A stretch of DNA of 56,173 bases from Cyanobacteriota bacterium (GTDB lineage: Bacteria; Cyanobacteriota; Cyanobacteriia; PCC-6307; Cyanobiaceae). Positions 1-56,173 of the stretch are shown in pieces. The position numbers were made by a program, and so were the translations under genes. Where the stretch lies: NCBI GenBank assembly GCA_046052125.1, contig JBJOMY010000008.1, positions 1 to 56,173 on the forward strand, written 5' to 3'. The stretch's first letter is position 1, and each line of letters begins with the position of its first letter. The notes beneath the pieces are model-generated. The model ran no database searches. It was given only the letters and a program-made list of their open reading frames with translations, and was not told where the DNA came from.

Positions 1-45
1 GATATTTGGGGGGTAGCCCCCTGAGAAAATAGGTCGATGCCAGGT
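1..45 (+). rRNA. rrf: 3' end of 5S rRNA (truncated by window start)
   Basis: GATATTTGGGGGGTAGCCCCCTGAGAAAATAGGTCGATGCCAGGT resembles the cyanobacterial 5S 3' end (helix GGGGG-TAG-CCCCC, terminal GATGCCAGG) and is followed by a terminator. Confidence 0.85.
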
Positions 46-116
46 AAAACATTCTTTGCTCCACCATCCTCCAACTGCTGCCGCGTGAATTGATCACCGC
101 AACAGCTGGAGACGAG

Positions 117-143
117 AAAGCCACCCAATCGGGTGGCTTTTTT
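117..143 (+). terminator. Rho-independent terminator of the rRNA operon
   Basis: AAAGCCACCC-AATC-GGGTGGCTTT perfect 10-bp stem running into a T-tract. Confidence 0.85.
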
Positions 144-224
144 GTTGGCTTGGCTTCCAGTGGAGATGGTGAGATCAAGAACGTCTTGGATGCGCTCTTG
201 ATCTCATCAGTGAATCAAATCACC

Positions 225-617
225 TCAGCTGCGATGCACGTGCACCTGTTGCCATTGTCCTGAGAGGCGTTGCCAGATGCGGGTTTCGCAGCAGCTGGCG
301 GTGATTGGCTCACCATTCACCAGCCGTTGAGTGAGGCGGGTGTAGCTGAGCACGACGGCATCATCACTGAGCCAACGGAGATGAGGACGCGCCATGGTCA
401 CCGTGACGGGTGTGGACGGAGCATCGCCTGCGGGTAGGTCGAAGTAGTACCGGTGAAACGGCAGGCCTTCCACAAGGTGCCCATTCGTTTCTCCCTCGAA
501 GCAGCTCAATTCTTGGGAGCAGTGCTTGGCATATGCCGCCCAATCACCACATACCACGCTCTCCAGCATCGTCTGATTGACGCTGAGAATCTCCTGATCA
601 CGCACGCTGAGAGTCAT
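225..617 (-). CDS. CaMKII association (hub) domain / NTF2-SnoaL-like protein
   Basis: From ATG 617: GDW..Y..C...LSCFEGET.GHLVEGLPFHRYYF ... ETRIWQR..GQWQQVHVHRS, the CaMKII_AD signature. Confidence 0.8.
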   Translation of the reverse strand: MTLSVRDQEILSVNQTMLESVVCGDWAAYAKHCSQELSCFEGETNGHLVEGLPFHRYYFDLPAGDAPSTPVTVTMARPHLRWLSDDAVVLSYTRLTQRLVNGEPITASCCETRIWQRLSGQWQQVHVHRS

Positions 618-1344
618 CGGCTGGATCGAGCTCGCTGTAATCACTGATTCTCTCAAACCTTCCGCACTCACGGGCTGGGTTGCCTTCTCGATCGCTGAAC
701 AGCACCGCCATTCCAATGGCATCGGCAGCCTCTAGTTCGGCGATGGCATCGCTGATGAACAGCACGTTGTGCGGCGCCACCTGCATCTGTTGAGCAATCG
801 CTGTGTAGCTCTCAGCGTCTTGCTTCGCTCCAATTCGTGTGTCAAACCAATGGCTGAACAGTGCTTGAAGATCGCCGGCCTGGCAGTGGCCATACAGCAA
901 TTGCTGCGCGGGCACTGAGCCTGATGAATACACGGCGAGCGTCAAGCCACGCTGATGCCAGCGTTTTAGCGCTGCGGGTACGTCATCAAAGAGCGGTGCC
1001 ACAAGCTCGCCACGGTTGTATCCGGATCGCCAGATTCTCCCCTGCAGATCCTTCAAGGCTGTGAGCTTGATGTCTCGGTCGATCAGGCCTTGGAGATACG
1101 GCGCCACATCGGTGATCTGTCTGACTGCTTTGAGTTCTTTGCGCTGTTGAATGGCTTCTGGCTGTGTGTCTTGACTCCAGGCCTGGTCGGTTTGCCGCAC
1201 CAGTTCCTGAATTTCAGTATCTCCTGCATTCGCTTCTAGGAAGCTGAATAGGGCTTTCCGGGCATACGGAAAGAGCATCTCAGAGACGAAGGTCACCGGG
1301 CAGGTGGTGCCTTCGATGTCGAGGAGAACGTGCGTAATCGTCAT
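598..1344 (-). CDS. mtnC: Enolase-phosphatase E1 (acireductone synthase)
   Basis: HAD motif LLDIEGTT, LFPYA, LKDLQG.IW..GY, VYSSGSV.AQ, LFISD. Confidence 0.93.
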   Translation of the reverse strand: MTITHVLLDIEGTTCPVTFVSEMLFPYARKALFSFLEANAGDTEIQELVRQTDQAWSQDTQPEAIQQRKELKAVRQITDVAPYLQGLIDRDIKLTALKDLQGRIWRSGYNRGELVAPLFDDVPAALKRWHQRGLTLAVYSSGSVPAQQLLYGHCQAGDLQALFSHWFDTRIGAKQDAESYTAIAQQMQVAPHNVLFISDAIAELEAADAIGMAVLFSDREGNPARECGRFERISDYSELDPADDSQRA

Positions 1345-1352
1345 GCCCAGGA

Positions 1353-2024
1353 TCAGATGGATTTGGGGCTGTGCATGAGTGCATCTAGGAGCAACCTGCG
1401 CCAGCGCTGCTCCAAGAGGAACTCCAGGATTTCCAGGTGGCGCAGTGCTGACCCTAGGTTTCGCCCCCAGGCATACAAACCATGGCCAGCGATCAAGACG
1501 CCATGCGGTGCTCCGGGGAGCAAGGGGCGAGCTCGTTGGGCCAGCGCCGGTAGGTCTTGATCATTCCCCAGCACGGGAATGTGCACACTGCAGGCATGGG
1601 TTTTGATGCCATCCAGCCCTTTGAGCATCTCCAGATCTTTCAGTTCAAGAGTTGTGTGCTGAACGGTGTCGGTTGAGTCGGCTCGTTCCATTGCCCACTG
1701 GGAGAGCAACGTGCCTGCTTGGGAATGCGTGTGCAGAACGGCGCCAGCGCTGCAGGTGTGCACGATCTCCAAGTGCAGAGCTGTTTCGGCGCTGGCGTTG
1801 CCTCGCCCAGCGATCACTTGGGCAGCCCCATCCACTTCAATCAAATCGCGGGGTGCGACGGAGCCCTTGTCCACGCCGCTCGGTGCCATGAGCAGCTTGA
1901 GCGGTTCGCGCTCAAGCACGCAGCTGAAGTTTCCGCCGGTGCCATCGCACCAGCCCCGCTGGTGAATGCCAGCCATGGCCTTGCTCAGGGCTGAGGCCAG
2001 GGCTGTGGTGTTCGCGTTTGCCAC
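1353..2024 (-). CDS. mtnB: Methylthioribulose-1-phosphate dehydratase
   Basis: GWCDGTGGNFS, APSGVDKG, SAETALH, HTHS, EMLKGL, HGLYAWG; adjacent to mtnC. Confidence 0.93.
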   Translation of the reverse strand: MANANTTALASALSKAMAGIHQRGWCDGTGGNFSCVLEREPLKLLMAPSGVDKGSVAPRDLIEVDGAAQVIAGRGNASAETALHLEIVHTCSAGAVLHTHSQAGTLLSQWAMERADSTDTVQHTTLELKDLEMLKGLDGIKTHACSVHIPVLGNDQDLPALAQRARPLLPGAPHGVLIAGHGLYAWGRNLGSALRHLEILEFLLEQRWRRLLLDALMHSPKSI

Positions 2025-2046
2025 GGTTCCCTCAGCACAACCACCA

Positions 2047-2895
2047 TCAGTCAGCTTGGCAGTTGGGGCACCAGTGGCTGCTCCGCCCGCCCAACTTTTC
2101 GCGGCGAATGGGGGTGCCGCACACCCGGCATGGTTCGCCGCTGCGCCGGTACACCCAGGCTGCGTTTCCGTAGTTGCCGTTCGTGCCGGTCAGATCGCGG
2201 AAATCGCTGAAGGTGGTTCCGCCGGCGCCGATGCTCGTGGTGAGCACATCCACCAACGCCGCATGGAGCTGCTCGAGCTGGTTCAGCTTCAAGCTGCCGC
2301 TTGGGGTCTGGGGCGCGATCCTGCTCATGAACAGGGACTCATCGGCATAGATGTTGCCCACGCCGGCCACCAGCGCCTGATCGAGCAGGGCCGTTTTGAT
2401 CGATCGGCGTGAGCCCGCCAGCCGTTGGGCCAGATGCTCCGGCGTGAAGGCATCGCTGAATGGTTCAGGCCCAAGCCGGCGTAGGCCGGTCATCACCGTT
2501 TCCAGGGCTTCGCCGGGCGGAACCCACCACATCTCGCCGAAGCTGCGGAGGTCAACGAAGCGCAGTTCCTCCCCCTGGGGATTCCAGAAGCGCACGCGGG
2601 TGTGGCGGCAGGGCTCCTTGGGCGTGCTCATCCAGAGGAATTGCCCGGTCATGCGCAGGTGCACCCCCCAATGCCCCGCATCAACGCCACCACGCTCGAG
2701 GGTGGCCATCAGATATTTGCCGCGGCGCAGCCAACCTGTGACGTGACACCCCTCAAGTGCACTGCAGAACAGTTCCGGCAGTGGTGGTGCGGCGATCGCC
2801 CGGGCCCGCAGCACCTCCACCCTGGCGATCTCAAAGCCGGTGGTTTGCTGCTGCAGCCCGCGCCGCACCGTTTCCACTTCCGGCAGTTCGGGCAC
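2047..2895 (-). CDS. mutM: Formamidopyrimidine-DNA glycosylase
   Basis: N-terminal PELPEVE, RRGKYL, HLRMTG, GNIYADE, C-terminal CxxC..CxxC zinc finger. Confidence 0.97.
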   Translation of the reverse strand: MPELPEVETVRRGLQQQTTGFEIARVEVLRARAIAAPPLPELFCSALEGCHVTGWLRRGKYLMATLERGGVDAGHWGVHLRMTGQFLWMSTPKEPCRHTRVRFWNPQGEELRFVDLRSFGEMWWVPPGEALETVMTGLRRLGPEPFSDAFTPEHLAQRLAGSRRSIKTALLDQALVAGVGNIYADESLFMSRIAPQTPSGSLKLNQLEQLHAALVDVLTTSIGAGGTTFSDFRDLTGTNGNYGNAAWVYRRSGEPCRVCGTPIRREKLGGRSSHWCPNCQAD

Positions 2896-2974
2896 GTGCA
2901 GGTTCAGGGCTTTGAGGCCTCAGATTGCCATGGGCCGCGGTTTGGGCGTGGCTAACTCAACGCCCACTCCTCAA

Positions 2975-3007
2975 CAACAAAACCCCGGCCTAACGACAGG
3001 CCGGGGT
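2975..3007 (-). terminator. Rho-independent terminator downstream of psaE
   Basis: ACCCCGGCCT-AACGAC-AGGCCGGGGT stem; A-rich tract on its left is a U-tract on the minus strand. Confidence 0.75.
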
Positions 3008-3036
3008 GATGCGCTTTGGTCAGAACAGGAAAAGGA

Positions 3037-3246
3037 TCAGGCCTTTTCCAGTTCGCTCTCGGCGAAGTTGTTGGTGTTGATGCCGCCTTCGGAGCCGCTT
3101 ACGCCGTTGTAATTGACCTTCTCGAAGCGCACCACCACGGGGTAGCGGATGCCGGAGGTGTCGATCGAGGCGACGGTGCCGACTTCGTTGAACCAGTAGG
3201 ACTCAGGACGCTTGATGCGCACCTTGTCGCCGCGGGAGATGGCCAT
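3037..3246 (-). CDS. psaE: Photosystem I subunit IV
   Basis: [43 protein letters not shown], 69 aa from ATG 3246. Confidence 0.97.
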
Positions 3247-3357
3247 CGCTGCGCAGGGAAAGGGGTGGCTGTCAGACGGAATGTACCCGCGTCGGGCGGG
3301 TCTTCTCACCGGCCGTCACGAAACGTGGCACCATCGACCCTTCCTGAGCGCATCCCA

Positions 3358-4401
3358 ATGGCCGAGGCCCCGTCTTTCAGCCTCGATCTGCCGGATCCCG
3401 AGAGCGACAGCATCAGCTCGATGGAGTTCCTGGCCCGTATCGAGGAGGCCTGGGCCATCTGTGACCGCTTCGACCTGCAGACCGAGATCTGGCGGGGTCG
3501 CATCCTGCGGGCGGTGCGGGATCGGGAGCGCCGAGGCGGCGAGGGCCGTGGGGCCGGCTTCCTGCAGTGGCTCAGAGAGCAGGAGATCAGCAAGACCCGG
3601 GCCTACGCCCTGATCCAGTTGGCGGAATCGGCGGATCAGATGCTCGGTGAGGGGGTGCTGGAGGAAACCAGCGTGAACAACTTCTCCAAGCGTGCCTTCA
3701 TGGAAACGGCCCAGGCCGACCCTGAGGTGCAGCTGATGATCGGTGAGGCTGCCAACGACGGCCAGCAGATCACCCGCAAGCAGGTGCGGCAGCTCACCGA
3801 CGAGTTCACCGCCGCCACCAGCCCCTTGCTGCCCGAGGAAATTCGCCAGCGCACTGCCGAAAACTTGCTCCCCCCGAGAGCTGTGGCGCCGCTAGTGAAG
3901 GAGCTCGCCAAGCTCCCGGATGCGCAGCAGGAAGACCTGCGGAAGGTGTTGCGCGATGAACCGGAACTCGATCGGGTGAAGGATGTGACCAGTACCGCCC
4001 GCTGGCTGAGCAAGGCGGCCGAAGCCGGGCTTGCGGTGCGTGCTTTTCAACAGGGCGAACTCGATCTGGACAAAGCGATGCAGGAGGCGCTGCGCCTCGA
4101 TGCCCTCGGTCTGCTGGCCGATGCGGTGGGTCAGGCTCAGGCCTTGGAATCCGCCGTGCTCAAGCTCCACACCAGTTGGCGCCGGCTCAATGGCCTGCAG
4201 GAGCGGTTGTGGGTGGAGAGCGGCAGCAGCACCCCCCACCTGCGGGAGTTGCTCACAGCGCTGCAGAGCCTGAGCGGCAACACCATGCGCGTGTCGCTCG
4301 GGGAGCTGGCCGGCGGCAAACGGGTGCGGCTCCAGCTGGTGGAGGAGGCGCCGGATCAACTGGAGGCACCGGCGATTCCGGTGATGGCCCAGCCCGGTTG
4401 A
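3358..4401 (+). CDS. Conserved cyanobacterial hypothetical protein (helical, possible DNA-binding N-terminus)
   Basis: Long ORF with coding-like composition from ATG 3358, ends 10 bp before recQ. Confidence 0.75.
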   Translation: MAEAPSFSLDLPDPESDSISSMEFLARIEEAWAICDRFDLQTEIWRGRILRAVRDRERRGGEGRGAGFLQWLREQEISKTRAYALIQLAESADQMLGEGVLEETSVNNFSKRAFMETAQADPEVQLMIGEAANDGQQITRKQVRQLTDEFTAATSPLLPEEIRQRTAENLLPPRAVAPLVKELAKLPDAQQEDLRKVLRDEPELDRVKDVTSTARWLSKAAEAGLAVRAFQQGELDLDKAMQEALRLDALGLLADAVGQAQALESAVLKLHTSWRRLNGLQERLWVESGSSTPHLRELLTALQSLSGNTMRVSLGELAGGKRVRLQLVEEAPDQLEAPAIPVMAQPG

Positions 4402-4411
4402 GGCGGGTGTG

Positions 4412-5896
4412 ATGGCGGATCCGCTGGCGCAGGCCCTCGAACAGCATTTCGGCTGGAGCAGCTTCCGGCCTGGCCAGCGGCCGGTGGTGGAGGCGATGCT
4501 CTCGGGCCGCGACTGCCTGGCGGTCTTGCCCACTGGTGCGGGCAAATCGCTCTGTTATCAGCTCCCGGCCCTGGTGCGCGGCGGTCTGGTGATCGTGATC
4601 TCACCGCTGGTGGCCCTGATGCAGGACCAGGTGCTGCACCTGCAGCGGCGGGGCATCCCTGCGGCCTGCCTGCATCGCGGTCTGGATCCCGCCCGGCGGC
4701 GCGATCTGATCGAGCGGGTGCGCAGCAATCGCTTGCGGCTGATCTATCTGGCGCCAGAGCGGCTGCAGGTGGAGGCCACGCGGCAGTTGCTGGAAGACAT
4801 CAACGACCAGGGCCAGCTGGTGGGTGTGGCCATTGACGAAGCCCACTGCATCAGTGCCTGGGGCCACGACTTCCGCCCTGATTACCGGCGCCTGGGGCAG
4901 CTGCGGCGGCTCTGCCCGGGGGTGCCCCTGGTGGCCCTCAGCGCCACTGCGGCTCCGCGGGTGCGGGCCGATCTGATCCGGTTGCTGGAGCTGCGGCGGC
5001 CGTTGATTCAGGTGCGCTCTGCCCGGCGCGACAACCTCTCCTATGCGATGCGCCGGCGTCCGGCCGACCCGATGCCCGAGGTGCTGGAGGCGCTGGCGGC
5101 AGCTCGAGGCGCCAAGTTGATTTATGCCCGCACCCGCCGCTCGGTGGAGAGCTGGGCGAAGCGGCTCAGTGATGCGGGCGTGGAGGCCATTGCGTATCAC
5201 GCCGGGATGGATCCGGAGAGCCGCAGCCTCGCCCTCGCGCACTTCCAGGAGCATGCGGCTCCCGTGCTCGTGGCCACGGTGGCCTTTGGGATGGGGGTGG
5301 ATCGGCCGGATGTGGGCTTGGTGCTCCACCTGGATCTGCCCGCCAGCGCCGAGGGCTATCTGCAGGAATCGGGCCGCGCCGGGCGCGATGGTTTGCCCGC
5401 CCGCTGCTTGGTGCTCTTCGACCCAGACGATCGCACCAGCCTGGCCTGGGCTATCCGCGCTTCCGCTGAAGACGGGGCCGATGCTCAGGAGAAGCAGCGG
5501 GTGGAGCTGGCCCAGCAGCAGCTGCGGCGGATGGAAGCGGTGGCCGAGGGCGGCGCTTGCCGGGAGCAGGCCTTGCTGCTGACCGTGGGTGAGTTGGTGC
5601 CGCCTTGCGGCCGCTGCGATCGCTGCACTGAGCAGCCGTCGCTAAGGGATTGGTCGGAGCAGGCGGCCGAGGTGCTGGCGGTCTTGGAGCAGCGCGGCGG
5701 TGTGGATCTGCGCAGCCTTGGCGAGGATCTGGCTAAGGCCGAAGGCGAGGAGGTGGAGCGCTGGCGCTGGCTGGCCCGCCGCCTGGTTCAGGAGAATCTC
5801 ATCGCTGAAAGCGACGACGGCAGCCAGAGGCTTTGGTTGCGCCCAGCGGGTCGCCGCTTCCTGCAGCAACCCTGGACGCTGCGCCTGGCGGCCTGA
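4412..5896 (+). CDS. recQ: RecQ-family ATP-dependent DNA helicase
   Basis: PTGAGKSLCYQLP, DEAHCIS.WGHDFRP, ATVAFGMG, QESGRAGRDG, Zn-binding CR..CGRCDRC. Confidence 0.93.
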   Translation: MADPLAQALEQHFGWSSFRPGQRPVVEAMLSGRDCLAVLPTGAGKSLCYQLPALVRGGLVIVISPLVALMQDQVLHLQRRGIPAACLHRGLDPARRRDLIERVRSNRLRLIYLAPERLQVEATRQLLEDINDQGQLVGVAIDEAHCISAWGHDFRPDYRRLGQLRRLCPGVPLVALSATAAPRVRADLIRLLELRRPLIQVRSARRDNLSYAMRRRPADPMPEVLEALAAARGAKLIYARTRRSVESWAKRLSDAGVEAIAYHAGMDPESRSLALAHFQEHAAPVLVATVAFGMGVDRPDVGLVLHLDLPASAEGYLQESGRAGRDGLPARCLVLFDPDDRTSLAWAIRASAEDGADAQEKQRVELAQQQLRRMEAVAEGGACREQALLLTVGELVPPCGRCDRCTEQPSLRDWSEQAAEVLAVLEQRGGVDLRSLGEDLAKAEGEEVERWRWLARRLVQENLIAESDDGSQRLWLRPAGRRFLQQPWTLRLAA

Positions 5897-7273
5897 TCAG
5901 CCGCCCTTGGCGGTGCAGAGATCGTTGATCAGCTTGTGCTCAAAGTCGCTCTGGGGTGCATCCCAGGTTTTCCAGGTGCCCGATTGCCCGGTGGCATTGA
6001 GGCGCTTGGCGCCGCAGTTGATGGCTAGATACAGCGGCTGCCCATCGCTGTTGAGGCTGGGGGCCACATAGCTGCCGCCCATGGGCTGCCAGTTGGCCCA
6101 ATCCACCTGCAGGGGGCCGTAGTTGCGCCAATCGGGCGATGAAGGCTTGCCGGGCTTGGCTGCGGCGGTGGTTGCAGCGGGCTTGGTCGTTGCCACCGGT
6201 TTGGCGGCCACTGGCTGCGCAGCGGGTTTAGGCTCGGGCTTGGGTTCTGCTTTGGGTTGCGGCTGTGGCTGCGCCGCCACCACGGGCTTCGGTTCGGGTT
6301 TCGGTTCCGGCTTCACTGCCGCGGTGACGGCCGGCTGAACAGCGGGCTGTGCTGCGGGTTTCGACGTGGGCTGGGCAGCCACAGGTTGGGCTTGGGGGGC
6401 TGGCTTGGCCGCTGGTTGCGGGGCCGGCTTGGCGGCAGGTTTGGCCGCCGGTTTCGCAGCAACGGTTTGCGGCTTGGCAGCGGGTTTCGCCGCAGGCTTG
6501 GCGGCTGGCTTGGGGGTACCGCGCAGCTTGAGGGTGCGGCCCACTTCCACCTGGTTGGGATCGCTGATGTTGTTGATGGCGATCAGTGACTGGGTGGAGA
6601 TGCCGTAGCGCTGGGCGATCACCGAGAGGCTTTCGCCGCTCTGCACCTTGTGCTGGGTGGCGGTTTTGTTCACCGCTGGCTTCGCGGCTGCGGTGGTGCG
6701 GGTCACGGGCACCTTGATGCGGCTGCCGGCCCAGAGATCCTGGGTGCTGCGCAGGTTGTTGAGCTCCATCAGGCGCTGCACCGAGGTGCCATAGCGATCG
6801 GCCAGCTCCGAGAGAGTTTCACCGGGCTTCACGGTGTAGTTGGCCTGCACTGTGGTGGTGCCGCTGGCGCTGCTCGCCGAGCCGCCGCCAGCGCTGGGCA
6901 CCTGAATGCGGCTACCGGCCCAGAGGTCTTGGGGGCTGCGCAGGCCGTTGAGCTGCATCAGGCGCTGCACCGAGGTGCCGTAGCGATCGGCGATCTCGGA
7001 GAGGGTTTCGCCTGGTTTCACGGTGTAGTTGCCGCGTCCGCCACCACCGCCGCTGGCACTTCCGCCGCCGCCAGGCACCTGGATCCGGCTGCCGGCCCAG
7101 AGATCCTGGGGACTGCGCAGGTTGTTGAGCTGCATCAGCCGTTGCACCGAGGTGCCGTAGCGCTCGGCGATTTCGGAGAGGGTTTCTCCGGGCTTCACCA
7201 CCACCTCGCCGGCTAGGCCAGGCAGCGGCAGCAGCAGGGCCAGGGCAAGGACTGCAGCGGAGCGGCGGCGCAT
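5897..7273 (-). CDS. Secreted LysM-repeat peptidoglycan-binding protein
   Basis: Signal peptide from ATG 7273, four LysM domains (three VKPGETLSE.A.RYG, one VQSGESLS), P/A/K-rich linker, C-terminal Cys-containing domain. Confidence 0.9.
   Translation of the reverse strand: MRRRSAAVLALALLLPLPGLAGEVVVKPGETLSEIAERYGTSVQRLMQLNNLRSPQDLWAGSRIQVPGGGGSASGGGGGRGNYTVKPGETLSEIADRYGTSVQRLMQLNGLRSPQDLWAGSRIQVPSAGGGSASSASGTTTVQANYTVKPGETLSELADRYGTSVQRLMELNNLRSTQDLWAGSRIKVPVTRTTAAAKPAVNKTATQHKVQSGESLSVIAQRYGISTQSLIAINNISDPNQVEVGRTLKLRGTPKPAAKPAAKPAAKPQTVAAKPAAKPAAKPAPQPAAKPAPQAQPVAAQPTSKPAAQPAVQPAVTAAVKPEPKPEPKPVVAAQPQPQPKAEPKPEPKPAAQPVAAKPVATTKPAATTAAAKPGKPSSPDWRNYGPLQVDWANWQPMGGSYVAPSLNSDGQPLYLAINCGAKRLNATGQSGTWKTWDAPQSDFEHKLINDLCTAKGG
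6708..7203 (-). repeat. Three near-identical LysM-coding repeats (about 130 bp each)
   Basis: VKPGETLSE(I/L)A(E/D)RYGTSVQRLM.LN.LRS.QDLWAGSRI.VP repeated three times with G/S-rich spacers. Confidence 0.85.
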
Positions 7274-7382
7274 GGGGCGTGGGCGTTCGGCTGCAGGCAC
7301 CATACGGGCATCGGCCGGGGACGCCAGTGTCTCTTCGATAAGCCCTGGCAATGATTGAAGGCCGCTGCAGCAGCCCGATCGA

Positions 7383-8759
7383 TCAGCCCAGTAGGCGCCG
7401 GATCAGCGGCAATTTGCCCGCATAGGGCGGATAGCGGAAGGGGAGATCGAGGCTGAACGGTCGCCGCAGCACGCTGCGCTCGTGGGAGAAGGTGCGGAAG
7501 CCTGCTTCGCCGTGGTAGCTGCCCATGCCGCTGCTGCCCACACCGCCGAAGGGCAGCTCCGGCACGCCCACGTGCATCACCACATCGTTGAAACACACCC
7601 CACCCGAACTGGTGCGCTCCAGGATCTGCTCCTGGGCGCTGCGATGTTTAGAGAACAAATAGAGAGCCAGTGGTTTGGGGCGCTGGTTGATCCGTTCAAT
7701 CGCCTCGTTGAGCCCGCTCACCCGCAGCACCGGAAGCAGTGGGCCGAACAACTCCTCCTGCATCAGGGGATCATCCAGGCTTTCCACTCGGATCAGGGTG
7801 GGGGCGATGCGGCGGCGCTCCGGATCGCTCTGCCCGCCCCAGAGCAGCTGGCCGCGGCTGCGGGCTCCCTCGAGCAGTTGGTTGAGGCGCTGGAACTGGG
7901 CTCCATTCACCACGCTGCCCAGATCGGCCGACTGCAGCGGGTCGTCGCCAAAGCAGGCCTGGATGCGCTCGCTCAGCCGCTGCACCAGGGCGGGCTCGAT
8001 CGCCTCCTCCACCAGCAGGTAATCCGGGGCGATGCAGGTTTGCCCTGCATTGAGGGCCTTGCCCCACACCAGGCGGCGAGCGCTCACCTCCAGATCGGCA
8101 TCGCCAAGCACCACCGCTGGGCTCTTGCCCCCCAGCTCGAGGGTCACCGGCGTGAGGTGGCGTGCGGCCGCTTCCATCACGAGCCGGCCGACGCGCTCCC
8201 CACCGGTGAAAAAGATGTGGTCGAACTGCTCCTGCAGCAAGGCCTGGGCGACGGCTCCATCGCCCTCCACCACCTGCACCGTGGTGGGTGGGAAGGCGGA
8301 GCCGATCAGCTTGGCGATCAGGGCGCTGGTGGCCGGTGCGTGTTCCGAGGGTTTGAGCACGGCGGTGTTGCCCGCGGCCAGGGCGCTCACCAGGGGCTGG
8401 ATGGTGAGCGAGAACGGGTAATTCCAAGGCCCGATCACGAGCACGCAGCCCAGTGGTTCGCGGATCACCTGGGCCTGGCCGGGCAGCAGGCTCGCTGGCA
8501 CCGCCACCTTGCGGGGGGCCATCCAGCGGCGCAGCTGCTTGCGCACCAGCTGAATTTCCTGCTGTACCGCCACCAGCTCGAAGTAAGCCTCCACCGGCGG
8601 CTTGCCCAGATCGGCGCCGAGAGCGTCCAACACGGCATCGCGGTGCTCGTTCACCGCTTGCTCCAGCCGCTGCAACTGCTCCAGCCGCCAGGCGAGCGAG
8701 CGGGTTTCAGCCGCGGTAACGGCCTGCCGCATGGCGGCGATCGGGGTGGACAGCTGCAT
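7383..8759 (-). CDS. Aldehyde dehydrogenase (ALDH3-like)
   Basis: IGPWNYP, LKPSE, FTGG, LELGGKSP, catalytic GQTC, EELFGP, PFGGVG.SG. Confidence 0.92.
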   Translation of the reverse strand: MQLSTPIAAMRQAVTAAETRSLAWRLEQLQRLEQAVNEHRDAVLDALGADLGKPPVEAYFELVAVQQEIQLVRKQLRRWMAPRKVAVPASLLPGQAQVIREPLGCVLVIGPWNYPFSLTIQPLVSALAAGNTAVLKPSEHAPATSALIAKLIGSAFPPTTVQVVEGDGAVAQALLQEQFDHIFFTGGERVGRLVMEAAARHLTPVTLELGGKSPAVVLGDADLEVSARRLVWGKALNAGQTCIAPDYLLVEEAIEPALVQRLSERIQACFGDDPLQSADLGSVVNGAQFQRLNQLLEGARSRGQLLWGGQSDPERRRIAPTLIRVESLDDPLMQEELFGPLLPVLRVSGLNEAIERINQRPKPLALYLFSKHRSAQEQILERTSSGGVCFNDVVMHVGVPELPFGGVGSSGMGSYHGEAGFRTFSHERSVLRRPFSLDLPFRYPPYAGKLPLIRRLLG

Positions 8760-8770
8760 CAACGGTGCGA

Positions 8771-9373
8771 TCAGCCCAGCCAGTCCAGCTGGGGGTTGTG
8801 CAGCGCATGCTGGCGGTAGGCCTGGCGCAACGTGGTGATCAGGGCGGCCATGGCGGGTTGGTGTTCCAGGTCGAGCCGCAGCACGATCACGTCCACCCCG
8901 CTGGGGCTGCGCAGCAGCGGCCGCTCCACCAGGGCGTCGGGCAGTGGAGTGGGCGTCTTGGCTTGGCTGATCACCGCCAGATCGAGCACGCGATCCTGGA
9001 GTAGCTGATGCACCCGCTGGTGATCGCTGCAGCGCTGGAGCAGGCCGGCGGGCAGGGCCGGGTGCGCGCCGTTGCCATCAAGACCAACACTGCCGCTGGC
9101 TAGCCAGCGAGGCTCGGGCGGCGCACTTTGAAGGCGCAGCCACTGCGACGACAACCGCAGGCCCTGGAGCAGGCTTTGATTGGAGCGGGCCCCGTAGAGA
9201 CCGTTGGTGTGTTTGCGGAACTCCAGCCCCAGCCGCCCACTCACCTGCCGGTAGATGCGGGAGATCGAGCTCTGATCGCGCTGGATGATCTGGGCCACGG
9301 CGCTGGTGCTGGGGGCAATCTCCAGCAGGTCCAGAACGGGTAATCCATCCAACAGGATGTCCGCCACCAGCAA
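8771..9373 (-). CDS. Short divergent LysR-like HTH regulator
   Basis: N-terminal HTH-like STSAVAQIIQRDQSSISR..RQV...LGLEF; LLQDRVLDLAV resembles the LysR effector-domain motif; only 200 aa. Confidence 0.6.
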   Translation of the reverse strand: MLVADILLDGLPVLDLLEIAPSTSAVAQIIQRDQSSISRIYRQVSGRLGLEFRKHTNGLYGARSNQSLLQGLRLSSQWLRLQSAPPEPRWLASGSVGLDGNGAHPALPAGLLQRCSDHQRVHQLLQDRVLDLAVISQAKTPTPLPDALVERPLLRSPSGVDVIVLRLDLEHQPAMAALITTLRQAYRQHALHNPQLDWLG

Positions 9374-9416
9374 CGCGTAGACCTATGCAAAATCTGCATC
9401 TGGTGGCCGCTGAGGC

Positions 9417-11519
9417 TCAATCCCCAGTGGTGGGTAGGTCTGGCTGGGTCAAGGCCGGAAAGCGCAGGCGAAGCAATGCCCCTCCCCGTTCGCTCACGCC
9501 GCACTCGAGCGTGCCCTGGTGGTTCTCCATGGTGGTGCGCACCACAAAAAGGCCAAGGCCGCTGCCGCTGGCCTTGGTGGTGAGCAGGGGCGTTTCATCG
9601 AGGGCTTCTTGGGGAAGTCCGGGGCCGTTGTCCTCCACCGATAACAACCAGTGGTTGGCCTCGCGCCTGAGGCTGACGCCGATCCACGGATCAGTGGGGC
9701 CCTGCTCGGCCAGGGCTTCGGCGGCATTACGCAGCAGGTTCACGATCGCGATCTGAATCTGCACGGCATCGCCTTCGATCCAGGCGGGCTCGCGCAGGCG
9801 ATCGAGCTCGCTGCTCTCCACCAGCATCCGGCTCACCGGGCCGGTGCTGCGGGCATAGAGCAGAGCGCTCTGGGCCACATCGCGCAGATCGAGGCGCTGA
9901 TGCTCGGTTTGCACGTTGCGCAGCAGCGCGCGCATCTTTTCGATCGTGAGCACCACGCGATCGGTTTCGGTGCGGATGCTCTGCAGCTGGTCGCGCCATG
10001 CCTCAGGGAGGGGAGGGCCGCCATCGCGTTGGCTGCGCTCCAGCAAGAGCTGGCTGTTGAGCAGCAGCACGCTCAGCGGTTGGTTGATTTCATGGGCGAT
10101 GGCAGCGGCCTGAAGGCTGCTGCGCAGCTTGTCTTTGAGCAGGCTGAGGGTCTGGGCGTCGCGGAAGCGCTCGCGCTCCTGGGCCTCCTGCACGTTGGCG
10201 GTGAGGCGGTTGTAGCGCTCCACCAGCTCGGCGATGGCGCCATCGAGGGCGAGCAGCTCCTCGCCGGCTGTCGTGGTGAGCCCACTGCTGAAGTGCAGGT
10301 CGCCGCTGGCGGTCCCGTTGGTAGCGGTGAGGCTTCTTCCCAGTTGACGGGAGGCGGATTCCAGCTGCCTGAGCGGCTCGAGCAGGGCGCGGATCTGGCG
10401 GTTGATCAGCAGCACTGCTCCGGTGAGGGCGGCCGCGGCGGCGAGCAGTGCGAGCAGGCTGGTGCGCTCTGCGGCGGCGCTGCTGGGATTTGTGGCCAGG
10501 GCTGTGAGCAGGATCCAGTTGAGCCCTTCCTCCTGGCCCCAGGGGTTGGCCTGAAGCGTGTAGGTGTTGCCGTTCACACTCACCCGCCGTGGGCTGCGGG
10601 CTTCACCCCAGGCGTTGGCTTGATGTTGCAAGCCGCCCTTGACCCCAGAAACAAACAACGTGTGGCTGAGGGCCTGAGCGAGGGGATGGTTGAGGCTGCG
10701 CAAGTTGGCGCGCCGCACCACGCCCTTGTTGCGTTGCAGGGTGAGATCCGCCTTGGAGCAGGCCACCAGATCGCCGCTGGGCTCAACGATCACGGCCAGC
10801 CCTTGGCGCTCTTGCCACACGCCCTGGAGCCAGCTGCTCAGTTGGCTGAGCACCATGTCCACCCCCACCACGCCAAGCAGGCGGCGATTGGGGCCGAACA
10901 CCGGCGCGTTGTAGGAGATCGAGAACACCTCGGGCTGGTCTTCCCAGGGGTAGATCGAGCTCCAGGTGGCTTTGCCGGCTTGGGCCGTTTCCACATACCA
11001 GGCTTCCTCGTGGGTGCTGGTCATCCCAGGAATGCGTTCGAGCAGCTTGCCCCGCTCTCCCGTGGGGCTCATGGCGTAGATGGCCATCGAGCCCCTGCCG
11101 CTGCGCGGGGTGTCTTCGTTGAGCAGCAGTTCACCCTCGGCGGTGCGCTCCATGCCCACAAAGGCGCCATCGCTGCTGCCGAAGTTGATGTAGTCCACCG
11201 GGAACACCTGCATCTGGTTCCAGAACCGCTCGCTCAGGGCACTCACGTCACGCTCACGGCCCGGCACTCGACGCAGCCAGTGGAGATTGAGTTCGTTGAT
11301 CCAGATCGGGTAGCTGAGCTTGTTGGAGAGGCGAATCGAGAGATCCACCACTGAGGCGTTCTGGCGATAGGCCTCACCGAGCTCGAGGCCGCTGCGGCGC
11401 CCGAGGCTGTAGCTGAGCAGGCTGAAGCCCCCCGTTACCAAAATCAGCTGCAGCGCACTCACCAGGGCCAGCCGATTAGCGAGCCGTTTGGGTAGCCGGA
11501 GGCTCAGGGTGCGGCGCAT
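9417..11519 (-). CDS. Membrane sensor histidine kinase with Cache-type periplasmic domain
   Basis: Two TM segments, EAWY..WSSIY..VVGVD Cache-like motifs, H-box AHEINQPL, N-box NLLRNA, DNGPG, GSGLGL. Confidence 0.9.
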   Translation of the reverse strand: MRRTLSLRLPKRLANRLALVSALQLILVTGGFSLLSYSLGRRSGLELGEAYRQNASVVDLSIRLSNKLSYPIWINELNLHWLRRVPGRERDVSALSERFWNQMQVFPVDYINFGSSDGAFVGMERTAEGELLLNEDTPRSGRGSMAIYAMSPTGERGKLLERIPGMTSTHEEAWYVETAQAGKATWSSIYPWEDQPEVFSISYNAPVFGPNRRLLGVVGVDMVLSQLSSWLQGVWQERQGLAVIVEPSGDLVACSKADLTLQRNKGVVRRANLRSLNHPLAQALSHTLFVSGVKGGLQHQANAWGEARSPRRVSVNGNTYTLQANPWGQEEGLNWILLTALATNPSSAAAERTSLLALLAAAAALTGAVLLINRQIRALLEPLRQLESASRQLGRSLTATNGTASGDLHFSSGLTTTAGEELLALDGAIAELVERYNRLTANVQEAQERERFRDAQTLSLLKDKLRSSLQAAAIAHEINQPLSVLLLNSQLLLERSQRDGGPPLPEAWRDQLQSIRTETDRVVLTIEKMRALLRNVQTEHQRLDLRDVAQSALLYARSTGPVSRMLVESSELDRLREPAWIEGDAVQIQIAIVNLLRNAAEALAEQGPTDPWIGVSLRREANHWLLSVEDNGPGLPQEALDETPLLTTKASGSGLGLFVVRTTMENHQGTLECGVSERGGALLRLRFPALTQPDLPTTGD

Positions 11520-11522
11520 CAA

Positions 11523-12131
11523 TCAGGGCTCGTCCTGGTGGAGATTGCCGAGCAGGGAGGCATGGCGCACCAGTTCAGCCCCACTCATGCCCAGCTTCTG
11601 GGCGATGGCCTTGCGGTGGGTTTCCACGGTGGCGATGGAGAGGCTGGCGCTCCGGGCGATCTCCTTGTTGCTGAGCCCTTGGCCGATCAGGTTGAAGATC
11701 TCTCGCTGCCGTGGGGTGAGCGGCTCGCCAGCGGAGGGCAGGCAGCGCTCGAGCACGCTGTGCAGCTGAGCGAAAGCGGCCGTTTTATCCACCACACCCA
11801 CGATCCAAGGCTGGAGGGCTGCCGGGCAGACAAAGCTGCTGGCCTGGCCAGAGAGCACCACCACCTTGGCGTTGGGGTTCGTTTCGGCCAGGGCCTCAGC
11901 CACCACCAGGCCGTCGCCATCCGGTAGCGCCAGATCCAGGATCAGCAGATCCGGAGGCTGATCGCCGTTGCAGAGCACCAAGGCCTCGGCCTTGGTGGTG
12001 GCGACGGCGCGAACCTCCAGACCGGGCAGCGCTTCGAGCATCGAGCGCAGCAGCTGCAGGAACATCACCTGGTCTTCCACGATCAGGCATTGCAGGGCTC
12101 GCGGATGACTGGCGGGCAGTGGCGCAGGCAT
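11523..12131 (-). CDS. NarL/LuxR-family response regulator
   Basis: REC LIVED..DLLILDLALPDGDG..K; HTH LTPRQREIF.LIGQGLSNKEIA..TVETHR. Confidence 0.92.
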   Translation of the reverse strand: MPAPLPASHPRALQCLIVEDQVMFLQLLRSMLEALPGLEVRAVATTKAEALVLCNGDQPPDLLILDLALPDGDGLVVAEALAETNPNAKVVVLSGQASSFVCPAALQPWIVGVVDKTAAFAQLHSVLERCLPSAGEPLTPRQREIFNLIGQGLSNKEIARSASLSIATVETHRKAIAQKLGMSGAELVRHASLLGNLHQDEP

Positions 12132-12145
12132 CTGGTGTAGATGCG

Positions 12146-12178
12146 GCTGACATCGGCCAACATCCTGCCGATGTCAGC
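12146..12178. promoter_or_regulatory. Perfect 12-bp inverted repeat between tRNA-Thr and the response regulator
   Basis: GCTGACATCGGC-N9-GCCGATGTCAGC; function (operator or RNA hairpin) unknown. Confidence 0.5.
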
Positions 12179-12223
12179 GATGGCCACAACATCGTTAGCG
12201 AGGTAATTGATAACCCGTTTGAA

Positions 12224-12295
<72 letters not shown>

Positions 12296-12305
12296 ATGTG
12301 GAAGG

Positions 12306-12387
12306 TGGGCCGGGCTGGATTTGAACCAGCGTAGGCAGAGCCAGCGGATTTACAGTCCGCCCCCATTAACCACTCGGGCACCGACCC
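12306..12387 (-). tRNA. tRNA-Tyr (GTA)
   Basis: Minus strand GGGTCGGTGCCCGAGTGGTTAA..GACT-GTA-AATC..long variable arm..GGTTCAAATCC; typical Tyr-Thr tandem. Confidence 0.96.
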
Positions 12388-12480
12388 GAACCACACCCCA
12401 AGAACTTACCAGCCGGCGGGTCTGCCCCTGGCTCCTCTCCTTACGATCACGGCAGTGGAGGCCGATCAACGGCGCTGGCG

Positions 12481-12927
12481 ATGCGGGTGCTGCTGCTCAA
12501 CGGGCCGAATCTGAATTTGCTGGGGTTACGGGAGCCGGGCCTCTATGGCGCCGACACCCTCGAGGCGATCGAGGCGGAGCTCGGCCGCCAGGCCGCTGGG
12601 CTCGGCGTGGAGCTGGAGTGCTTTCAGAGCAACCACGAGGGAGCCCTGGTGGATCGCATCCACGCCGCCCGCGGCCAAGTGGACGGCATCTTGATCAATG
12701 CGGGTGCCTTCACCCACACCTCGATTGCCCTGCGCGATGCCCTGCTCGGCGTGGCGATTCCTTATGTGGAGCTGCACCTGAGCAATGTGCATGCCCGCGA
12801 AGCCTTCCGCCACCACTCCTATTTGGCCGATAAAGCGCTGGGGGTGATCTGTGGCTTCGGGCCAGGCAGCTACGGCCTGGCGTTGCAGGGCCTGGTGATG
12901 CGCCTGCGCCAGGAGCCAGCGGCATGA
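12481..12927 (+). CDS. aroQ: Type II 3-dehydroquinate dehydratase
   Basis: [42 protein letters not shown]. Confidence 0.96.
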
Positions 12928-13559
12928 CAGCGCTGTTGGAGAACCCCACGGCCCGGGTGAAGTGGCTCGCGGCGCCGAGCAGTGCCAGTTGGCTCGAGCA
13001 AGCCAATGCCCGGCCCGATCTGGTGTTGATCGATCACGCCCACTGCGAGCGCAAAGCGGCTGGTGTGGCTCTGCAGCTGATGTTCCGCTACCCCTCCGAT
13101 GAAGGGCTTGCGGCGCTAGTGAGCCCATTGGCGCGGGAAGAGCTCGAGCATTTCGAGCTGGTGTTGCAGCTGCTGCAGCGGCGGGGCATTCCTCTGCGGC
13201 CCCTGCCGGCTCCTGGCTATGGCGCCACCCTCACGGCTGCGGTGCGCAAGGGCGAGCGCGAGCGCAGGCTGGATTCGTTTCTGGTGGCTGGCTTGATCGA
13301 AGCCCGCAGCCATGAACGGATGGCTCTGCTGGCGGCCCATAGCCCTGATCAAGAGCTCCGCGCTCTTTACGGCGAACTGCTGGCAAGTGAGGCGCGTCAC
13401 TTTGGGCTGTATTGGTGCCTGTGTGAAGAGCGTTTCGGGCGCGAAGCCACGGTGGAGCGCTTGGAGGCGTTGGCGGCGGTCGAGGTGCAGGCGCTCACGG
13501 GTGAATTGGCCCAAGCGGATGGTGTGCGCATGCACTCGGTGGGTGTGGTGCTGCCCTGA
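12924..13559 (+). CDS. miaE: tRNA ms2io6A37 hydroxylase
   Basis: [28 protein letters not shown] di-iron motifs. Confidence 0.93.
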
Positions 13560-13580
13560 AGATTGGCTTGGTTTTGGGTT

Positions 13581-14114
13581 TCACTCCACCGTCACGTTCA
13601 CGCCACGATTCGGGGGTGGTGGGAGTGAAAGTTCCCGCATGCTCAGTGGCCCATACAGGCTGAGGAGAGCCTGTTTGTATTGGGATTCGCTGATCACTTC
13701 CTCATCCACAAGCTGGCGCAGATTCTCCATGCGGGTGCGGATCATCGCGTCTTTCAGGAGCGGCTGGCAGCTGAAGGTACTGTTGCTACGGGCCAATGGA
13801 ATGTTCAGGCTGAGCATGGCCAGTAATGAGCTCTGATTGCCGATCGTGGCGTTGCCATTCGATTGAGCCACGCTGATGCTGTTGCCCCATTGATCGGGAT
13901 AGGCACCGGCGGAGAGGCTGAGGTTGGGTAGGGCGCCGGCATCGGCGTTGCAACGCACGTTGCCGAGATCAATCGAGACCCGAGATCCCTGGGGGAATTG
14001 CTGGTTGGGGGACAGATAGATCTGGCCTATGGCTGCCTGCGGGCTGAGGCAGAAACAGAGCGCCAACGTGAGCAGATCCTTGCGTGAACAAGGCCCTGCA
14101 GCGAGGTTCCGCAT
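13581..14114 (-). CDS. Secreted hypothetical protein with amphipathic beta-hairpin and SHOCT-like C-terminal helices
   Basis: Signal-like N-terminus; strands LSLSAGAY and LAMLSLNIPL flanked by Cys55/Cys116; LRQLVDEEVISESQY; start uncertain (88-bp overlap with upstream gene). Confidence 0.7.
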   Translation of the reverse strand: MRNLAAGPCSRKDLLTLALCFCLSPQAAIGQIYLSPNQQFPQGSRVSIDLGNVRCNADAGALPNLSLSAGAYPDQWGNSISVAQSNGNATIGNQSSLLAMLSLNIPLARSNSTFSCQPLLKDAMIRTRMENLRQLVDEEVISESQYKQALLSLYGPLSMRELSLPPPPNRGVNVTVE

Positions 14115-14449
14115 ACATAAAACGATGGTTGATCTTGCGCCACGCTGTAAGCAATCACGCGGCTGGCCCCTGGACCGAGACGGAACACGGAAGGCCGAAG
14201 CCGGATCAAGGCCTCGGCTTCGGCTGGGGGCAGGGGTGTGAGCTCAGCGGTGCTGCGCCCCTGCACCTGCCGCACCCGAAACACCTGCAGTTCCACCCGT
14301 TGCAGGCGATCGCTGGTGTTGCTCACCTGGAGCACGCCCCGGCGTTGCTCCAGCAGAAGGGGCGAGAGTCCCAGGGCCTGGGCATGGCTGGCTGTCAGCA
14401 GCGCCACGGCCCCGAGGCAGCCCGCCAGCGCTTTAGCGGTTTGCATCAT
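14027..14449 (-). CDS. Single-domain PapD-like pilus chaperone
   Basis: Signal peptide (AQA), then LSP..LQVSNTSD..RVELQV..RPSVFRLGPGASRVI, matching the PapD N-domain pattern. Confidence 0.7.
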   Translation of the reverse strand: MMQTAKALAGCLGAVALLTASHAQALGLSPLLLEQRRGVLQVSNTSDRLQRVELQVFRVRQVQGRSTAELTPLPPAEAEALIRLRPSVFRLGPGASRVIAYSVAQDQPSFYVCGTSLQGLVHARICSRWRSVSASARRQP

Positions 14450-14957
14450 CGGTGCAGGTCACCGTGGCAACGGCGTTGTAGGTGCCATTGGCGAACTTGT
14501 TGCCGTTGCTAGTGGTGCTGAAACGCACGTGCAGATTGGTGCTCGGCAGATTGCCATCGCTGCCGAGATTCAAGCTCTGGGCGGCGCTGCTGTAGGAGCC
14601 ATTGCCGAGCTTCACTTCACTCGTGGTGGCAGCTGTCCCGCCTGACAATTTGGGTGGATCCACGATCACCGTGCCAGCTGAAGTGAGGTTGCTCACCACG
14701 GCAATGGTGCCTGGTGTCTGCGTGCCACTGAATGTGCCCGAGAGACTGGAATCGGAGGTGATCAGGCCCCGCTTCTTCTCCACCGCCAGCGATCCGCCAG
14801 TTGTGGTGATATCGCAGAAATTGCTCACCACCGTGGGGCTGAAATCCACGGTTTGGCTAGCGCCGATGGTGGCGGCGATGCTCGTGGTGGGCAGGAGCGC
14901 AATGCTCAGCAGCGCGGCATGGCCGATGCGCTGGCGAGGTGTGATCGAGGAAGGCAC
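14433..14957 (-). CDS. Secreted fimbrial/pilin-like beta protein
   Basis: Signal peptide, N-terminal VDFSPTVV..C, S/T/G-rich body, C-terminal GTYNAVATVT strand typical of chaperone-usher pilins. Confidence 0.7.
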   Translation of the reverse strand: MPSSITPRQRIGHAALLSIALLPTTSIAATIGASQTVDFSPTVVSNFCDITTTGGSLAVEKKRGLITSDSSLSGTFSGTQTPGTIAVVSNLTSAGTVIVDPPKLSGGTAATTSEVKLGNGSYSSAAQSLNLGSDGNLPSTNLHVRFSTTSNGNKFANGTYNAVATVTCTDDANR

Positions 14958-15067
14958 GCCAATGGATCAGAGACAGGCCGAGTGTTGTCAGCTCGGCGCA
15001 ATCCGTTGGCCGGATCACCGGATCTGCTGAGGGCTTGAGCAGCTGTTCAGCGTCCGTGCAGCGTTTT

Positions 15068-15616
15068 TCAGTCCAGCAGCGGGAATTGTTCGGCGATGGC
15101 ATCGCCCGTGAACTGGGCCACCCAGCCCTCGGGGTTATCGAAGAAGCGAATGGCGCAGAACTGGGGTGCGCTGCCCATGTCGAACCAATGCTTGGTGCCG
15201 GCGGGAACGCTGATCCAGTCGTCGGCCTCACAGAGCACCTGCAGCACCTCCTCGCCGATGTGCAGGCAGAACAACCCTTTCCCTTCCACGAAGAAGCGCA
15301 CTTCGTCTTCGCCGTGGGTGTGCTCGGCCAGGAATTTGCGGCGCAAGGCGTCCCGATCGGGGTGATCGGGTGCCATCCGGATCGCATCCACGGTGGGGTA
15401 GCGGCCGCTGTCTTGCACCCGGGCAATCTCGGGGGCGTAGGCCGCCAGCACCTGCTCGGGCCCTGCTCCCACCGGCAGCTCAGCCCGGGCTGGCCAGCGC
15501 TCGAAGCCGATGCCCCGTTGCGCCAATTCGCTGGCGATCAGGGCGGGATCGTTGCTGGCGAACTGGGGCAGGGGTTGGCGGCTGGGCGAGGCCGCAAAGA
15601 TCTGCAGATGACTCAT
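15068..15616 (-). CDS. mtnD: Acireductone dioxygenase
   Basis: KFLAEHTH.EDEVRFFV.G.GLF, VPAGTKHWF, IRFF. Confidence 0.94.
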   Translation of the reverse strand: MSHLQIFAASPSRQPLPQFASNDPALIASELAQRGIGFERWPARAELPVGAGPEQVLAAYAPEIARVQDSGRYPTVDAIRMAPDHPDRDALRRKFLAEHTHGEDEVRFFVEGKGLFCLHIGEEVLQVLCEADDWISVPAGTKHWFDMGSAPQFCAIRFFDNPEGWVAQFTGDAIAEQFPLLD

Positions 15617-15684
15617 CGGGTCATGCCGCGCACCCCTTCACCCTAGAAAGGCGCGATCCGGTAATTGCTCGTTTGGCCCAGCCC

Positions 15685-16428
15685 GTGCCCCAGCTCACCC
15701 TGGTGGGGGTTGGCCCCGGAGATCCGGAGCTGCTCACCGTGGCGGCGGTGAACGCGATCGAGGCGGCGTCGGTGGTGGCCTATCCGGTGGCGCGGCTGGA
15801 TGCCGATGGCATGGCGGCTCGCATCGCAGCCCCCTGGATCGGTGCGCAGCAGCGCCGCCTGCCGCTCCTGTTTCCGATGGTGGCTGAGGCTGAGCCCCGC
15901 CGAGAGGCCTGGCATTGCGCCGCCGATGCCCTGGCCGCTGAGCTGGCGGCTGGTGAAGCGGTGGTGTTGCTGTGTGAGGGCGATAGCTCCCTCTACGCCA
16001 GCTGCTCCTACGTGCTCCTGGCTCTGGCGCAGCGCCATCCGGCTTGCGCCGTGCGGGTGATTCCAGGGATCACTGCAGTGGCGGCGGCAGCCGCGGCGGC
16101 TTCGAGCGCCGGGCAGCCCTGGCCGCTGGCCCTGCAGCAGGAACCCTTGCTGATTCGTCCCACCCCCGAAACGCGTGCTGAGTTCGAAGTGTTGCTGGAG
16201 CAGGCGGCGGCCTCGGGCACCGTGCTTGCCCTGCTCAAACTTGGCCATCGCTGGAGCTGGGTGCAGCCGCTATTGGCGGAGCGCGGGTTGCTGGGCCAGG
16301 CGTTGTTCGCCCAGAGGGTGGGCTGGCCCGATCAGCTGGTGGCGCCCGCAGCGGTGGTCAGCCCGGCTGAGCAGCCCTACTTTTCACTCTTATTGATCCG
16401 TCAGGGCTGGCCGGCGGTGTTGCCCTGA
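15685..16428 (+). CDS. cobI: Precorrin-2 C20-methyltransferase
   Basis: LVGVGPGDPELLT, LFPM, LCEGD, VIPGIT, PYFSL; start approximate. Confidence 0.88.
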   Translation: MPQLTLVGVGPGDPELLTVAAVNAIEAASVVAYPVARLDADGMAARIAAPWIGAQQRRLPLLFPMVAEAEPRREAWHCAADALAAELAAGEAVVLLCEGDSSLYASCSYVLLALAQRHPACAVRVIPGITAVAAAAAAASSAGQPWPLALQQEPLLIRPTPETRAEFEVLLEQAAASGTVLALLKLGHRWSWVQPLLAERGLLGQALFAQRVGWPDQLVAPAAVVSPAEQPYFSLLLIRQGWPAVLP

Positions 16429-16441
16429 TGGAGGAGCGCCT

Positions 16442-17200
16442 GTGACGGCAATCGATTGGTTTTCCCTGCTCCATCCGGTGCTGGTGATCCTTTTTGTGTA
16501 CCCGGTGGTGGGGGCCACGATTCGGCTGGGAATTCTGGTGCGCGAGAAGCGCCTCGGCATCACCCAGCAGCCGGCGCTGGTGCCGCGCGAACACTCCGAT
16601 CACGGGCGCTGGTTCACCGCCTCTGTGGTGGTGGCCGTGTTGATCGCCCTCGTGTACTCCTTCATCAGCCGGGCGGTGGAGCCCGGCGCAGCCTTCGCCG
16701 GAGGCCTGCCGCGCCTGAGCTCCTTGATGTTGGTGGCGGCCGGCACGCTCGTGGCCTTGTTGGCGCTGCTCAAGGTGAAGCAGCCATCGCTGCGCGCCAG
16801 CTTCACTTTGCTCACCTGGGCGGGGCTGTTGGGGCTGGGCTCCCAGCCTGAGATCTGGCGCCTCTCAGATAACCCCTTCAGCGCCTCCTTCTGGAGCTCC
16901 CACTACTGGAGTGGGGTGCTGCTCACCGGCCTGTTGCTGTTCAACCTGGCGGCGCGGCCGGAGATCACCCGCCACCTGCGTTGGCGTCGCCTGCACGTGG
17001 CCTCCAATCTGCTGATCATGGTGTTGTTGGCGGTGCAGGCCATCACCGGCAGCCGTGATCTCTTGGAGATTCCGCTCAGCTGGCAGAAGCCGGCGATCTA
17101 CCGCTGTGATTTCCAGAACCGCACCTGTCCGGAGCCGGCGGCGGCTCCAGCTGCTGCGGCACCAGGCTCAGGCGCGGCCGTTGCCCCCAGCCTGGGCTGA
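16442..17200 (+). CDS. DUF4079-like membrane protein
   Basis: LLHP..YPVVG, conserved His residues in TM helices, QAITGSRDLLEIPLSWQKP. Confidence 0.75.
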   Translation: MTAIDWFSLLHPVLVILFVYPVVGATIRLGILVREKRLGITQQPALVPREHSDHGRWFTASVVVAVLIALVYSFISRAVEPGAAFAGGLPRLSSLMLVAAGTLVALLALLKVKQPSLRASFTLLTWAGLLGLGSQPEIWRLSDNPFSASFWSSHYWSGVLLTGLLLFNLAARPEITRHLRWRRLHVASNLLIMVLLAVQAITGSRDLLEIPLSWQKPAIYRCDFQNRTCPEPAAAPAAAAPGSGAAVAPSLG

Positions 17201-19154
17201 TCAGCCGCCGTAGCAGCGCTCTGAACGCGCGCCACTCCGGTGGCGCCAAGCGCTCGGGCCAGGCGCCCGGGCGGCCATAGAGCCAGCCCTGGAAGCGCTC
17301 CTTGGCAGCAGAGCCTTCGGCGGGCCAGGCCCAGCGCAGCAATTGGTTCTCGTCCAGCTGGGGTTGCAGGGCCAGCGGCGGCAGATCTGCGTTGGGCGCC
17401 CGCAGCTGCAGCTGCTCCAACCAGTGGCCAGCCGGCAGTGCAACTGGATTCTCCAGGGCTGCTCCGCCTTCGCTCAGGGCGCAAACCTGAACCGGCCACT
17501 CGATGGGCAAGCCGGCTGGATCGCGGGCCATCAACGTGGCCGGTAAGCGAATCGCCAGCCAGGGGGTGGGATCGCCGGCGGCCGGATCTCGGCAAGCCCG
17601 AAGCGCCACCAGGAGTCCGAGGAGCGTGAGTGCACCCCACAGCAGTCCGAGCCAGCCACCGGCACTGCCGCCCTGGCTGAGGTTGCCAAGGATCCAGATC
17701 AGATTGAGGCCATTGAGCACCAGCAACACCACCAGAGGTGCCGCCAACACCGGTGCGATCGCAGCGCTGCTGCGCATGCGGTGCTTGGGGGTGATCCGAA
17801 ACGGTTGCACCTTTCCCCACAGGCTCGCCAGCACCGTGGCCGCCAGGGGCACCGCCAGGGCCCAGCCGGGCAGATCCGCCAGGAGGGCATGGCGGCTGCC
17901 GCGGTTGAGCCAGCCCACGCTGAGCAACAGGGCGATCCACAGGGGCAGCAGCAGTTCGATCACGGCTTGGCCCGTGAGCCTCACGGGCATCACATCCAGC
18001 CAGCCGATGCAGAGCGGCATCAGCAACAGGAGTAGCCGCGGCACGGTGTTGAACCAGTGCAGCGCGCCTTCCAGATAGGCCAGGCGCTGGCCCCAGCTCA
18101 GCCCTTTCAGCCGTAGCGGCCCTTGGCGGAGGCGGAGCGCTTGCAGGGTGCCCGAGGCCCAGCGCTGCCGCTGCCGCACGAAATCGAGCATGGTTTCGGC
18201 CGCGAGGCCGGCGCTCAGCTTTTCCCCCAGATAGCGCAGCTTCCAGCCGCGCGAAGTGAGCACCATGCCCGTCACCAGGTCTTCCGAGATCGCCTGCTCC
18301 ACAAAGCCGCCCACCTCCTCCAGAGCGCTGCGGCGCACCAGGAAGCTGGTGCCGGCGCACACCACCGCCTCCCAGCTGCTGCGCACCGGTTCGATCCAGC
18401 GGTAAAAGCTCTCCTCATCGGGTAGCAGCCAGGCCTCCATCGCCAGGTTGCGCATCACTGGATCGGCATTAAGAAAGTGCTGCGGGGTTTGCACCAGCGC
18501 CACCTGCGGATCGAGCAGCAGGCCGATCGTGCGCTCGAGAAAGTGCCGCTGGGGCACGAAATCCGCATCGAACACCGCCACCAGCTCGCCATCGCTCAGG
18601 GCCAGGCCGGCGTTGAGGTTGCCGGCCTTGGCGTGCTGGCGCTCGGGGCGGTGGTGGTAGCGGTAGCCGTAGCGGGCGGCGAGAGCGGCCACTTCAGGGC
18701 GGCCGGCGTCATCGAGCACCCAGAGGCGCCGCCGGGAGTAGCTCAGCTGGTCGCAGGCCAGCAGGCAGCGCTCGAGCACAGGGAGTGGTTCACCGCAGGT
18801 GGGGATCAGCACATCCACCCAGGGCTGCCAATCACTGGCCAGCCAGCGCCTCTGGGCGGCATCGGCCTCGGCTCGGCCATCGCTGAAGCGCCGCCAGGCC
18901 AGGAGCAGGGGCAGCAAACCGGTGAGGAGAAGCCACCCCTCAGCGAGCAGCAACACCACGCTCAAGCTCGCAGCCAGGGGTGTGGCGAGGTTGAGGCTGA
19001 AGGCCACCCGCCAGTGCAGGTAGCGCAGGGCGAGCAGCGCCAAAAGCAGCAGCAGGCTGCGGCGCATCCACAGCGGGCACTGGGCTTCGGGGCGCTGGCT
19101 GAGCCACAGGGGCCAGAGCAGGACCAGCCAGGGGAGCCACAGCTCCGCGTTCAT
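17076..19154 (-). CDS. Cellulose synthase-like GT2 processive glycosyltransferase
   Basis: DVLIPT.GE, LDD, HAKAGNLN, FDADF, QTPQHF, SED, QRQRW, FRITPK, multiple TMs. Confidence 0.88.
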   Translation of the reverse strand: MNAELWLPWLVLLWPLWLSQRPEAQCPLWMRRSLLLLLALLALRYLHWRVAFSLNLATPLAASLSVVLLLAEGWLLLTGLLPLLLAWRRFSDGRAEADAAQRRWLASDWQPWVDVLIPTCGEPLPVLERCLLACDQLSYSRRRLWVLDDAGRPEVAALAARYGYRYHHRPERQHAKAGNLNAGLALSDGELVAVFDADFVPQRHFLERTIGLLLDPQVALVQTPQHFLNADPVMRNLAMEAWLLPDEESFYRWIEPVRSSWEAVVCAGTSFLVRRSALEEVGGFVEQAISEDLVTGMVLTSRGWKLRYLGEKLSAGLAAETMLDFVRQRQRWASGTLQALRLRQGPLRLKGLSWGQRLAYLEGALHWFNTVPRLLLLLMPLCIGWLDVMPVRLTGQAVIELLLPLWIALLLSVGWLNRGSRHALLADLPGWALAVPLAATVLASLWGKVQPFRITPKHRMRSSAAIAPVLAAPLVVLLVLNGLNLIWILGNLSQGGSAGGWLGLLWGALTLLGLLVALRACRDPAAGDPTPWLAIRLPATLMARDPAGLPIEWPVQVCALSEGGAALENPVALPAGHWLEQLQLRAPNADLPPLALQPQLDENQLLRWAWPAEGSAAKERFQGWLYGRPGAWPERLAPPEWRAFRALLRRLISPGWGQRPRLSLVPQQLEPPPAPDRCGSGNHSGRSPASAS

Positions 19155-20164
19155 CCCAGCTGGGCCGCGGCGGCCTCAAGCAACGCTAGGGCGGCTGACG
19201 GGGTGGGAGCGCGCATCAGAGCATGGCGCAGCTGCGGGGCACCGGCGAAGCCGGTGCAGGTCCAGCTCATGTGTTTGCGGGCGATCAGCAGGCCGTGGTC
19301 GCCGCGGGCGGCCACCAGGGCTCGCAGTTGTTCGCTGGCCAGCTGGATCCGCTCCAGGGCGCCGGGGCTGGGCGGGATCGGGCGGCCGCTGAGGGCGGCA
19401 TCGATCTGGCCCACCAGCCAGGGGGCGCCCATGGTGCCGCGCCCCACCATCACGCCATCGACGCCGGTGCGCTCCAGGCAGGCCAGCGCATCCTCGGGAC
19501 TGTTCACATCGCCGTTGGCGATCACCGGGATGGTGAGGGCCGCTTTCACTGCAGCGATGGCGCTCCAGTCGGCCTGCCCCTTGAAGCCCTGCTCGCGGGT
19601 GCGGCCATGCAGGGTGAGCAGCTCGGCGCCGGCGCTCTCCAGTTGCCGGCACCAGCTCACCGGATCGAGCGTGCTACCGCACCAGCCCAGGCGCGTTTTC
19701 ACCGTGACCGGCACCGTCACGGCCGCGGCTACCGCTTCCACGATGCGAGCCGCCAGGTCGGGGTCGCGGATCAAACCGCTGCCGCCGCCCTTTTTGGCGA
19801 TCTTCTTCACCGGGCAGCCCATGTTGATATCGATCAAATAGGCGCCGGCCGCCTCGGCCCGCCGGGCGGCATCCGCCATGGCGGCCGGCCGGTGATCAAA
19901 CAGCTGCACCCCGATCGGCCCAGGCTCGCTGGCGAGCTCCTCCACCTTGATCAGGCCGTGGCCCAGCTCGAGGCTGGTGGCGTTAACCATCTCGGTGAAC
20001 AGCAGCGCATCAGGTGCCCAGCGCCGCACCAGGCCGCGGAAGATGCGATCGCTCACCCCCGCCAGGGGCGACTGCAGCACCCGGCAGCGCAGCGCCCGGG
20101 GGGTGCCGCGCCCGCTGAGTTGCAACGCATTCAGCTGCAACCGGGTGGAGGAGGCGGTGATCAT
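19151..20164 (-). CDS. dusB: tRNA-dihydrouridine synthase
   Basis: SPLAGVSD, TEMV, DINMGCP, TVKTRLG, HGRT, ANGD, GVMVGRG. Confidence 0.93.
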   Translation of the reverse strand: MITASSTRLQLNALQLSGRGTPRALRCRVLQSPLAGVSDRIFRGLVRRWAPDALLFTEMVNATSLELGHGLIKVEELASEPGPIGVQLFDHRPAAMADAARRAEAAGAYLIDINMGCPVKKIAKKGGGSGLIRDPDLAARIVEAVAAAVTVPVTVKTRLGWCGSTLDPVSWCRQLESAGAELLTLHGRTREQGFKGQADWSAIAAVKAALTIPVIANGDVNSPEDALACLERTGVDGVMVGRGTMGAPWLVGQIDAALSGRPIPPSPGALERIQLASEQLRALVAARGDHGLLIARKHMSWTCTGFAGAPQLRHALMRAPTPSAALALLEAAAAQLG

Positions 20165-20186
20165 GGTGCGTTGATTGTCGGACTCC

Positions 20187-20672
20187 ATGCCGATGCCTCC
20201 TGCAGAAGCCACCGCCACGCCTGCGGGCTACCCCCTGAGCCGGGCGCTGCTGGAGGCGGTGCTCGCCGATCGCACCAGCGACCGTTTCGTGTGTGAACTG
20301 ATCTGGCCGCGCCTGGGTTACGAGCCAGACGGCTCCGGCGTCTGGAGCGCGGGCCCGGCCACAGAGGCCAGCTGGCGGGAGTCGTTTCCGATTGAACCGC
20401 AGTTCATCGCCCTGCGCCCTCCCTCGGTGGCGCTGACCCGCTCGATTCCCAAGGAGCACAAGCAACTGCTGAAGGAGCAACTCGGCTTCGGGGGTTACCG
20501 GATCGGTGAGCTCTATCCGCGCCGCACTCGCCGTGCCACGGCGGTGAACTGGCTCTTGGCCCACCTGGCCCAGCGGGGTGAGCCGCTGCCTGAGAGCGGC
20601 CCGCTGCCCGAATTGCGCGAGCAGCCCGTCGATCCGGTGGCGGGCCACCCGGGCGATTTGCCGGTGAGTTGA
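20187..20672 (+). CDS. DUF1823-like conserved cyanobacterial protein
   Basis: LGY..W..FP..RPPSV.LTRSIPKEHKQLLKEQLGF.GY..PRRTRRATAVNWLL. Confidence 0.78.
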   Translation: MPMPPAEATATPAGYPLSRALLEAVLADRTSDRFVCELIWPRLGYEPDGSGVWSAGPATEASWRESFPIEPQFIALRPPSVALTRSIPKEHKQLLKEQLGFGGYRIGELYPRRTRRATAVNWLLAHLAQRGEPLPESGPLPELREQPVDPVAGHPGDLPVS

Positions 20673-20685
20673 GGCATCGCCAACC

Positions 20686-21792
20686 TCAGGGCATCAGGTT
20701 GGTGATGCGCATCGGTTGATCCAGGGACATGGTTTTGATCTGTCCACCTGCCAGGGGCAGCTGATCAAACCTCAGGCTGCGCAGGTCGGGGTTGTCATAG
20801 GTCTGGATGTAGTAAACGAGGTTTTTCATGTCGGCCACCACCGTCCACTCGGTGATTTCGTAGCTCGCGGATGTGTTGGCGCCGCCGTAGGCGCTACCCA
20901 CCGGAAGATTGATGCTTCCGGGTGGCAGATCGAATTGCCCCAGGATGCGAAAGGCGGTTCCCACCTGCTGCTGCGTGCTCAGATTGGTGGGTGCGAAGCG
21001 GGCGAAGGTGAAGGCTTGCACGAAGCGTGAGGAGGAGAGGAAATCTCCTGGCAATCCATAAAAGCCTTCGCCGGAGCTGGAGGCAGGCAAGGCCGTCCCG
21101 CCCACCTTGAGGGTGGGAGCAGGATTGTTGCTCATGTTGGCGGCATTACCCACACTCGCCAGCTGGAAGGCCAAGGGTGGATTGTTGGTGTAAACGCCCG
21201 TGGGGTTGTCCTTCAGTTGCAAGGCGCCGTCGATGTATTCCACCGAGAGCGAGCGCCCCTGGTTGTCATGCAGGGTCATGTGAATCCCCACAGTGCCGCC
21301 GAAGGACCCCAGCGGCGCTCCATTCACGAGCACCTTCGGTAGCCCGGCCTTGACCTCGTCCAATGTGCCGAACTGACTGAGGACGTAGGTGAGCATTTGC
21401 CAGCTCACGATCGAGTTGCGCGCCTGAGCGGCAGAAACGTTCTGGTACTTCGCCCAGCCTGGGAAATTCAAGAGGCCACCAGAGAGCCCCTTTTCATTCA
21501 TGCCGTCGACCACCATGTCGAGGCCGAAAGCATTCAGGCCAGCCACGGCATAGCGCGTGGTCCACGGTTTGCCGCTCCCGGCCTTGCCGTTAGGGCCAAC
21601 ACCAACCATCTTCGTGCCGCGCTGGATCAGGATCGCCTTGCTTTGCATGGGCATCCCGAATTCCATCGTGCGGCCGTAGACGCGCCCGTTGTCATTCCCC
21701 TTCAAGGTGAAGCTTGTGCAGGCCTGGCTAGTGCCCGTTTGCAGGGCAGAGAGAGCCAAGGCCATCAGGGCCGCTTGGGCGCGCTTGAGCAT
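20686..21792 (-). CDS. Secreted choloylglycine hydrolase / penicillin V acylase family Ntn-hydrolase
   Basis: Signal peptide ending SQA then CTSF nucleophile, GRTMEF, DGMNEKGL, TNNP, LPGD..S.SRF. Confidence 0.88.
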   Translation of the reverse strand: MLKRAQAALMALALSALQTGTSQACTSFTLKGNDNGRVYGRTMEFGMPMQSKAILIQRGTKMVGVGPNGKAGSGKPWTTRYAVAGLNAFGLDMVVDGMNEKGLSGGLLNFPGWAKYQNVSAAQARNSIVSWQMLTYVLSQFGTLDEVKAGLPKVLVNGAPLGSFGGTVGIHMTLHDNQGRSLSVEYIDGALQLKDNPTGVYTNNPPLAFQLASVGNAANMSNNPAPTLKVGGTALPASSSGEGFYGLPGDFLSSSRFVQAFTFARFAPTNLSTQQQVGTAFRILGQFDLPPGSINLPVGSAYGGANTSASYEITEWTVVADMKNLVYYIQTYDNPDLRSLRFDQLPLAGGQIKTMSLDQPMRITNLMP

Positions 21793-21832
21793 GGTTGGCC
21801 GAACAGGAATGAGTACCTGATGTCTAGCGACT

Positions 21833-22216
21833 TCAGGTTTGGATGGTTACGGGTGTACCCACGGGGGTGTTTTCAAACAGCCAGCGGGCATGGGGGCTGG
21901 GGATGCGGATGCAGCCATGGCTGCGGGGCACCCCGAAGGGTTCGCCGGCGGCCTCCTGCCAGGGGGCGCCATGCATGCAGATGGCGCCGTTCTCGGTGAT
22001 GCACATCGCCCAGGGCACGCCAGGCGCCACATAGCCACGCCCTTGCATGGTCACCGTGCGGTGTTTGGTGAACACCTGGGCGCTGCCGGTGGGCGTGGGT
22101 GAGGAGGCCTTGCCGGTGCTCACCAACACCGTGCGCACCAGCTCCTGATTGGGGTTGTACACATACAGCTTCTGGTCGGACAGGTCGACCACGATCGATG
22201 CGATCAGCTCGAGCAT
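21833..22216 (-). CDS. L,D-transpeptidase (YkuD domain)
   Basis: [26 protein letters not shown]. Confidence 0.9.
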
Positions 22217-22357
22217 GGGGGCAGCCGCCGCAGGGGGCGGGGCTCAGAACACCCATGCCCTAGCGAGACTCAGTGCGTCGCAAAGCGCGACCCATGGAAA
22301 GATTTCGGCTTCGGCTGGCCTGTAGGGTCAAGTCACGACAGTTGTTGTGATACCCGC

Positions 22358-23722
22358 TTGGCTCTGCCAGTCGTTGCGATTATTGGCCGCCCCAATGTGG
22401 GCAAATCCACCCTGGTGAATCGTCTCTGCAAGAGCCGCGAGGCGATCGTGCACGACGAGCCCGGTGTGACCCGCGATCGCACCTATCAAGACGGCTACTG
22501 GCGCGATCGCCATTTCCGCGTGGTGGATACCGGTGGTCTGGTGTTCGACGACGACAGCGAATTCCTGCCGGAGATCCGCGAGCAGGCCAACCTGGCGCTC
22601 TCCGAGGCCTCCGTGGCGGTGGTGATCGCCGATGGCCAGCAAGGGCTCACGGCGGCGGATGAATCGATCGCTGAATGGCTGCGCGGCCACAACGTGCCGG
22701 TGTTGTTGGCGGTGAACAAATGCGAGTCGCCGGAGGCTGGCCTCTCGATGGCGGCGGAGTTCTGGAGCCTCGGCCTGGGTGAGCCTTATCCGATTTCCGC
22801 CATCCACGGCGCTGGCACCGGCGACCTGCTCGACAAGCTGGTGGATCACCTGCCGCCCACCGAGGAGCTCACGGGCGAGGACCCGATTCAGCTGGCGATT
22901 GTGGGTCGGCCCAACGTGGGCAAATCCAGTCTGCTGAATGCCATCTGCGGCGAGAAGCGGGCGATCGTGAGCCCAATCCGCGGCACCACCCGCGACACGA
23001 TCGACACCACGATTGAGCGCGAGGGCCACACCTGGAAGATCCTCGACACCGCCGGCATCCGCCGCAAGCGCTCGGTGAGCTACGGCCCTGAGTTTTTCGG
23101 GATCAACCGCAGCTTCAAGGCGATCGAGCGCTCCGATGTGTGCGTGCTGGTGATTGATGCCCTCGATGGCGTCACCGAGCAGGATCAGCGCCTGGCGGGC
23201 CGCATCGAAGAAGACGGCCGCGCCTGCGTGGTGGTGGTGAATAAGTGGGATGCGATCGAGAAGGATTCGCACACCATGCCGGCGATGGAAAAGGAGCTGC
23301 GCGCCAAGCTGTACTTCCTCGATTGGGCACCGATGCTGTTCACCTCGGCCCTGAGCGGCCAGCGGGTGCAGAGCATCTTTGCGGTGGCCGCGGTGGCGGT
23401 GGAGCAACACCGCCGCCGGGTGAGCACCTCAGTAGTGAATGAAGTGCTGCAGGAGGCCGTGAGCTGGCGCTCGCCACCCACCAGCCGCGGCGGTCGCCAG
23501 GGCCGCATCTATTACGGAACCCAGGTGGCCGTGCGGCCGCCCAGCTTCACCCTGTTCGTGAACGATCCCAAGCTCTTCGGCGACACCTACCGTCGCTACG
23601 TGGAACGGCAGATCCGTGAAGGCCTGGGTTTTGAAGGTTCTCCCCTCAAGCTGTTCTGGCGCGGCAAGCAGCAGCGCGATGCCGAGAAGGATCTGGCGCG
23701 GCAGCAGGCCCGCGGCCGCTGA
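22358..23722 (+). CDS. der: Ribosome biogenesis GTPase Der/EngA
   Basis: Two GRPNVGKS P-loops, DTGG/DTAG, NKCE/NKWD. Confidence 0.97.
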
Positions 23723-23758
23723 GGCTGTGCGCATGGAGCCTTCGGCGATTCGGGCCTG

Positions 23759-24667
23759 ATGGATTGGTTGCGGCAGATCCCCATCGGCCAATACGTCGAT
23801 GGCACCGGCAGCTGGCTGCGGGAGCTTGACCCGCGCCTGAAGCTGGCCTGGACGCTGGCTTTCCTGCTCACGCCGATCCTGGCTGGGCCCTGGTGGCGGC
23901 TGGCCCTGGTGGGCTTACTGCTGTTGATCACGGCGTTGAGCGGTTTGCCCTGGCGGATCTGGCGCCGCACCCTGCCCTTGCTGTTAGCCCTCTCGCTGCT
24001 GGTGGGGATGCTCGCCACCCTGCTTCCGGCTGGTGCGGCGTCGGGCGGTCAGCGCAATCGCCCGCCCCAGGAGCTGCGCCTCGCCCCCAGCGATCTCGGC
24101 CAGCGCTGGGAGTTGCTCCGCTGGGGCCCGATTCAGCTGGGCCCTGTGCCCTTAGGGCCGCTGGTGATCACCCGGCGTTCTGCGGAGCTCGGGCTGAACA
24201 GCGCCACGCTGCTGTTCACCGTGATTCACAGCGCCAACCTGTTGCTGCTCACCACGCCCCCGGAAGCGTTGGTGTGGGGGCTCAGCTGGTGCCTCATGCC
24301 CCTGGCGCGGCTGGGGGTGCCGGTGGAGCGCCTGGGCTTCACGTTGCTGCTCTCGTTGCGGTTTCTGCCGCTGGTGCAGGAAGAGTTTCAGAACCTGCTG
24401 CGTTCGGTAGCCACCCGTTCCGTGAACCTGCGCCAGCTGGGGTTGCAGGGTTCGCTGGCGCTGGTGTTGGCCCTGGGTGAACGGTTGCTGGCGAATGTGT
24501 TGCTGCGGGCCGAGCAAGGGGCCGATGCGTTGCTGGCTCGGGGCGGGCGCTGGATCGCTCCGGCTCAGTTATTGCGCGACCCGCTGCCCAGGCGGCCTCT
24601 GCAATGGTTTGGCGCTGTGGGGGTGCTGGTGTTGCTCGGTTTGCGTTGGAGGTACGGTGACCTCTGA
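23759..24667 (+). CDS. ECF transporter T component (CbiQ/EcfT family)
   Basis: IGQY..LDPRLKL, LTT.PE, LRFLP, TM-rich. Confidence 0.85.
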   Translation: MDWLRQIPIGQYVDGTGSWLRELDPRLKLAWTLAFLLTPILAGPWWRLALVGLLLLITALSGLPWRIWRRTLPLLLALSLLVGMLATLLPAGAASGGQRNRPPQELRLAPSDLGQRWELLRWGPIQLGPVPLGPLVITRRSAELGLNSATLLFTVIHSANLLLLTTPPEALVWGLSWCLMPLARLGVPVERLGFTLLLSLRFLPLVQEEFQNLLRSVATRSVNLRQLGLQGSLALVLALGERLLANVLLRAEQGADALLARGGRWIAPAQLLRDPLPRRPLQWFGAVGVLVLLGLRWRYGDL

Positions 24668-24703
24668 TTTGGTCGGCGACGGTACAGACCGCGTGAGCGC
24701 TTC

Positions 24704-24970
24704 GTGAGCACAGAGCGTTATCTCAACCACCCCACCTTTGGCTTGCTCTACCGCGTGGCAGAGGCTGGAGAGGGGCGCGATCTCTACGTGACGCTCTATG
24801 CCCAACGGATCTTTTTTGTGGTCACCCTGCAGGAGCGCGGTGCGCAATTTGAGGTGATTCCGTTGATGGATGCCCGGCATCTGGCCGAGCAGAACCTGGC
24901 CCGTGCCCGCCGCGAGGGGCCTGAGGCCCACACCCGCTGGCGTCAGCTGTTCGATAAAACGTTTATTTGA
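24704..24970 (+). CDS. pipX: PII-interacting protein X
   Basis: ERYLNHPTFGLLYRV..TLYAQRIFFVV..F..TF. Confidence 0.94.
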   Translation: MSTERYLNHPTFGLLYRVAEAGEGRDLYVTLYAQRIFFVVTLQERGAQFEVIPLMDARHLAEQNLARARREGPEAHTRWRQLFDKTFI

Positions 24971-24979
24971 TCCTCAGCC

Positions 24980-25651
24980 GTGAGTGAGTCAGCGGCAGCC
25001 CGCCTGGAGGCCATCCGCGCCCAGCTGCCACCGGCCTGCAACCTGCTGGCGGTGAGCAAGGGGCAGCCCGCCGCCGCGATTCGCGAGCTCGCCGAGCTGG
25101 GGCAGCGCAGTTTCGGGGAAAGTCGCCTCCAGGAGGCCACGAGCAAGCAGGCGGAGCTGGCGGATCTCGGCCCCCTCGATTGGCACTTCATCGGCCATCT
25201 GCAGGCCAATAAGGTGCGGCCAGTGCTCAAGCAATTCGCCTGGGTGCACTCGGTGGATTCGTTGGCGCTGGCCCAGCGGGTGGCCCGGATCGCCGTGGAG
25301 GAGGCGCTGAATCCGCGCGTGTTTCTGCAGGTGAAGCTGCGGCCTGACCCCAGCAAGGGTGGTTTTGAGCCTGAGGAGCTGCGGCGCGTGTGGCCCGAGC
25401 TGCGGGCCCTGGAGGGGCTGCAGCTGGTGGGGCTGATGACCATGGCTCCGCTCGGACTCCAGTTGCCGGAACGCCAGAGCCTGTTTGCAGACTGCGCCGA
25501 GCTGGCCAGGGAGCTGCAACTGGAGCAGCTCTCGATGGGGATGAGCGGCGATTGGAGGGAGGCCGCGGTGGCCGGCAGCAGCTGGGTGCGGATTGGATCC
25601 GCTCTTTTTGGCCCGAAACCCTTGTCAGTGCCGGTGCGGGACGCTATCTAG
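24980..25651 (+). CDS. pipY: PLP homeostasis protein YggS/PipY
   Basis: [37 protein letters not shown]. Confidence 0.93.
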
Positions 25652-25679
25652 GCTTATTGCCAAAGACCGAGGTTCCACG

Positions 25680-26234
25680 GTGTCGTTGCTCTCCCGCCTG
25701 CGTGCTGTTGTCTCCGGTGACGACTACCTCGATGGCTATGACGACGATCTCGATTACGACCACGGTGATGTGCCGGAAACCGGCAGCACCATTCCGTCAG
25801 GCGCTCTAGCGCTCACCAGCGATTTCGACAGCGTTGATCCGTTTGCGGGCAGCAACGTGATCGGCATGCCCGGGATTTCCTCCTCGGCCGCTGAGGTGAC
25901 GCTGATGGAGCCCCGCAGCTTCGATGAGATGCCCCGCGCCATCCAGGCCCTGCGCGAGCGCAAGACCGTGATTCTCAACCTCACGATGATGGAGCCGGAT
26001 CAGGCTCAGCGCGCCGTGGATTTTGTGGCCGGTGGCACCTTCGCGATCGACGGTCACCAGGAGCGCGTGGGCGAAAGCATCTTCCTGTTCGCCCCCAGCT
26101 GCGTCACCGTGACCACCGCTGCAGCGGAAGAGCCTTCCTCCCCCACGGTGGTGTCCCGCGAGGTGAGCCAGGAGCCTGAGGCTGCACCGGCTCCCGCCTG
26201 GGGCCGCGAAACCTACGGCGCTAGCGTCGGCTGA
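25680..26234 (+). CDS. sepF: Cell division protein SepF
   Basis: [28 protein letters not shown]. Confidence 0.93.
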
Positions 26235-26250
26235 GCCACGCCTTGCTCCC

Positions 26251-27090
26251 TTGAGCAGCTTTTCCCCCAGCACCTTCGGGGTGATCGGCCTGGGCCGCAT
26301 GGCCCAGGCCTTGCTGTTTCCACTGGTGGAGAGCGGCCTGGTGCCGGCGGCAGGCGTGCGGGCCGCTGTGGCCAGCCAGGCCTCAGCCCAACGCCTGGCG
26401 CAGCAACGCCCCGATCTGCAGATCGGTCTCGATGCGGCTCCGGCCTGGGGGGCGGAGGTGGTGCTGCTCGCGGTGAAGCCGCAGCAGCTGGAGGCTGTGG
26501 CGGCGGCGGTCCCTGCTCCGGCGGCGGTCCCTGCTCCGGCGGCGGCCGGCGAACAGGCACCCCTGCTGATTTCAGTGTTGGCTGGGGTCACCGTGGCCCG
26601 GCTGCAGCGGCTGTTCCCCGGCCGGCGCATTGTGCGGGCGGTGCCCAACACGCCCTGTCTGGTGCGGGCGGGTCTCACCGGCCTGGCCTGGGGGGATGGC
26701 GTGGCGGCTGAGCAACGGGCTTGGGTGCAGCAGCTGTTTGCCCAGGTGGGCGAGGTGCTCGAGCTGCCTGAATCGCAGCTGGATGCCTTTCTGGCCCTCA
26801 CCTCATCGGGGCCAGCCTTTGTGGCGCTGGTGGCGGAGGCGATGGCCGATGGCGCGGTGGCCGCAGGCTTGCCCCGGCAGCAGGCCCACCACCTGGCCCA
26901 CCGCACCTTGGCGGGTACGGCGGCATTGCTTCAGGAGCAGCAGCTCCATCCAGCCCAGCTCAAAGACATGGTGAGCAGCCCCGGCGGCACCACCATCGCC
27001 GGGATCCGCGCCCTGGAGAGCGGCGGATTGCGGGCGGCCCTCATGGAGGCGGTGGTGGCTGCGGCCGAACGCAGCCGACAGCTGGGCTGA
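26251..27090 (+). CDS. proC: Pyrroline-5-carboxylate reductase
   Basis: IGLGRMA, LAVKPQ, RAVPNTP, SGPAF, VSSPGGTT. Confidence 0.95.
   Translation: MSSFSPSTFGVIGLGRMAQALLFPLVESGLVPAAGVRAAVASQASAQRLAQQRPDLQIGLDAAPAWGAEVVLLAVKPQQLEAVAAAVPAPAAVPAPAAAGEQAPLLISVLAGVTVARLQRLFPGRRIVRAVPNTPCLVRAGLTGLAWGDGVAAEQRAWVQQLFAQVGEVLELPESQLDAFLALTSSGPAFVALVAEAMADGAVAAGLPRQQAHHLAHRTLAGTAALLQEQQLHPAQLKDMVSSPGGTTIAGIRALESGGLRAALMEAVVAAAERSRQLG
26503..26538 (+). repeat. Perfect 18-bp in-frame tandem duplication in proC
   Basis: GCGGCGGTCCCTGCTCCG twice, encoding AAVPAP AAVPAP. Confidence 0.9.
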
Positions 27091-27109
27091 AGACAGAAGT
27101 CCTCAGTCT

Positions 27110-27131
27110 GCGTATTATTGCGTTAATACGC
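27110..27131. promoter_or_regulatory. Palindromic operator upstream of the TA operon
   Basis: GCGTATTA-N6-TAATACGC, AT-rich, 15 bp before the antitoxin ATG. Confidence 0.65.
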
Positions 27132-27146
27132 CTGGTGTTGGCGGCG

Positions 27147-27404
27147 ATGCGAACCGTCTCTGTCCGTCTGGATGATGCCAGTGAGGCTCGGCTGGATGGT
27201 CTCTGCCAGCAGCTCGGCCTCTCGCAGACCGATGTGCTGAAGGCTGGTCTGGAGCTGTTGCAGCATCAGCGCCAGAGCCCGGCGGCGTTGGCGGAGTCGC
27301 TCGATTTGGAGGGGTGTTTTTCTAGTGGAGATCCTGCGCATGGCCGTGAGCATGCCGATCGCATCCGTCAGAAGCTGCGCCGGCAGCACCAGGCGCAGCG
27401 ATGA
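27147..27404 (+). CDS. RHH/CopG-type antitoxin
   Basis: MRTVSVRLD..RLD.L..LGLSQTDVLK ribbon-helix-helix pattern; ATGA overlap with the PIN gene. Confidence 0.8.
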   Translation: MRTVSVRLDDASEARLDGLCQQLGLSQTDVLKAGLELLQHQRQSPAALAESLDLEGCFSSGDPAHGREHADRIRQKLRRQHQAQR

Positions 27405-27835
27405 GCGCTTCGGCTCTGAGCTGCCCCGTGCTCGTGGACACCGGTCCGCTGGTGGCGTGGCTGGATCGCAGTGATCAGGATCATCGGCTCTGCAGCCGAT
27501 TCTTTGCCCAGGCGGGCGGTCCGTTGCTCTCCACCTGGCCGGTGCTCACCGAGGTCTGCCATCTCGTGCCGCCCGATGTGGCGCCTCGCTTCCTCGAGTG
27601 GGTTCAGATCGGCGGGATGCAGCTGGCAGAGCTGCCCGCCGCCGCCCTGCTGAGCATCGGCCCCTGGATGCGGCAATACGGCGATCTGCCGATGGATCTG
27701 GCAGACGCCTCACTGCTCTGGCTGGCGCATCAGAGCGGTATACGCCGCATCGCCACGCTCGATCGCCGCGATTTTGGCATTTACCGACTGCCTGGCGGTG
27801 ACGTTCTCAACAACGTGCTCGACGCAGCCTCCTAG
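27401..27835 (+). CDS. PIN-domain (VapC-like) toxin
   Basis: VLVDTG, VLTE, MDLADASL, TLDRRDF acidic catalytic pattern. Confidence 0.88.
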   Translation: MSASALSCPVLVDTGPLVAWLDRSDQDHRLCSRFFAQAGGPLLSTWPVLTEVCHLVPPDVAPRFLEWVQIGGMQLAELPAAALLSIGPWMRQYGDLPMDLADASLLWLAHQSGIRRIATLDRRDFGIYRLPGGDVLNNVLDAAS

Positions 27836-27839
27836 CCGT

Positions 27840-28487
27840 TCAGGCTTTCTTCTGGCCGATGCGCGGCTCGGTGCCCGCCAACAGCCGCTGGATGTTGGTG
27901 CGGTGGCGCCAGATCACGAGCACAGCGGTGAGCACCGCCAGGCTGAGGTAGGCCGGCCGCAGCTCAGTGCCGTTCTGGGCGAAGTAGCCGAGCATCAACA
28001 GCGGCAGGCTCAGCGCCGCGATCACGCTCGAGAGCGACACGATCTTGCTCAGGCTGAGCACCGCCAGAAACACGCCGAAGCAGGCCAGCCCCACCGGCCA
28101 GGCCAGGCCGAGCAGCATGCCCAGGCCCGTGGCCACGGCCTTGCCGCCGCGTCCGCCGAGCCACACGGGCCAGATGTGCCCCGCCAGGGCCGCTAGGCCG
28201 GCGGCCACCACCCACCAGTCGCTTTCCGGGGTGATGCCTAGGGGCTGCAGCAATCCTTTGGCAAGCAGCACCGCTGCGGTGCCCTTGAGCACATCCACCA
28301 GAAACACCACCAGGGCCGGCGCCTTGCCGAACTGGCGAAGCACGTTGGTGGCGCCGGTGGAGCCGGAGCCCAGGGTGCGGATGTCGACGCCCTTAAGCCA
28401 GCGCCCAGCCAGGTAGCCGCTCGGAATCGAGCCCAGCAGGTAGCCCGCCAGCAGGCAGAACAGCGGATTTTGCAGCAGCGGGTTCAC
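27840..28487 (-). CDS. plsY: Glycerol-3-phosphate acyltransferase
   Basis: YLLGSIP, GSGSTGATN, GH.WP..GGKAVAT, RHRTNI.RL..G.E. Confidence 0.94.
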   Translation of the reverse strand: MNPLLQNPLFCLLAGYLLGSIPSGYLAGRWLKGVDIRTLGSGSTGATNVLRQFGKAPALVVFLVDVLKGTAAVLLAKGLLQPLGITPESDWWVVAAGLAALAGHIWPVWLGGRGGKAVATGLGMLLGLAWPVGLACFGVFLAVLSLSKIVSLSSVIAALSLPLLMLGYFAQNGTELRPAYLSLAVLTAVLVIWRHRTNIQRLLAGTEPRIGQKKA

Positions 28488-29389
28488 AGCAGGTCGTCTT
28501 CGAGGGCGAGTTCGGTGGCGCTGCCCGCAAAGGCCAGCCACACCGGGAATTGAAGGATCGCGATGTCCACGGCGCTTTCCGCCGCATCCACCACGATGAA
28601 GGGCAGCTCCCCGCGCTCTTCGAGCCGGTCGGCCCGCTCGATCAGAGCATCGGGGCGCTCGAACAGCACGATGCCGCTGTTGGGGCCGAAGTCTTCGCGG
28701 CTGAGGCCGAGGCAATCCTGCAGGCCGCGGCGCCACTCGCCCAGCCGTTCGGGCGTTCCCGCCAGCACCAGCGTTTGAAAGCGCTCGCCATAGAGATCCC
28801 CCAGAATCGACACGGCCGCGGCGGTGATCAGGGCGTTGCGGTTGCGGCTGCCGCTGCTGGGCTGGGCGCCGCGACCGCCCTGATTGAGGAACCAGTCCTC
28901 GAGCAGGGCCGCGCCGGAGGGCTCCAGGCTGCGGCGCAGTTTCCAGGGATCGGCGTAGAAATCCGGTTGTCCCTGGAACTGCTGCAGCTGCTCGCGAATC
29001 AGCGCTTCATCGGCGCTGAACAGGCCCGCCGCCGCCGGAGCGGCCACGGCCCCGCCGCCGCTGCTCGCCGCCTGCTCGGCTGCGGCCTGATCCAGCGGTG
29101 AGGGCTGCACCACCAGCGGCTGCACCACTAACTCCATCTGCTCGGCGGCCACGGCTAGCTCCTGCAGCGCCCCCACCAGGTAGTCCTGGAAGCCTTTCAC
29201 CCGCCGGGCGATCGAATCCGATTGGCCCGCGAAGCTGCTGCTGATCTCCTTCTGCAGCTGATCGCGGCGGCTGCTCAGCTCGCTGATCTCGGTTTCCAGG
29301 GCGTCGCGCTGTTGCTGGAGTTCCCGCAGGGCGAGGGCCTGCCAATCGGCGCTGGGCTGGGGGGCTTGGGGTTGGGCGTCGTCGCTCAT
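28484..29389 (-). CDS. DUF3086-like protein
   Basis: Coiled-coil N-terminus, FAGQSD..RVKGFQDYLVG, ERLGEWRRGLQD.LG. Confidence 0.8.
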   Translation of the reverse strand: MSDDAQPQAPQPSADWQALALRELQQQRDALETEISELSSRRDQLQKEISSSFAGQSDSIARRVKGFQDYLVGALQELAVAAEQMELVVQPLVVQPSPLDQAAAEQAASSGGGAVAAPAAAGLFSADEALIREQLQQFQGQPDFYADPWKLRRSLEPSGAALLEDWFLNQGGRGAQPSSGSRNRNALITAAAVSILGDLYGERFQTLVLAGTPERLGEWRRGLQDCLGLSREDFGPNSGIVLFERPDALIERADRLEERGELPFIVVDAAESAVDIAILQFPVWLAFAGSATELALEDDLL

Positions 29390-29781
29390 GGCTGGGCGCT
29401 CACGTGGCGGTTGAGCTGTTCGCGCAGGCTGGTGGCATCAAACAACACCGGCAGAAAGTGAATGCTCTTCTGTTCACGGAAATAGAACAGCACCGGGATT
29501 GGGCCCCAGAAGAGCGTCCAATTGAGCCATTCGCTGTAGGGAAAGCGCCGCAGCACCGTGTTGCCCCGCCAAACAAGCAGTGCATCGGCGCTGAACTGCA
29601 GGCGCAGGATCTGGCTCTGGATCAGCAGAAACAGGCCGAACAGGCTCACCACCAACGCCATCCACACATTCAGCAGCAGCGCGGCGAGCCCCAAGGCCAC
29701 CACCGCCAGCGGTAGCCACGGGCGCGGCGCCAGGATCACGCCCTGGCCGGGATCAGGCAGGGAGGCTTCCGTCTGGGTCAT
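29386..29781 (-). CDS. DUF3119-like membrane protein
   Basis: RRFPY.EW.NW..FW..LFYFRE..SIHFLP.LFD. Confidence 0.8.
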   Translation of the reverse strand: MTQTEASLPDPGQGVILAPRPWLPLAVVALGLAALLLNVWMALVVSLFGLFLLIQSQILRLQFSADALLVWRGNTVLRRFPYSEWLNWTLFWGPIPVLFYFREQKSIHFLPVLFDATSLREQLNRHVSAQP

Positions 29782-30560
29782 TCGCCGAACAGCAACTGGG
29801 TGAGCACCACGTCCATCAGCGACACGGTGACCAGAATCATCACAACGGCGCCGGTGGTGCTGGTGCCCACTTCCTTCGGGCCGCCGCGGGTGGTGAGGCC
29901 CCAGCCGCAGGAGATCACAGCGATCTGCAGCCCGAACACCACCGCCTTGAGCAGCATCGAGGGCAGGTCCGATGGATCCATCCAGGTGCGCACGGAGTTC
30001 CAGAACACCGATGGCGGGATTTGATACAGGAGGGTGCTGCTCACCTGACCCGACCACATCGCCACGGCGAAGAAGGCCAGGCATTGCACCGGCGTCATGA
30101 TCACCATCGCCAGTACCCGCGGCACCACCAGGTACTGCACCGGATCGGTGCGCAGCATGGTGATCGCATCGATCTGCTCGGTGACCTTCATCGTGCCGAG
30201 CTGCGCCGCATAGGCCGTGGCCACCTTGCCCGTGACCAGGGTGGCGGTGAGGATCGGTGCAATCTCCCGGGCCAGACCCAGGGCGAGGATCCCGCCCACG
30301 GTGGATCCCGCCCCCTGTTTCACCAGCTCGGAGGCGGCCTGGATGTTGAACACGGTGCCGGCGGCGAGGCCGGTGATGATCACGATCAGGAAGCTGCCGG
30401 GGCCTGCTTCCATCAGCTCGGCCATCAAGTCGTTGATCCCCACCCGCCCCTGAGCGAGGGCGGCCAGGGCCTGACCGCCGATCAGGCAGCTCTCGCCGAG
30501 GCGGGTGAGCCAGCGGGGGCGGAGCCAGGAGGGAAGGCGGCGGCGTGACATCAGAGACAT
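29778..30560 (-). CDS. MlaE-family ABC permease
   Basis: REIAP.LTA, AAQLGTMKVTEQIDA, YLVVPR, VG.STT.AVV. Confidence 0.9.
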   Translation of the reverse strand: MSLMSRRRLPSWLRPRWLTRLGESCLIGGQALAALAQGRVGINDLMAELMEAGPGSFLIVIITGLAAGTVFNIQAASELVKQGAGSTVGGILALGLAREIAPILTATLVTGKVATAYAAQLGTMKVTEQIDAITMLRTDPVQYLVVPRVLAMVIMTPVQCLAFFAVAMWSGQVSSTLLYQIPPSVFWNSVRTWMDPSDLPSMLLKAVVFGLQIAVISCGWGLTTRGGPKEVGTSTTGAVVMILVTVSLMDVVLTQLLFGE

Positions 30561-30570
30561 GGCTTTGGGC

Positions 30571-31983
30571 TCAGCCGGCGCTGGGGAGATGTTGCAGGTG
30601 CAGGCCCTTATCGGGCCAGCGGCGCATCACCACCAGCCCCAACACCACCAGCACTGCGGGAATGATGCCCATGCACAGCCGGATCGCCACCAGGGCGCTA
30701 TCGGGTTGCACCATGCCGCGCGACGCCACATAGCCGCTGAAGCTCATCAGGTTGCCGAAGAAGAAGAGGGCAAAGCTGATGCAGATCTTCTGGGTGAACA
30801 CCATCCAGGCGCTGTACTGGCCTGCGGGCTTTTCGGGGTCGGCATCGATGGCGTCGGGCAGGAGGGCCCAGGGGATCAAGTAGGCGGTGGAGGCGCCGAT
30901 GCCCACCAGCAGGATCGTGGCCACCAGCAGCGAGAGGCGCAGCCCATTGCCCAGGGATCCCAGCGGGGCAATGGCCGAATCCAGTGGCGCCAGCACCATG
31001 GCGCTCAGGCAGCCGGCCACCCAGAGGCCGCTGCCCCACACCAGGGCCCGAATCCGCCCTTGGCGGTGGGACACACTCGTCCACAACTGCAGGCCCACCA
31101 GGGTGCTGATCTGGAAGGGCAGCAGGATCCAGTTGCTCCAGCCCTCCGGCACCCGCATCACCACGGGCAAGAAGATCAGTGCGGCGGTTTGCATGATCTG
31201 CAGGGCGCACCAGAGCAGCAGGTAGAGGCCGAGCACCCGCATGAAGCGGCCGTTGTTGCGCACCCGCTGCAGCAGGCGCCGGGTGGTGCCCCGTTCCGCT
31301 TGCGGTTGCTGGCAATGGCGCGCCGAAGGGGCGATGCCCCAGGCGCAGAGCAGGGTGCACACCGTGATGATCAGCCCGGAGAACACGCCCACCCGCCAGT
31401 AGCTCAGGGGGTTCTGGTGATCGCGCAGCAGCACGGCACCGAGCACGATGCCCACCAGGCCGGCGGTGATCGAGCCGGTGAAGCGGGCCATGTTGAGCCG
31501 GGTGCGCAGCGTCACCTTCGAGGTGAGCTCGGCGGCCAGGGCTGCGTAGGGCAGGTTGACGCAGGTGTAGAGGCTGTTGGCCACCACGGAGATGGCCACG
31601 AACACCCAGAAGCGCACCCAGATGCTTCCGGGGGGCAGCCACCACATCAGGGCCATCGCTACCCCGAGCGGCAGGGCGCTGCCCACAAGCCAGGGCAGGC
31701 GCGGCCCCCAGCGGCTGCGGGTTTTGTCGCTGAGCCAGCCCACCAGGGGGTCGTTCACGGCATCCCAGAGCCGGGCCAGCATCAGCACCAGGCCCGCCAT
31801 CCAGGCCGGGAGGCCGGCAGCCGCCGTATAGAAGATGAACAGGTAGAAGCCGATCAGCGATGCGGCCATGCCCGTGCCGGCATCGCCGAGGCCATAGGCC
31901 ACGAGCAGGCGCAGGCGGCTGGCTCCCCTGAGGCTGTCCGCGTCGAAGGTGGCCGCTGGGGCGTCAGATGAGGCAGCGGACAA
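30571..31983 (-). CDS. GPH/MelB-family MFS transporter
   Basis: YGLGD, WDAVNDP.VG.LSD.TRSRWG.R.PW, about 12 TM segments. Confidence 0.87.
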   Translation of the reverse strand: MSAASSDAPAATFDADSLRGASRLRLLVAYGLGDAGTGMAASLIGFYLFIFYTAAAGLPAWMAGLVLMLARLWDAVNDPLVGWLSDKTRSRWGPRLPWLVGSALPLGVAMALMWWLPPGSIWVRFWVFVAISVVANSLYTCVNLPYAALAAELTSKVTLRTRLNMARFTGSITAGLVGIVLGAVLLRDHQNPLSYWRVGVFSGLIITVCTLLCAWGIAPSARHCQQPQAERGTTRRLLQRVRNNGRFMRVLGLYLLLWCALQIMQTAALIFLPVVMRVPEGWSNWILLPFQISTLVGLQLWTSVSHRQGRIRALVWGSGLWVAGCLSAMVLAPLDSAIAPLGSLGNGLRLSLLVATILLVGIGASTAYLIPWALLPDAIDADPEKPAGQYSAWMVFTQKICISFALFFFGNLMSFSGYVASRGMVQPDSALVAIRLCMGIIPAVLVVLGLVVMRRWPDKGLHLQHLPSAG

Positions 31984-32079
31984 GGACGCTGTTCCGAACG
32001 CAGGTCATAATGCTGCAACCGGCGTGAAATCCAGAGCACGCCAGGTCCAGCAACAGGCGCATGGTGCGTTTGTACTGCT

Positions 32080-32150
<71 letters not shown>

Positions 32151-32201
32151 TTCCATTCTTCCTGTGAGCTCACGCTCAAGGTGCGATCGGCTAAGGCTGG
32201 A

Positions 32202-34280
32202 TCAGAGCTGATGGCCGTGCATCAGGGGCTGCGCCACCAGCAACACCAGGCTGCGGCTGCCCATCGGGATGGTGTCGCCCCCCACCACCTGCGGTTGCGC
32301 GGGTAGGTCGTCTCCCGGGAGCTGGTGGGTGTCGATCACCCGGTGCCAACCGCTCTCGCAGTTGGGGATCTCGAAGCTGAGATCTTCGTAGTAGGCGTTC
32401 ATCCCGCACCAGAGCAGCGGGCCCCGTTCCTTGTCGTTGAGGCTCCAGGCCAGGGTGTGCGACCAGTTGGCCCAGTCCGGCTGGCCCAGCTTCACGCCAT
32501 CCCACTGGCGCAGCAGGTGCCCGGGCTGATCGAAGCGCAGCGCCTTGCCGGCTTCGGCGTGGGGGATTTCGGGATTGAGCAGATCCGCCAGGTGATGGCG
32601 CAGGTGAATCAGCCGCCGCACGAACAGGCGCAGCGCCTGGTCGTCGGGGTCGGGCTGCCAGTGCATCCAGCCCAGGGGGTTGTCCTGACACCAAGCGTTG
32701 TTGTTGCCCCCCTGGCTGCGGCGCACCTCATCGCCCATCAGCAGCATCGGCACGCCCGGGCAGAGCAACAGGCTGCTGAGCATGTTCCGAAGTTGGCGGT
32801 TGCGCAGTGCTGCCACCTCTGGATCACTGCAGGGTCCTTCGGCGCCGTGATTCCAGTTGTTGTTGTGGTTGTCGCCGTCGCGGTTGTCTTCGCCGTTGGC
32901 CAGGTTGTGCTTCTGGCTGTAGCTCACCAGATCCGCGAGGGTGAAGCCGTCGTGGGCGGTGAGAAAGGTGATGCTGCGGCCGAGTAGGGCCGGGATGCCT
33001 CCGAACAGATCCGGGCTGCCGGCGATGCGCTGCCCCATCGGCCAGCAACTCTTCTCATCGCCTTTCCAGAAGCGGCGCACGTCGTCGCGGAAGCGGCCGT
33101 TCCAGGCGCCGATGCGTTTGGCGGGGAAATCGGCGAGGCGATACAGGCCGCCGCAGTCCCACGGTTCGCTCACGAGTTTGAGATCGGCGAGTTCCGGGTC
33201 GGCTTCGATCTCCTCAAACAACGGCGGATGATCCAGCGGGGTGAGTTCCTCGCCGCGGCTGAGGGCGATGCCCAGATCGAAGCGGAAGCCATCCACCCCC
33301 AGCTCCAGCGCCCAGCAGCGCATTGATTCGAGGATCAGGCGGCGCGCATGGGGCCTGTTGGCGGCAATCGAATTGCCGCAGCCGCTCACATCGAGGTAAT
33401 CCCCCTTGGCGTTCTGGTGGTAGTAGTTGCGGTCGTCGATGCCGCGCCAGCTGAGGGTGGGCCCGGCCTGGTTGCCCTCGCAGGTGTGGTTGTACACCAC
33501 ATCCACCAGCACTTCGAGCCCCGCCTGGTGGCAGGCCGTGACCAGCTGGCGCACCTGGTGGCGAATCTGCAGCGGATCGTCTCCCTGCTGGTAGGCGTGG
33601 TGCGGCGCCATCCAGCTGAGGGGGCTGTACCCCCAGTAGTTGAGGCGGCCGGCGGGGGCATCGTGGGGGTCGAAGGCCATCACCGGCAGGAGCTCCACCG
33701 TGGTGATGCCCAGCTCCTTGAGATAGGGGATCGCCTCAATCAGCCCCAGATAGGTGCCGCGCGCCGGTTCACTCACCGGGCTGCCGTGGCCGCGGCTGAA
33801 GCCACCCACATGCAGTTCGTAAATCACCGTGCGCTGCCAGCTGTGGCGGGGCCGGGGAGCGGCGCGGAAATCGAAGCGATCGCGCTCGGTCACCACGCCT
33901 TTCAGGCAGCTGGCGGTGTTCGGCATGGCGCCGACGGCGTCCACGCGCCGGTAGACATCCCAACCCGTGATCGCACGGGCGCAGGGATCGAGCAGCAATT
34001 TCGAGGGGTTGAAGCCGTGGCGACCCGGCTGCAGGGGGCCGAACACCCGGTAGGCGTAGCAGCAGCCAATGCCGATGCCCTCCACCTCCACATGCCAGAT
34101 GTCGCCGGAGCGGTGGCGATGATCCAGCTCCACCACCTGCTCCGGTTCAGGCGCGTTGCCGCTGGCAAACAGCAGCAGCTCCACCCGCGTCGCCATCGGG
34201 GCGGCCAGGGCGAAATTCACGCCTTGATCGGTGGCAAGCGACCCGAGGGGCCACGGTTGTCCCAGTCGGATCGTGCGCAA
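32202..34280 (-). CDS. glgX: Glycogen debranching enzyme / isoamylase (GH13)
   Basis: GQPWPLG, NYWGY, DVVYNH, DGFRFD, EPWD, AHDGFTL, SQGGNNN. Confidence 0.93.
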   Translation of the reverse strand: MRTIRLGQPWPLGSLATDQGVNFALAAPMATRVELLLFASGNAPEPEQVVELDHRHRSGDIWHVEVEGIGIGCCYAYRVFGPLQPGRHGFNPSKLLLDPCARAITGWDVYRRVDAVGAMPNTASCLKGVVTERDRFDFRAAPRPRHSWQRTVIYELHVGGFSRGHGSPVSEPARGTYLGLIEAIPYLKELGITTVELLPVMAFDPHDAPAGRLNYWGYSPLSWMAPHHAYQQGDDPLQIRHQVRQLVTACHQAGLEVLVDVVYNHTCEGNQAGPTLSWRGIDDRNYYHQNAKGDYLDVSGCGNSIAANRPHARRLILESMRCWALELGVDGFRFDLGIALSRGEELTPLDHPPLFEEIEADPELADLKLVSEPWDCGGLYRLADFPAKRIGAWNGRFRDDVRRFWKGDEKSCWPMGQRIAGSPDLFGGIPALLGRSITFLTAHDGFTLADLVSYSQKHNLANGEDNRDGDNHNNNWNHGAEGPCSDPEVAALRNRQLRNMLSSLLLCPGVPMLLMGDEVRRSQGGNNNAWCQDNPLGWMHWQPDPDDQALRLFVRRLIHLRHHLADLLNPEIPHAEAGKALRFDQPGHLLRQWDGVKLGQPDWANWSHTLAWSLNDKERGPLLWCGMNAYYEDLSFEIPNCESGWHRVIDTHQLPGDDLPAQPQVVGGDTIPMGSRSLVLLVAQPLMHGHQL

Positions 34281-34336
34281 CGGATCCTGGAGGCCTCTGC
34301 CACAAGCTAGGTGTTGTTCGTGGGTTCTGACCCCGC

Positions 34337-35032
34337 ATGTCACGGCTCCAAGCACAACCCTCGGCGGCCGGGCGCCCGCCCAAGCCGGTGCGCGAGGGGC
34401 TGTGGCTGTTTGCCCCCAGCCGCGACAGCCAGGGGGGCAGTGCCTGGTGGCTGGAGCAGCCGTGCGGTGGCGGTGTACTGATCGATTGCCCCGCCTTCAA
34501 CGAGGCCAACCTGGCGTTTCTGCAGGCGCAGCCCTCGGGCCGGATCGTGCTCACCGGCCGCGAGGGCCATGGCCGGCTGCGGCGTTTTCAGGAGGCGCTC
34601 GGCTGGCCGGTGCACGTGCAGGAGCAGGAGGCCTACTTGCTGCCCGGCGCGCAGCAGCTGATCCCCTTCGCCGCCGAAGCCGAGCTCGATCCCGGGCTCC
34701 GTCTGCTCTGGACCCCCGGCCCCACCCCGGGGGCGGCCGTGCTGCTGGCGGAGGGGCTGCCCGAGCTGGAGTCGGTCTTGTTCTGCGGGCGGTTGCTCAG
34801 TCCGGTGGCCCCCGGGGAGGTGGCGCCCCTGCGCACCCGCCGTAGTTTTCACTGGGGCCGCTGGCTGCGCAGCCTCGAGCGGTTGCGGGCCTGGCTACCG
34901 GCGGATCAGCCCCAGTGGCTGGCCAGCGGTGCCGGTCTCGGGGCCCTCAGGGGTGAGGCGCTGGTGCCTGCGGCGCGGCGCGTGATCGATCAGCTCAACC
35001 TTGAGGAGTTGGCCGATCAGGCCGCCGTTTAA
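34337..35032 (+). CDS. Degenerate MBL-fold protein
   Basis: VLIDCP, IVLT.RE.HG, WTPG.TPG, LFCG. Confidence 0.7.
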   Translation: MSRLQAQPSAAGRPPKPVREGLWLFAPSRDSQGGSAWWLEQPCGGGVLIDCPAFNEANLAFLQAQPSGRIVLTGREGHGRLRRFQEALGWPVHVQEQEAYLLPGAQQLIPFAAEAELDPGLRLLWTPGPTPGAAVLLAEGLPELESVLFCGRLLSPVAPGEVAPLRTRRSFHWGRWLRSLERLRAWLPADQPQWLASGAGLGALRGEALVPAARRVIDQLNLEELADQAAV

Positions 35033-35227
35033 GCGGGCCGTTGGGGGGTGGTTGTAGGGAGCCGTTGGCCGGCGAATGGCCGCAAAAGTGGCAAAACCTT
35101 GACTGCAAAAGGAGTCCGATGGTTGCCGGCTCTTGCCAACCCCCATACCATTGGCGCGCTGAAACCAGTGGCGGTCGGTGTTCCCGAGCCGCCCGGCTGC
35201 TACTGACCCAGAGGCTTTCCCACTCCG

Positions 35228-35503
35228 ATGAACAAAGCTGATCTCGTCAACCTCGTTGCTGCTCGCACCGAGCTGACCAAGACCGACGTAGCCCAAGTGG
35301 TTGATGCCGCTATCGACACCATCATCGATTCGGTGGTGGAAGGTAAGAAGGTGTCGATCCTGGGCTTCGGTTCCTTCGAGCCCCGCGAGCGCTCCGCCCG
35401 TCAGGGTCTGAACCCCAAGACCGGCGACAAGATCAAGATTCCCGCCAAGCGCGTGCCTGCCTTCACCGCCGGCAAGCTGTTCAAGGACCGCGTTCAGGGC
35501 TGA
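35228..35503 (+). CDS. hup: Nucleoid protein HU
   Basis: MNKADLV..GFGSFE.RER.AR.G.NPKTG..IPA. Confidence 0.96.
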   Translation: MNKADLVNLVAARTELTKTDVAQVVDAAIDTIIDSVVEGKKVSILGFGSFEPRERSARQGLNPKTGDKIKIPAKRVPAFTAGKLFKDRVQG

Positions 35504-35530
35504 TCCCCGAAGTGCTCTTTGAGCTTCTGT

Positions 35531-35555
35531 AGGCGGCCCTAGGGCCGCCTTTTTT
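35531..35555 (+). terminator. Rho-independent terminator after hup
   Basis: AGGCGGCCCTAGGGCCGCCT palindrome followed by TTTTT. Confidence 0.85.
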
Positions 35556-35560
35556 GCGGG

Positions 35561-36523
35561 ATGCTGAACGGCGCTCTTCGCTCTGCCGGCTTCGTGTTGC
35601 CCGAGCACCTGCAGCAGCAGCTCCGGCCCCAGGCCGGCCTGCGCGGGCGCTATGCGCCGTCGCCCACGGGTCGGCTACACCTCGGCAACCTGCGCACGGC
35701 GCTGATCTCGTGGTGGATCACGCGGCTGCAGGGCGGCGAATGGCTCCTGCGCATCGACGATCTCGATACCTCGCGCAACCGCAGCGGAGCCGAGGAGTCG
35801 ATCCTGGCCGACCTGCGCTGGTTGGGGCTGGATTGGGATGGCCCCGTGATCCGTCAGAGCGAGCGGCGCGGCCTTTACGCCTCGGTGCTCTCGGCCCTGC
35901 GCCGCAGCGGGCGGCTGTACCCATGCCGCTGCAGTCGCCGTTTGCTGGCCGATATCTCCGCTCCCCATGGCGCCTCACCGGTGTATCCGGGTTTCTGCCG
36001 GGAGCGCGGGCGAGGCTGGGGGCCTGAGCAGGGGCGACTGCCCAGCTGGCGGCTGCGGCTAAGGGATGGATGCCTGAGTTGGCCGGAGGAACTGGCCGAG
36101 TGCGGCCGTCTCGACGCCCACAGCGAGGTGGGGGATGTGGTGTTGCGCCGGGCCGATGGCTTTCTCGCGTATCACCTGGCCACCGCTGTGGATGAGCTGG
36201 CCCTGGGCATCTCCGATGTAGTGCGCGGCAGCGATCTGTGGGCGGCTACGGCGCCGCAGGTGGCGGTGATGGCGGAGCTGGGCGCTGCCCCACCGCGCTA
36301 TTGGCATCTGCCGCTCTGGTGCGATGCGGAGGGCCAGCGCCTCTCCAAGCGCGATGGAGGGCTTGGCCTGGCAGCGCTCCAGCAGCAGGGCCTCGATGGC
36401 CCGGCGGTGCTGGGGCTGATGGCCGCCAGCCTGGGGTTGGTGCCTGAAGGCACGAGGCTGAACCTCAGCGAGCTGCAGCAGAGCTTCAGCCTTGAGCAGC
36501 TGCGCGCCGCCTTGCGCCCCTGA
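35561..36523 (+). CDS. gluQ: Glutamyl-Q tRNA(Asp) synthetase
   Basis: RYAPSPTG.LHLGN, RIDDLD, YPC.CSR, VVRG.DL, RLSKR; no anticodon-binding domain. Confidence 0.9.
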   Translation: MLNGALRSAGFVLPEHLQQQLRPQAGLRGRYAPSPTGRLHLGNLRTALISWWITRLQGGEWLLRIDDLDTSRNRSGAEESILADLRWLGLDWDGPVIRQSERRGLYASVLSALRRSGRLYPCRCSRRLLADISAPHGASPVYPGFCRERGRGWGPEQGRLPSWRLRLRDGCLSWPEELAECGRLDAHSEVGDVVLRRADGFLAYHLATAVDELALGISDVVRGSDLWAATAPQVAVMAELGAAPPRYWHLPLWCDAEGQRLSKRDGGLGLAALQQQGLDGPAVLGLMAASLGLVPEGTRLNLSELQQSFSLEQLRAALRP

Positions 36524-36613
36524 AGCCGCATGGCGCCTCAGAGACTTAACAAAGGCTTCGGGATCAAAGGGGTGAAAACTCCCCAGAGTGATCGCACGCA
36601 GCGCGATCAACAC

Positions 36614-36901
36614 ATGAGCGGATCTTCACCCCGGCCCACCGCCCACCAGGGCGACGCGGAGAGCACCTGCAGCTGCTGCGGTGGCAGCGGCGTGCTCCGC
36701 ATTGATTCATCGGCGTATCGCACCTGCCTGGAGTGCCTCGGGCAGGGACAGAAGCCCCGCTTTGAAACGGTGTTCGGCTTGCCGGATCCGCTGGCACCTC
36801 CTCTGTCCCAGCCCCTGGCTCCGCCGCTGGCCGAGCCCGCCAGGCGCTTGAGAAAGGGCTTCCGCGGCGATCTCAGCGCTTGGACTTCTGGCGCCAGATG
36901 A
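36614..36901 (+). CDS. Small protein with DnaJ-type CxxCxGxG zinc-finger pair
   Basis: CSCCGGSG ... CLECLGQG. Confidence 0.65.
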   Translation: MSGSSPRPTAHQGDAESTCSCCGGSGVLRIDSSAYRTCLECLGQGQKPRFETVFGLPDPLAPPLSQPLAPPLAEPARRLRKGFRGDLSAWTSGAR

Positions 36902-36983
36902 AGAAGGTGGCCGTGGCTACCACCACCAGCAGTGGGGCCGCGGTGAGCAGCAGCAGTGCAACGGCGGTCCAGTCGGTGTACAT
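36873..36983 (-). CDS. 36-aa single-pass membrane microprotein
   Basis: Manual translation MYTDWTAVALLLLTAAPLLVVVATATFFIWRQKSKR; too short for the ORF track. Confidence 0.6.
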   Translation of the reverse strand: MYTDWTAVALLLLTAAPLLVVVATATFFIWRQKSKR

Positions 36984-37038
36984 CGCTGTCAGGCGCTCAG
37001 GCAGGCGCCATCATCTCAGTGCACCCCGCGTGGCGTCC

Positions 37039-37284
37039 ATGACCCGATGGCTTGTTGTGCTGCTGCTGATCGCCGGCGCCCTGCCTGCCAGCGCCGGGGT
37101 GGAGTTCACCGATTGCCAGCCGGCCAGTGGCGGTGGGGTTACCTGCGATACCAGGCCCACGGGCAACACCCTGATGGACGACGAAGCGGCCCGCTACGGC
37201 CTCTTCGATGAAGCGAGCCCTGGCTGGTCGGAGTACGACCCCTACGAGGGCTACGACGACATGTTCGGTGGCAACTGGACCTGA
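37039..37284 (+). CDS. Small secreted acidic protein
   Basis: Signal peptide ending ASA, Cys pair, D/E/Y-rich tail. Confidence 0.7.
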   Translation: MTRWLVVLLLIAGALPASAGVEFTDCQPASGGGVTCDTRPTGNTLMDDEAARYGLFDEASPGWSEYDPYEGYDDMFGGNWT

Positions 37285-37285
37285 A

Positions 37286-39082
37286 TCAGGCCAGCGCTCG
37301 GATCCCCTGGTAGGCCAGGAAGCTCACCAGCCAGGCCAGCAGCAAAGACCATGCCACGCTCAGCACAGTGAATCCCAGCTGCTTCGACTCACTGCGGATC
37401 ACCGCCACCGTGGAGAGGCAAGGCGTGTAGAGCAGGGTGAACAACATGAAGCTGATCGCCTGCGGCACGCTCACATCGGCGGCCATGGCTTGGCCCAGAG
37501 CAGCCGGATCCGCCTGGCCGTAGATCACCGCCAGGCCCCCGAGCACGATCTCCTTGGCGATGAAGCCAAACAGCAGGGCCACCGCGAGCTTCGGGTTGAT
37601 GCCGATCGGAGCGAGCAGGGGCTGCATCCAGGCGCCCAGCTGGCCGGCGAGGCTGGAGCTCGAGGCCGGTTCAACCCCCACGGGCAGGTTGTTGAGCAGC
37701 CACACCGCCACCACCCCAAAAATGATGAAGCGGCGCGACCACAGCCAGAAGTGCTTCACCTCGCTCCAGGCGCGGGTGATCATCTGGCCCGCCGTGGGTA
37801 GCCGGTAGGGGGGCAGTTCCAGCACCAGCGGCTCTTCGTTGGGGAAGCGGCCGCGAAACACCAGGGCCGTGAGCATCGCCGCCAGGAAACTGGTGAGGTA
37901 GAGGCCGAAGATCACCAGGCCCCCCTGGCGGGCCGGGAAGAACACCGCCGCCATGAACAGGAACACGTTCAGGCGGGCTGAGCAGAGCGAGAAGGGAATG
38001 ATCAGCATCGAGAGCAGCCGCAGGCCTCGATCGCGCATCACCCGGGTGCCCAGGATCGCCGGCACATTGCAGCCGAAGCCCATCAGCGAGAGCACGAAGC
38101 TGCGGCCATCGAGCCCGAGCCGTTCCATGAAGGCGTCCATGAGGTAGGCCGCCCGCGAGAGGTAGCCGCTGTCTTCCACCACGCCCATGGCCAGAAAAAA
38201 CAGGGCGATCACTGGCAGGAAGGCCATCACCGTGCCCAGGCCTTGATACAGGCCCTCCAGCAGGAATCCCTGCAGCAGGCTTGGCAGGGGAGCCAGGAGC
38301 GGTTTGAGCGCCAGTTGGCCGAACTGGTCGAGCAGGCCGGCCAGGCCTTCCTGCACCGGCACACCGATCGCATAGATGGCCTGGAACATCAGGGCCATCG
38401 CCAGGAAAAACAGCGGTAGGCCCAGCAGGGGGTGCAGCAGCACCGCATCCAGACGCCGGGTGCGCTGATCACGCCAGCGGCCAGGCAGGGTGACGCTCCG
38501 CTCCACGAGCGCGGCCATGGCGGCATCGAGCTCCGCATCCACGGCGGCCAACCTCGGCTCGAGCTGCTGCACCGCCGCCGCCTGCTCCTCCGAGGCCTCG
38601 AGTTGGTGCACCAAGCTGTGCTTGAGGCTGTCGATCCCTTGGCGGTATTTGGCGCTGAGCAGTTGCACCGGCAGCTCCAGGCCTGAACTCAGCGCTTCGG
38701 TGTTGATTCGAACCCCGAAGCGGCTGGCCTCATCGGCCATGTTGAGCAGCACCAGCGCCGGTAGGCCCAGGCGTTGCACCTGCAGCGCCAGCCGCAGCTG
38801 CCGATCGAGCTGGCTGGCGTTGAGTACCACCAGCACCAGATCCACCGGCGTGCGTTCCAGGAAGCGGCGCACCACCGCTTCGTCTTCGCTGTGGCCGCGC
38901 AGGTCGTAGATGCCTGGCAGATCCACGAGCTGGAGCGTTCGGCCCGAGAGCTCCAGGCCCGCCTGCATCAGTTCAACAGTGAGGCCAGGCCAGTTGCCGA
39001 TATGGGCGTGGTGGCCGGTGAGCCGGTTGAACAGGGTCGACTTGCCCGTGTTGGGCATGCCGATCACGGCGATGGTGCTCAC
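37286..39082 (-). CDS. feoB: Ferrous iron transporter B
   Basis: GMPNTGKS, GNWPG.TVE, DLPG, NMAD, GFGCNVP, CSARL, ELP.Y. Confidence 0.95.
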   Translation of the reverse strand: MSTIAVIGMPNTGKSTLFNRLTGHHAHIGNWPGLTVELMQAGLELSGRTLQLVDLPGIYDLRGHSEDEAVVRRFLERTPVDLVLVVLNASQLDRQLRLALQVQRLGLPALVLLNMADEASRFGVRINTEALSSGLELPVQLLSAKYRQGIDSLKHSLVHQLEASEEQAAAVQQLEPRLAAVDAELDAAMAALVERSVTLPGRWRDQRTRRLDAVLLHPLLGLPLFFLAMALMFQAIYAIGVPVQEGLAGLLDQFGQLALKPLLAPLPSLLQGFLLEGLYQGLGTVMAFLPVIALFFLAMGVVEDSGYLSRAAYLMDAFMERLGLDGRSFVLSLMGFGCNVPAILGTRVMRDRGLRLLSMLIIPFSLCSARLNVFLFMAAVFFPARQGGLVIFGLYLTSFLAAMLTALVFRGRFPNEEPLVLELPPYRLPTAGQMITRAWSEVKHFWLWSRRFIIFGVVAVWLLNNLPVGVEPASSSSLAGQLGAWMQPLLAPIGINPKLAVALLFGFIAKEIVLGGLAVIYGQADPAALGQAMAADVSVPQAISFMLFTLLYTPCLSTVAVIRSESKQLGFTVLSVAWSLLLAWLVSFLAYQGIRALA

Positions 39083-39312
39083 GCGGCGAGGCTCACGCGG
39101 GCGGCATCACGCCGGCGGAGCATCAGTTCGGTCATGCCCACACGCACGTGCACCGGCCCCGACCACCAGCCGCGCCGCAGCACCTGCACGACTTGTCCAG
39201 GGCGCAGTCCAAGGGCCTCGAGGCGCTGTCGCAGGCCGGCATCCGCTGCCAGGTCCGAAACCGTGGCCGTAGAGCCAGGAGGGAGATCCACCAGCCGGGA
39301 CGCTGCGCCCAT
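39079..39312 (-). CDS. feoA: FeoA protein
   Basis: RLEALGLRPG..V.V..GP..LRR..A; overlaps the feoB start. Confidence 0.88.
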   Translation of the reverse strand: MGAASRLVDLPPGSTATVSDLAADAGLRQRLEALGLRPGQVVQVLRRGWWSGPVHVRVGMTELMLRRRDAARVSLAA

Positions 39313-39324
39313 GAACGACTCGCT

Positions 39325-39343
39325 ATTGCGAATGAGTTGCAAT
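39325..39343. promoter_or_regulatory. Putative Fur box upstream of feoAB
   Basis: ATTGCGAATGAGTTGCAAT, imperfect 9-1-9 palindrome in an AT-rich patch 12 bp upstream of the feoA ATG. Confidence 0.65.
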
Positions 39344-39420
39344 ATCTTATGCCCTTGCGCGGCTGCCTCTTCGGCTGGGGCTGGTTACGTTGAAGTTGTC
39401 ACGCGCTGCGGTGGACGCCG

Positions 39421-39681
39421 GTGCTGCACTTTTGGTCGCCCCATCTCGATCCGGCCCATCCGCAGGACTGCACGCAGCCCGAGCGTTACGTGATCCAGGT
39501 GCAAGCCAGCGGTGGTTTTTTGGCGATCGGCAGCGATGGTCAATCGCTGATGGAGGTGCCTAAGCCGCAGCTGGCTCACCTCTTCCATGTCCACGAAGCG
39601 GCGTTGCGGGCGGCCAAAGAGCTCAATGCCGAGGGGCGCGGCCCGGTGGATGTGGTGAAAATCGAGCTGGATGTGCCCTGA
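39421..39681 (+). CDS. Small hypothetical protein
   Basis: 86-aa ORF with coding-like composition, filling the gap between feoA and hemB. Confidence 0.6.
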   Translation: MLHFWSPHLDPAHPQDCTQPERYVIQVQASGGFLAIGSDGQSLMEVPKPQLAHLFHVHEAALRAAKELNAEGRGPVDVVKIELDVP

Positions 39682-39733
39682 GGGCCAGGCTCCGTAGGAT
39701 CCGCGCCAGCCTGCCGCCCCTGTGCCCGCCCGG

Positions 39734-40735
39734 ATGGAGCTCACCTACCGCCCCCGCCGCCTGCGCCGTTCCCCTGCTCTGCGGGCGATGGTGCGGGAAA
39801 CCTCGCTCAGCGCCGCCGACTTCATCTATCCGCTGTTCGTGCATGAGGGCGCCACGAATGAGCCGATCGGCGCCATGCCCGGCTGTCAGCGCTGGAGCTT
39901 GGAGGGGCTGGTGCAGGAGGTGGGCCGCGCCTGGGATCTGGGCATCCGCTGCGTGGTGCTGTTCCCCAAGGTGGCCGATGGCCTCAAAACCGAAGACGGC
40001 GCTGAGTGCTTCAACGAGGGCGGTCTGATCCCCCGCGCCATCCGCCGGCTCAAGGAGGTGCATCCTGGTATGGCGATCATGACCGACGTGGCCCTCGATC
40101 CCTACTCCTGCGACGGCCACGACGGCATCGTGAGCGATGAGGGCGTGGTGCTCAACGATGAGACCGTGGCGATCCTCTGCAAGCAGGCCGTGGCCCAGGC
40201 CCGCGCCGGCGCGGATCTGATCGGCCCCAGCGACATGATGGATGGCCGCGTTGGCGCGATCCGTGAAGCCCTCGATGAAGAGGGTTTTGAGCACGTGGGG
40301 ATCATCAGCTACACGGCCAAATACGCCTCCGCCTATTACGGCCCCTTCCGCGAGGCTCTTGATTCAGCACCCCGCGCGGCGGCCAGCAAGCCGATCCCCA
40401 AGGACAAATCCACCTATCAGATGGATCCGGCCAACGCCCGCGAAGCGATCACCGAAGCCCAGCTCGATGAGCAGGAAGGGGCCGACATCATGATGGTGAA
40501 GCCAGGCTTGGCCTACCTCGACATCATTCATCGCCTGCGCGAGGAGAGCGAGCTGCCGATTGCTGCTTACAACGTGAGCGGCGAATACGCGATGGTGAAG
40601 GCGGCCGCCGAGAAGGGCTGGATCGATGAGCGGGCCGTGGTGCTCGAAACCTTGCTCTGCTTTAAGCGGGCTGGCGCTGATCTGATCCTCACGTATCACG
40701 CCTGTGATGCGGCTCAGTGGTTGCGCGAGGGTTGA
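39734..40735 (+). CDS. hemB: Porphobilinogen synthase
   Basis: RPRRLR, DVALDPY..GHDG, PSDMMDGR, YQMD, MVKP, YNVSGEY. Confidence 0.97.
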   Translation: MELTYRPRRLRRSPALRAMVRETSLSAADFIYPLFVHEGATNEPIGAMPGCQRWSLEGLVQEVGRAWDLGIRCVVLFPKVADGLKTEDGAECFNEGGLIPRAIRRLKEVHPGMAIMTDVALDPYSCDGHDGIVSDEGVVLNDETVAILCKQAVAQARAGADLIGPSDMMDGRVGAIREALDEEGFEHVGIISYTAKYASAYYGPFREALDSAPRAAASKPIPKDKSTYQMDPANAREAITEAQLDEQEGADIMMVKPGLAYLDIIHRLREESELPIAAYNVSGEYAMVKAAAEKGWIDERAVVLETLLCFKRAGADLILTYHACDAAQWLREG

Positions 40736-40791
40736 GGCCAGCCGCAGTTGGTGCGATCCTCCGGGGGCTCCGGCAGCATCCGTGACCCCCG

Positions 40792-41037
40792 ATGGCCCGC
40801 TATCTCCTCCTCTGGGTTCACGGCCCCTGGATCGCTGCCTCGCTGATGGTGATCCTGGCCTTCCGCTTGCTGTTGGCTGAAGACTTCAGCCTGCACGGCC
40901 ACGGCTGGGGTTTGCTGGGCAGCGCCTCGATCTGCTTCTCGATCGGCTGCGTCTGCAAGGTGTCGTGGGTGTTGGCTCAGCTCAACCGCCGCCGCAGCGC
41001 CGCTGAGCAACAGCTCGAACACCTGGTGCTGCATTGA
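40792..41037 (+). CDS. Small two-TM membrane protein (paralog 1)
   Basis: Two hydrophobic segments; motif WGLLGSASICFSIGC. Confidence 0.72.
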   Translation: MARYLLLWVHGPWIAASLMVILAFRLLLAEDFSLHGHGWGLLGSASICFSIGCVCKVSWVLAQLNRRRSAAEQQLEHLVLH

Positions 41038-41048
41038 CTGCCACCGGT

Positions 41049-41285
41049 ATGAGCCGCTCCACCGTTCTGCTGATCATCGGCATCCCTTGGGCCACGGCGG
41101 TGGCGGTGCTGTTGATGGTGACCAAGATCCATGCCTTCAGCGGCCGGGTGCACTGGGGGCTGCTGGGCAGCGCCTGCATCTGTTTCTCGATTGGCTGCCT
41201 GGCGCGCACCAGCGTGGGTCTGCATGACATGGCCCAGCGGGCCAAGCGTGAGAGCGCGGCGGCGATGGATCGGCCGGCGTCCTGA
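41049..41285 (+). CDS. Small two-TM membrane protein (paralog 2)
   Basis: Motif WGLLGSACICFSIGC; stop overlaps the TolC start (TGATG). Confidence 0.72.
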   Translation: MSRSTVLLIIGIPWATAVAVLLMVTKIHAFSGRVHWGLLGSACICFSIGCLARTSVGLHDMAQRAKRESAAAMDRPAS

Positions 41286-42997
41286 TGGGTTGGCGTTCGC
41301 TGCTGCGGGCGGCTGCTGGGCTGGGGGCTGGTTGTTGGCTGTCGGCGGCTGCGGCGGCGCCAGGGGGCACGTCGGTGCCCGTATCACCAGGGTTGTTGCG
41401 CTCCCTGGCGGCGTTTGAGTGTGATCTGTTTGAGCTGGATGGAGCCCTGAGACCCCGGCCCGTGAGCGCTGCGCTGCCCTTCAGCCTCTCCGATCCCGCC
41501 TTTCAGCCTCCCGATCCAGCGGCGGTGCCTACCACGGTGGCGGCGGCGGATCAGCCCCAGGAGCGCCTGCTCAGCCTGCCCCAGGCCCTGGCGGTGGCGG
41601 TGGCCAATAATCCCGAGCTGGCGGAGCGGCGGGCTCGTATCGCCGAGATGCGCGGCTTGAAGCGCTCGGTGCAGGGGCGGTTCTGGCCGCGGCTGGGCCT
41701 CAACCTGGGCGGCTCCTTCGCCCAGCGCAGCGACTACAACCTGGTGCTCCAGGACAACGCTGGGATCTACCCGGCGGTGACGGTGCCTCCAGCGCCAAAC
41801 CCAAAGTCGGCTTTCCTGGTGGCGGAGAACGGTTGGAACCGAATCCAGGCCAACCAGGGCAGCACCTGGGGCAGCCTGGATTTGGACTGGGAACTGATCA
41901 GTTTTGAGCGCGGCGCTGCCTTGGCGGAGCAGGATCAGCGCCTCAAGGCCAGCCTCGAGCAGTACGGGGATGCCTTGCGCCTGTTGCAGCTTCAGGTGAG
42001 TGAGGCCTACTACGGCCTGCAGTTGGCGGATCAGTTGTTGCGGATCCGCCAGGCCGTGGTGCGCAACGACACCCTGGTGCGCGATCAGGTGGCGGCTCTC
42101 AAGGGTTCAGGCTTGGTGCCGCGGCTCGATCTGCTGCGGGCGGAAGCGGCGCTGCAGCAAAGCCGCTTCCGGCAGGACCAGGCCGATGCCCTCCGCTTGA
42201 GCCGTCGCCAGGCCCTCACCAATCTGCTCAATGTGGCCTTCACAACGCTGCTGCGGGCCCGCACGGATGTGGCGCTGCAGCCCCCCTGGCCCTTGCCGCT
42301 CGATGCCACCTTGGTGGCGGGTCTGCGGGATAACCCGGCCCTCGATCAGCTCTCGGCGGAGCGCCAGGCCCTGTTGCGTCAGGCCGATCGGCGCCAGGCC
42401 CAGTTGCTGCCCAAATTGGAGCTGTTTGCCGCCGGTGGCGGGGGCGCCGATCTGCTCACCAAGCCAGTGATCGATCTCAACGGCTGCTGCTCGTCGATGA
42501 ACACACCGCAGCTCTCCACCCAGAGCGCGGATTGGGTGGCTGGGTTGCGGCTGCACTGGCGCTTGTTCGATGCCGGTGTGTCGGGAGGAGAAGCCCAGGC
42601 CAGCCGGGCCGCTGCCGAGGCGGTGTTACAGCGCTTGGCACGCCAGCGCAACCAGATTCGCCAGGAGTTGGAGTCGGCCTTCTACGACTATCGCGCTTCG
42701 TTGAGTCAGCTGGCGGCGGCGGAGGCGTCGTATCAGGCTTCACGGGAAGCCTTTCGGGATGCCCGCGCCCGCTACGAGCTGGGGCTGGCCGACTACACCG
42801 ATGTGAGCGAGTCGATCCTGTTGCTCACGCGCGCGATGGAGGGGATCGCCGAATCCACCACCCTCGCCAACGTGAGCTACGCGCGGATGTTGCGTCAGCT
42901 GCAGCCGGTGCCTCGGCAGCCGGAGCGCGAGCCGAGCTTGCCGCTCACCCTGTCGGTTGATCCGGTTCCTCAGGGGTCGTCGCGCCTTCAGCCCTGA
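41285..42997 (+). CDS. TolC-family outer membrane channel
   Basis: LSL.QAL..A..NNP.L, VSEAYY.LQ, G..PRLDLLRAE, W.LFD.G, A.ARYE.GL. Confidence 0.88.
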   Translation: MGWRSLLRAAAGLGAGCWLSAAAAAPGGTSVPVSPGLLRSLAAFECDLFELDGALRPRPVSAALPFSLSDPAFQPPDPAAVPTTVAAADQPQERLLSLPQALAVAVANNPELAERRARIAEMRGLKRSVQGRFWPRLGLNLGGSFAQRSDYNLVLQDNAGIYPAVTVPPAPNPKSAFLVAENGWNRIQANQGSTWGSLDLDWELISFERGAALAEQDQRLKASLEQYGDALRLLQLQVSEAYYGLQLADQLLRIRQAVVRNDTLVRDQVAALKGSGLVPRLDLLRAEAALQQSRFRQDQADALRLSRRQALTNLLNVAFTTLLRARTDVALQPPWPLPLDATLVAGLRDNPALDQLSAERQALLRQADRRQAQLLPKLELFAAGGGGADLLTKPVIDLNGCCSSMNTPQLSTQSADWVAGLRLHWRLFDAGVSGGEAQASRAAAEAVLQRLARQRNQIRQELESAFYDYRASLSQLAAAEASYQASREAFRDARARYELGLADYTDVSESILLLTRAMEGIAESTTLANVSYARMLRQLQPVPRQPEREPSLPLTLSVDPVPQGSSRLQP

Positions 42998-43154
42998 GGC
43001 GCCGCTGCTCCAGCCGTGAGCGCAGGGCCAGGCTGCGCCAGGTGAGCAGTACCAGCAGGGCGATGAACCAGAACCACACCTCGGGGGCATTGCTCTGGAG
43101 CAGCACCGCCAGAAGCACCACCTCCAGGGCCAGAAAGGGCCATTCGCGCTTCAT
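42945..43154 (-). CDS. Small two-TM membrane protein
   Basis: MKREWPFLALEVVLLAVLL..WFWFIALLVLLTW; ATGA overlap with the HlyD stop. Confidence 0.68.
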   Translation of the reverse strand: MKREWPFLALEVVLLAVLLQSNAPEVWFWFIALLVLLTWRSLALRSRLEQRRLRAEGATTPEEPDQPTG

Positions 43155-44467
43155 GGCAGGGTTCCCTCCTGGCGGCGGCTGGGCTGATCCTGCTGCAGAT
43201 CGAGTTGGGGGGTGCGGTAGGTGCCGGTGAGGTCCCGCAACACCGGCAGCAGATAGCTCACCGGTGTTCGCCATTCCACGTAGGCGTGTGCCTTGAGGGT
43301 GAGCCCTTCGCGGATCGGGAACACGCTGCTGCCCTTGGAGAGGGTCCAGCGGTACCCGTCGTCGCTGCGGCGGCCGGGGAGGAGATCGATTTCGGTGCGG
43401 ATCACCGGGCCGCTGGCCACCAGCGATTGGGCCAGCGGTGGGTTGCCCATGGTGGTGTTGATGTCTTCCGGGGTGGCGGGCAGCAGGCTCACCCGCTCCA
43501 CCACTCCCTGGATGCCGCCGAAACGGCCGCGCTGCTGCCAGTCGGGCACCACTTCGATGCCCTGGTTGTGCTGCAGGCGCCGGGCATCGGCGGGGTGGAA
43601 GTAGGCGATGGCCCGCAGCGGGGTGTTGTTCTGCCCCGTGGCGCTGGCCGATCCGAGGGTGCCGAGGCGCTGGCCCGGTTTCACCGTCTGACCGCGGATC
43701 ACCTGCAGGTCGAGCACGCTGCCATCGCGCTTGGCCGTGAGGTGGCCCTGGTATTTGAGTTTGGCCTCGGTCACCCGCACTTCGCGGCGGGTGTTATCGA
43801 TGCGGAAGCGCCGTTGCTGCTGCTCGGTGTCGATGTCGAGCTTCACCTTGGTGTAAGCGCTGATCACATCCTTTTCACGGATGGCGAGCTCATCGAGCTC
43901 CACCTGCAGCTGGGTGTTGCGATCGGAGGTGCTCACCACCTCCTGCGACAGCGGTGCCACCACCTCGGTGCGGGCCAGATGGGCGAAATCGGCCACCTTC
44001 TGGGCATAGGTGATCTGCAGGCTGCGCACCCGCTGGCGCTCCCGCTGCAGTTTGCGTAGGGCTGTATCGCGCACCTCCCGGGCGGCCTGCAGGCGGATGG
44101 CGTCGCGGCGGTTGAGGTCGGTGTTGATCTGCACCAGTTCGCGCAGGTCGCGTTGTTGCTGCTCGAGCTGCTTTTCCAGGGCCGGCTGATCGAGCACCAT
44201 CAGCAGCTGGCCCTGGCGCACCACATCGCCCACCTTCACCTTCAGCTCGCGGATCTGGCCTTCGGCCCGGCTGTCGAGGATGGTGGCGCCGCCGGGCACG
44301 ATCACCACACCGGTGCCCACCACCTCGGTGGGCACCGGCCAGAACAGGGCCCAGAGCGCGGTGAGGCTGCCCACGCTGATCAGGCTGAGCAGCACTTGGC
44401 CTTCAGGGTCGCCGGCCTGGCGCTGCCCCCAGCCCCGCAGAGCCTGCAGTGATGGCTTCAGGTTCAC
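43151..44467 (-). CDS. HlyD-family membrane fusion protein, NHLP/NHLM secretion type
   Basis: N-terminal TM, P.EV.GTGV, lipoyl-like halves, long coiled coil, RFGGI.G.V, GYRW, TPVSYLLPVLR..TG. Confidence 0.85.
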   Translation of the reverse strand: MNLKPSLQALRGWGQRQAGDPEGQVLLSLISVGSLTALWALFWPVPTEVVGTGVVIVPGGATILDSRAEGQIRELKVKVGDVVRQGQLLMVLDQPALEKQLEQQQRDLRELVQINTDLNRRDAIRLQAAREVRDTALRKLQRERQRVRSLQITYAQKVADFAHLARTEVVAPLSQEVVSTSDRNTQLQVELDELAIREKDVISAYTKVKLDIDTEQQQRRFRIDNTRREVRVTEAKLKYQGHLTAKRDGSVLDLQVIRGQTVKPGQRLGTLGSASATGQNNTPLRAIAYFHPADARRLQHNQGIEVVPDWQQRGRFGGIQGVVERVSLLPATPEDINTTMGNPPLAQSLVASGPVIRTEIDLLPGRRSDDGYRWTLSKGSSVFPIREGLTLKAHAYVEWRTPVSYLLPVLRDLTGTYRTPQLDLQQDQPSRRQEGTLP

Positions 44468-44554
44468 GGCAGGCCGTCCTCTCGCACCATGATTCCTGCC
44501 GGTCCTCCGCGATGGGTGGCAGCGTTGACAATGGAAGGATCGTCGATCAGGTCC

Positions 44555-44962
44555 ATGTCCGCCAGCCACCGACTCGGCCATGTCGCCCTGCGGGTGCAGG
44601 ACATGGATCGTGCCAAACGCTTCTACCTGGGGCTCGGCCTGCAGCTCACCTGGGATGCCGATGACTGGTGCTACGTGCAGTGGCCCGCCACCGGGGAGGG
44701 CATTGCCCTGTTGAGCCCCAGTTACCGGGCGGCTGGGCCCCACTTCGCCTTCCACTTCAACGACCGCGCTGAGGTGGACCGGATCCGCGAGCAGCTGGTG
44801 GAGCAGGGTCACAGCTGCGGGCCGGTGCACGATCACCGCGACGGCACCGCCTCCTTTTATATGCAGGATCCGGAGGGCAACTGGCTGGAGATGCTCTACG
44901 AGCCGGCCGGTGGCATCCCCTCCAACACCGGCGCCGAACCGATCGCGGTGTTTCCGGCGTGA
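44555..44962 (+). CDS. VOC/glyoxalase family protein
   Basis: LGHVALRV.D..RA..FY, HFAF, SFY..DPEGN.LE. Confidence 0.87.
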   Translation: MSASHRLGHVALRVQDMDRAKRFYLGLGLQLTWDADDWCYVQWPATGEGIALLSPSYRAAGPHFAFHFNDRAEVDRIREQLVEQGHSCGPVHDHRDGTASFYMQDPEGNWLEMLYEPAGGIPSNTGAEPIAVFPA

Positions 44963-47532
44963 CGGCTGCCCCGCCCACCGCATCGCAGGCTGAGCTCGCG
45001 CCTGGCACGTCTCCGGCGATTGCTCTTGCCGGCCCTCCGGGTCCGGATCTCCAGGGAGATCCCATTGCTGAGGCGCCTGCAACGGCGCACCAGCCCCAGG
45101 CGGCAACCCCGTTCAGTGGCATTCAGCGCGAGGCGCTTGAGCTGCTCGAGTGGGGGCGCTTGGGCGAGCACGTGGCCGGCTTCGCCAGCACTACGGCTGG
45201 CCGCCGGCTCTGCCGTGAGCTGCCCCTGGCCCCCAGCCTGGAGGCCAGCCGCCAGCTTCTGGAGCAAACCACTGAACTGCTCGCCCTTGATGGGGTGCTC
45301 GAGGGGGGGCTCAGTTTTCAGGGGGTGGCGGATCTGAGCCGCACCGTGCAGCTCTGCGCCAAGGGCGGGGTGGCCTCCGCCGATGAGCTGCTCGATGTGG
45401 CCACCACCTTGGCGGCGGCGCGGCGACTGCGCCGTCAGATCGATGATCCCGAGCTGCGGCCGATCACCACGGCGTTGGTGGATGAGCTGCGCACCCTGCC
45501 GGAGCTGGAGCAGCGCCTGCGCTTCTGCATCGAGGACGGCGGCCGTGTGGCGGATCGGGCCAGCCCGCCCCTGGCCCAGTTGCGCCGCCAGATCGGTGCC
45601 GCTCGCCAGGAGCGCCGTGATCGGCTGAACGACTTGCTTCGCCGCTACGCCGCCCTGCTCCAGGACAGCGTGATCTCGGAGCGCAATGGGCGGCCGGTGC
45701 TGGCGGTGAAGGCCGGCGCCGCCAGCCAGTTGCCGGGCCTGGTGCACGACAGCTCCGCCTCGGGCAGCACGGTGTTCATTGAGCCCCAGGCGGTGGTTCC
45801 CCAGGGGAACCGGCTGCGCCAACTGGAGGGCGAGGAACGGGAGGCCGAGCGCGCGGTGCTTCTCGAGCTCAGCGGCCTGGTGGGAGAGGAGCAACCGGCC
45901 CTCGAGCACCTGCAGCGGGTGTTGCTGCTGCTCGATTGCGCGTTGGCGCGAGCCCGCTACAGCGCCTGGCTGGGGGCGGTGCGCCCCGAACTCGACGCCG
46001 ATCCGCTGGCGCCGCTGCAGCTGGAGGGTCTGCGCCATCCGCTGCTGCTCTGGCAGGAGTGGCGGGAGGCGGCTCGGGCGGTGGTGCCCGTCACCGTGCG
46101 GGTGCAGGAAGGGCTGCGGGTGGTGGCGATCACCGGCCCCAACACCGGCGGCAAGACCGTGACCCTCAAGAGCGTGGGCTTGGCGGCCTTGATGGCCCGA
46201 GCCGGTTTGTTCCTGCCCTGCAGCGGCAGTCCGCGCCTGCCCTGGTGCGCCCAGGTGTTGGCCGACATCGGCGATGAGCAGTCGCTGCAGCAGAACCTCT
46301 CCACCTTCAGCGGCCACGTGCGCCGCATCGCCCGCATCCTGGAGGCGCTGCCTCCGGCTGGTGCGGATCTGGCCAGCGCGTCTGGTGCCTCGCTGGTGCT
46401 GCTGGATGAGGTGGGTGCGGGCACCGATCCCACCGAGGGCACAGCTTTGGCGATTGCCCTGCTCAAGCAGTTGGCGGAGCGGGCCCGGCTCACCATTGCC
46501 ACTACCCACTTCGGTGAGCTCAAAGCCCTCAAATATGACGACCCCCGCTTCGAGAACGCCTCCGTGGCGTTCGACGTGGAAACCCTCTCGCCGACCTACC
46601 ACCTGCAGTGGGGGATCCCCGGGCGCAGCAACGCCCTGGCCATCGCCACGCGGCTGGGGCTGGACACCGCGGTGTTGGCCGATGCCCAGGCGCTGTTGGC
46701 GCCCCGCGGCGAAGGGGAGGTGAACCAGGTGATCGCTGGTTTGGAAAATCAGCGGCAGCGCCAACAGGAGGCGGCGGAGGAGGCGGCGGCCCTGTTGGCG
46801 CGCACCGAACTGCTGCACGAGGAGCTGCTTCAGCGCTGGCAGCAACAGAAGGAGCAGAGCGCTGAACTGCAGGAGCAACGCCGCCAGGAGCTGGAGCGTT
46901 CGATCCGCGACGGCCAGAAGGAGGTGCGCCGGATCATCCGCCGCCTGCGCCAGGGCCGCGATGTGGACACCACCAGTCTCGGTGAAACGGCGCGCCGGGC
47001 CGGTCAGCGGCTGAAGAAGCTCGAGCAGCAGCACCAGCCCCAGCCGGAGCGCCGCGACCACAAGGGATGGCGACCCGCCGTAGGCGATCGGGTGCGGGTG
47101 CTATCGCTTGGCAAGGCCGGCGAAGTGTTGGCTCTCTCTGCCGATGGCCGCGAGCTCACGGTGCGCTGCGGCGTGATGCGGCTCAACCTGGAGCTCTCCG
47201 CCATTGAGGGGCTCAACGGCGAGAAGCCGGCGCCGCCCGAGGCCACCGTGAAGGTGCGCAGCCGCACCCCCATCGGCAGCCGCAGCCCCGATGTGCGCAC
47301 CGAGCGCAACACCGTGGATGTGCGCGGTATGCGCGTGCATGAAGCCGAGGCGGCCGTGGAGGAACGGCTGCGCAGTGCCAGTGGCCCCCTTTGGGTGATT
47401 CACGGCATCGGCACCGGCAAGCTCAAGCGTGGCCTGCGCGAGTGGTTGGCAACGGTTCCTTATGTGGAGCGCGTCAGCGACGCCGAGCAGGGAGACGGCG
47501 GCCAGGGCTGCAGTGTGATCTGGCCGAAGTAA
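44959..47532 (+). CDS. mutS2: Endonuclease MutS2
   Basis: HD.SASG.T.FIEP, TGPNTGGKT, DIGDEQS, LDEVG.GTDP, TTH, C-terminal Smr (IHG.GTG.L); start may be later. Confidence 0.95.
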   Translation: MTAAPPTASQAELAPGTSPAIALAGPPGPDLQGDPIAEAPATAHQPQAATPFSGIQREALELLEWGRLGEHVAGFASTTAGRRLCRELPLAPSLEASRQLLEQTTELLALDGVLEGGLSFQGVADLSRTVQLCAKGGVASADELLDVATTLAAARRLRRQIDDPELRPITTALVDELRTLPELEQRLRFCIEDGGRVADRASPPLAQLRRQIGAARQERRDRLNDLLRRYAALLQDSVISERNGRPVLAVKAGAASQLPGLVHDSSASGSTVFIEPQAVVPQGNRLRQLEGEEREAERAVLLELSGLVGEEQPALEHLQRVLLLLDCALARARYSAWLGAVRPELDADPLAPLQLEGLRHPLLLWQEWREAARAVVPVTVRVQEGLRVVAITGPNTGGKTVTLKSVGLAALMARAGLFLPCSGSPRLPWCAQVLADIGDEQSLQQNLSTFSGHVRRIARILEALPPAGADLASASGASLVLLDEVGAGTDPTEGTALAIALLKQLAERARLTIATTHFGELKALKYDDPRFENASVAFDVETLSPTYHLQWGIPGRSNALAIATRLGLDTAVLADAQALLAPRGEGEVNQVIAGLENQRQRQQEAAEEAAALLARTELLHEELLQRWQQQKEQSAELQEQRRQELERSIRDGQKEVRRIIRRLRQGRDVDTTSLGETARRAGQRLKKLEQQHQPQPERRDHKGWRPAVGDRVRVLSLGKAGEVLALSADGRELTVRCGVMRLNLELSAIEGLNGEKPAPPEATVKVRSRTPIGSRSPDVRTERNTVDVRGMRVHEAEAAVEERLRSASGPLWVIHGIGTGKLKRGLREWLATVPYVERVSDAEQGDGGQGCSVIWPK

Positions 47533-47545
47533 GTGGCCAAACCCC

Positions 47546-48790
<1,245 letters not shown>

Positions 48791-48829
48791 GACCAGGCCA
48801 CACGGCGGCCCGATCCTAGGGTTGGTCAA

Positions 48830-49819
48830 ATGCAGTTCATTGATCAGGCCCGGATCGCCGTGCGGGCTGGCCGCGGCGGCGACGGTATCGCGGCCTTCCG
48901 CCGAGAAAAATATGTGCCGGCAGGCGGGCCCTCCGGCGGGGATGGCGGCCGCGGCGGTGATGTGTGGCTGGAGGCGGATCCCAACCTTCAGACCCTGCTC
49001 GACTTCAAGTACAAGCGTCTGTTCGAGGCGGTGGATGGTCGCCGCGGTGGCCCGAACAAAAGCACCGGGGCCAGCGGCGACGGCCTCACGATCAAGGTGC
49101 CCTGCGGTACGGAGGTGAGGGATCGGCGCACCGGCATCCTGCTGGGCGATCTCACCGAGAAGGGTCAGAGGCTGTTGGTGGCCCTGGGTGGCCGTGGCGG
49201 CCTTGGCAACGCCCACTACCTGAGCAACCGCAATCGCGCCCCCGAGAAGTTCACCGAGGGGCGCGACGGCGAGGAATGGACTCTGCAGCTCGAGCTCAAG
49301 TTGCTGGCGGAGGTGGGGATCATCGGTTTGCCCAACGCCGGCAAGAGCACGCTGATCTCGGTGCTCTCAGCGGCGCGGCCCAAGATCGCCGATTACCCCT
49401 TCACCACCCTGGTGCCCAACCTGGGCGTGGTGCGCCGGCCCACCGGCGACGGCACCGTGTTTGCCGATATCCCCGGCCTGATCGCTGGTGCAGCGCAGGG
49501 GGCCGGCCTCGGCCACGATTTCCTGCGCCACATTCAGCGCACGCGCCTGCTGATCCATCTGGTGGATGCCAGCTCTGATGACGTGGTGCGCGATCTGCAG
49601 GTGGTGCAGCAGGAGCTCTCGGCCTACGGCAACGGGCTCGATGAACGGCCCTGCCTGGTGGCGCTCAACAAAACCGAGCTGCTGCTCGATGACGAGCTCG
49701 AGGAGAGGATTCAGCAGGCCAGCGACCATTGCGGCCAACCTGTACTGGCGATCTCCGCCGCCACATCAAGCAATCTGGACAAACTGCTGGCGGCCACCTG
49801 GAAAGAGCTCGGAATCTGA
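48830..49819 (+). CDS. obgE: GTPase ObgE/CgtA
   Basis: [33 protein letters not shown]. Confidence 0.96.
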
Positions 49820-49868
49820 AGCTCATTCCAGGTTGGCGCCGCGGCTGAGCAATGCGCTCAACAACGAC

Positions 49869-50087
49869 TCAGTCGTCGTAGACCAGGCACTCGGGGGCGT
49901 CGGGGTTGAGGTCGCAGAACACCTCGAGAGGAGTGGGGTCCTTCTTCTCTTCGGGGTGGTGCGCCTTGTACTCCTCAAGATCCTTCACCTCTTCCTCGAG
50001 GTGACGAACCTTGCCCTGATCGCCGGCAGCGCGGGCCGCTTCGATCTCGGTTTTGTCCTTCGCGATGTGCTCGTCGATCGTGGTCAT
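49869..50087 (-). CDS. cp12: CP12 protein (C-terminal Cys pair only)
   Basis: DPTPLEVFCDLNPDAPECLVYDD C-terminus. Confidence 0.88.
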   Translation of the reverse strand: MTTIDEHIAKDKTEIEAARAAGDQGKVRHLEEEVKDLEEYKAHHPEEKKDPTPLEVFCDLNPDAPECLVYDD

Positions 50088-50252
50088 GGAGGAGGCCGGA
50101 AGTGCTCGGCCGCTCGACGTCGTGCACACCATACGGGCTGTAAGCCCAGGCGGGAGACCTTTGTGGTGGGCTTCTGATTTCGGCCTGTTGCCGGCGTTTG
50201 CGGCGCTATCGCCGTGCTGTTGCTAGGGAGAGGGCACCAGGCTCCCGGGGCC

Positions 50253-50750
50253 ATGACACGCATCCGCCAACGCCGCGATCGTCACTTCATCGACGACCAC
50301 GGCCGCCTCTATTGGATCAACGGCCCGGAGCATCACTGCTATCTCTCTGAGCAACGGCAGTGGCGCACCGGCCTGAGCTTTGAGGAGGTGCTCGAGTGGA
50401 AGCAGTGCGCCCCCAGCGGCCTGGTGAGCCAGCGCTTCGCCTCCCTGCAGGCAGCCTGCGAGGCCTTCGAGCACCAGCAGGTGCAGTGGTCGCTGGATCT
50501 CTACCTGCGGCGGATGGGGGATGAGATGGCGATCCAGCGCGGCGTGGACGACTACAAGCCCACGGCGCTCAAGGACGAGGAAGCCCGCACCGGTTGCCTG
50601 CGGCGTCAGCCCTGGCTCGGCGCGGAACCCACGCCCGCGCCCCGCTGCGAGCTAACGGCCCGGCCGGCTTCCTGCCGTCCGGCGCTTCAAGAGCTGCCCC
50701 ACCAGCTGCGCCGACGCCGCAGCAGCGCCCTTAACCAGCCAGTTCGCTGA
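50253..50750 (+). CDS. Hypothetical protein
   Basis: ORF with coding-like composition filling the CP12 to ABC-F gap; no recognised motif. Confidence 0.6.
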   Translation: MTRIRQRRDRHFIDDHGRLYWINGPEHHCYLSEQRQWRTGLSFEEVLEWKQCAPSGLVSQRFASLQAACEAFEHQQVQWSLDLYLRRMGDEMAIQRGVDDYKPTALKDEEARTGCLRRQPWLGAEPTPAPRCELTARPASCRPALQELPHQLRRRRSSALNQPVR

Positions 50751-52677
50751 GCTCCAGCCAGCGCTCCTCGCCCCGGGCGATGCGCTCCAGCAGTGATGAG
50801 AGCTCTTCGCTCAGGGCCTCGAGGGCGGCGTAATCGCTGCCGGCGGCGGCCATCTGCGCCTCTAGGGCGCTGCGCTGCTCCTCCCAGCGGGGCAGGTCGG
50901 CATCGAGCTGCTCCAGTTCGCGGGTTTCTTTGAAGCTGCGGCGGCGCGCCTTGGCGGGAGGGGGCGTTGCCTCGGCGGTGGCGGGTGGCTCAGCGATGGC
51001 CTTGGCCGAGGCGGCCGGGCTCGCGTTGGCGGCTGAGGGTTGTCGTTCGAGATAGCTGCTGTAGTTGCCCTCGAAGCGCTCGAGCTGGCCGTCTTCAAAG
51101 CAGAACAGCCGATCCACGGTGCGATCGAGGAAGTAGCGGTCGTGGGACACCACCACGACGCAACCGCGGAAGTCTTCGAGGAAGTCCTCGAGCACCGTGA
51201 GGGTCTGCACGTCGAGATCGTTGGTGGGCTCATCGAGCAGCAGCACGTTCGGCGCTTCGATCAGGAGCCGGCAGAGGTGCAGGCGCCGGCGCTCCCCGCC
51301 GGAGAGCTTGGCCACGGGCTGGTGTTGCTGCGCCGGCGGGAAGAGGAAGCGCTCCAGCAGCTGGGAGGCGCTGAGGGTGGAGCCCTCCAGTTCCACCGTG
51401 CTCGCGGCTTCTTTCACCACATCGATCACCTTGCGCTGGCGGCCGGCCGCATCGGTGCCATCGAGCACGTGGTGGCTGTGTTGATCGAAATAGGCCAACT
51501 TCACGGTGCTGCCCAGCTCGATCCGGCCGGCCTGGGCCTGGCGCCGGCCGGCGATCAGATCGAGCAGGGTGGATTTACCGGAGCCGTTGGGGCCGATGAT
51601 CCCCACCCGGTCTTCAGGGCTGAAGTCGTAGCTGAACTCGCGCAGCAGCGGTTGGGCTCCGCTGGCCTGGTGGGCATCGGTGGCCCACACGCTGAGGGCC
51701 TCGGCCTCGATCGCCCGTTTGCCCAGGCGCCGCTGATTGGTGGCGAGGCTCAGCTGCCCCTTCTGCTGCCGCTTGGGCTGCTCCTGCATCGCCTCGATCC
51801 GCTGGATCCGGGCCTTCTGCTTGGTGCTGCGGGCCTTCGGGCCGCGCTTGAGCCACTCCAACTCCCGCCGCAGCACGTTGCGCAGCTTGGCTTCGCTCGC
51901 CGCCTCGGAGGCTTCTTCTTCGGCCTTGCGGGCCAGGTAGTAGGCGTAGTTGCCGCTGTAGCTGCGGGCCTCGCCGCGATCCACCTCCACGATCCGGTTG
52001 GTCACCTGATCGAGCACGTAGCGGTCGTGGGTGATCAGCACCAGGGCGCCGCGGAAGCGCTGCAGGTAGCCCTGCAACCACTGGATGCAGTCGGCATCGA
52101 GGTGGTTGGTGGGCTCATCGAGCAGCAGCACATCCGGATCGGCCACCAGGGCCGCCGCCAGGGCCAGGCGTTTGCGGTAGCCGCCCGAGAGGTCGCCCAC
52201 ACGGCGCTGGGTGTCGCCGATGCCCAGCCGCTGCAGCACTTCGCGGATCTGCTGCTCCAGGTCCCAGGCCTGGCTCTGATCCATGCGGGCGTTGAGGTCG
52301 CTGAGCTCCGCCAGGAGGGCGCTGTCGTCGCTGCCCTGGGCGTGGGCGGAGGCCAGCGCATTGCTCACGGCGGTGTAGCGCTGCAGCAGCTGCATTTTTT
52401 CGCCGCTGCCCTCAAACACCTGCTCGAGCACGGTGCGCTGCGGATCCATTTCCGGCTCCTGGCTCACCAGCACGATCCGCGCCTGGGGCAACACGCGCCG
52501 CTCCCCTGAACCCGGAGGCTCCAAGCCCGCCAGCACATGCAACAAGGTGGATTTGCCAGCGCCGTTGGGTCCGATCAGCCCGAGCCGCTCCCGCTCGCCC
52601 ACATGCAGGCTGAGGCCGTCAAACAGGGTGCGGATGCCGAAGTCCTTGCGGACATCCACCAGGCTGATCAAGCTCAC
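50731..52677 (-). CDS. ABC-F family ATPase (Uup-like)
   Basis: Two ABC cassettes (GPNGAGKS, GPNGSGKS, LSGG, DEPTN), GPKAR.TK linker, C-terminal coiled coil ending RWLEL. Confidence 0.92.
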   Translation of the reverse strand: MSLISLVDVRKDFGIRTLFDGLSLHVGERERLGLIGPNGAGKSTLLHVLAGLEPPGSGERRVLPQARIVLVSQEPEMDPQRTVLEQVFEGSGEKMQLLQRYTAVSNALASAHAQGSDDSALLAELSDLNARMDQSQAWDLEQQIREVLQRLGIGDTQRRVGDLSGGYRKRLALAAALVADPDVLLLDEPTNHLDADCIQWLQGYLQRFRGALVLITHDRYVLDQVTNRIVEVDRGEARSYSGNYAYYLARKAEEEASEAASEAKLRNVLRRELEWLKRGPKARSTKQKARIQRIEAMQEQPKRQQKGQLSLATNQRRLGKRAIEAEALSVWATDAHQASGAQPLLREFSYDFSPEDRVGIIGPNGSGKSTLLDLIAGRRQAQAGRIELGSTVKLAYFDQHSHHVLDGTDAAGRQRKVIDVVKEAASTVELEGSTLSASQLLERFLFPPAQQHQPVAKLSGGERRRLHLCRLLIEAPNVLLLDEPTNDLDVQTLTVLEDFLEDFRGCVVVVSHDRYFLDRTVDRLFCFEDGQLERFEGNYSSYLERQPSAANASPAASAKAIAEPPATAEATPPPAKARRRSFKETRELEQLDADLPRWEEQRSALEAQMAAAGSDYAALEALSEELSSLLERIARGEERWLELSELAG

Positions 52678-53300
52678 GAACCGGGCTGCTTCCGCTGAGC
52701 TTCCAGATAAGCAAACACGCTTTTATCCCCCACATCGGCTGCGGCGGGCATGGGGAATTTGCGCAGGGTGAGCACGAGCAGCAGCGCCGCCTCCAGCCCC
52801 ATCAGCGTGGCTGTCGCCGTGGCCGGCAACACACCGCTGAGGGCGCCCAGGAGGGCCACCGGCAGCAGCAGGGTCACGCCGATCGCCTCTGGCCTGCGGA
52901 AGCAGAAGAACTCCTTGAAGCCGATGCCGGCCAGGGCAGCGAAGAAGGGGCCGATCGCCCAGATCCAGCGCGGATCAGCGGCCACGGTTTCAGCCATGGC
53001 GCTTGGGCCCGAGCGGATTGCCAGGGCCACGAAACCCAGGCTGCCGATCAGCCAAAAGAGTTGGAGGGCGCGGTGCAACGGGCGCAGGTAAATGTGAATC
53101 CAGCGCAGGGCCAGGCCCACCCCGATCACCAGCGGCAGCAGCCAGGGCCAGAGCCACTCGCCCCCCAGCTGACGCCACTGCAGCAGTAGCGCCAGTTGCG
53201 CCACCGCGGCGGTGAGCAAGGCCAGCCGATAGCCGAGCACCTCGCGCTCGTCGCCGGCCGTGATGCTGTACGGCCCGTACACCCCTTCAAAGCTGGTCAT
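52674..53300 (-). CDS. DUF2301-like membrane protein
   Basis: EGVYGPY.IT..D..EV..YR, IHIY, G..FKEFFCF, DVGDKSVF. Confidence 0.8.
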   Translation of the reverse strand: MTSFEGVYGPYSITAGDEREVLGYRLALLTAAVAQLALLLQWRQLGGEWLWPWLLPLVIGVGLALRWIHIYLRPLHRALQLFWLIGSLGFVALAIRSGPSAMAETVAADPRWIWAIGPFFAALAGIGFKEFFCFRRPEAIGVTLLLPVALLGALSGVLPATATATLMGLEAALLLVLTLRKFPMPAAADVGDKSVFAYLEAQRKQPGS

Positions 53301-54262
53301 GGCTGCAGCCGGCCCTGCACCAGTGTGGCCAGCTCCGGACCCGCCGGCACGATCCCCGAGGGATGGAGGGGGAAGAGCGCCCCAAAGTAGTCGCTGCGCC
53401 AGGCCTGATCGCAGCAGGTGCCCGCCACTCCCGGCAAGTTGAAGAAGCGCTGGCGCCACTGCCACAGCGCCGGGAACTGCCAAAGGGGCCGGCGCGACAC
53501 GCCAAACAGGGGCGCGTACACCAGCTCCAAGCGGATCAGGGTGGGGAACAACTGCACGTCCGCCAGGCTGGGGGCCGCTCCTGCCAGCCAGGGCCTGGTG
53601 TTTGGCTCGCTCAGGGCTGATTCCGCTGCATCCAGAGCGGCGAACAGTGCGGCTTCGGCCCGGTCGTACGCCGCCTGGGTGCGGGCAAAGCCGCAGCGAT
53701 ACACGCCATCGTTCACCGCTCCTTGAAACAGCTCGCGCCAGCGGGTAATCGCCGCGCTTTTCTCCACCGGAGCCAGATCCGCGCTGCCGGAGGGGGCGGG
53801 CCACTGGTTGAGCAGCTCGATCAGCCGAGCGCTCTCTCCCAACACCACCTGCCCGCTGCGGCGATGCACCAACACCGGCACGGTGGCTCGTTGTTGGGCA
53901 GGGGCCCCGGAGCGCCGGTAGAGCTCCTGGAGGGTGGTGCAGCCCAGAAAGGGTGTGGGGAAGCGCCAGCGGCCCGCCTTGGGATCGGGCTCCACCACCA
54001 CCAGCTCGATCGAAGACTGCAGTTGCCGCAGGGTCCACACCAGCCAGGCCCGATGAGCCCAGGGGCAGCTTCGCCCCACGATCAGCACGTGGGCGCCTGG
54101 CTCGGCGGCATCGCTGGGGAGGGGTGGTAGCTCGGTGAAGGCGGCCTCGGGCCGGGTGTAGTTGCCCTCGGCATCCGCTGGGCCCAGGCCCCCCATCAGT
54201 TGGAGCCACTGCCAGTGCCAGCCGGCGCGGGCTGTGGCCACCATCGCCGGGGGAATCGCCAT
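53297..54262 (-). CDS. Glutathionyl-hydroquinone reductase (Xi-class GST)
   Basis: CPWAHR, TVPVL, ES..IE, VN.GVYRCGFA.TQ, LFPTLIR. Confidence 0.87.
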   Translation of the reverse strand: MAIPPAMVATARAGWHWQWLQLMGGLGPADAEGNYTRPEAAFTELPPLPSDAAEPGAHVLIVGRSCPWAHRAWLVWTLRQLQSSIELVVVEPDPKAGRWRFPTPFLGCTTLQELYRRSGAPAQQRATVPVLVHRRSGQVVLGESARLIELLNQWPAPSGSADLAPVEKSAAITRWRELFQGAVNDGVYRCGFARTQAAYDRAEAALFAALDAAESALSEPNTRPWLAGAAPSLADVQLFPTLIRLELVYAPLFGVSRRPLWQFPALWQWRQRFFNLPGVAGTCCDQAWRSDYFGALFPLHPSGIVPAGPELATLVQGRLQP

Positions 54263-54319
54263 GGCCGCTCTCGCTGGATTGTTGCCAGGCTGGCGCAAGA
54301 ACCAACAGGGATCCAGCGG

Positions 54320-55264
54320 ATGGGGCAGGGCCGAGTGCTGGTGGTGGCCGCCACCCATGGCAATGAGCGCAACGCCCCCTGGTTGATGGAGCACTGGCGC
54401 CAGCAGCCCCAGCTCCTCGCTGCGGCCGGCCTGGAGTTGCAGCTGGAGATCGGCAATCCCAAAGCTTTTGCCGCCAACCGCCGCTACATCGATCGCGACC
54501 TCAATCGCTGCTTCGATCCGGAGCTGCTCGCTGATGCCTCCCGCCAGGAGCTGGAAATCCAGCGCGCCCGCGATCTACTGGCCGCCTTCGGACCCAATGG
54601 CGCTCACCCCTGCACCGTGGCTCTTGATCTACACAGCACCACCAGTGCCATGGGTAACTCAATGGTGGTGTATGGCCGCCGTCCGGCGGATTTGGCGCTG
54701 GCGGCTGGGATCCAGGCGCGCCTGGGTTTGCCGGTGTATCTGCACGAAGCCGACGCTGCCCAGACCGGTTTTTTGGTGGAGCGCTGGCCCTCAGGCCTGG
54801 TGATCGAGGTTGGACCGGTGCCCCAGGGGCTGGTGAGCGCCACGATCTGCCGGCAGACCCAGCTGGCCGTGGAGGCCGCCTGCGACACCCTGGCGGCCGC
54901 GGCAGCCGGCCGGTTGCACTTGCCCCAGGGGCTGCAGGTGCATCTCCATCAAGCGAGCCTGGATCTGCCGCGCCGCAGCGATGGCACTCCCCTGGCGGCG
55001 TTGCATCCACAGCGCCAGCACCGCGATTGGCAACCGCTTCAGAGCGGGGATCCGCTCTTCTGGCAGCCCGATGGGGGTGGGGAGCGTTATGCGCCTGAGA
55101 GGTTGCCGCTGAGCGCCGAGGCGCGGTGGCCGGTGTTTATCAACGAGGCGGCCTACGGGGAGAAGGGCATCGCCTTGAGCCTCTGCCGGCGCGAGCGATG
55201 GTCCTGTGAACGCTCATGGGCAGAGGCTCTGGAGCAGCTGCTTCAGCGCAGTGGGCCGTTGTAA
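54320..55264 (+). CDS. Aspartoacylase
   Basis: THGNE, RYIDRDLNR, DLHST, IEVGP, PVFINEAAY.EK. Confidence 0.9.
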   Translation: MGQGRVLVVAATHGNERNAPWLMEHWRQQPQLLAAAGLELQLEIGNPKAFAANRRYIDRDLNRCFDPELLADASRQELEIQRARDLLAAFGPNGAHPCTVALDLHSTTSAMGNSMVVYGRRPADLALAAGIQARLGLPVYLHEADAAQTGFLVERWPSGLVIEVGPVPQGLVSATICRQTQLAVEAACDTLAAAAAGRLHLPQGLQVHLHQASLDLPRRSDGTPLAALHPQRQHRDWQPLQSGDPLFWQPDGGGERYAPERLPLSAEARWPVFINEAAYGEKGIALSLCRRERWSCERSWAEALEQLLQRSGPL

Positions 55265-55644
55265 ACGAGTTGGCTCACGGTGCGGCCATCGGGGCTGATC
55301 AGGATCTCGGTGGTGAGCGTGGGGGGCTTGCCCAGTTGCTGCCAGCCAGGTGTCCCGCCGTTGAAGCGGAACAGGAAGCCTTGGCTGTTGGTTTGCGCCA
55401 GGCAGCTGCCGCCACCACCGCCCGAGCTGAACATGCAGGCCGCCGGCATGTAGACGCTCAGGCCACCGTTGAGCTTCACGGCGGTGTTGCGGGCCAGGTT
55501 CAGGGCCCGTTGGCGGGCCGGTGCCAGCTGCTGCAGCTGATCGATGCGCTCGAGGGTCTGGTCAACCCCCTGGGCGCGGGAGCTGGATGGTGCAAGGGCC
55601 AGGCCGCAGAGGAGCAAACCGGCGATGGAGGCGAGGCGTTTCAT
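55243..55644 (-). CDS. Secreted hypothetical protein
   Basis: Signal peptide; RALNLAR..A..LNGGL..Y.P..CM..F.GG.PGW..YNGP. Confidence 0.75.
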   Translation of the reverse strand: MKRLASIAGLLLCGLALAPSSSRAQGVDQTLERIDQLQQLAPARQRALNLARNTAVKLNGGLSVYMPAACMFSSGGGGGSCLAQTNSQGFLFRFNGGTPGWQQLGKPPTLTTEILISPDGRTVSQLVYNGPLR

Positions 55645-55664
55645 ATGAATAGATGTGGGTGGGC

Positions 55665-55967
55665 TCAACCGCAGGCCCAGGTGCCTTGTTCTTTGGTGCA
55701 GGGCAGGTCGCTGCTGGTGCCGTCGGCCCAATAGATACGCAGGCGATCGTCGGCGCTGCCCATGCGGAAGGTGAGCGATTTGACCGGGCCGGCGGGCGGT
55801 TTACCGGCTCGATCGGCGGCGTCGCTGGCGGCGGGCTTGGCCTGGCGCTGCTCCAGTTGTTGCATCCGCAGCTCGAGGCGATCGAGCCGTTCGCTTTCGG
55901 CGGATGGACCGCGCTGGCAGCCCACCAGCAGCAGAGCGGCGGCCAGGGAAACAGCGGGGAGGCGCAT
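55665..55967 (-). CDS. Small lipoprotein
   Basis: Lipobox LVGC, short coiled coil, C-terminal C..WAC. Confidence 0.72.
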   Translation of the reverse strand: MRLPAVSLAAALLLVGCQRGPSAESERLDRLELRMQQLEQRQAKPAASDAADRAGKPPAGPVKSLTFRMGSADDRLRIYWADGTSSDLPCTKEQGTWACG

Positions 55968-56080
55968 GGCCTGGGCGGTGAAAGGCCTCTCCTAGCAGTG
56001 TTTTCAGGGAAAGGCCAGTTGGGTGATCAGCTCGGCTGATGCCACCGATAAGCACCGCTAGCGCCCACTCCGGCCTTAAG

Positions 56081-56173
56081 CGTGTGTCACACGGCGCAAA
56101 CATCCGTTACATTGGGATCTGGCAGGGCGGGTATCCCCCTGTCCTTCCTTCTCGCCCAGCGACAGATCCTCTG
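56081..56173 (+). promoter_or_regulatory. Probable promoter/5' leader of the next gene (possibly psbA)
   Basis: Palindrome CGTGTG-T-CACACG, -10-like TACATT, hairpin GGCAGGG..CCCTGTC; psbA identity inferred only from remembered synteny with aspartoacylase. Confidence 0.4.

Follow-up and report, generated by a model that had tools for sequence, protein, structure and literature searches.

The stretch of DNA analyzed here, hereafter the window, spans 56,173 nucleotides of the genome of a freshwater picocyanobacterium. Within it, three small open reading frames, which we call A, B, and C, lie co-oriented and overlapping on the minus strand between positions 13581 and 14957, flanked by miaE and mtnD (Table 1). 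A and B share 17 nt and B and C share 88 nt, and the family matches of the flanking genes (MiaE, 7e-60; ARD/MtnD, 8e-27; a CobI-like TP_methylase, 2e-40) agree with the setting between miaE and mtnD/cobI given in the original prediction, which had been made from the sequence alone. All three proteins begin with what we, judging by eye from the sequence, also regard as signal-like N-termini. Following this segment each protein contains exactly two cysteines, as had been noted (C48 and C168 in A; those of B and C are listed in Table 1), and none of the six varies in the alignments of the three families. The DNA had further been described as less GC-rich than its flanks, and this drop is real yet modest, with the triad at 61.6% versus 66.7% for the window, which places it among the lowest 3.3% of 1377-bp windows, and with GC3 at 0.71 to 0.75 in the triad genes versus 0.75 to 0.83 in the flanking genes.

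Table 1. Positions of the triad genes, their segments, and the upstream spacer in the window
Feature	Position	Strand	Remarks
Gene A, pilin-like	14433..14957	-	174 aa, GTG start; signal-like N-terminus, ~15-residue extension, Ig-like sandwich
A residues 33-47, candidate donor strand (N-terminal extension)	14817..14861	-	Alternating hydrophobics, ending at C48
A residues 158-168, C-terminal strand G-T-Y...C168	14454..14486	-	Pairs with the last strand of B in the complex model
Gene B, single-domain PapD-like chaperone	14027..14449	-	140 aa, ~115 mature; invariant C113, C126
B residues 117-128, last (G1-like) strand, predicted donor strand for the A groove	14066..14101	-	From the complex model
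Gene C, predicted secreted, no known family	13581..14114	-	177 aa; invariant C55, C116
C residues 62-107, two amphipathic strand-like segments	13794..13931	-	Invariant AGAYPDQ turn and variable loop between them
C residues 117-155, conserved helical SHOCT-like segment	13650..13766	-	Weak PF09851 matches
Spacer, mtnD stop to A start	14958..15067	-	110 bp; mtnD co-directional

We scanned the region for promoters and terminators and found no sigma-70-like site, and the spacer between mtnD and A held neither a sigma-70-like nor a terminator-like site; the single terminator-like site of the scan falls inside gene C, on the opposite strand. Transcription of the triad by read-through from mtnD, or from an unrecognized promoter, is possible. 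Four freshwater or riverine metatranscriptome runs yielded short contigs with at least 92% likeness to stretches of A, B, and C, and expression of the triad is therefore possible, with the qualification that DNA may be present in contigs from RNA libraries.

Homologues exist for each gene (44 clusters for A, 37 for B, and 69 for C), and together with the kept A-B-C order they indicate that the three are more than chance open reading frames. All 20 related loci whose sequence extends sufficiently upstream keep this order, in line with the predicted co-conservation of the genes, and no conserved fourth gene stands beside the triad across the related loci. Two loci carry an A'-B'-A-B-C arrangement in which each pilin has its own B, and one other locus has two pilin-like genes and a single B. 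The cassette occurs in 22 of 401 genomes of the picocyanobacterial family and was absent from all 371 genomes sampled in other families of cyanobacteria; within its own genus it is present in 7 of 30 genomes, the window's genome counted. In 8 genera the three frames are unbroken and their cysteines and motifs do not vary, and C-only fragments are also known (L023 and G534). At the junction of miaE and mtnD the cassette behaves as an insertion/deletion polymorphism, or islet, and sister strains exist cleanly without it. Profile searches found no second copy of A or C in the window's genome, which measures 2.64 Mb and is 99.96% complete.

Searches of A, B, and C against Pfam and NCBIfam returned sub-threshold noise alone (Big_13, 0.033; BcsO, 0.1; PTS and glycosyltransferase matches), and profile searches against PDB sequences gave only spurious matches, namely, SdeA for A, DARPins for B, and ribosomal protein L19e for C. 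No fimbrial, SCPU, or WxL-type family in Pfam matched A. Both segments that had been singled out in this 174-residue protein, VDFSPTVV..C48 and GTYNAVATVTC168, are present, and the alignment of A is invariant at F39, C48, N157-G158-T159-Y160, and C168. An AlphaFold2 (AF2) model of A reached a pLDDT of 75, with residues 33 to 44 disordered in the monomer (pLDDT below 50). When this model was searched with Foldseek, the top matches were the pilins CfaB (of CFA/I), CS17, and CooA (of CS1), with E values from 1.2e-4, for CfaB, the closest, to 1.9e-2 and probabilities reaching 1.00. By the independent aligner VIA the likeness of the modeled fold to pilins appears weak, as the best Z of its wide search, 5.7, was tied with generic unrelated beta-sandwiches and lies under the tool's meaningful level. 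We also considered the cyanobacterial tubular (CT) pilus, which, according to the accessible part of its description, differs in fold and gene cluster (PMC12397347), and which is absent from the structural matches of A.

The fold of B is better defined. Its AF2 model (pLDDT 79) is a single Ig domain, for which Foldseek found 118 matches at E values of 1e-3 or below, led by SfaE, CupB2, PapD, FaeE, and Caf1M, and for which VIA placed CfaA at a Z of 11.6, with an rmsd of 3.9 over 113 residues. With both tools the likeness to chaperones was confined to their N-domain, which upholds the earlier assignment of B to the PapD N-domain type, and the fold check set beforehand came out as a pilin-like Ig sandwich for A and a PapD-like N-domain for B. 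Neither PF00345 (PapD_N) nor PF06030 matched B, and PF00345 matched nothing in the whole genome. Within the last strand of B, R124, C126, and S127 are invariant and R128 nearly so, and the protein ends in a short polar tail. When we aligned the B profile with hhalign, it matched, over 87 columns, the N-domain of a protein of 278 aa and two domains from a divergent cyanobacterial cluster, L031 (probability 88.5%, E = 2.7e-6); there, the gene for this protein has pilin-like genes on one side and, on the other, a gene for an 877-aa usher-like protein. Since the closest folds to A and B are CfaB, a pilin, and CfaA, a chaperone, the two proteins indicate the same fimbria, CFA/I.

We modeled A and B as a complex and obtained an ipSAE of 0.71 (runs of 0.73, 0.71, and 0.68) versus 0.07 for the best of three controls, which passes a mark attained in 116 of 157 solved complexes and in 2 of 215 mismatched pairs, although the pass may reflect mere likeness to solved chaperone-subunit complexes and not real binding. 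The runs agreed on at least 94% of contacts, with a partner pLDDT of at least 83. The modeled geometry is that of donor-strand complementation, with the last strand of B placed between the first and last strands of A. In this model, residues 117 to 128 of B run parallel to A residues 162 to 172 and antiparallel to A residues 45 to 57. The interface comprises residues 162 to 172 of A and residues 117 to 126 and 128 of B, the latter parallel to A 163 to 167 and antiparallel to A 48 to 50, with the least predicted error at the pairs A165-B122 and A167-B124; residues 26 to 32 of B also contact A. Both R124 and R128 of B fall within the modeled interface with A. In PapD, the C-terminus of the subunit is held in the chaperone cleft by two conserved basic residues, Arg8 and Lys112. 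The conserved N-terminal extension of A lies partly outside the A-B interface in the model, and we infer that its residues 33 to 47 may act as a donor strand.

The defining parts of a chaperone-usher pilus are a chaperone with two domains and a large usher (PF00577, ~800 aa). The original prediction had reported that the window lacks an usher, and our searches extend this to the 99.96%-complete genome, in which PF00577 gave no match at E values of 1 or below, while an Escherichia coli control was positive. The same genome contained no match to PF00345 or to PF05229 (SCPU), none to the 877-aa usher-like protein of L031 used as a query, and none to CsgG (PF03783). A single weak CooC_C match proved to be a CapA-like protein and not an usher. 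The genome does encode one secretin (PF00263, E = 1.3e-30).

Gene C found no match in Pfam, NCBIfam, or PDB sequences, and it belongs to a family of 89 representative clusters among 1.84 billion proteins. The strand-like segments at residues 62 to 107 are called from the pattern of conservation and hydrophobicity, and the C-terminal half of the protein is charged, helical, and SHOCT-like. When PF09851 (SHOCT) was compared with the C family, 9 of 28 members matched at E values of 10 or below, with a best E of 0.0083 and none reaching the 27-bit cutoff. Among the three genes, only the profile of C still finds the divergent clusters, where the positional counterparts of A and B show no significant likeness (hhalign probabilities of 20%, 17%, 0.3%, and 2.7%). 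By hhalign, C showed no likeness to either the two-domain chaperone or the usher-like protein of L031 (probability at most 0.3%). Remote relatives of C adjoin a Cys-rich protein and a DsbA-like gene, without a pilin or chaperone, and in some genomes one C accompanies two pilin-chaperone pairs.

From these results we propose that the triad forms an accessory cassette, complete in itself, that picocyanobacteria carry and that most likely encodes a minimal chaperone-assisted donor-strand system, a reading to which we assign a probability of roughly 0.55. In this scheme, A would be exported by Sec and would fold as an Ig-like sandwich without its last strand, and B, with its one PapD-like domain, would cap A in the periplasm by placing its own last strand between the first and last strands of A. 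The free N-terminal extension of A could then oust B from the next subunit, such that A would polymerize into a noncovalent, presumably surface-exposed fiber or oligomer with no usher. C, downstream, may be a shared envelope component that serves as an anchor or as a platform for export or assembly, because its profile alone finds the divergent clusters and because one C can serve two pilin-chaperone pairs. The cassette seems to have arisen by reduction from the highly divergent chaperone-usher clusters found in other cyanobacteria, and our computations support its being a new form of chaperone-assisted donor-strand system. A diderm cell still needs an outer-membrane route for such a fiber, and this counts against the fiber reading.

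The fiber-system interpretation offered originally thus holds in part: the folds, the co-conservation, and the missing usher bear it out, whereas two of its elements, the replacement of the usher by C and the occurrence in Vibrio and marine phages, are not supported. The former remains pure inference, as C has no family or structure match by sequence and its remote relatives occur without a pilin or chaperone. A bolder version, in which C is a new small oligomeric outer-membrane assembly or export platform, is a long shot in our estimation; the pore would be built from the amphipathic beta-strands of multiple copies, with the SHOCT-like helices as a periplasmic collar, and the platform would replace the 800-aa usher and serve other cargo as well (Cys-rich proteins, judging by the remote relatives). 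Under that version, a donor-strand-linked surface fiber or tube of A and B could underlie the rigid 'spinae' of Cyanobium, which the accessible text of one report links to microcolony formation (PMC8955281, citing Jezberova & Komarkova 2007).

The alternative that we take most seriously, even though we think it unlikely, is that there is no fiber: A would be a monomeric periplasmic or secreted Ig-fold protein, for example in binding or adhesion, B would be either its lasting partner or a folding chaperone devoted to it, and C would be an unrelated, co-regulated envelope protein. Such an arrangement would suit a modeled pairing that is A-B alone, the generic fold match of A by VIA, the absence of an usher or other dedicated pore from our genome searches, and the two loci in which each pilin has its own B, as 1:1 partners should. 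It sits less well with the locus that has two pilin-like genes and a single B, and with the conserved extension of A, whose ~15 residues are disordered in the monomer and partly outside the A-B interface, as a donor strand should be. Somewhat more doubtful is a fiber that exits via a channel encoded elsewhere, either a PilQ-type secretin or an unrecognized porin, with C as a periplasmic adaptor, terminator, or anchor that forms no pore. The charged helical half of C, which is unlike a membrane barrel, and the one secretin of the genome would fit this proposal, and the marine-type divergent clusters hold an extra gene of 302 to 307 aa that has no Pfam family and looks outer-membrane-like by eye. 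However, the 307-aa protein used as a query had no match in the genome, nothing besides A, B, and C is kept next to the triad, and secretins are not known to export pilins of the chaperone-usher type.

We give far less credence to the idea that the cassette is a decaying, nonworking remnant of a full chaperone-usher operon that lost its usher and second chaperone domain. A related two-domain chaperone and usher-like gene in another cyanobacterial family, the patchy occurrence of the triad in its own genus, and the C-only fragments are what one might expect of such a remnant, but the three frames are intact with their cysteines and motifs invariant, true decay looks different (a lone C fragment), and RNA-library contigs fall on all three genes. 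Least probable of all is a mobile fiber module common to Vibrio and marine phages with C as an usher substitute, despite the lowered GC and the insertion/deletion polymorphism. No relative appeared in three scans of IMG/VR (alignments A3 and A4 of C, and P0173), in tblastn searches of A, B, C, and the marine C-like protein P0167 against 50,697 phage records in GenBank, in plasmids searched with C, or in PHROGs searched with 20 members of the C family. Inspection of the junction by eye revealed neither mobility genes nor repeats, and C-like genes were found solely in the window's cyanobacterial family (4 of 30 genomes there, and none of the 371 sampled from the other families of cyanobacteria). 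One ESM Atlas feature-neighbor cluster of a C homologue is labeled 90% viral, on 10 members with known phylum, a lead that the other searches did not confirm.

If a minimal donor-strand system is indeed present, a diderm lineage with a one-domain chaperone, a pilin, and an unrelated small conserved protein would reveal to what extent donor-strand assembly can be pared down, and it would raise the question of how such a fiber crosses the outer membrane. The hosts belong to the abundant picocyanobacteria of fresh waters, in which little-known surface structures underlie aggregation, sinking, and resistance to grazing, and their cassette-free sister strains are natural knockouts. The C family is, in its own right, an uncharacterized envelope protein family.

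A literature search, mainly of sources outside the subscription journals, found no description of an usher-less pilin and half-chaperone triad in picocyanobacteria. We compared the cassette with the systems that it most resembles. CFA/I is an alternative (class 5) chaperone-usher fimbria, built with the chaperone CfaA, the pilin CfaB, the usher CfaC, and the adhesin CfaE. The triad is like it in the nearest folds of A (CfaB, CS17, and CooA) and B (CfaA) and in the modeled donor-strand-complementation interface, and it differs in having no usher or tip adhesin, in the one Ig domain of B (~115 mature residues) in place of two, in the lack of any Pfam fimbrial, PapD_N, or usher match, and in C, which has no CFA/I counterpart. 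The divergent cyanobacterial cluster L031 (G218) is similarly missed by Pfam, its pilin-like genes also end in a G-x-Y...C-terminal strand, and its chaperone aligns with the N-terminal 87 columns of B. Unlike the triad, L031 keeps its two-domain chaperone and usher-like protein, in whose place the triad has C, and A has no detectable likeness to the L031 pilin (hhalign probability at most 0.3%).

In Synechocystis, as far as the accessible text of the reports goes, CccS is an SCPU protein (PF05229), CccP a PapD_N protein (PF00345), and Slr0019 a PF00577 usher (PMC4390875; bioRxiv 10.1101/130278). This archaic, sigma-type set resembles the triad as a cyanobacterial subunit and chaperone gene pair with a proposed surface-structure role, and it differs in that all three of these families are without a match in the present genome. 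For the Gram-positive Elr/WxL pilus, a precedent for the proposed mechanism, the accessible portion of one report describes usher-less, chaperone-guided donor-strand exchange in Bacillota only, with a membrane-anchored DUF916/DUF3324 chaperone whose fold matches CsuC, CfaA, and Caf1M, WxL-domain pilins, and sortase anchoring (bioRxiv 10.64898/2026.10.17.759780). A WxLIP structure matches B at a Z of 9.4 by VIA. On that description, the chaperone fold alone is shared, as B lacks PF06030 and A lacks a WxL-type family, and the Bacillota hosts, unlike the host of the triad, have no outer membrane to cross.

Genes A, B and C overlap by 17 nt (A and B) and 88 nt (B and C) in ORF coordinates, and they are flanked by MiaE, ARD/MtnD and a CobI-like TP_methylase. 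As the original prediction had described, each protein has a signal-like N-terminus followed by exactly two cysteines, and the sequence motifs it quoted are present. By eye, the N-termini are basic and then hydrophobic; the cysteines are C48 and C168 in A, C113 and C126 in B, and C55 and C116 in C. All six cysteines are invariant in family alignments. The lower GC content also held up: the dip is real but modest, at 61.6% for the triad versus 66.7% for the window, within the lowest 3.3% of equal-length windows. The lowest-GC stretch of the window is positions 1-800 (0.56-0.59 in 1377-bp windows versus a mean of 0.668). Close to the triad, at 9417-12131 and 17076-19154, lie genes for a histidine kinase bearing a Cache domain, together with a response regulator of the LuxR type, and for a family-2 glycosyltransferase of 692 aa that weakly matches cellulose synthase.

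Coordinates of the triad genes and of the related loci compared with them
Feature	Position	Strand	Description
Gene A	14433-14957	minus	ORF, GTG start, 174 aa
Gene B	14027-14449	minus	ORF, 140 aa
Gene C	13581-14114	minus	ORF, 177 aa
Inverted repeat	14977-14997		Spacer between mtnD stop and A start; 6-bp GC-rich arms, loop ~9 nt; spotted by eye, not flagged by terminator scan
L031 (G218:C220)	3104-7753		Chaperone-usher-like cluster, Pfam-invisible, in a cyanobacterium of another family
L036 (G362:C1)	1270-6092		Island, 45-48% GC; three pilin-sized genes (157, 168, 184 aa)
L037 (G382:C1)	12-4497		Island, 45-48% GC; two pilin-sized genes
L030	3200-4341		Small islet, distant C branch
L046	223-3419		Small islet, distant C branch
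L047	2177-3876		Small islet, distant C branch
L023	4896-5237		Lone C-terminal fragment of C, no A or B upstream
L041 (G282:C1)	2215-3087		290-aa gene, LysR-like by eye, at the miaE|mtnD junction of a triad-less genome

The three genes travel together, as had been predicted. Scanning one genome per species with C as the query yielded 23 loci, in which B adjoins C in 22 and A adjoins B in 20, always in the order A-B-C on one strand. Three loci depart from the full triad: in two the contig stops within B, and the third is L023, whose fragment (profile positions 120-181, E 3e-21) appears to be a decayed copy; a partial C match in genome G534 resembles it. Neighboring genes vary by lineage, and we found no fourth conserved gene beside the triad across the lineages compared. 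Two Aphanothece loci are arranged A'-B'-A-B-C, and one genome carries two pilin-like genes with one B and one C. At 90% identity, homologues of A, B and C form 44, 37 and 69 clusters, and those with names originate from picocyanobacterial metagenome-assembled genomes.

Neither Pfam/NCBIfam families nor PDB sequence-profile searches gave a match for A, B or C. The AlphaFold2 model of A (pLDDT 75) is a beta-sandwich from residue 48, with residues 33-44 disordered. Its best Foldseek match was CfaB, the major pilin of the alternative chaperone-usher fimbria CFA/I (E 1.2e-4, probability 1.00, TM 0.46-0.52), followed by CS17, CooA, FimA and CsuA/B. However, VIA, a structure aligner independent of Foldseek, gave a best Z of only 5.7, with pilins and archaeal donor-strand filaments tied with generic sandwiches, so the pilin-like fold of A is suggestive rather than decisive. 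The model of B (pLDDT 79) is one Ig domain. Foldseek matched it to 118 structures at E<=1e-3, with SfaE, CupB2, PapD, FaeE, Caf1M and CsuC at the top. In VIA its top match was the CFA/I chaperone CfaA (Z 11.6 over 113 residues), above other chaperones (Z 9-10.5) and MSP/ASH domains and a WxLIP structure. Of the predicted pair of folds, the half-chaperone stood and the pilin stayed suggestive. Since CfaB leads for A and CfaA for B, the models point to the pilin and chaperone of one and the same fimbria, CFA/I.

We also modeled mature A (33-174) together with mature B (26-140). The complex passed its controls, with an ipSAE of 0.71 (runs of 0.73, 0.71 and 0.68) against 0.07 for the best of three controls. 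Of solved complexes, 116 of 157 reach this mark, as do 2 of 215 mismatched pairs, and passing it denotes likeness to complexes solved for other systems rather than proof of binding. The runs share at least 94% of contacts, and partner pLDDT is at least 83. In the model, the last strand of B (117-128) sits between the last (162-172) and first (45-57) strands of A, opposite in direction to the first and parallel to the last, along which its residue numbers and those of A rise together; the first strand of B (26-32) is in contact with A too. The modeled interface has the geometry of donor-strand complementation, and the case that the A-B pair works mechanistically like the chaperone-subunit pair of a chaperone-usher system is good, though entirely computational.

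The original prediction had also proposed that the module works without an usher, and the missing usher was borne out across the whole genome (2.64 Mb, 99.96% complete). Usher (PF00577), PapD_N (PF00345) and SCPU (PF05229) had no matches there at E<=1, while control genomes were positive, and the 877-aa Pfam-invisible usher-like protein of L031, used as a query, had none. The single weak CooC_C match is to a CapA-like protein. The genome encodes one secretin, CsgG was not found in it, and A and C are single-copy. The triad lacks two defining elements of a chaperone-usher system, an usher and a two-domain chaperone, and it matches none of the sequence families of such systems.

A fuller cluster is present at L031, in one of the sampled cyanobacteria from outside the family (G218). 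It encodes two pilin-like proteins of 162 and 170 aa, a chaperone-like protein of 278 aa that has two domains and a weak WxLIP_PGBD match (3e-4), and the 877-aa protein, which is of outer-membrane type (CarboxypepD_reg 7e-14, weak CooC_C 0.048). Because the N-domain of the 278-aa protein aligned with the B profile over 87 columns (hhalign probability 88.5%, E 2.7e-6), the triad reads as a reduced relative of an L031-type cluster that would have lost the second chaperone domain and the usher and gained C. C has no similarity to the usher-like and chaperone proteins of L031.

The sequence pattern of C suggests that the N-terminus of the mature protein is conserved, and further suggests three strand-like segments of amphipathic character, arranged about an AGAYPDQ turn that is invariant, plus a variable loop; two cysteines placed to possibly bridge the same end of the meander; a charged, SHOCT-like helical segment (weak matches in 9 of 28 members, best E 0.0083, below the cut-off); and a proline-rich tail. 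Mean column identity in family alignments is 54% for C, 55% for A and 59% for B, and the C profile alone still detects divergent clusters where those of A and B fail. In genomes G338/G591 and G362/G382, a C-like gene comes after genes of the size of a pilin and of B, whose similarity to A and B was not significant (hhalign probabilities 20%, 17%, 0.3% and 2.7%). In L036 and L037, the islands of G362 and G382, the pilin-sized genes are followed by a B-sized gene with two cysteines and then the C-like gene (E 1.6e-11 and 1.2e-8); both also carry a regulator of the AraC type and a protein of 302-307 aa without a Pfam family, possibly an outer-membrane barrel, for which the window's genome gave no match. 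The three islets of the distant branch have no pilin or chaperone genes, and each carries a divergently oriented 135-137-aa Cys-rich repeat protein beside the C relative; a LuxR-type regulator lies nearby in L046 and L047, and a DsbA-like thioredoxin (5e-29) in L046. Given these divergent and pilin-less contexts, and that one C can serve two pilin-chaperone pairs, C seems to be a shared module of the envelope and not a subunit of the fibre, and is a candidate pore, anchor or adaptor.

The cassette is sparsely distributed. The C profile matched 22 of 401 genomes sampled from the family (8 of 64 genera), 19 of them at E<1e-30, and 7 of 30 in the window's own genus, counting the window's genome. 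In the phylum sample, an extended C profile matched 4 of the 30 genomes that belong to the family and 0 of the 371 that belong to others, and the B profile matched 2 of 401, the window's genome and, marginally, G218, which carries L031. Among 1.84 billion representative proteins, 89 relatives of C fell at E<=1e-3; of ten clusters looked up, one had Synechococcaceae names, two had marine Tara members and seven were nameless.

The cassette is an insertion/deletion polymorphism. In four of five triad-less genomes of the same genus, miaE and mtnD are direct neighbors separated by about 12 bp, and the fifth holds another gene at this junction (L041), which looks like a recurrent insertion spot. A metatranscriptome contig (run X1) joins window position 13548 to 15173 without the triad. 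This fits the presence of cells lacking the triad in that water, although as weak evidence, since the shorter side of the contig is only 25 nt. The occurrence in Vibrio and marine phages from which the original prediction had proposed mobility went unsupported: phage, IMG/VR, PHROGs and plasmid searches returned no relative. In Atlas feature space, a cluster of 132 members (181 aa) that neighbors the C homologue P0119 is labelled 90% viral on 10 members of known phylum; phage and IMG/VR searches confirmed no viral relative. In four freshwater or riverine metatranscriptome runs from four studies, short contigs match portions of all three genes at >=92% likeness, only a hint of expression because RNA libraries may carry DNA.

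We found no description of an usher-less pilin/half-chaperone triad in the literature searched. By structure, CFA/I-type alternative chaperone-usher fimbriae are closest to the triad; by sequence, and for B only, hidden cyanobacterial clusters of the L031 type are. The Synechocystis CccS/CccP/Slr0019 system is built on the SCPU, PapD_N and Usher families (PMC4390875; bioRxiv 10.1101/130278), none of which matches in the triad or the window's genome. The cyanobacterial CT pilus (PMC12397347) is unrelated. For the Gram-positive Elr pilus, usher-independent assembly by donor-strand exchange under the guidance of a chaperone is reported (bioRxiv 10.64898/2026.10.17.759780); its host has no outer membrane for the pilus to cross. 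With good but entirely computational support for its A-B core, the triad would represent a variant within chaperone-assisted systems, one without an usher or a two-domain chaperone and with C added.
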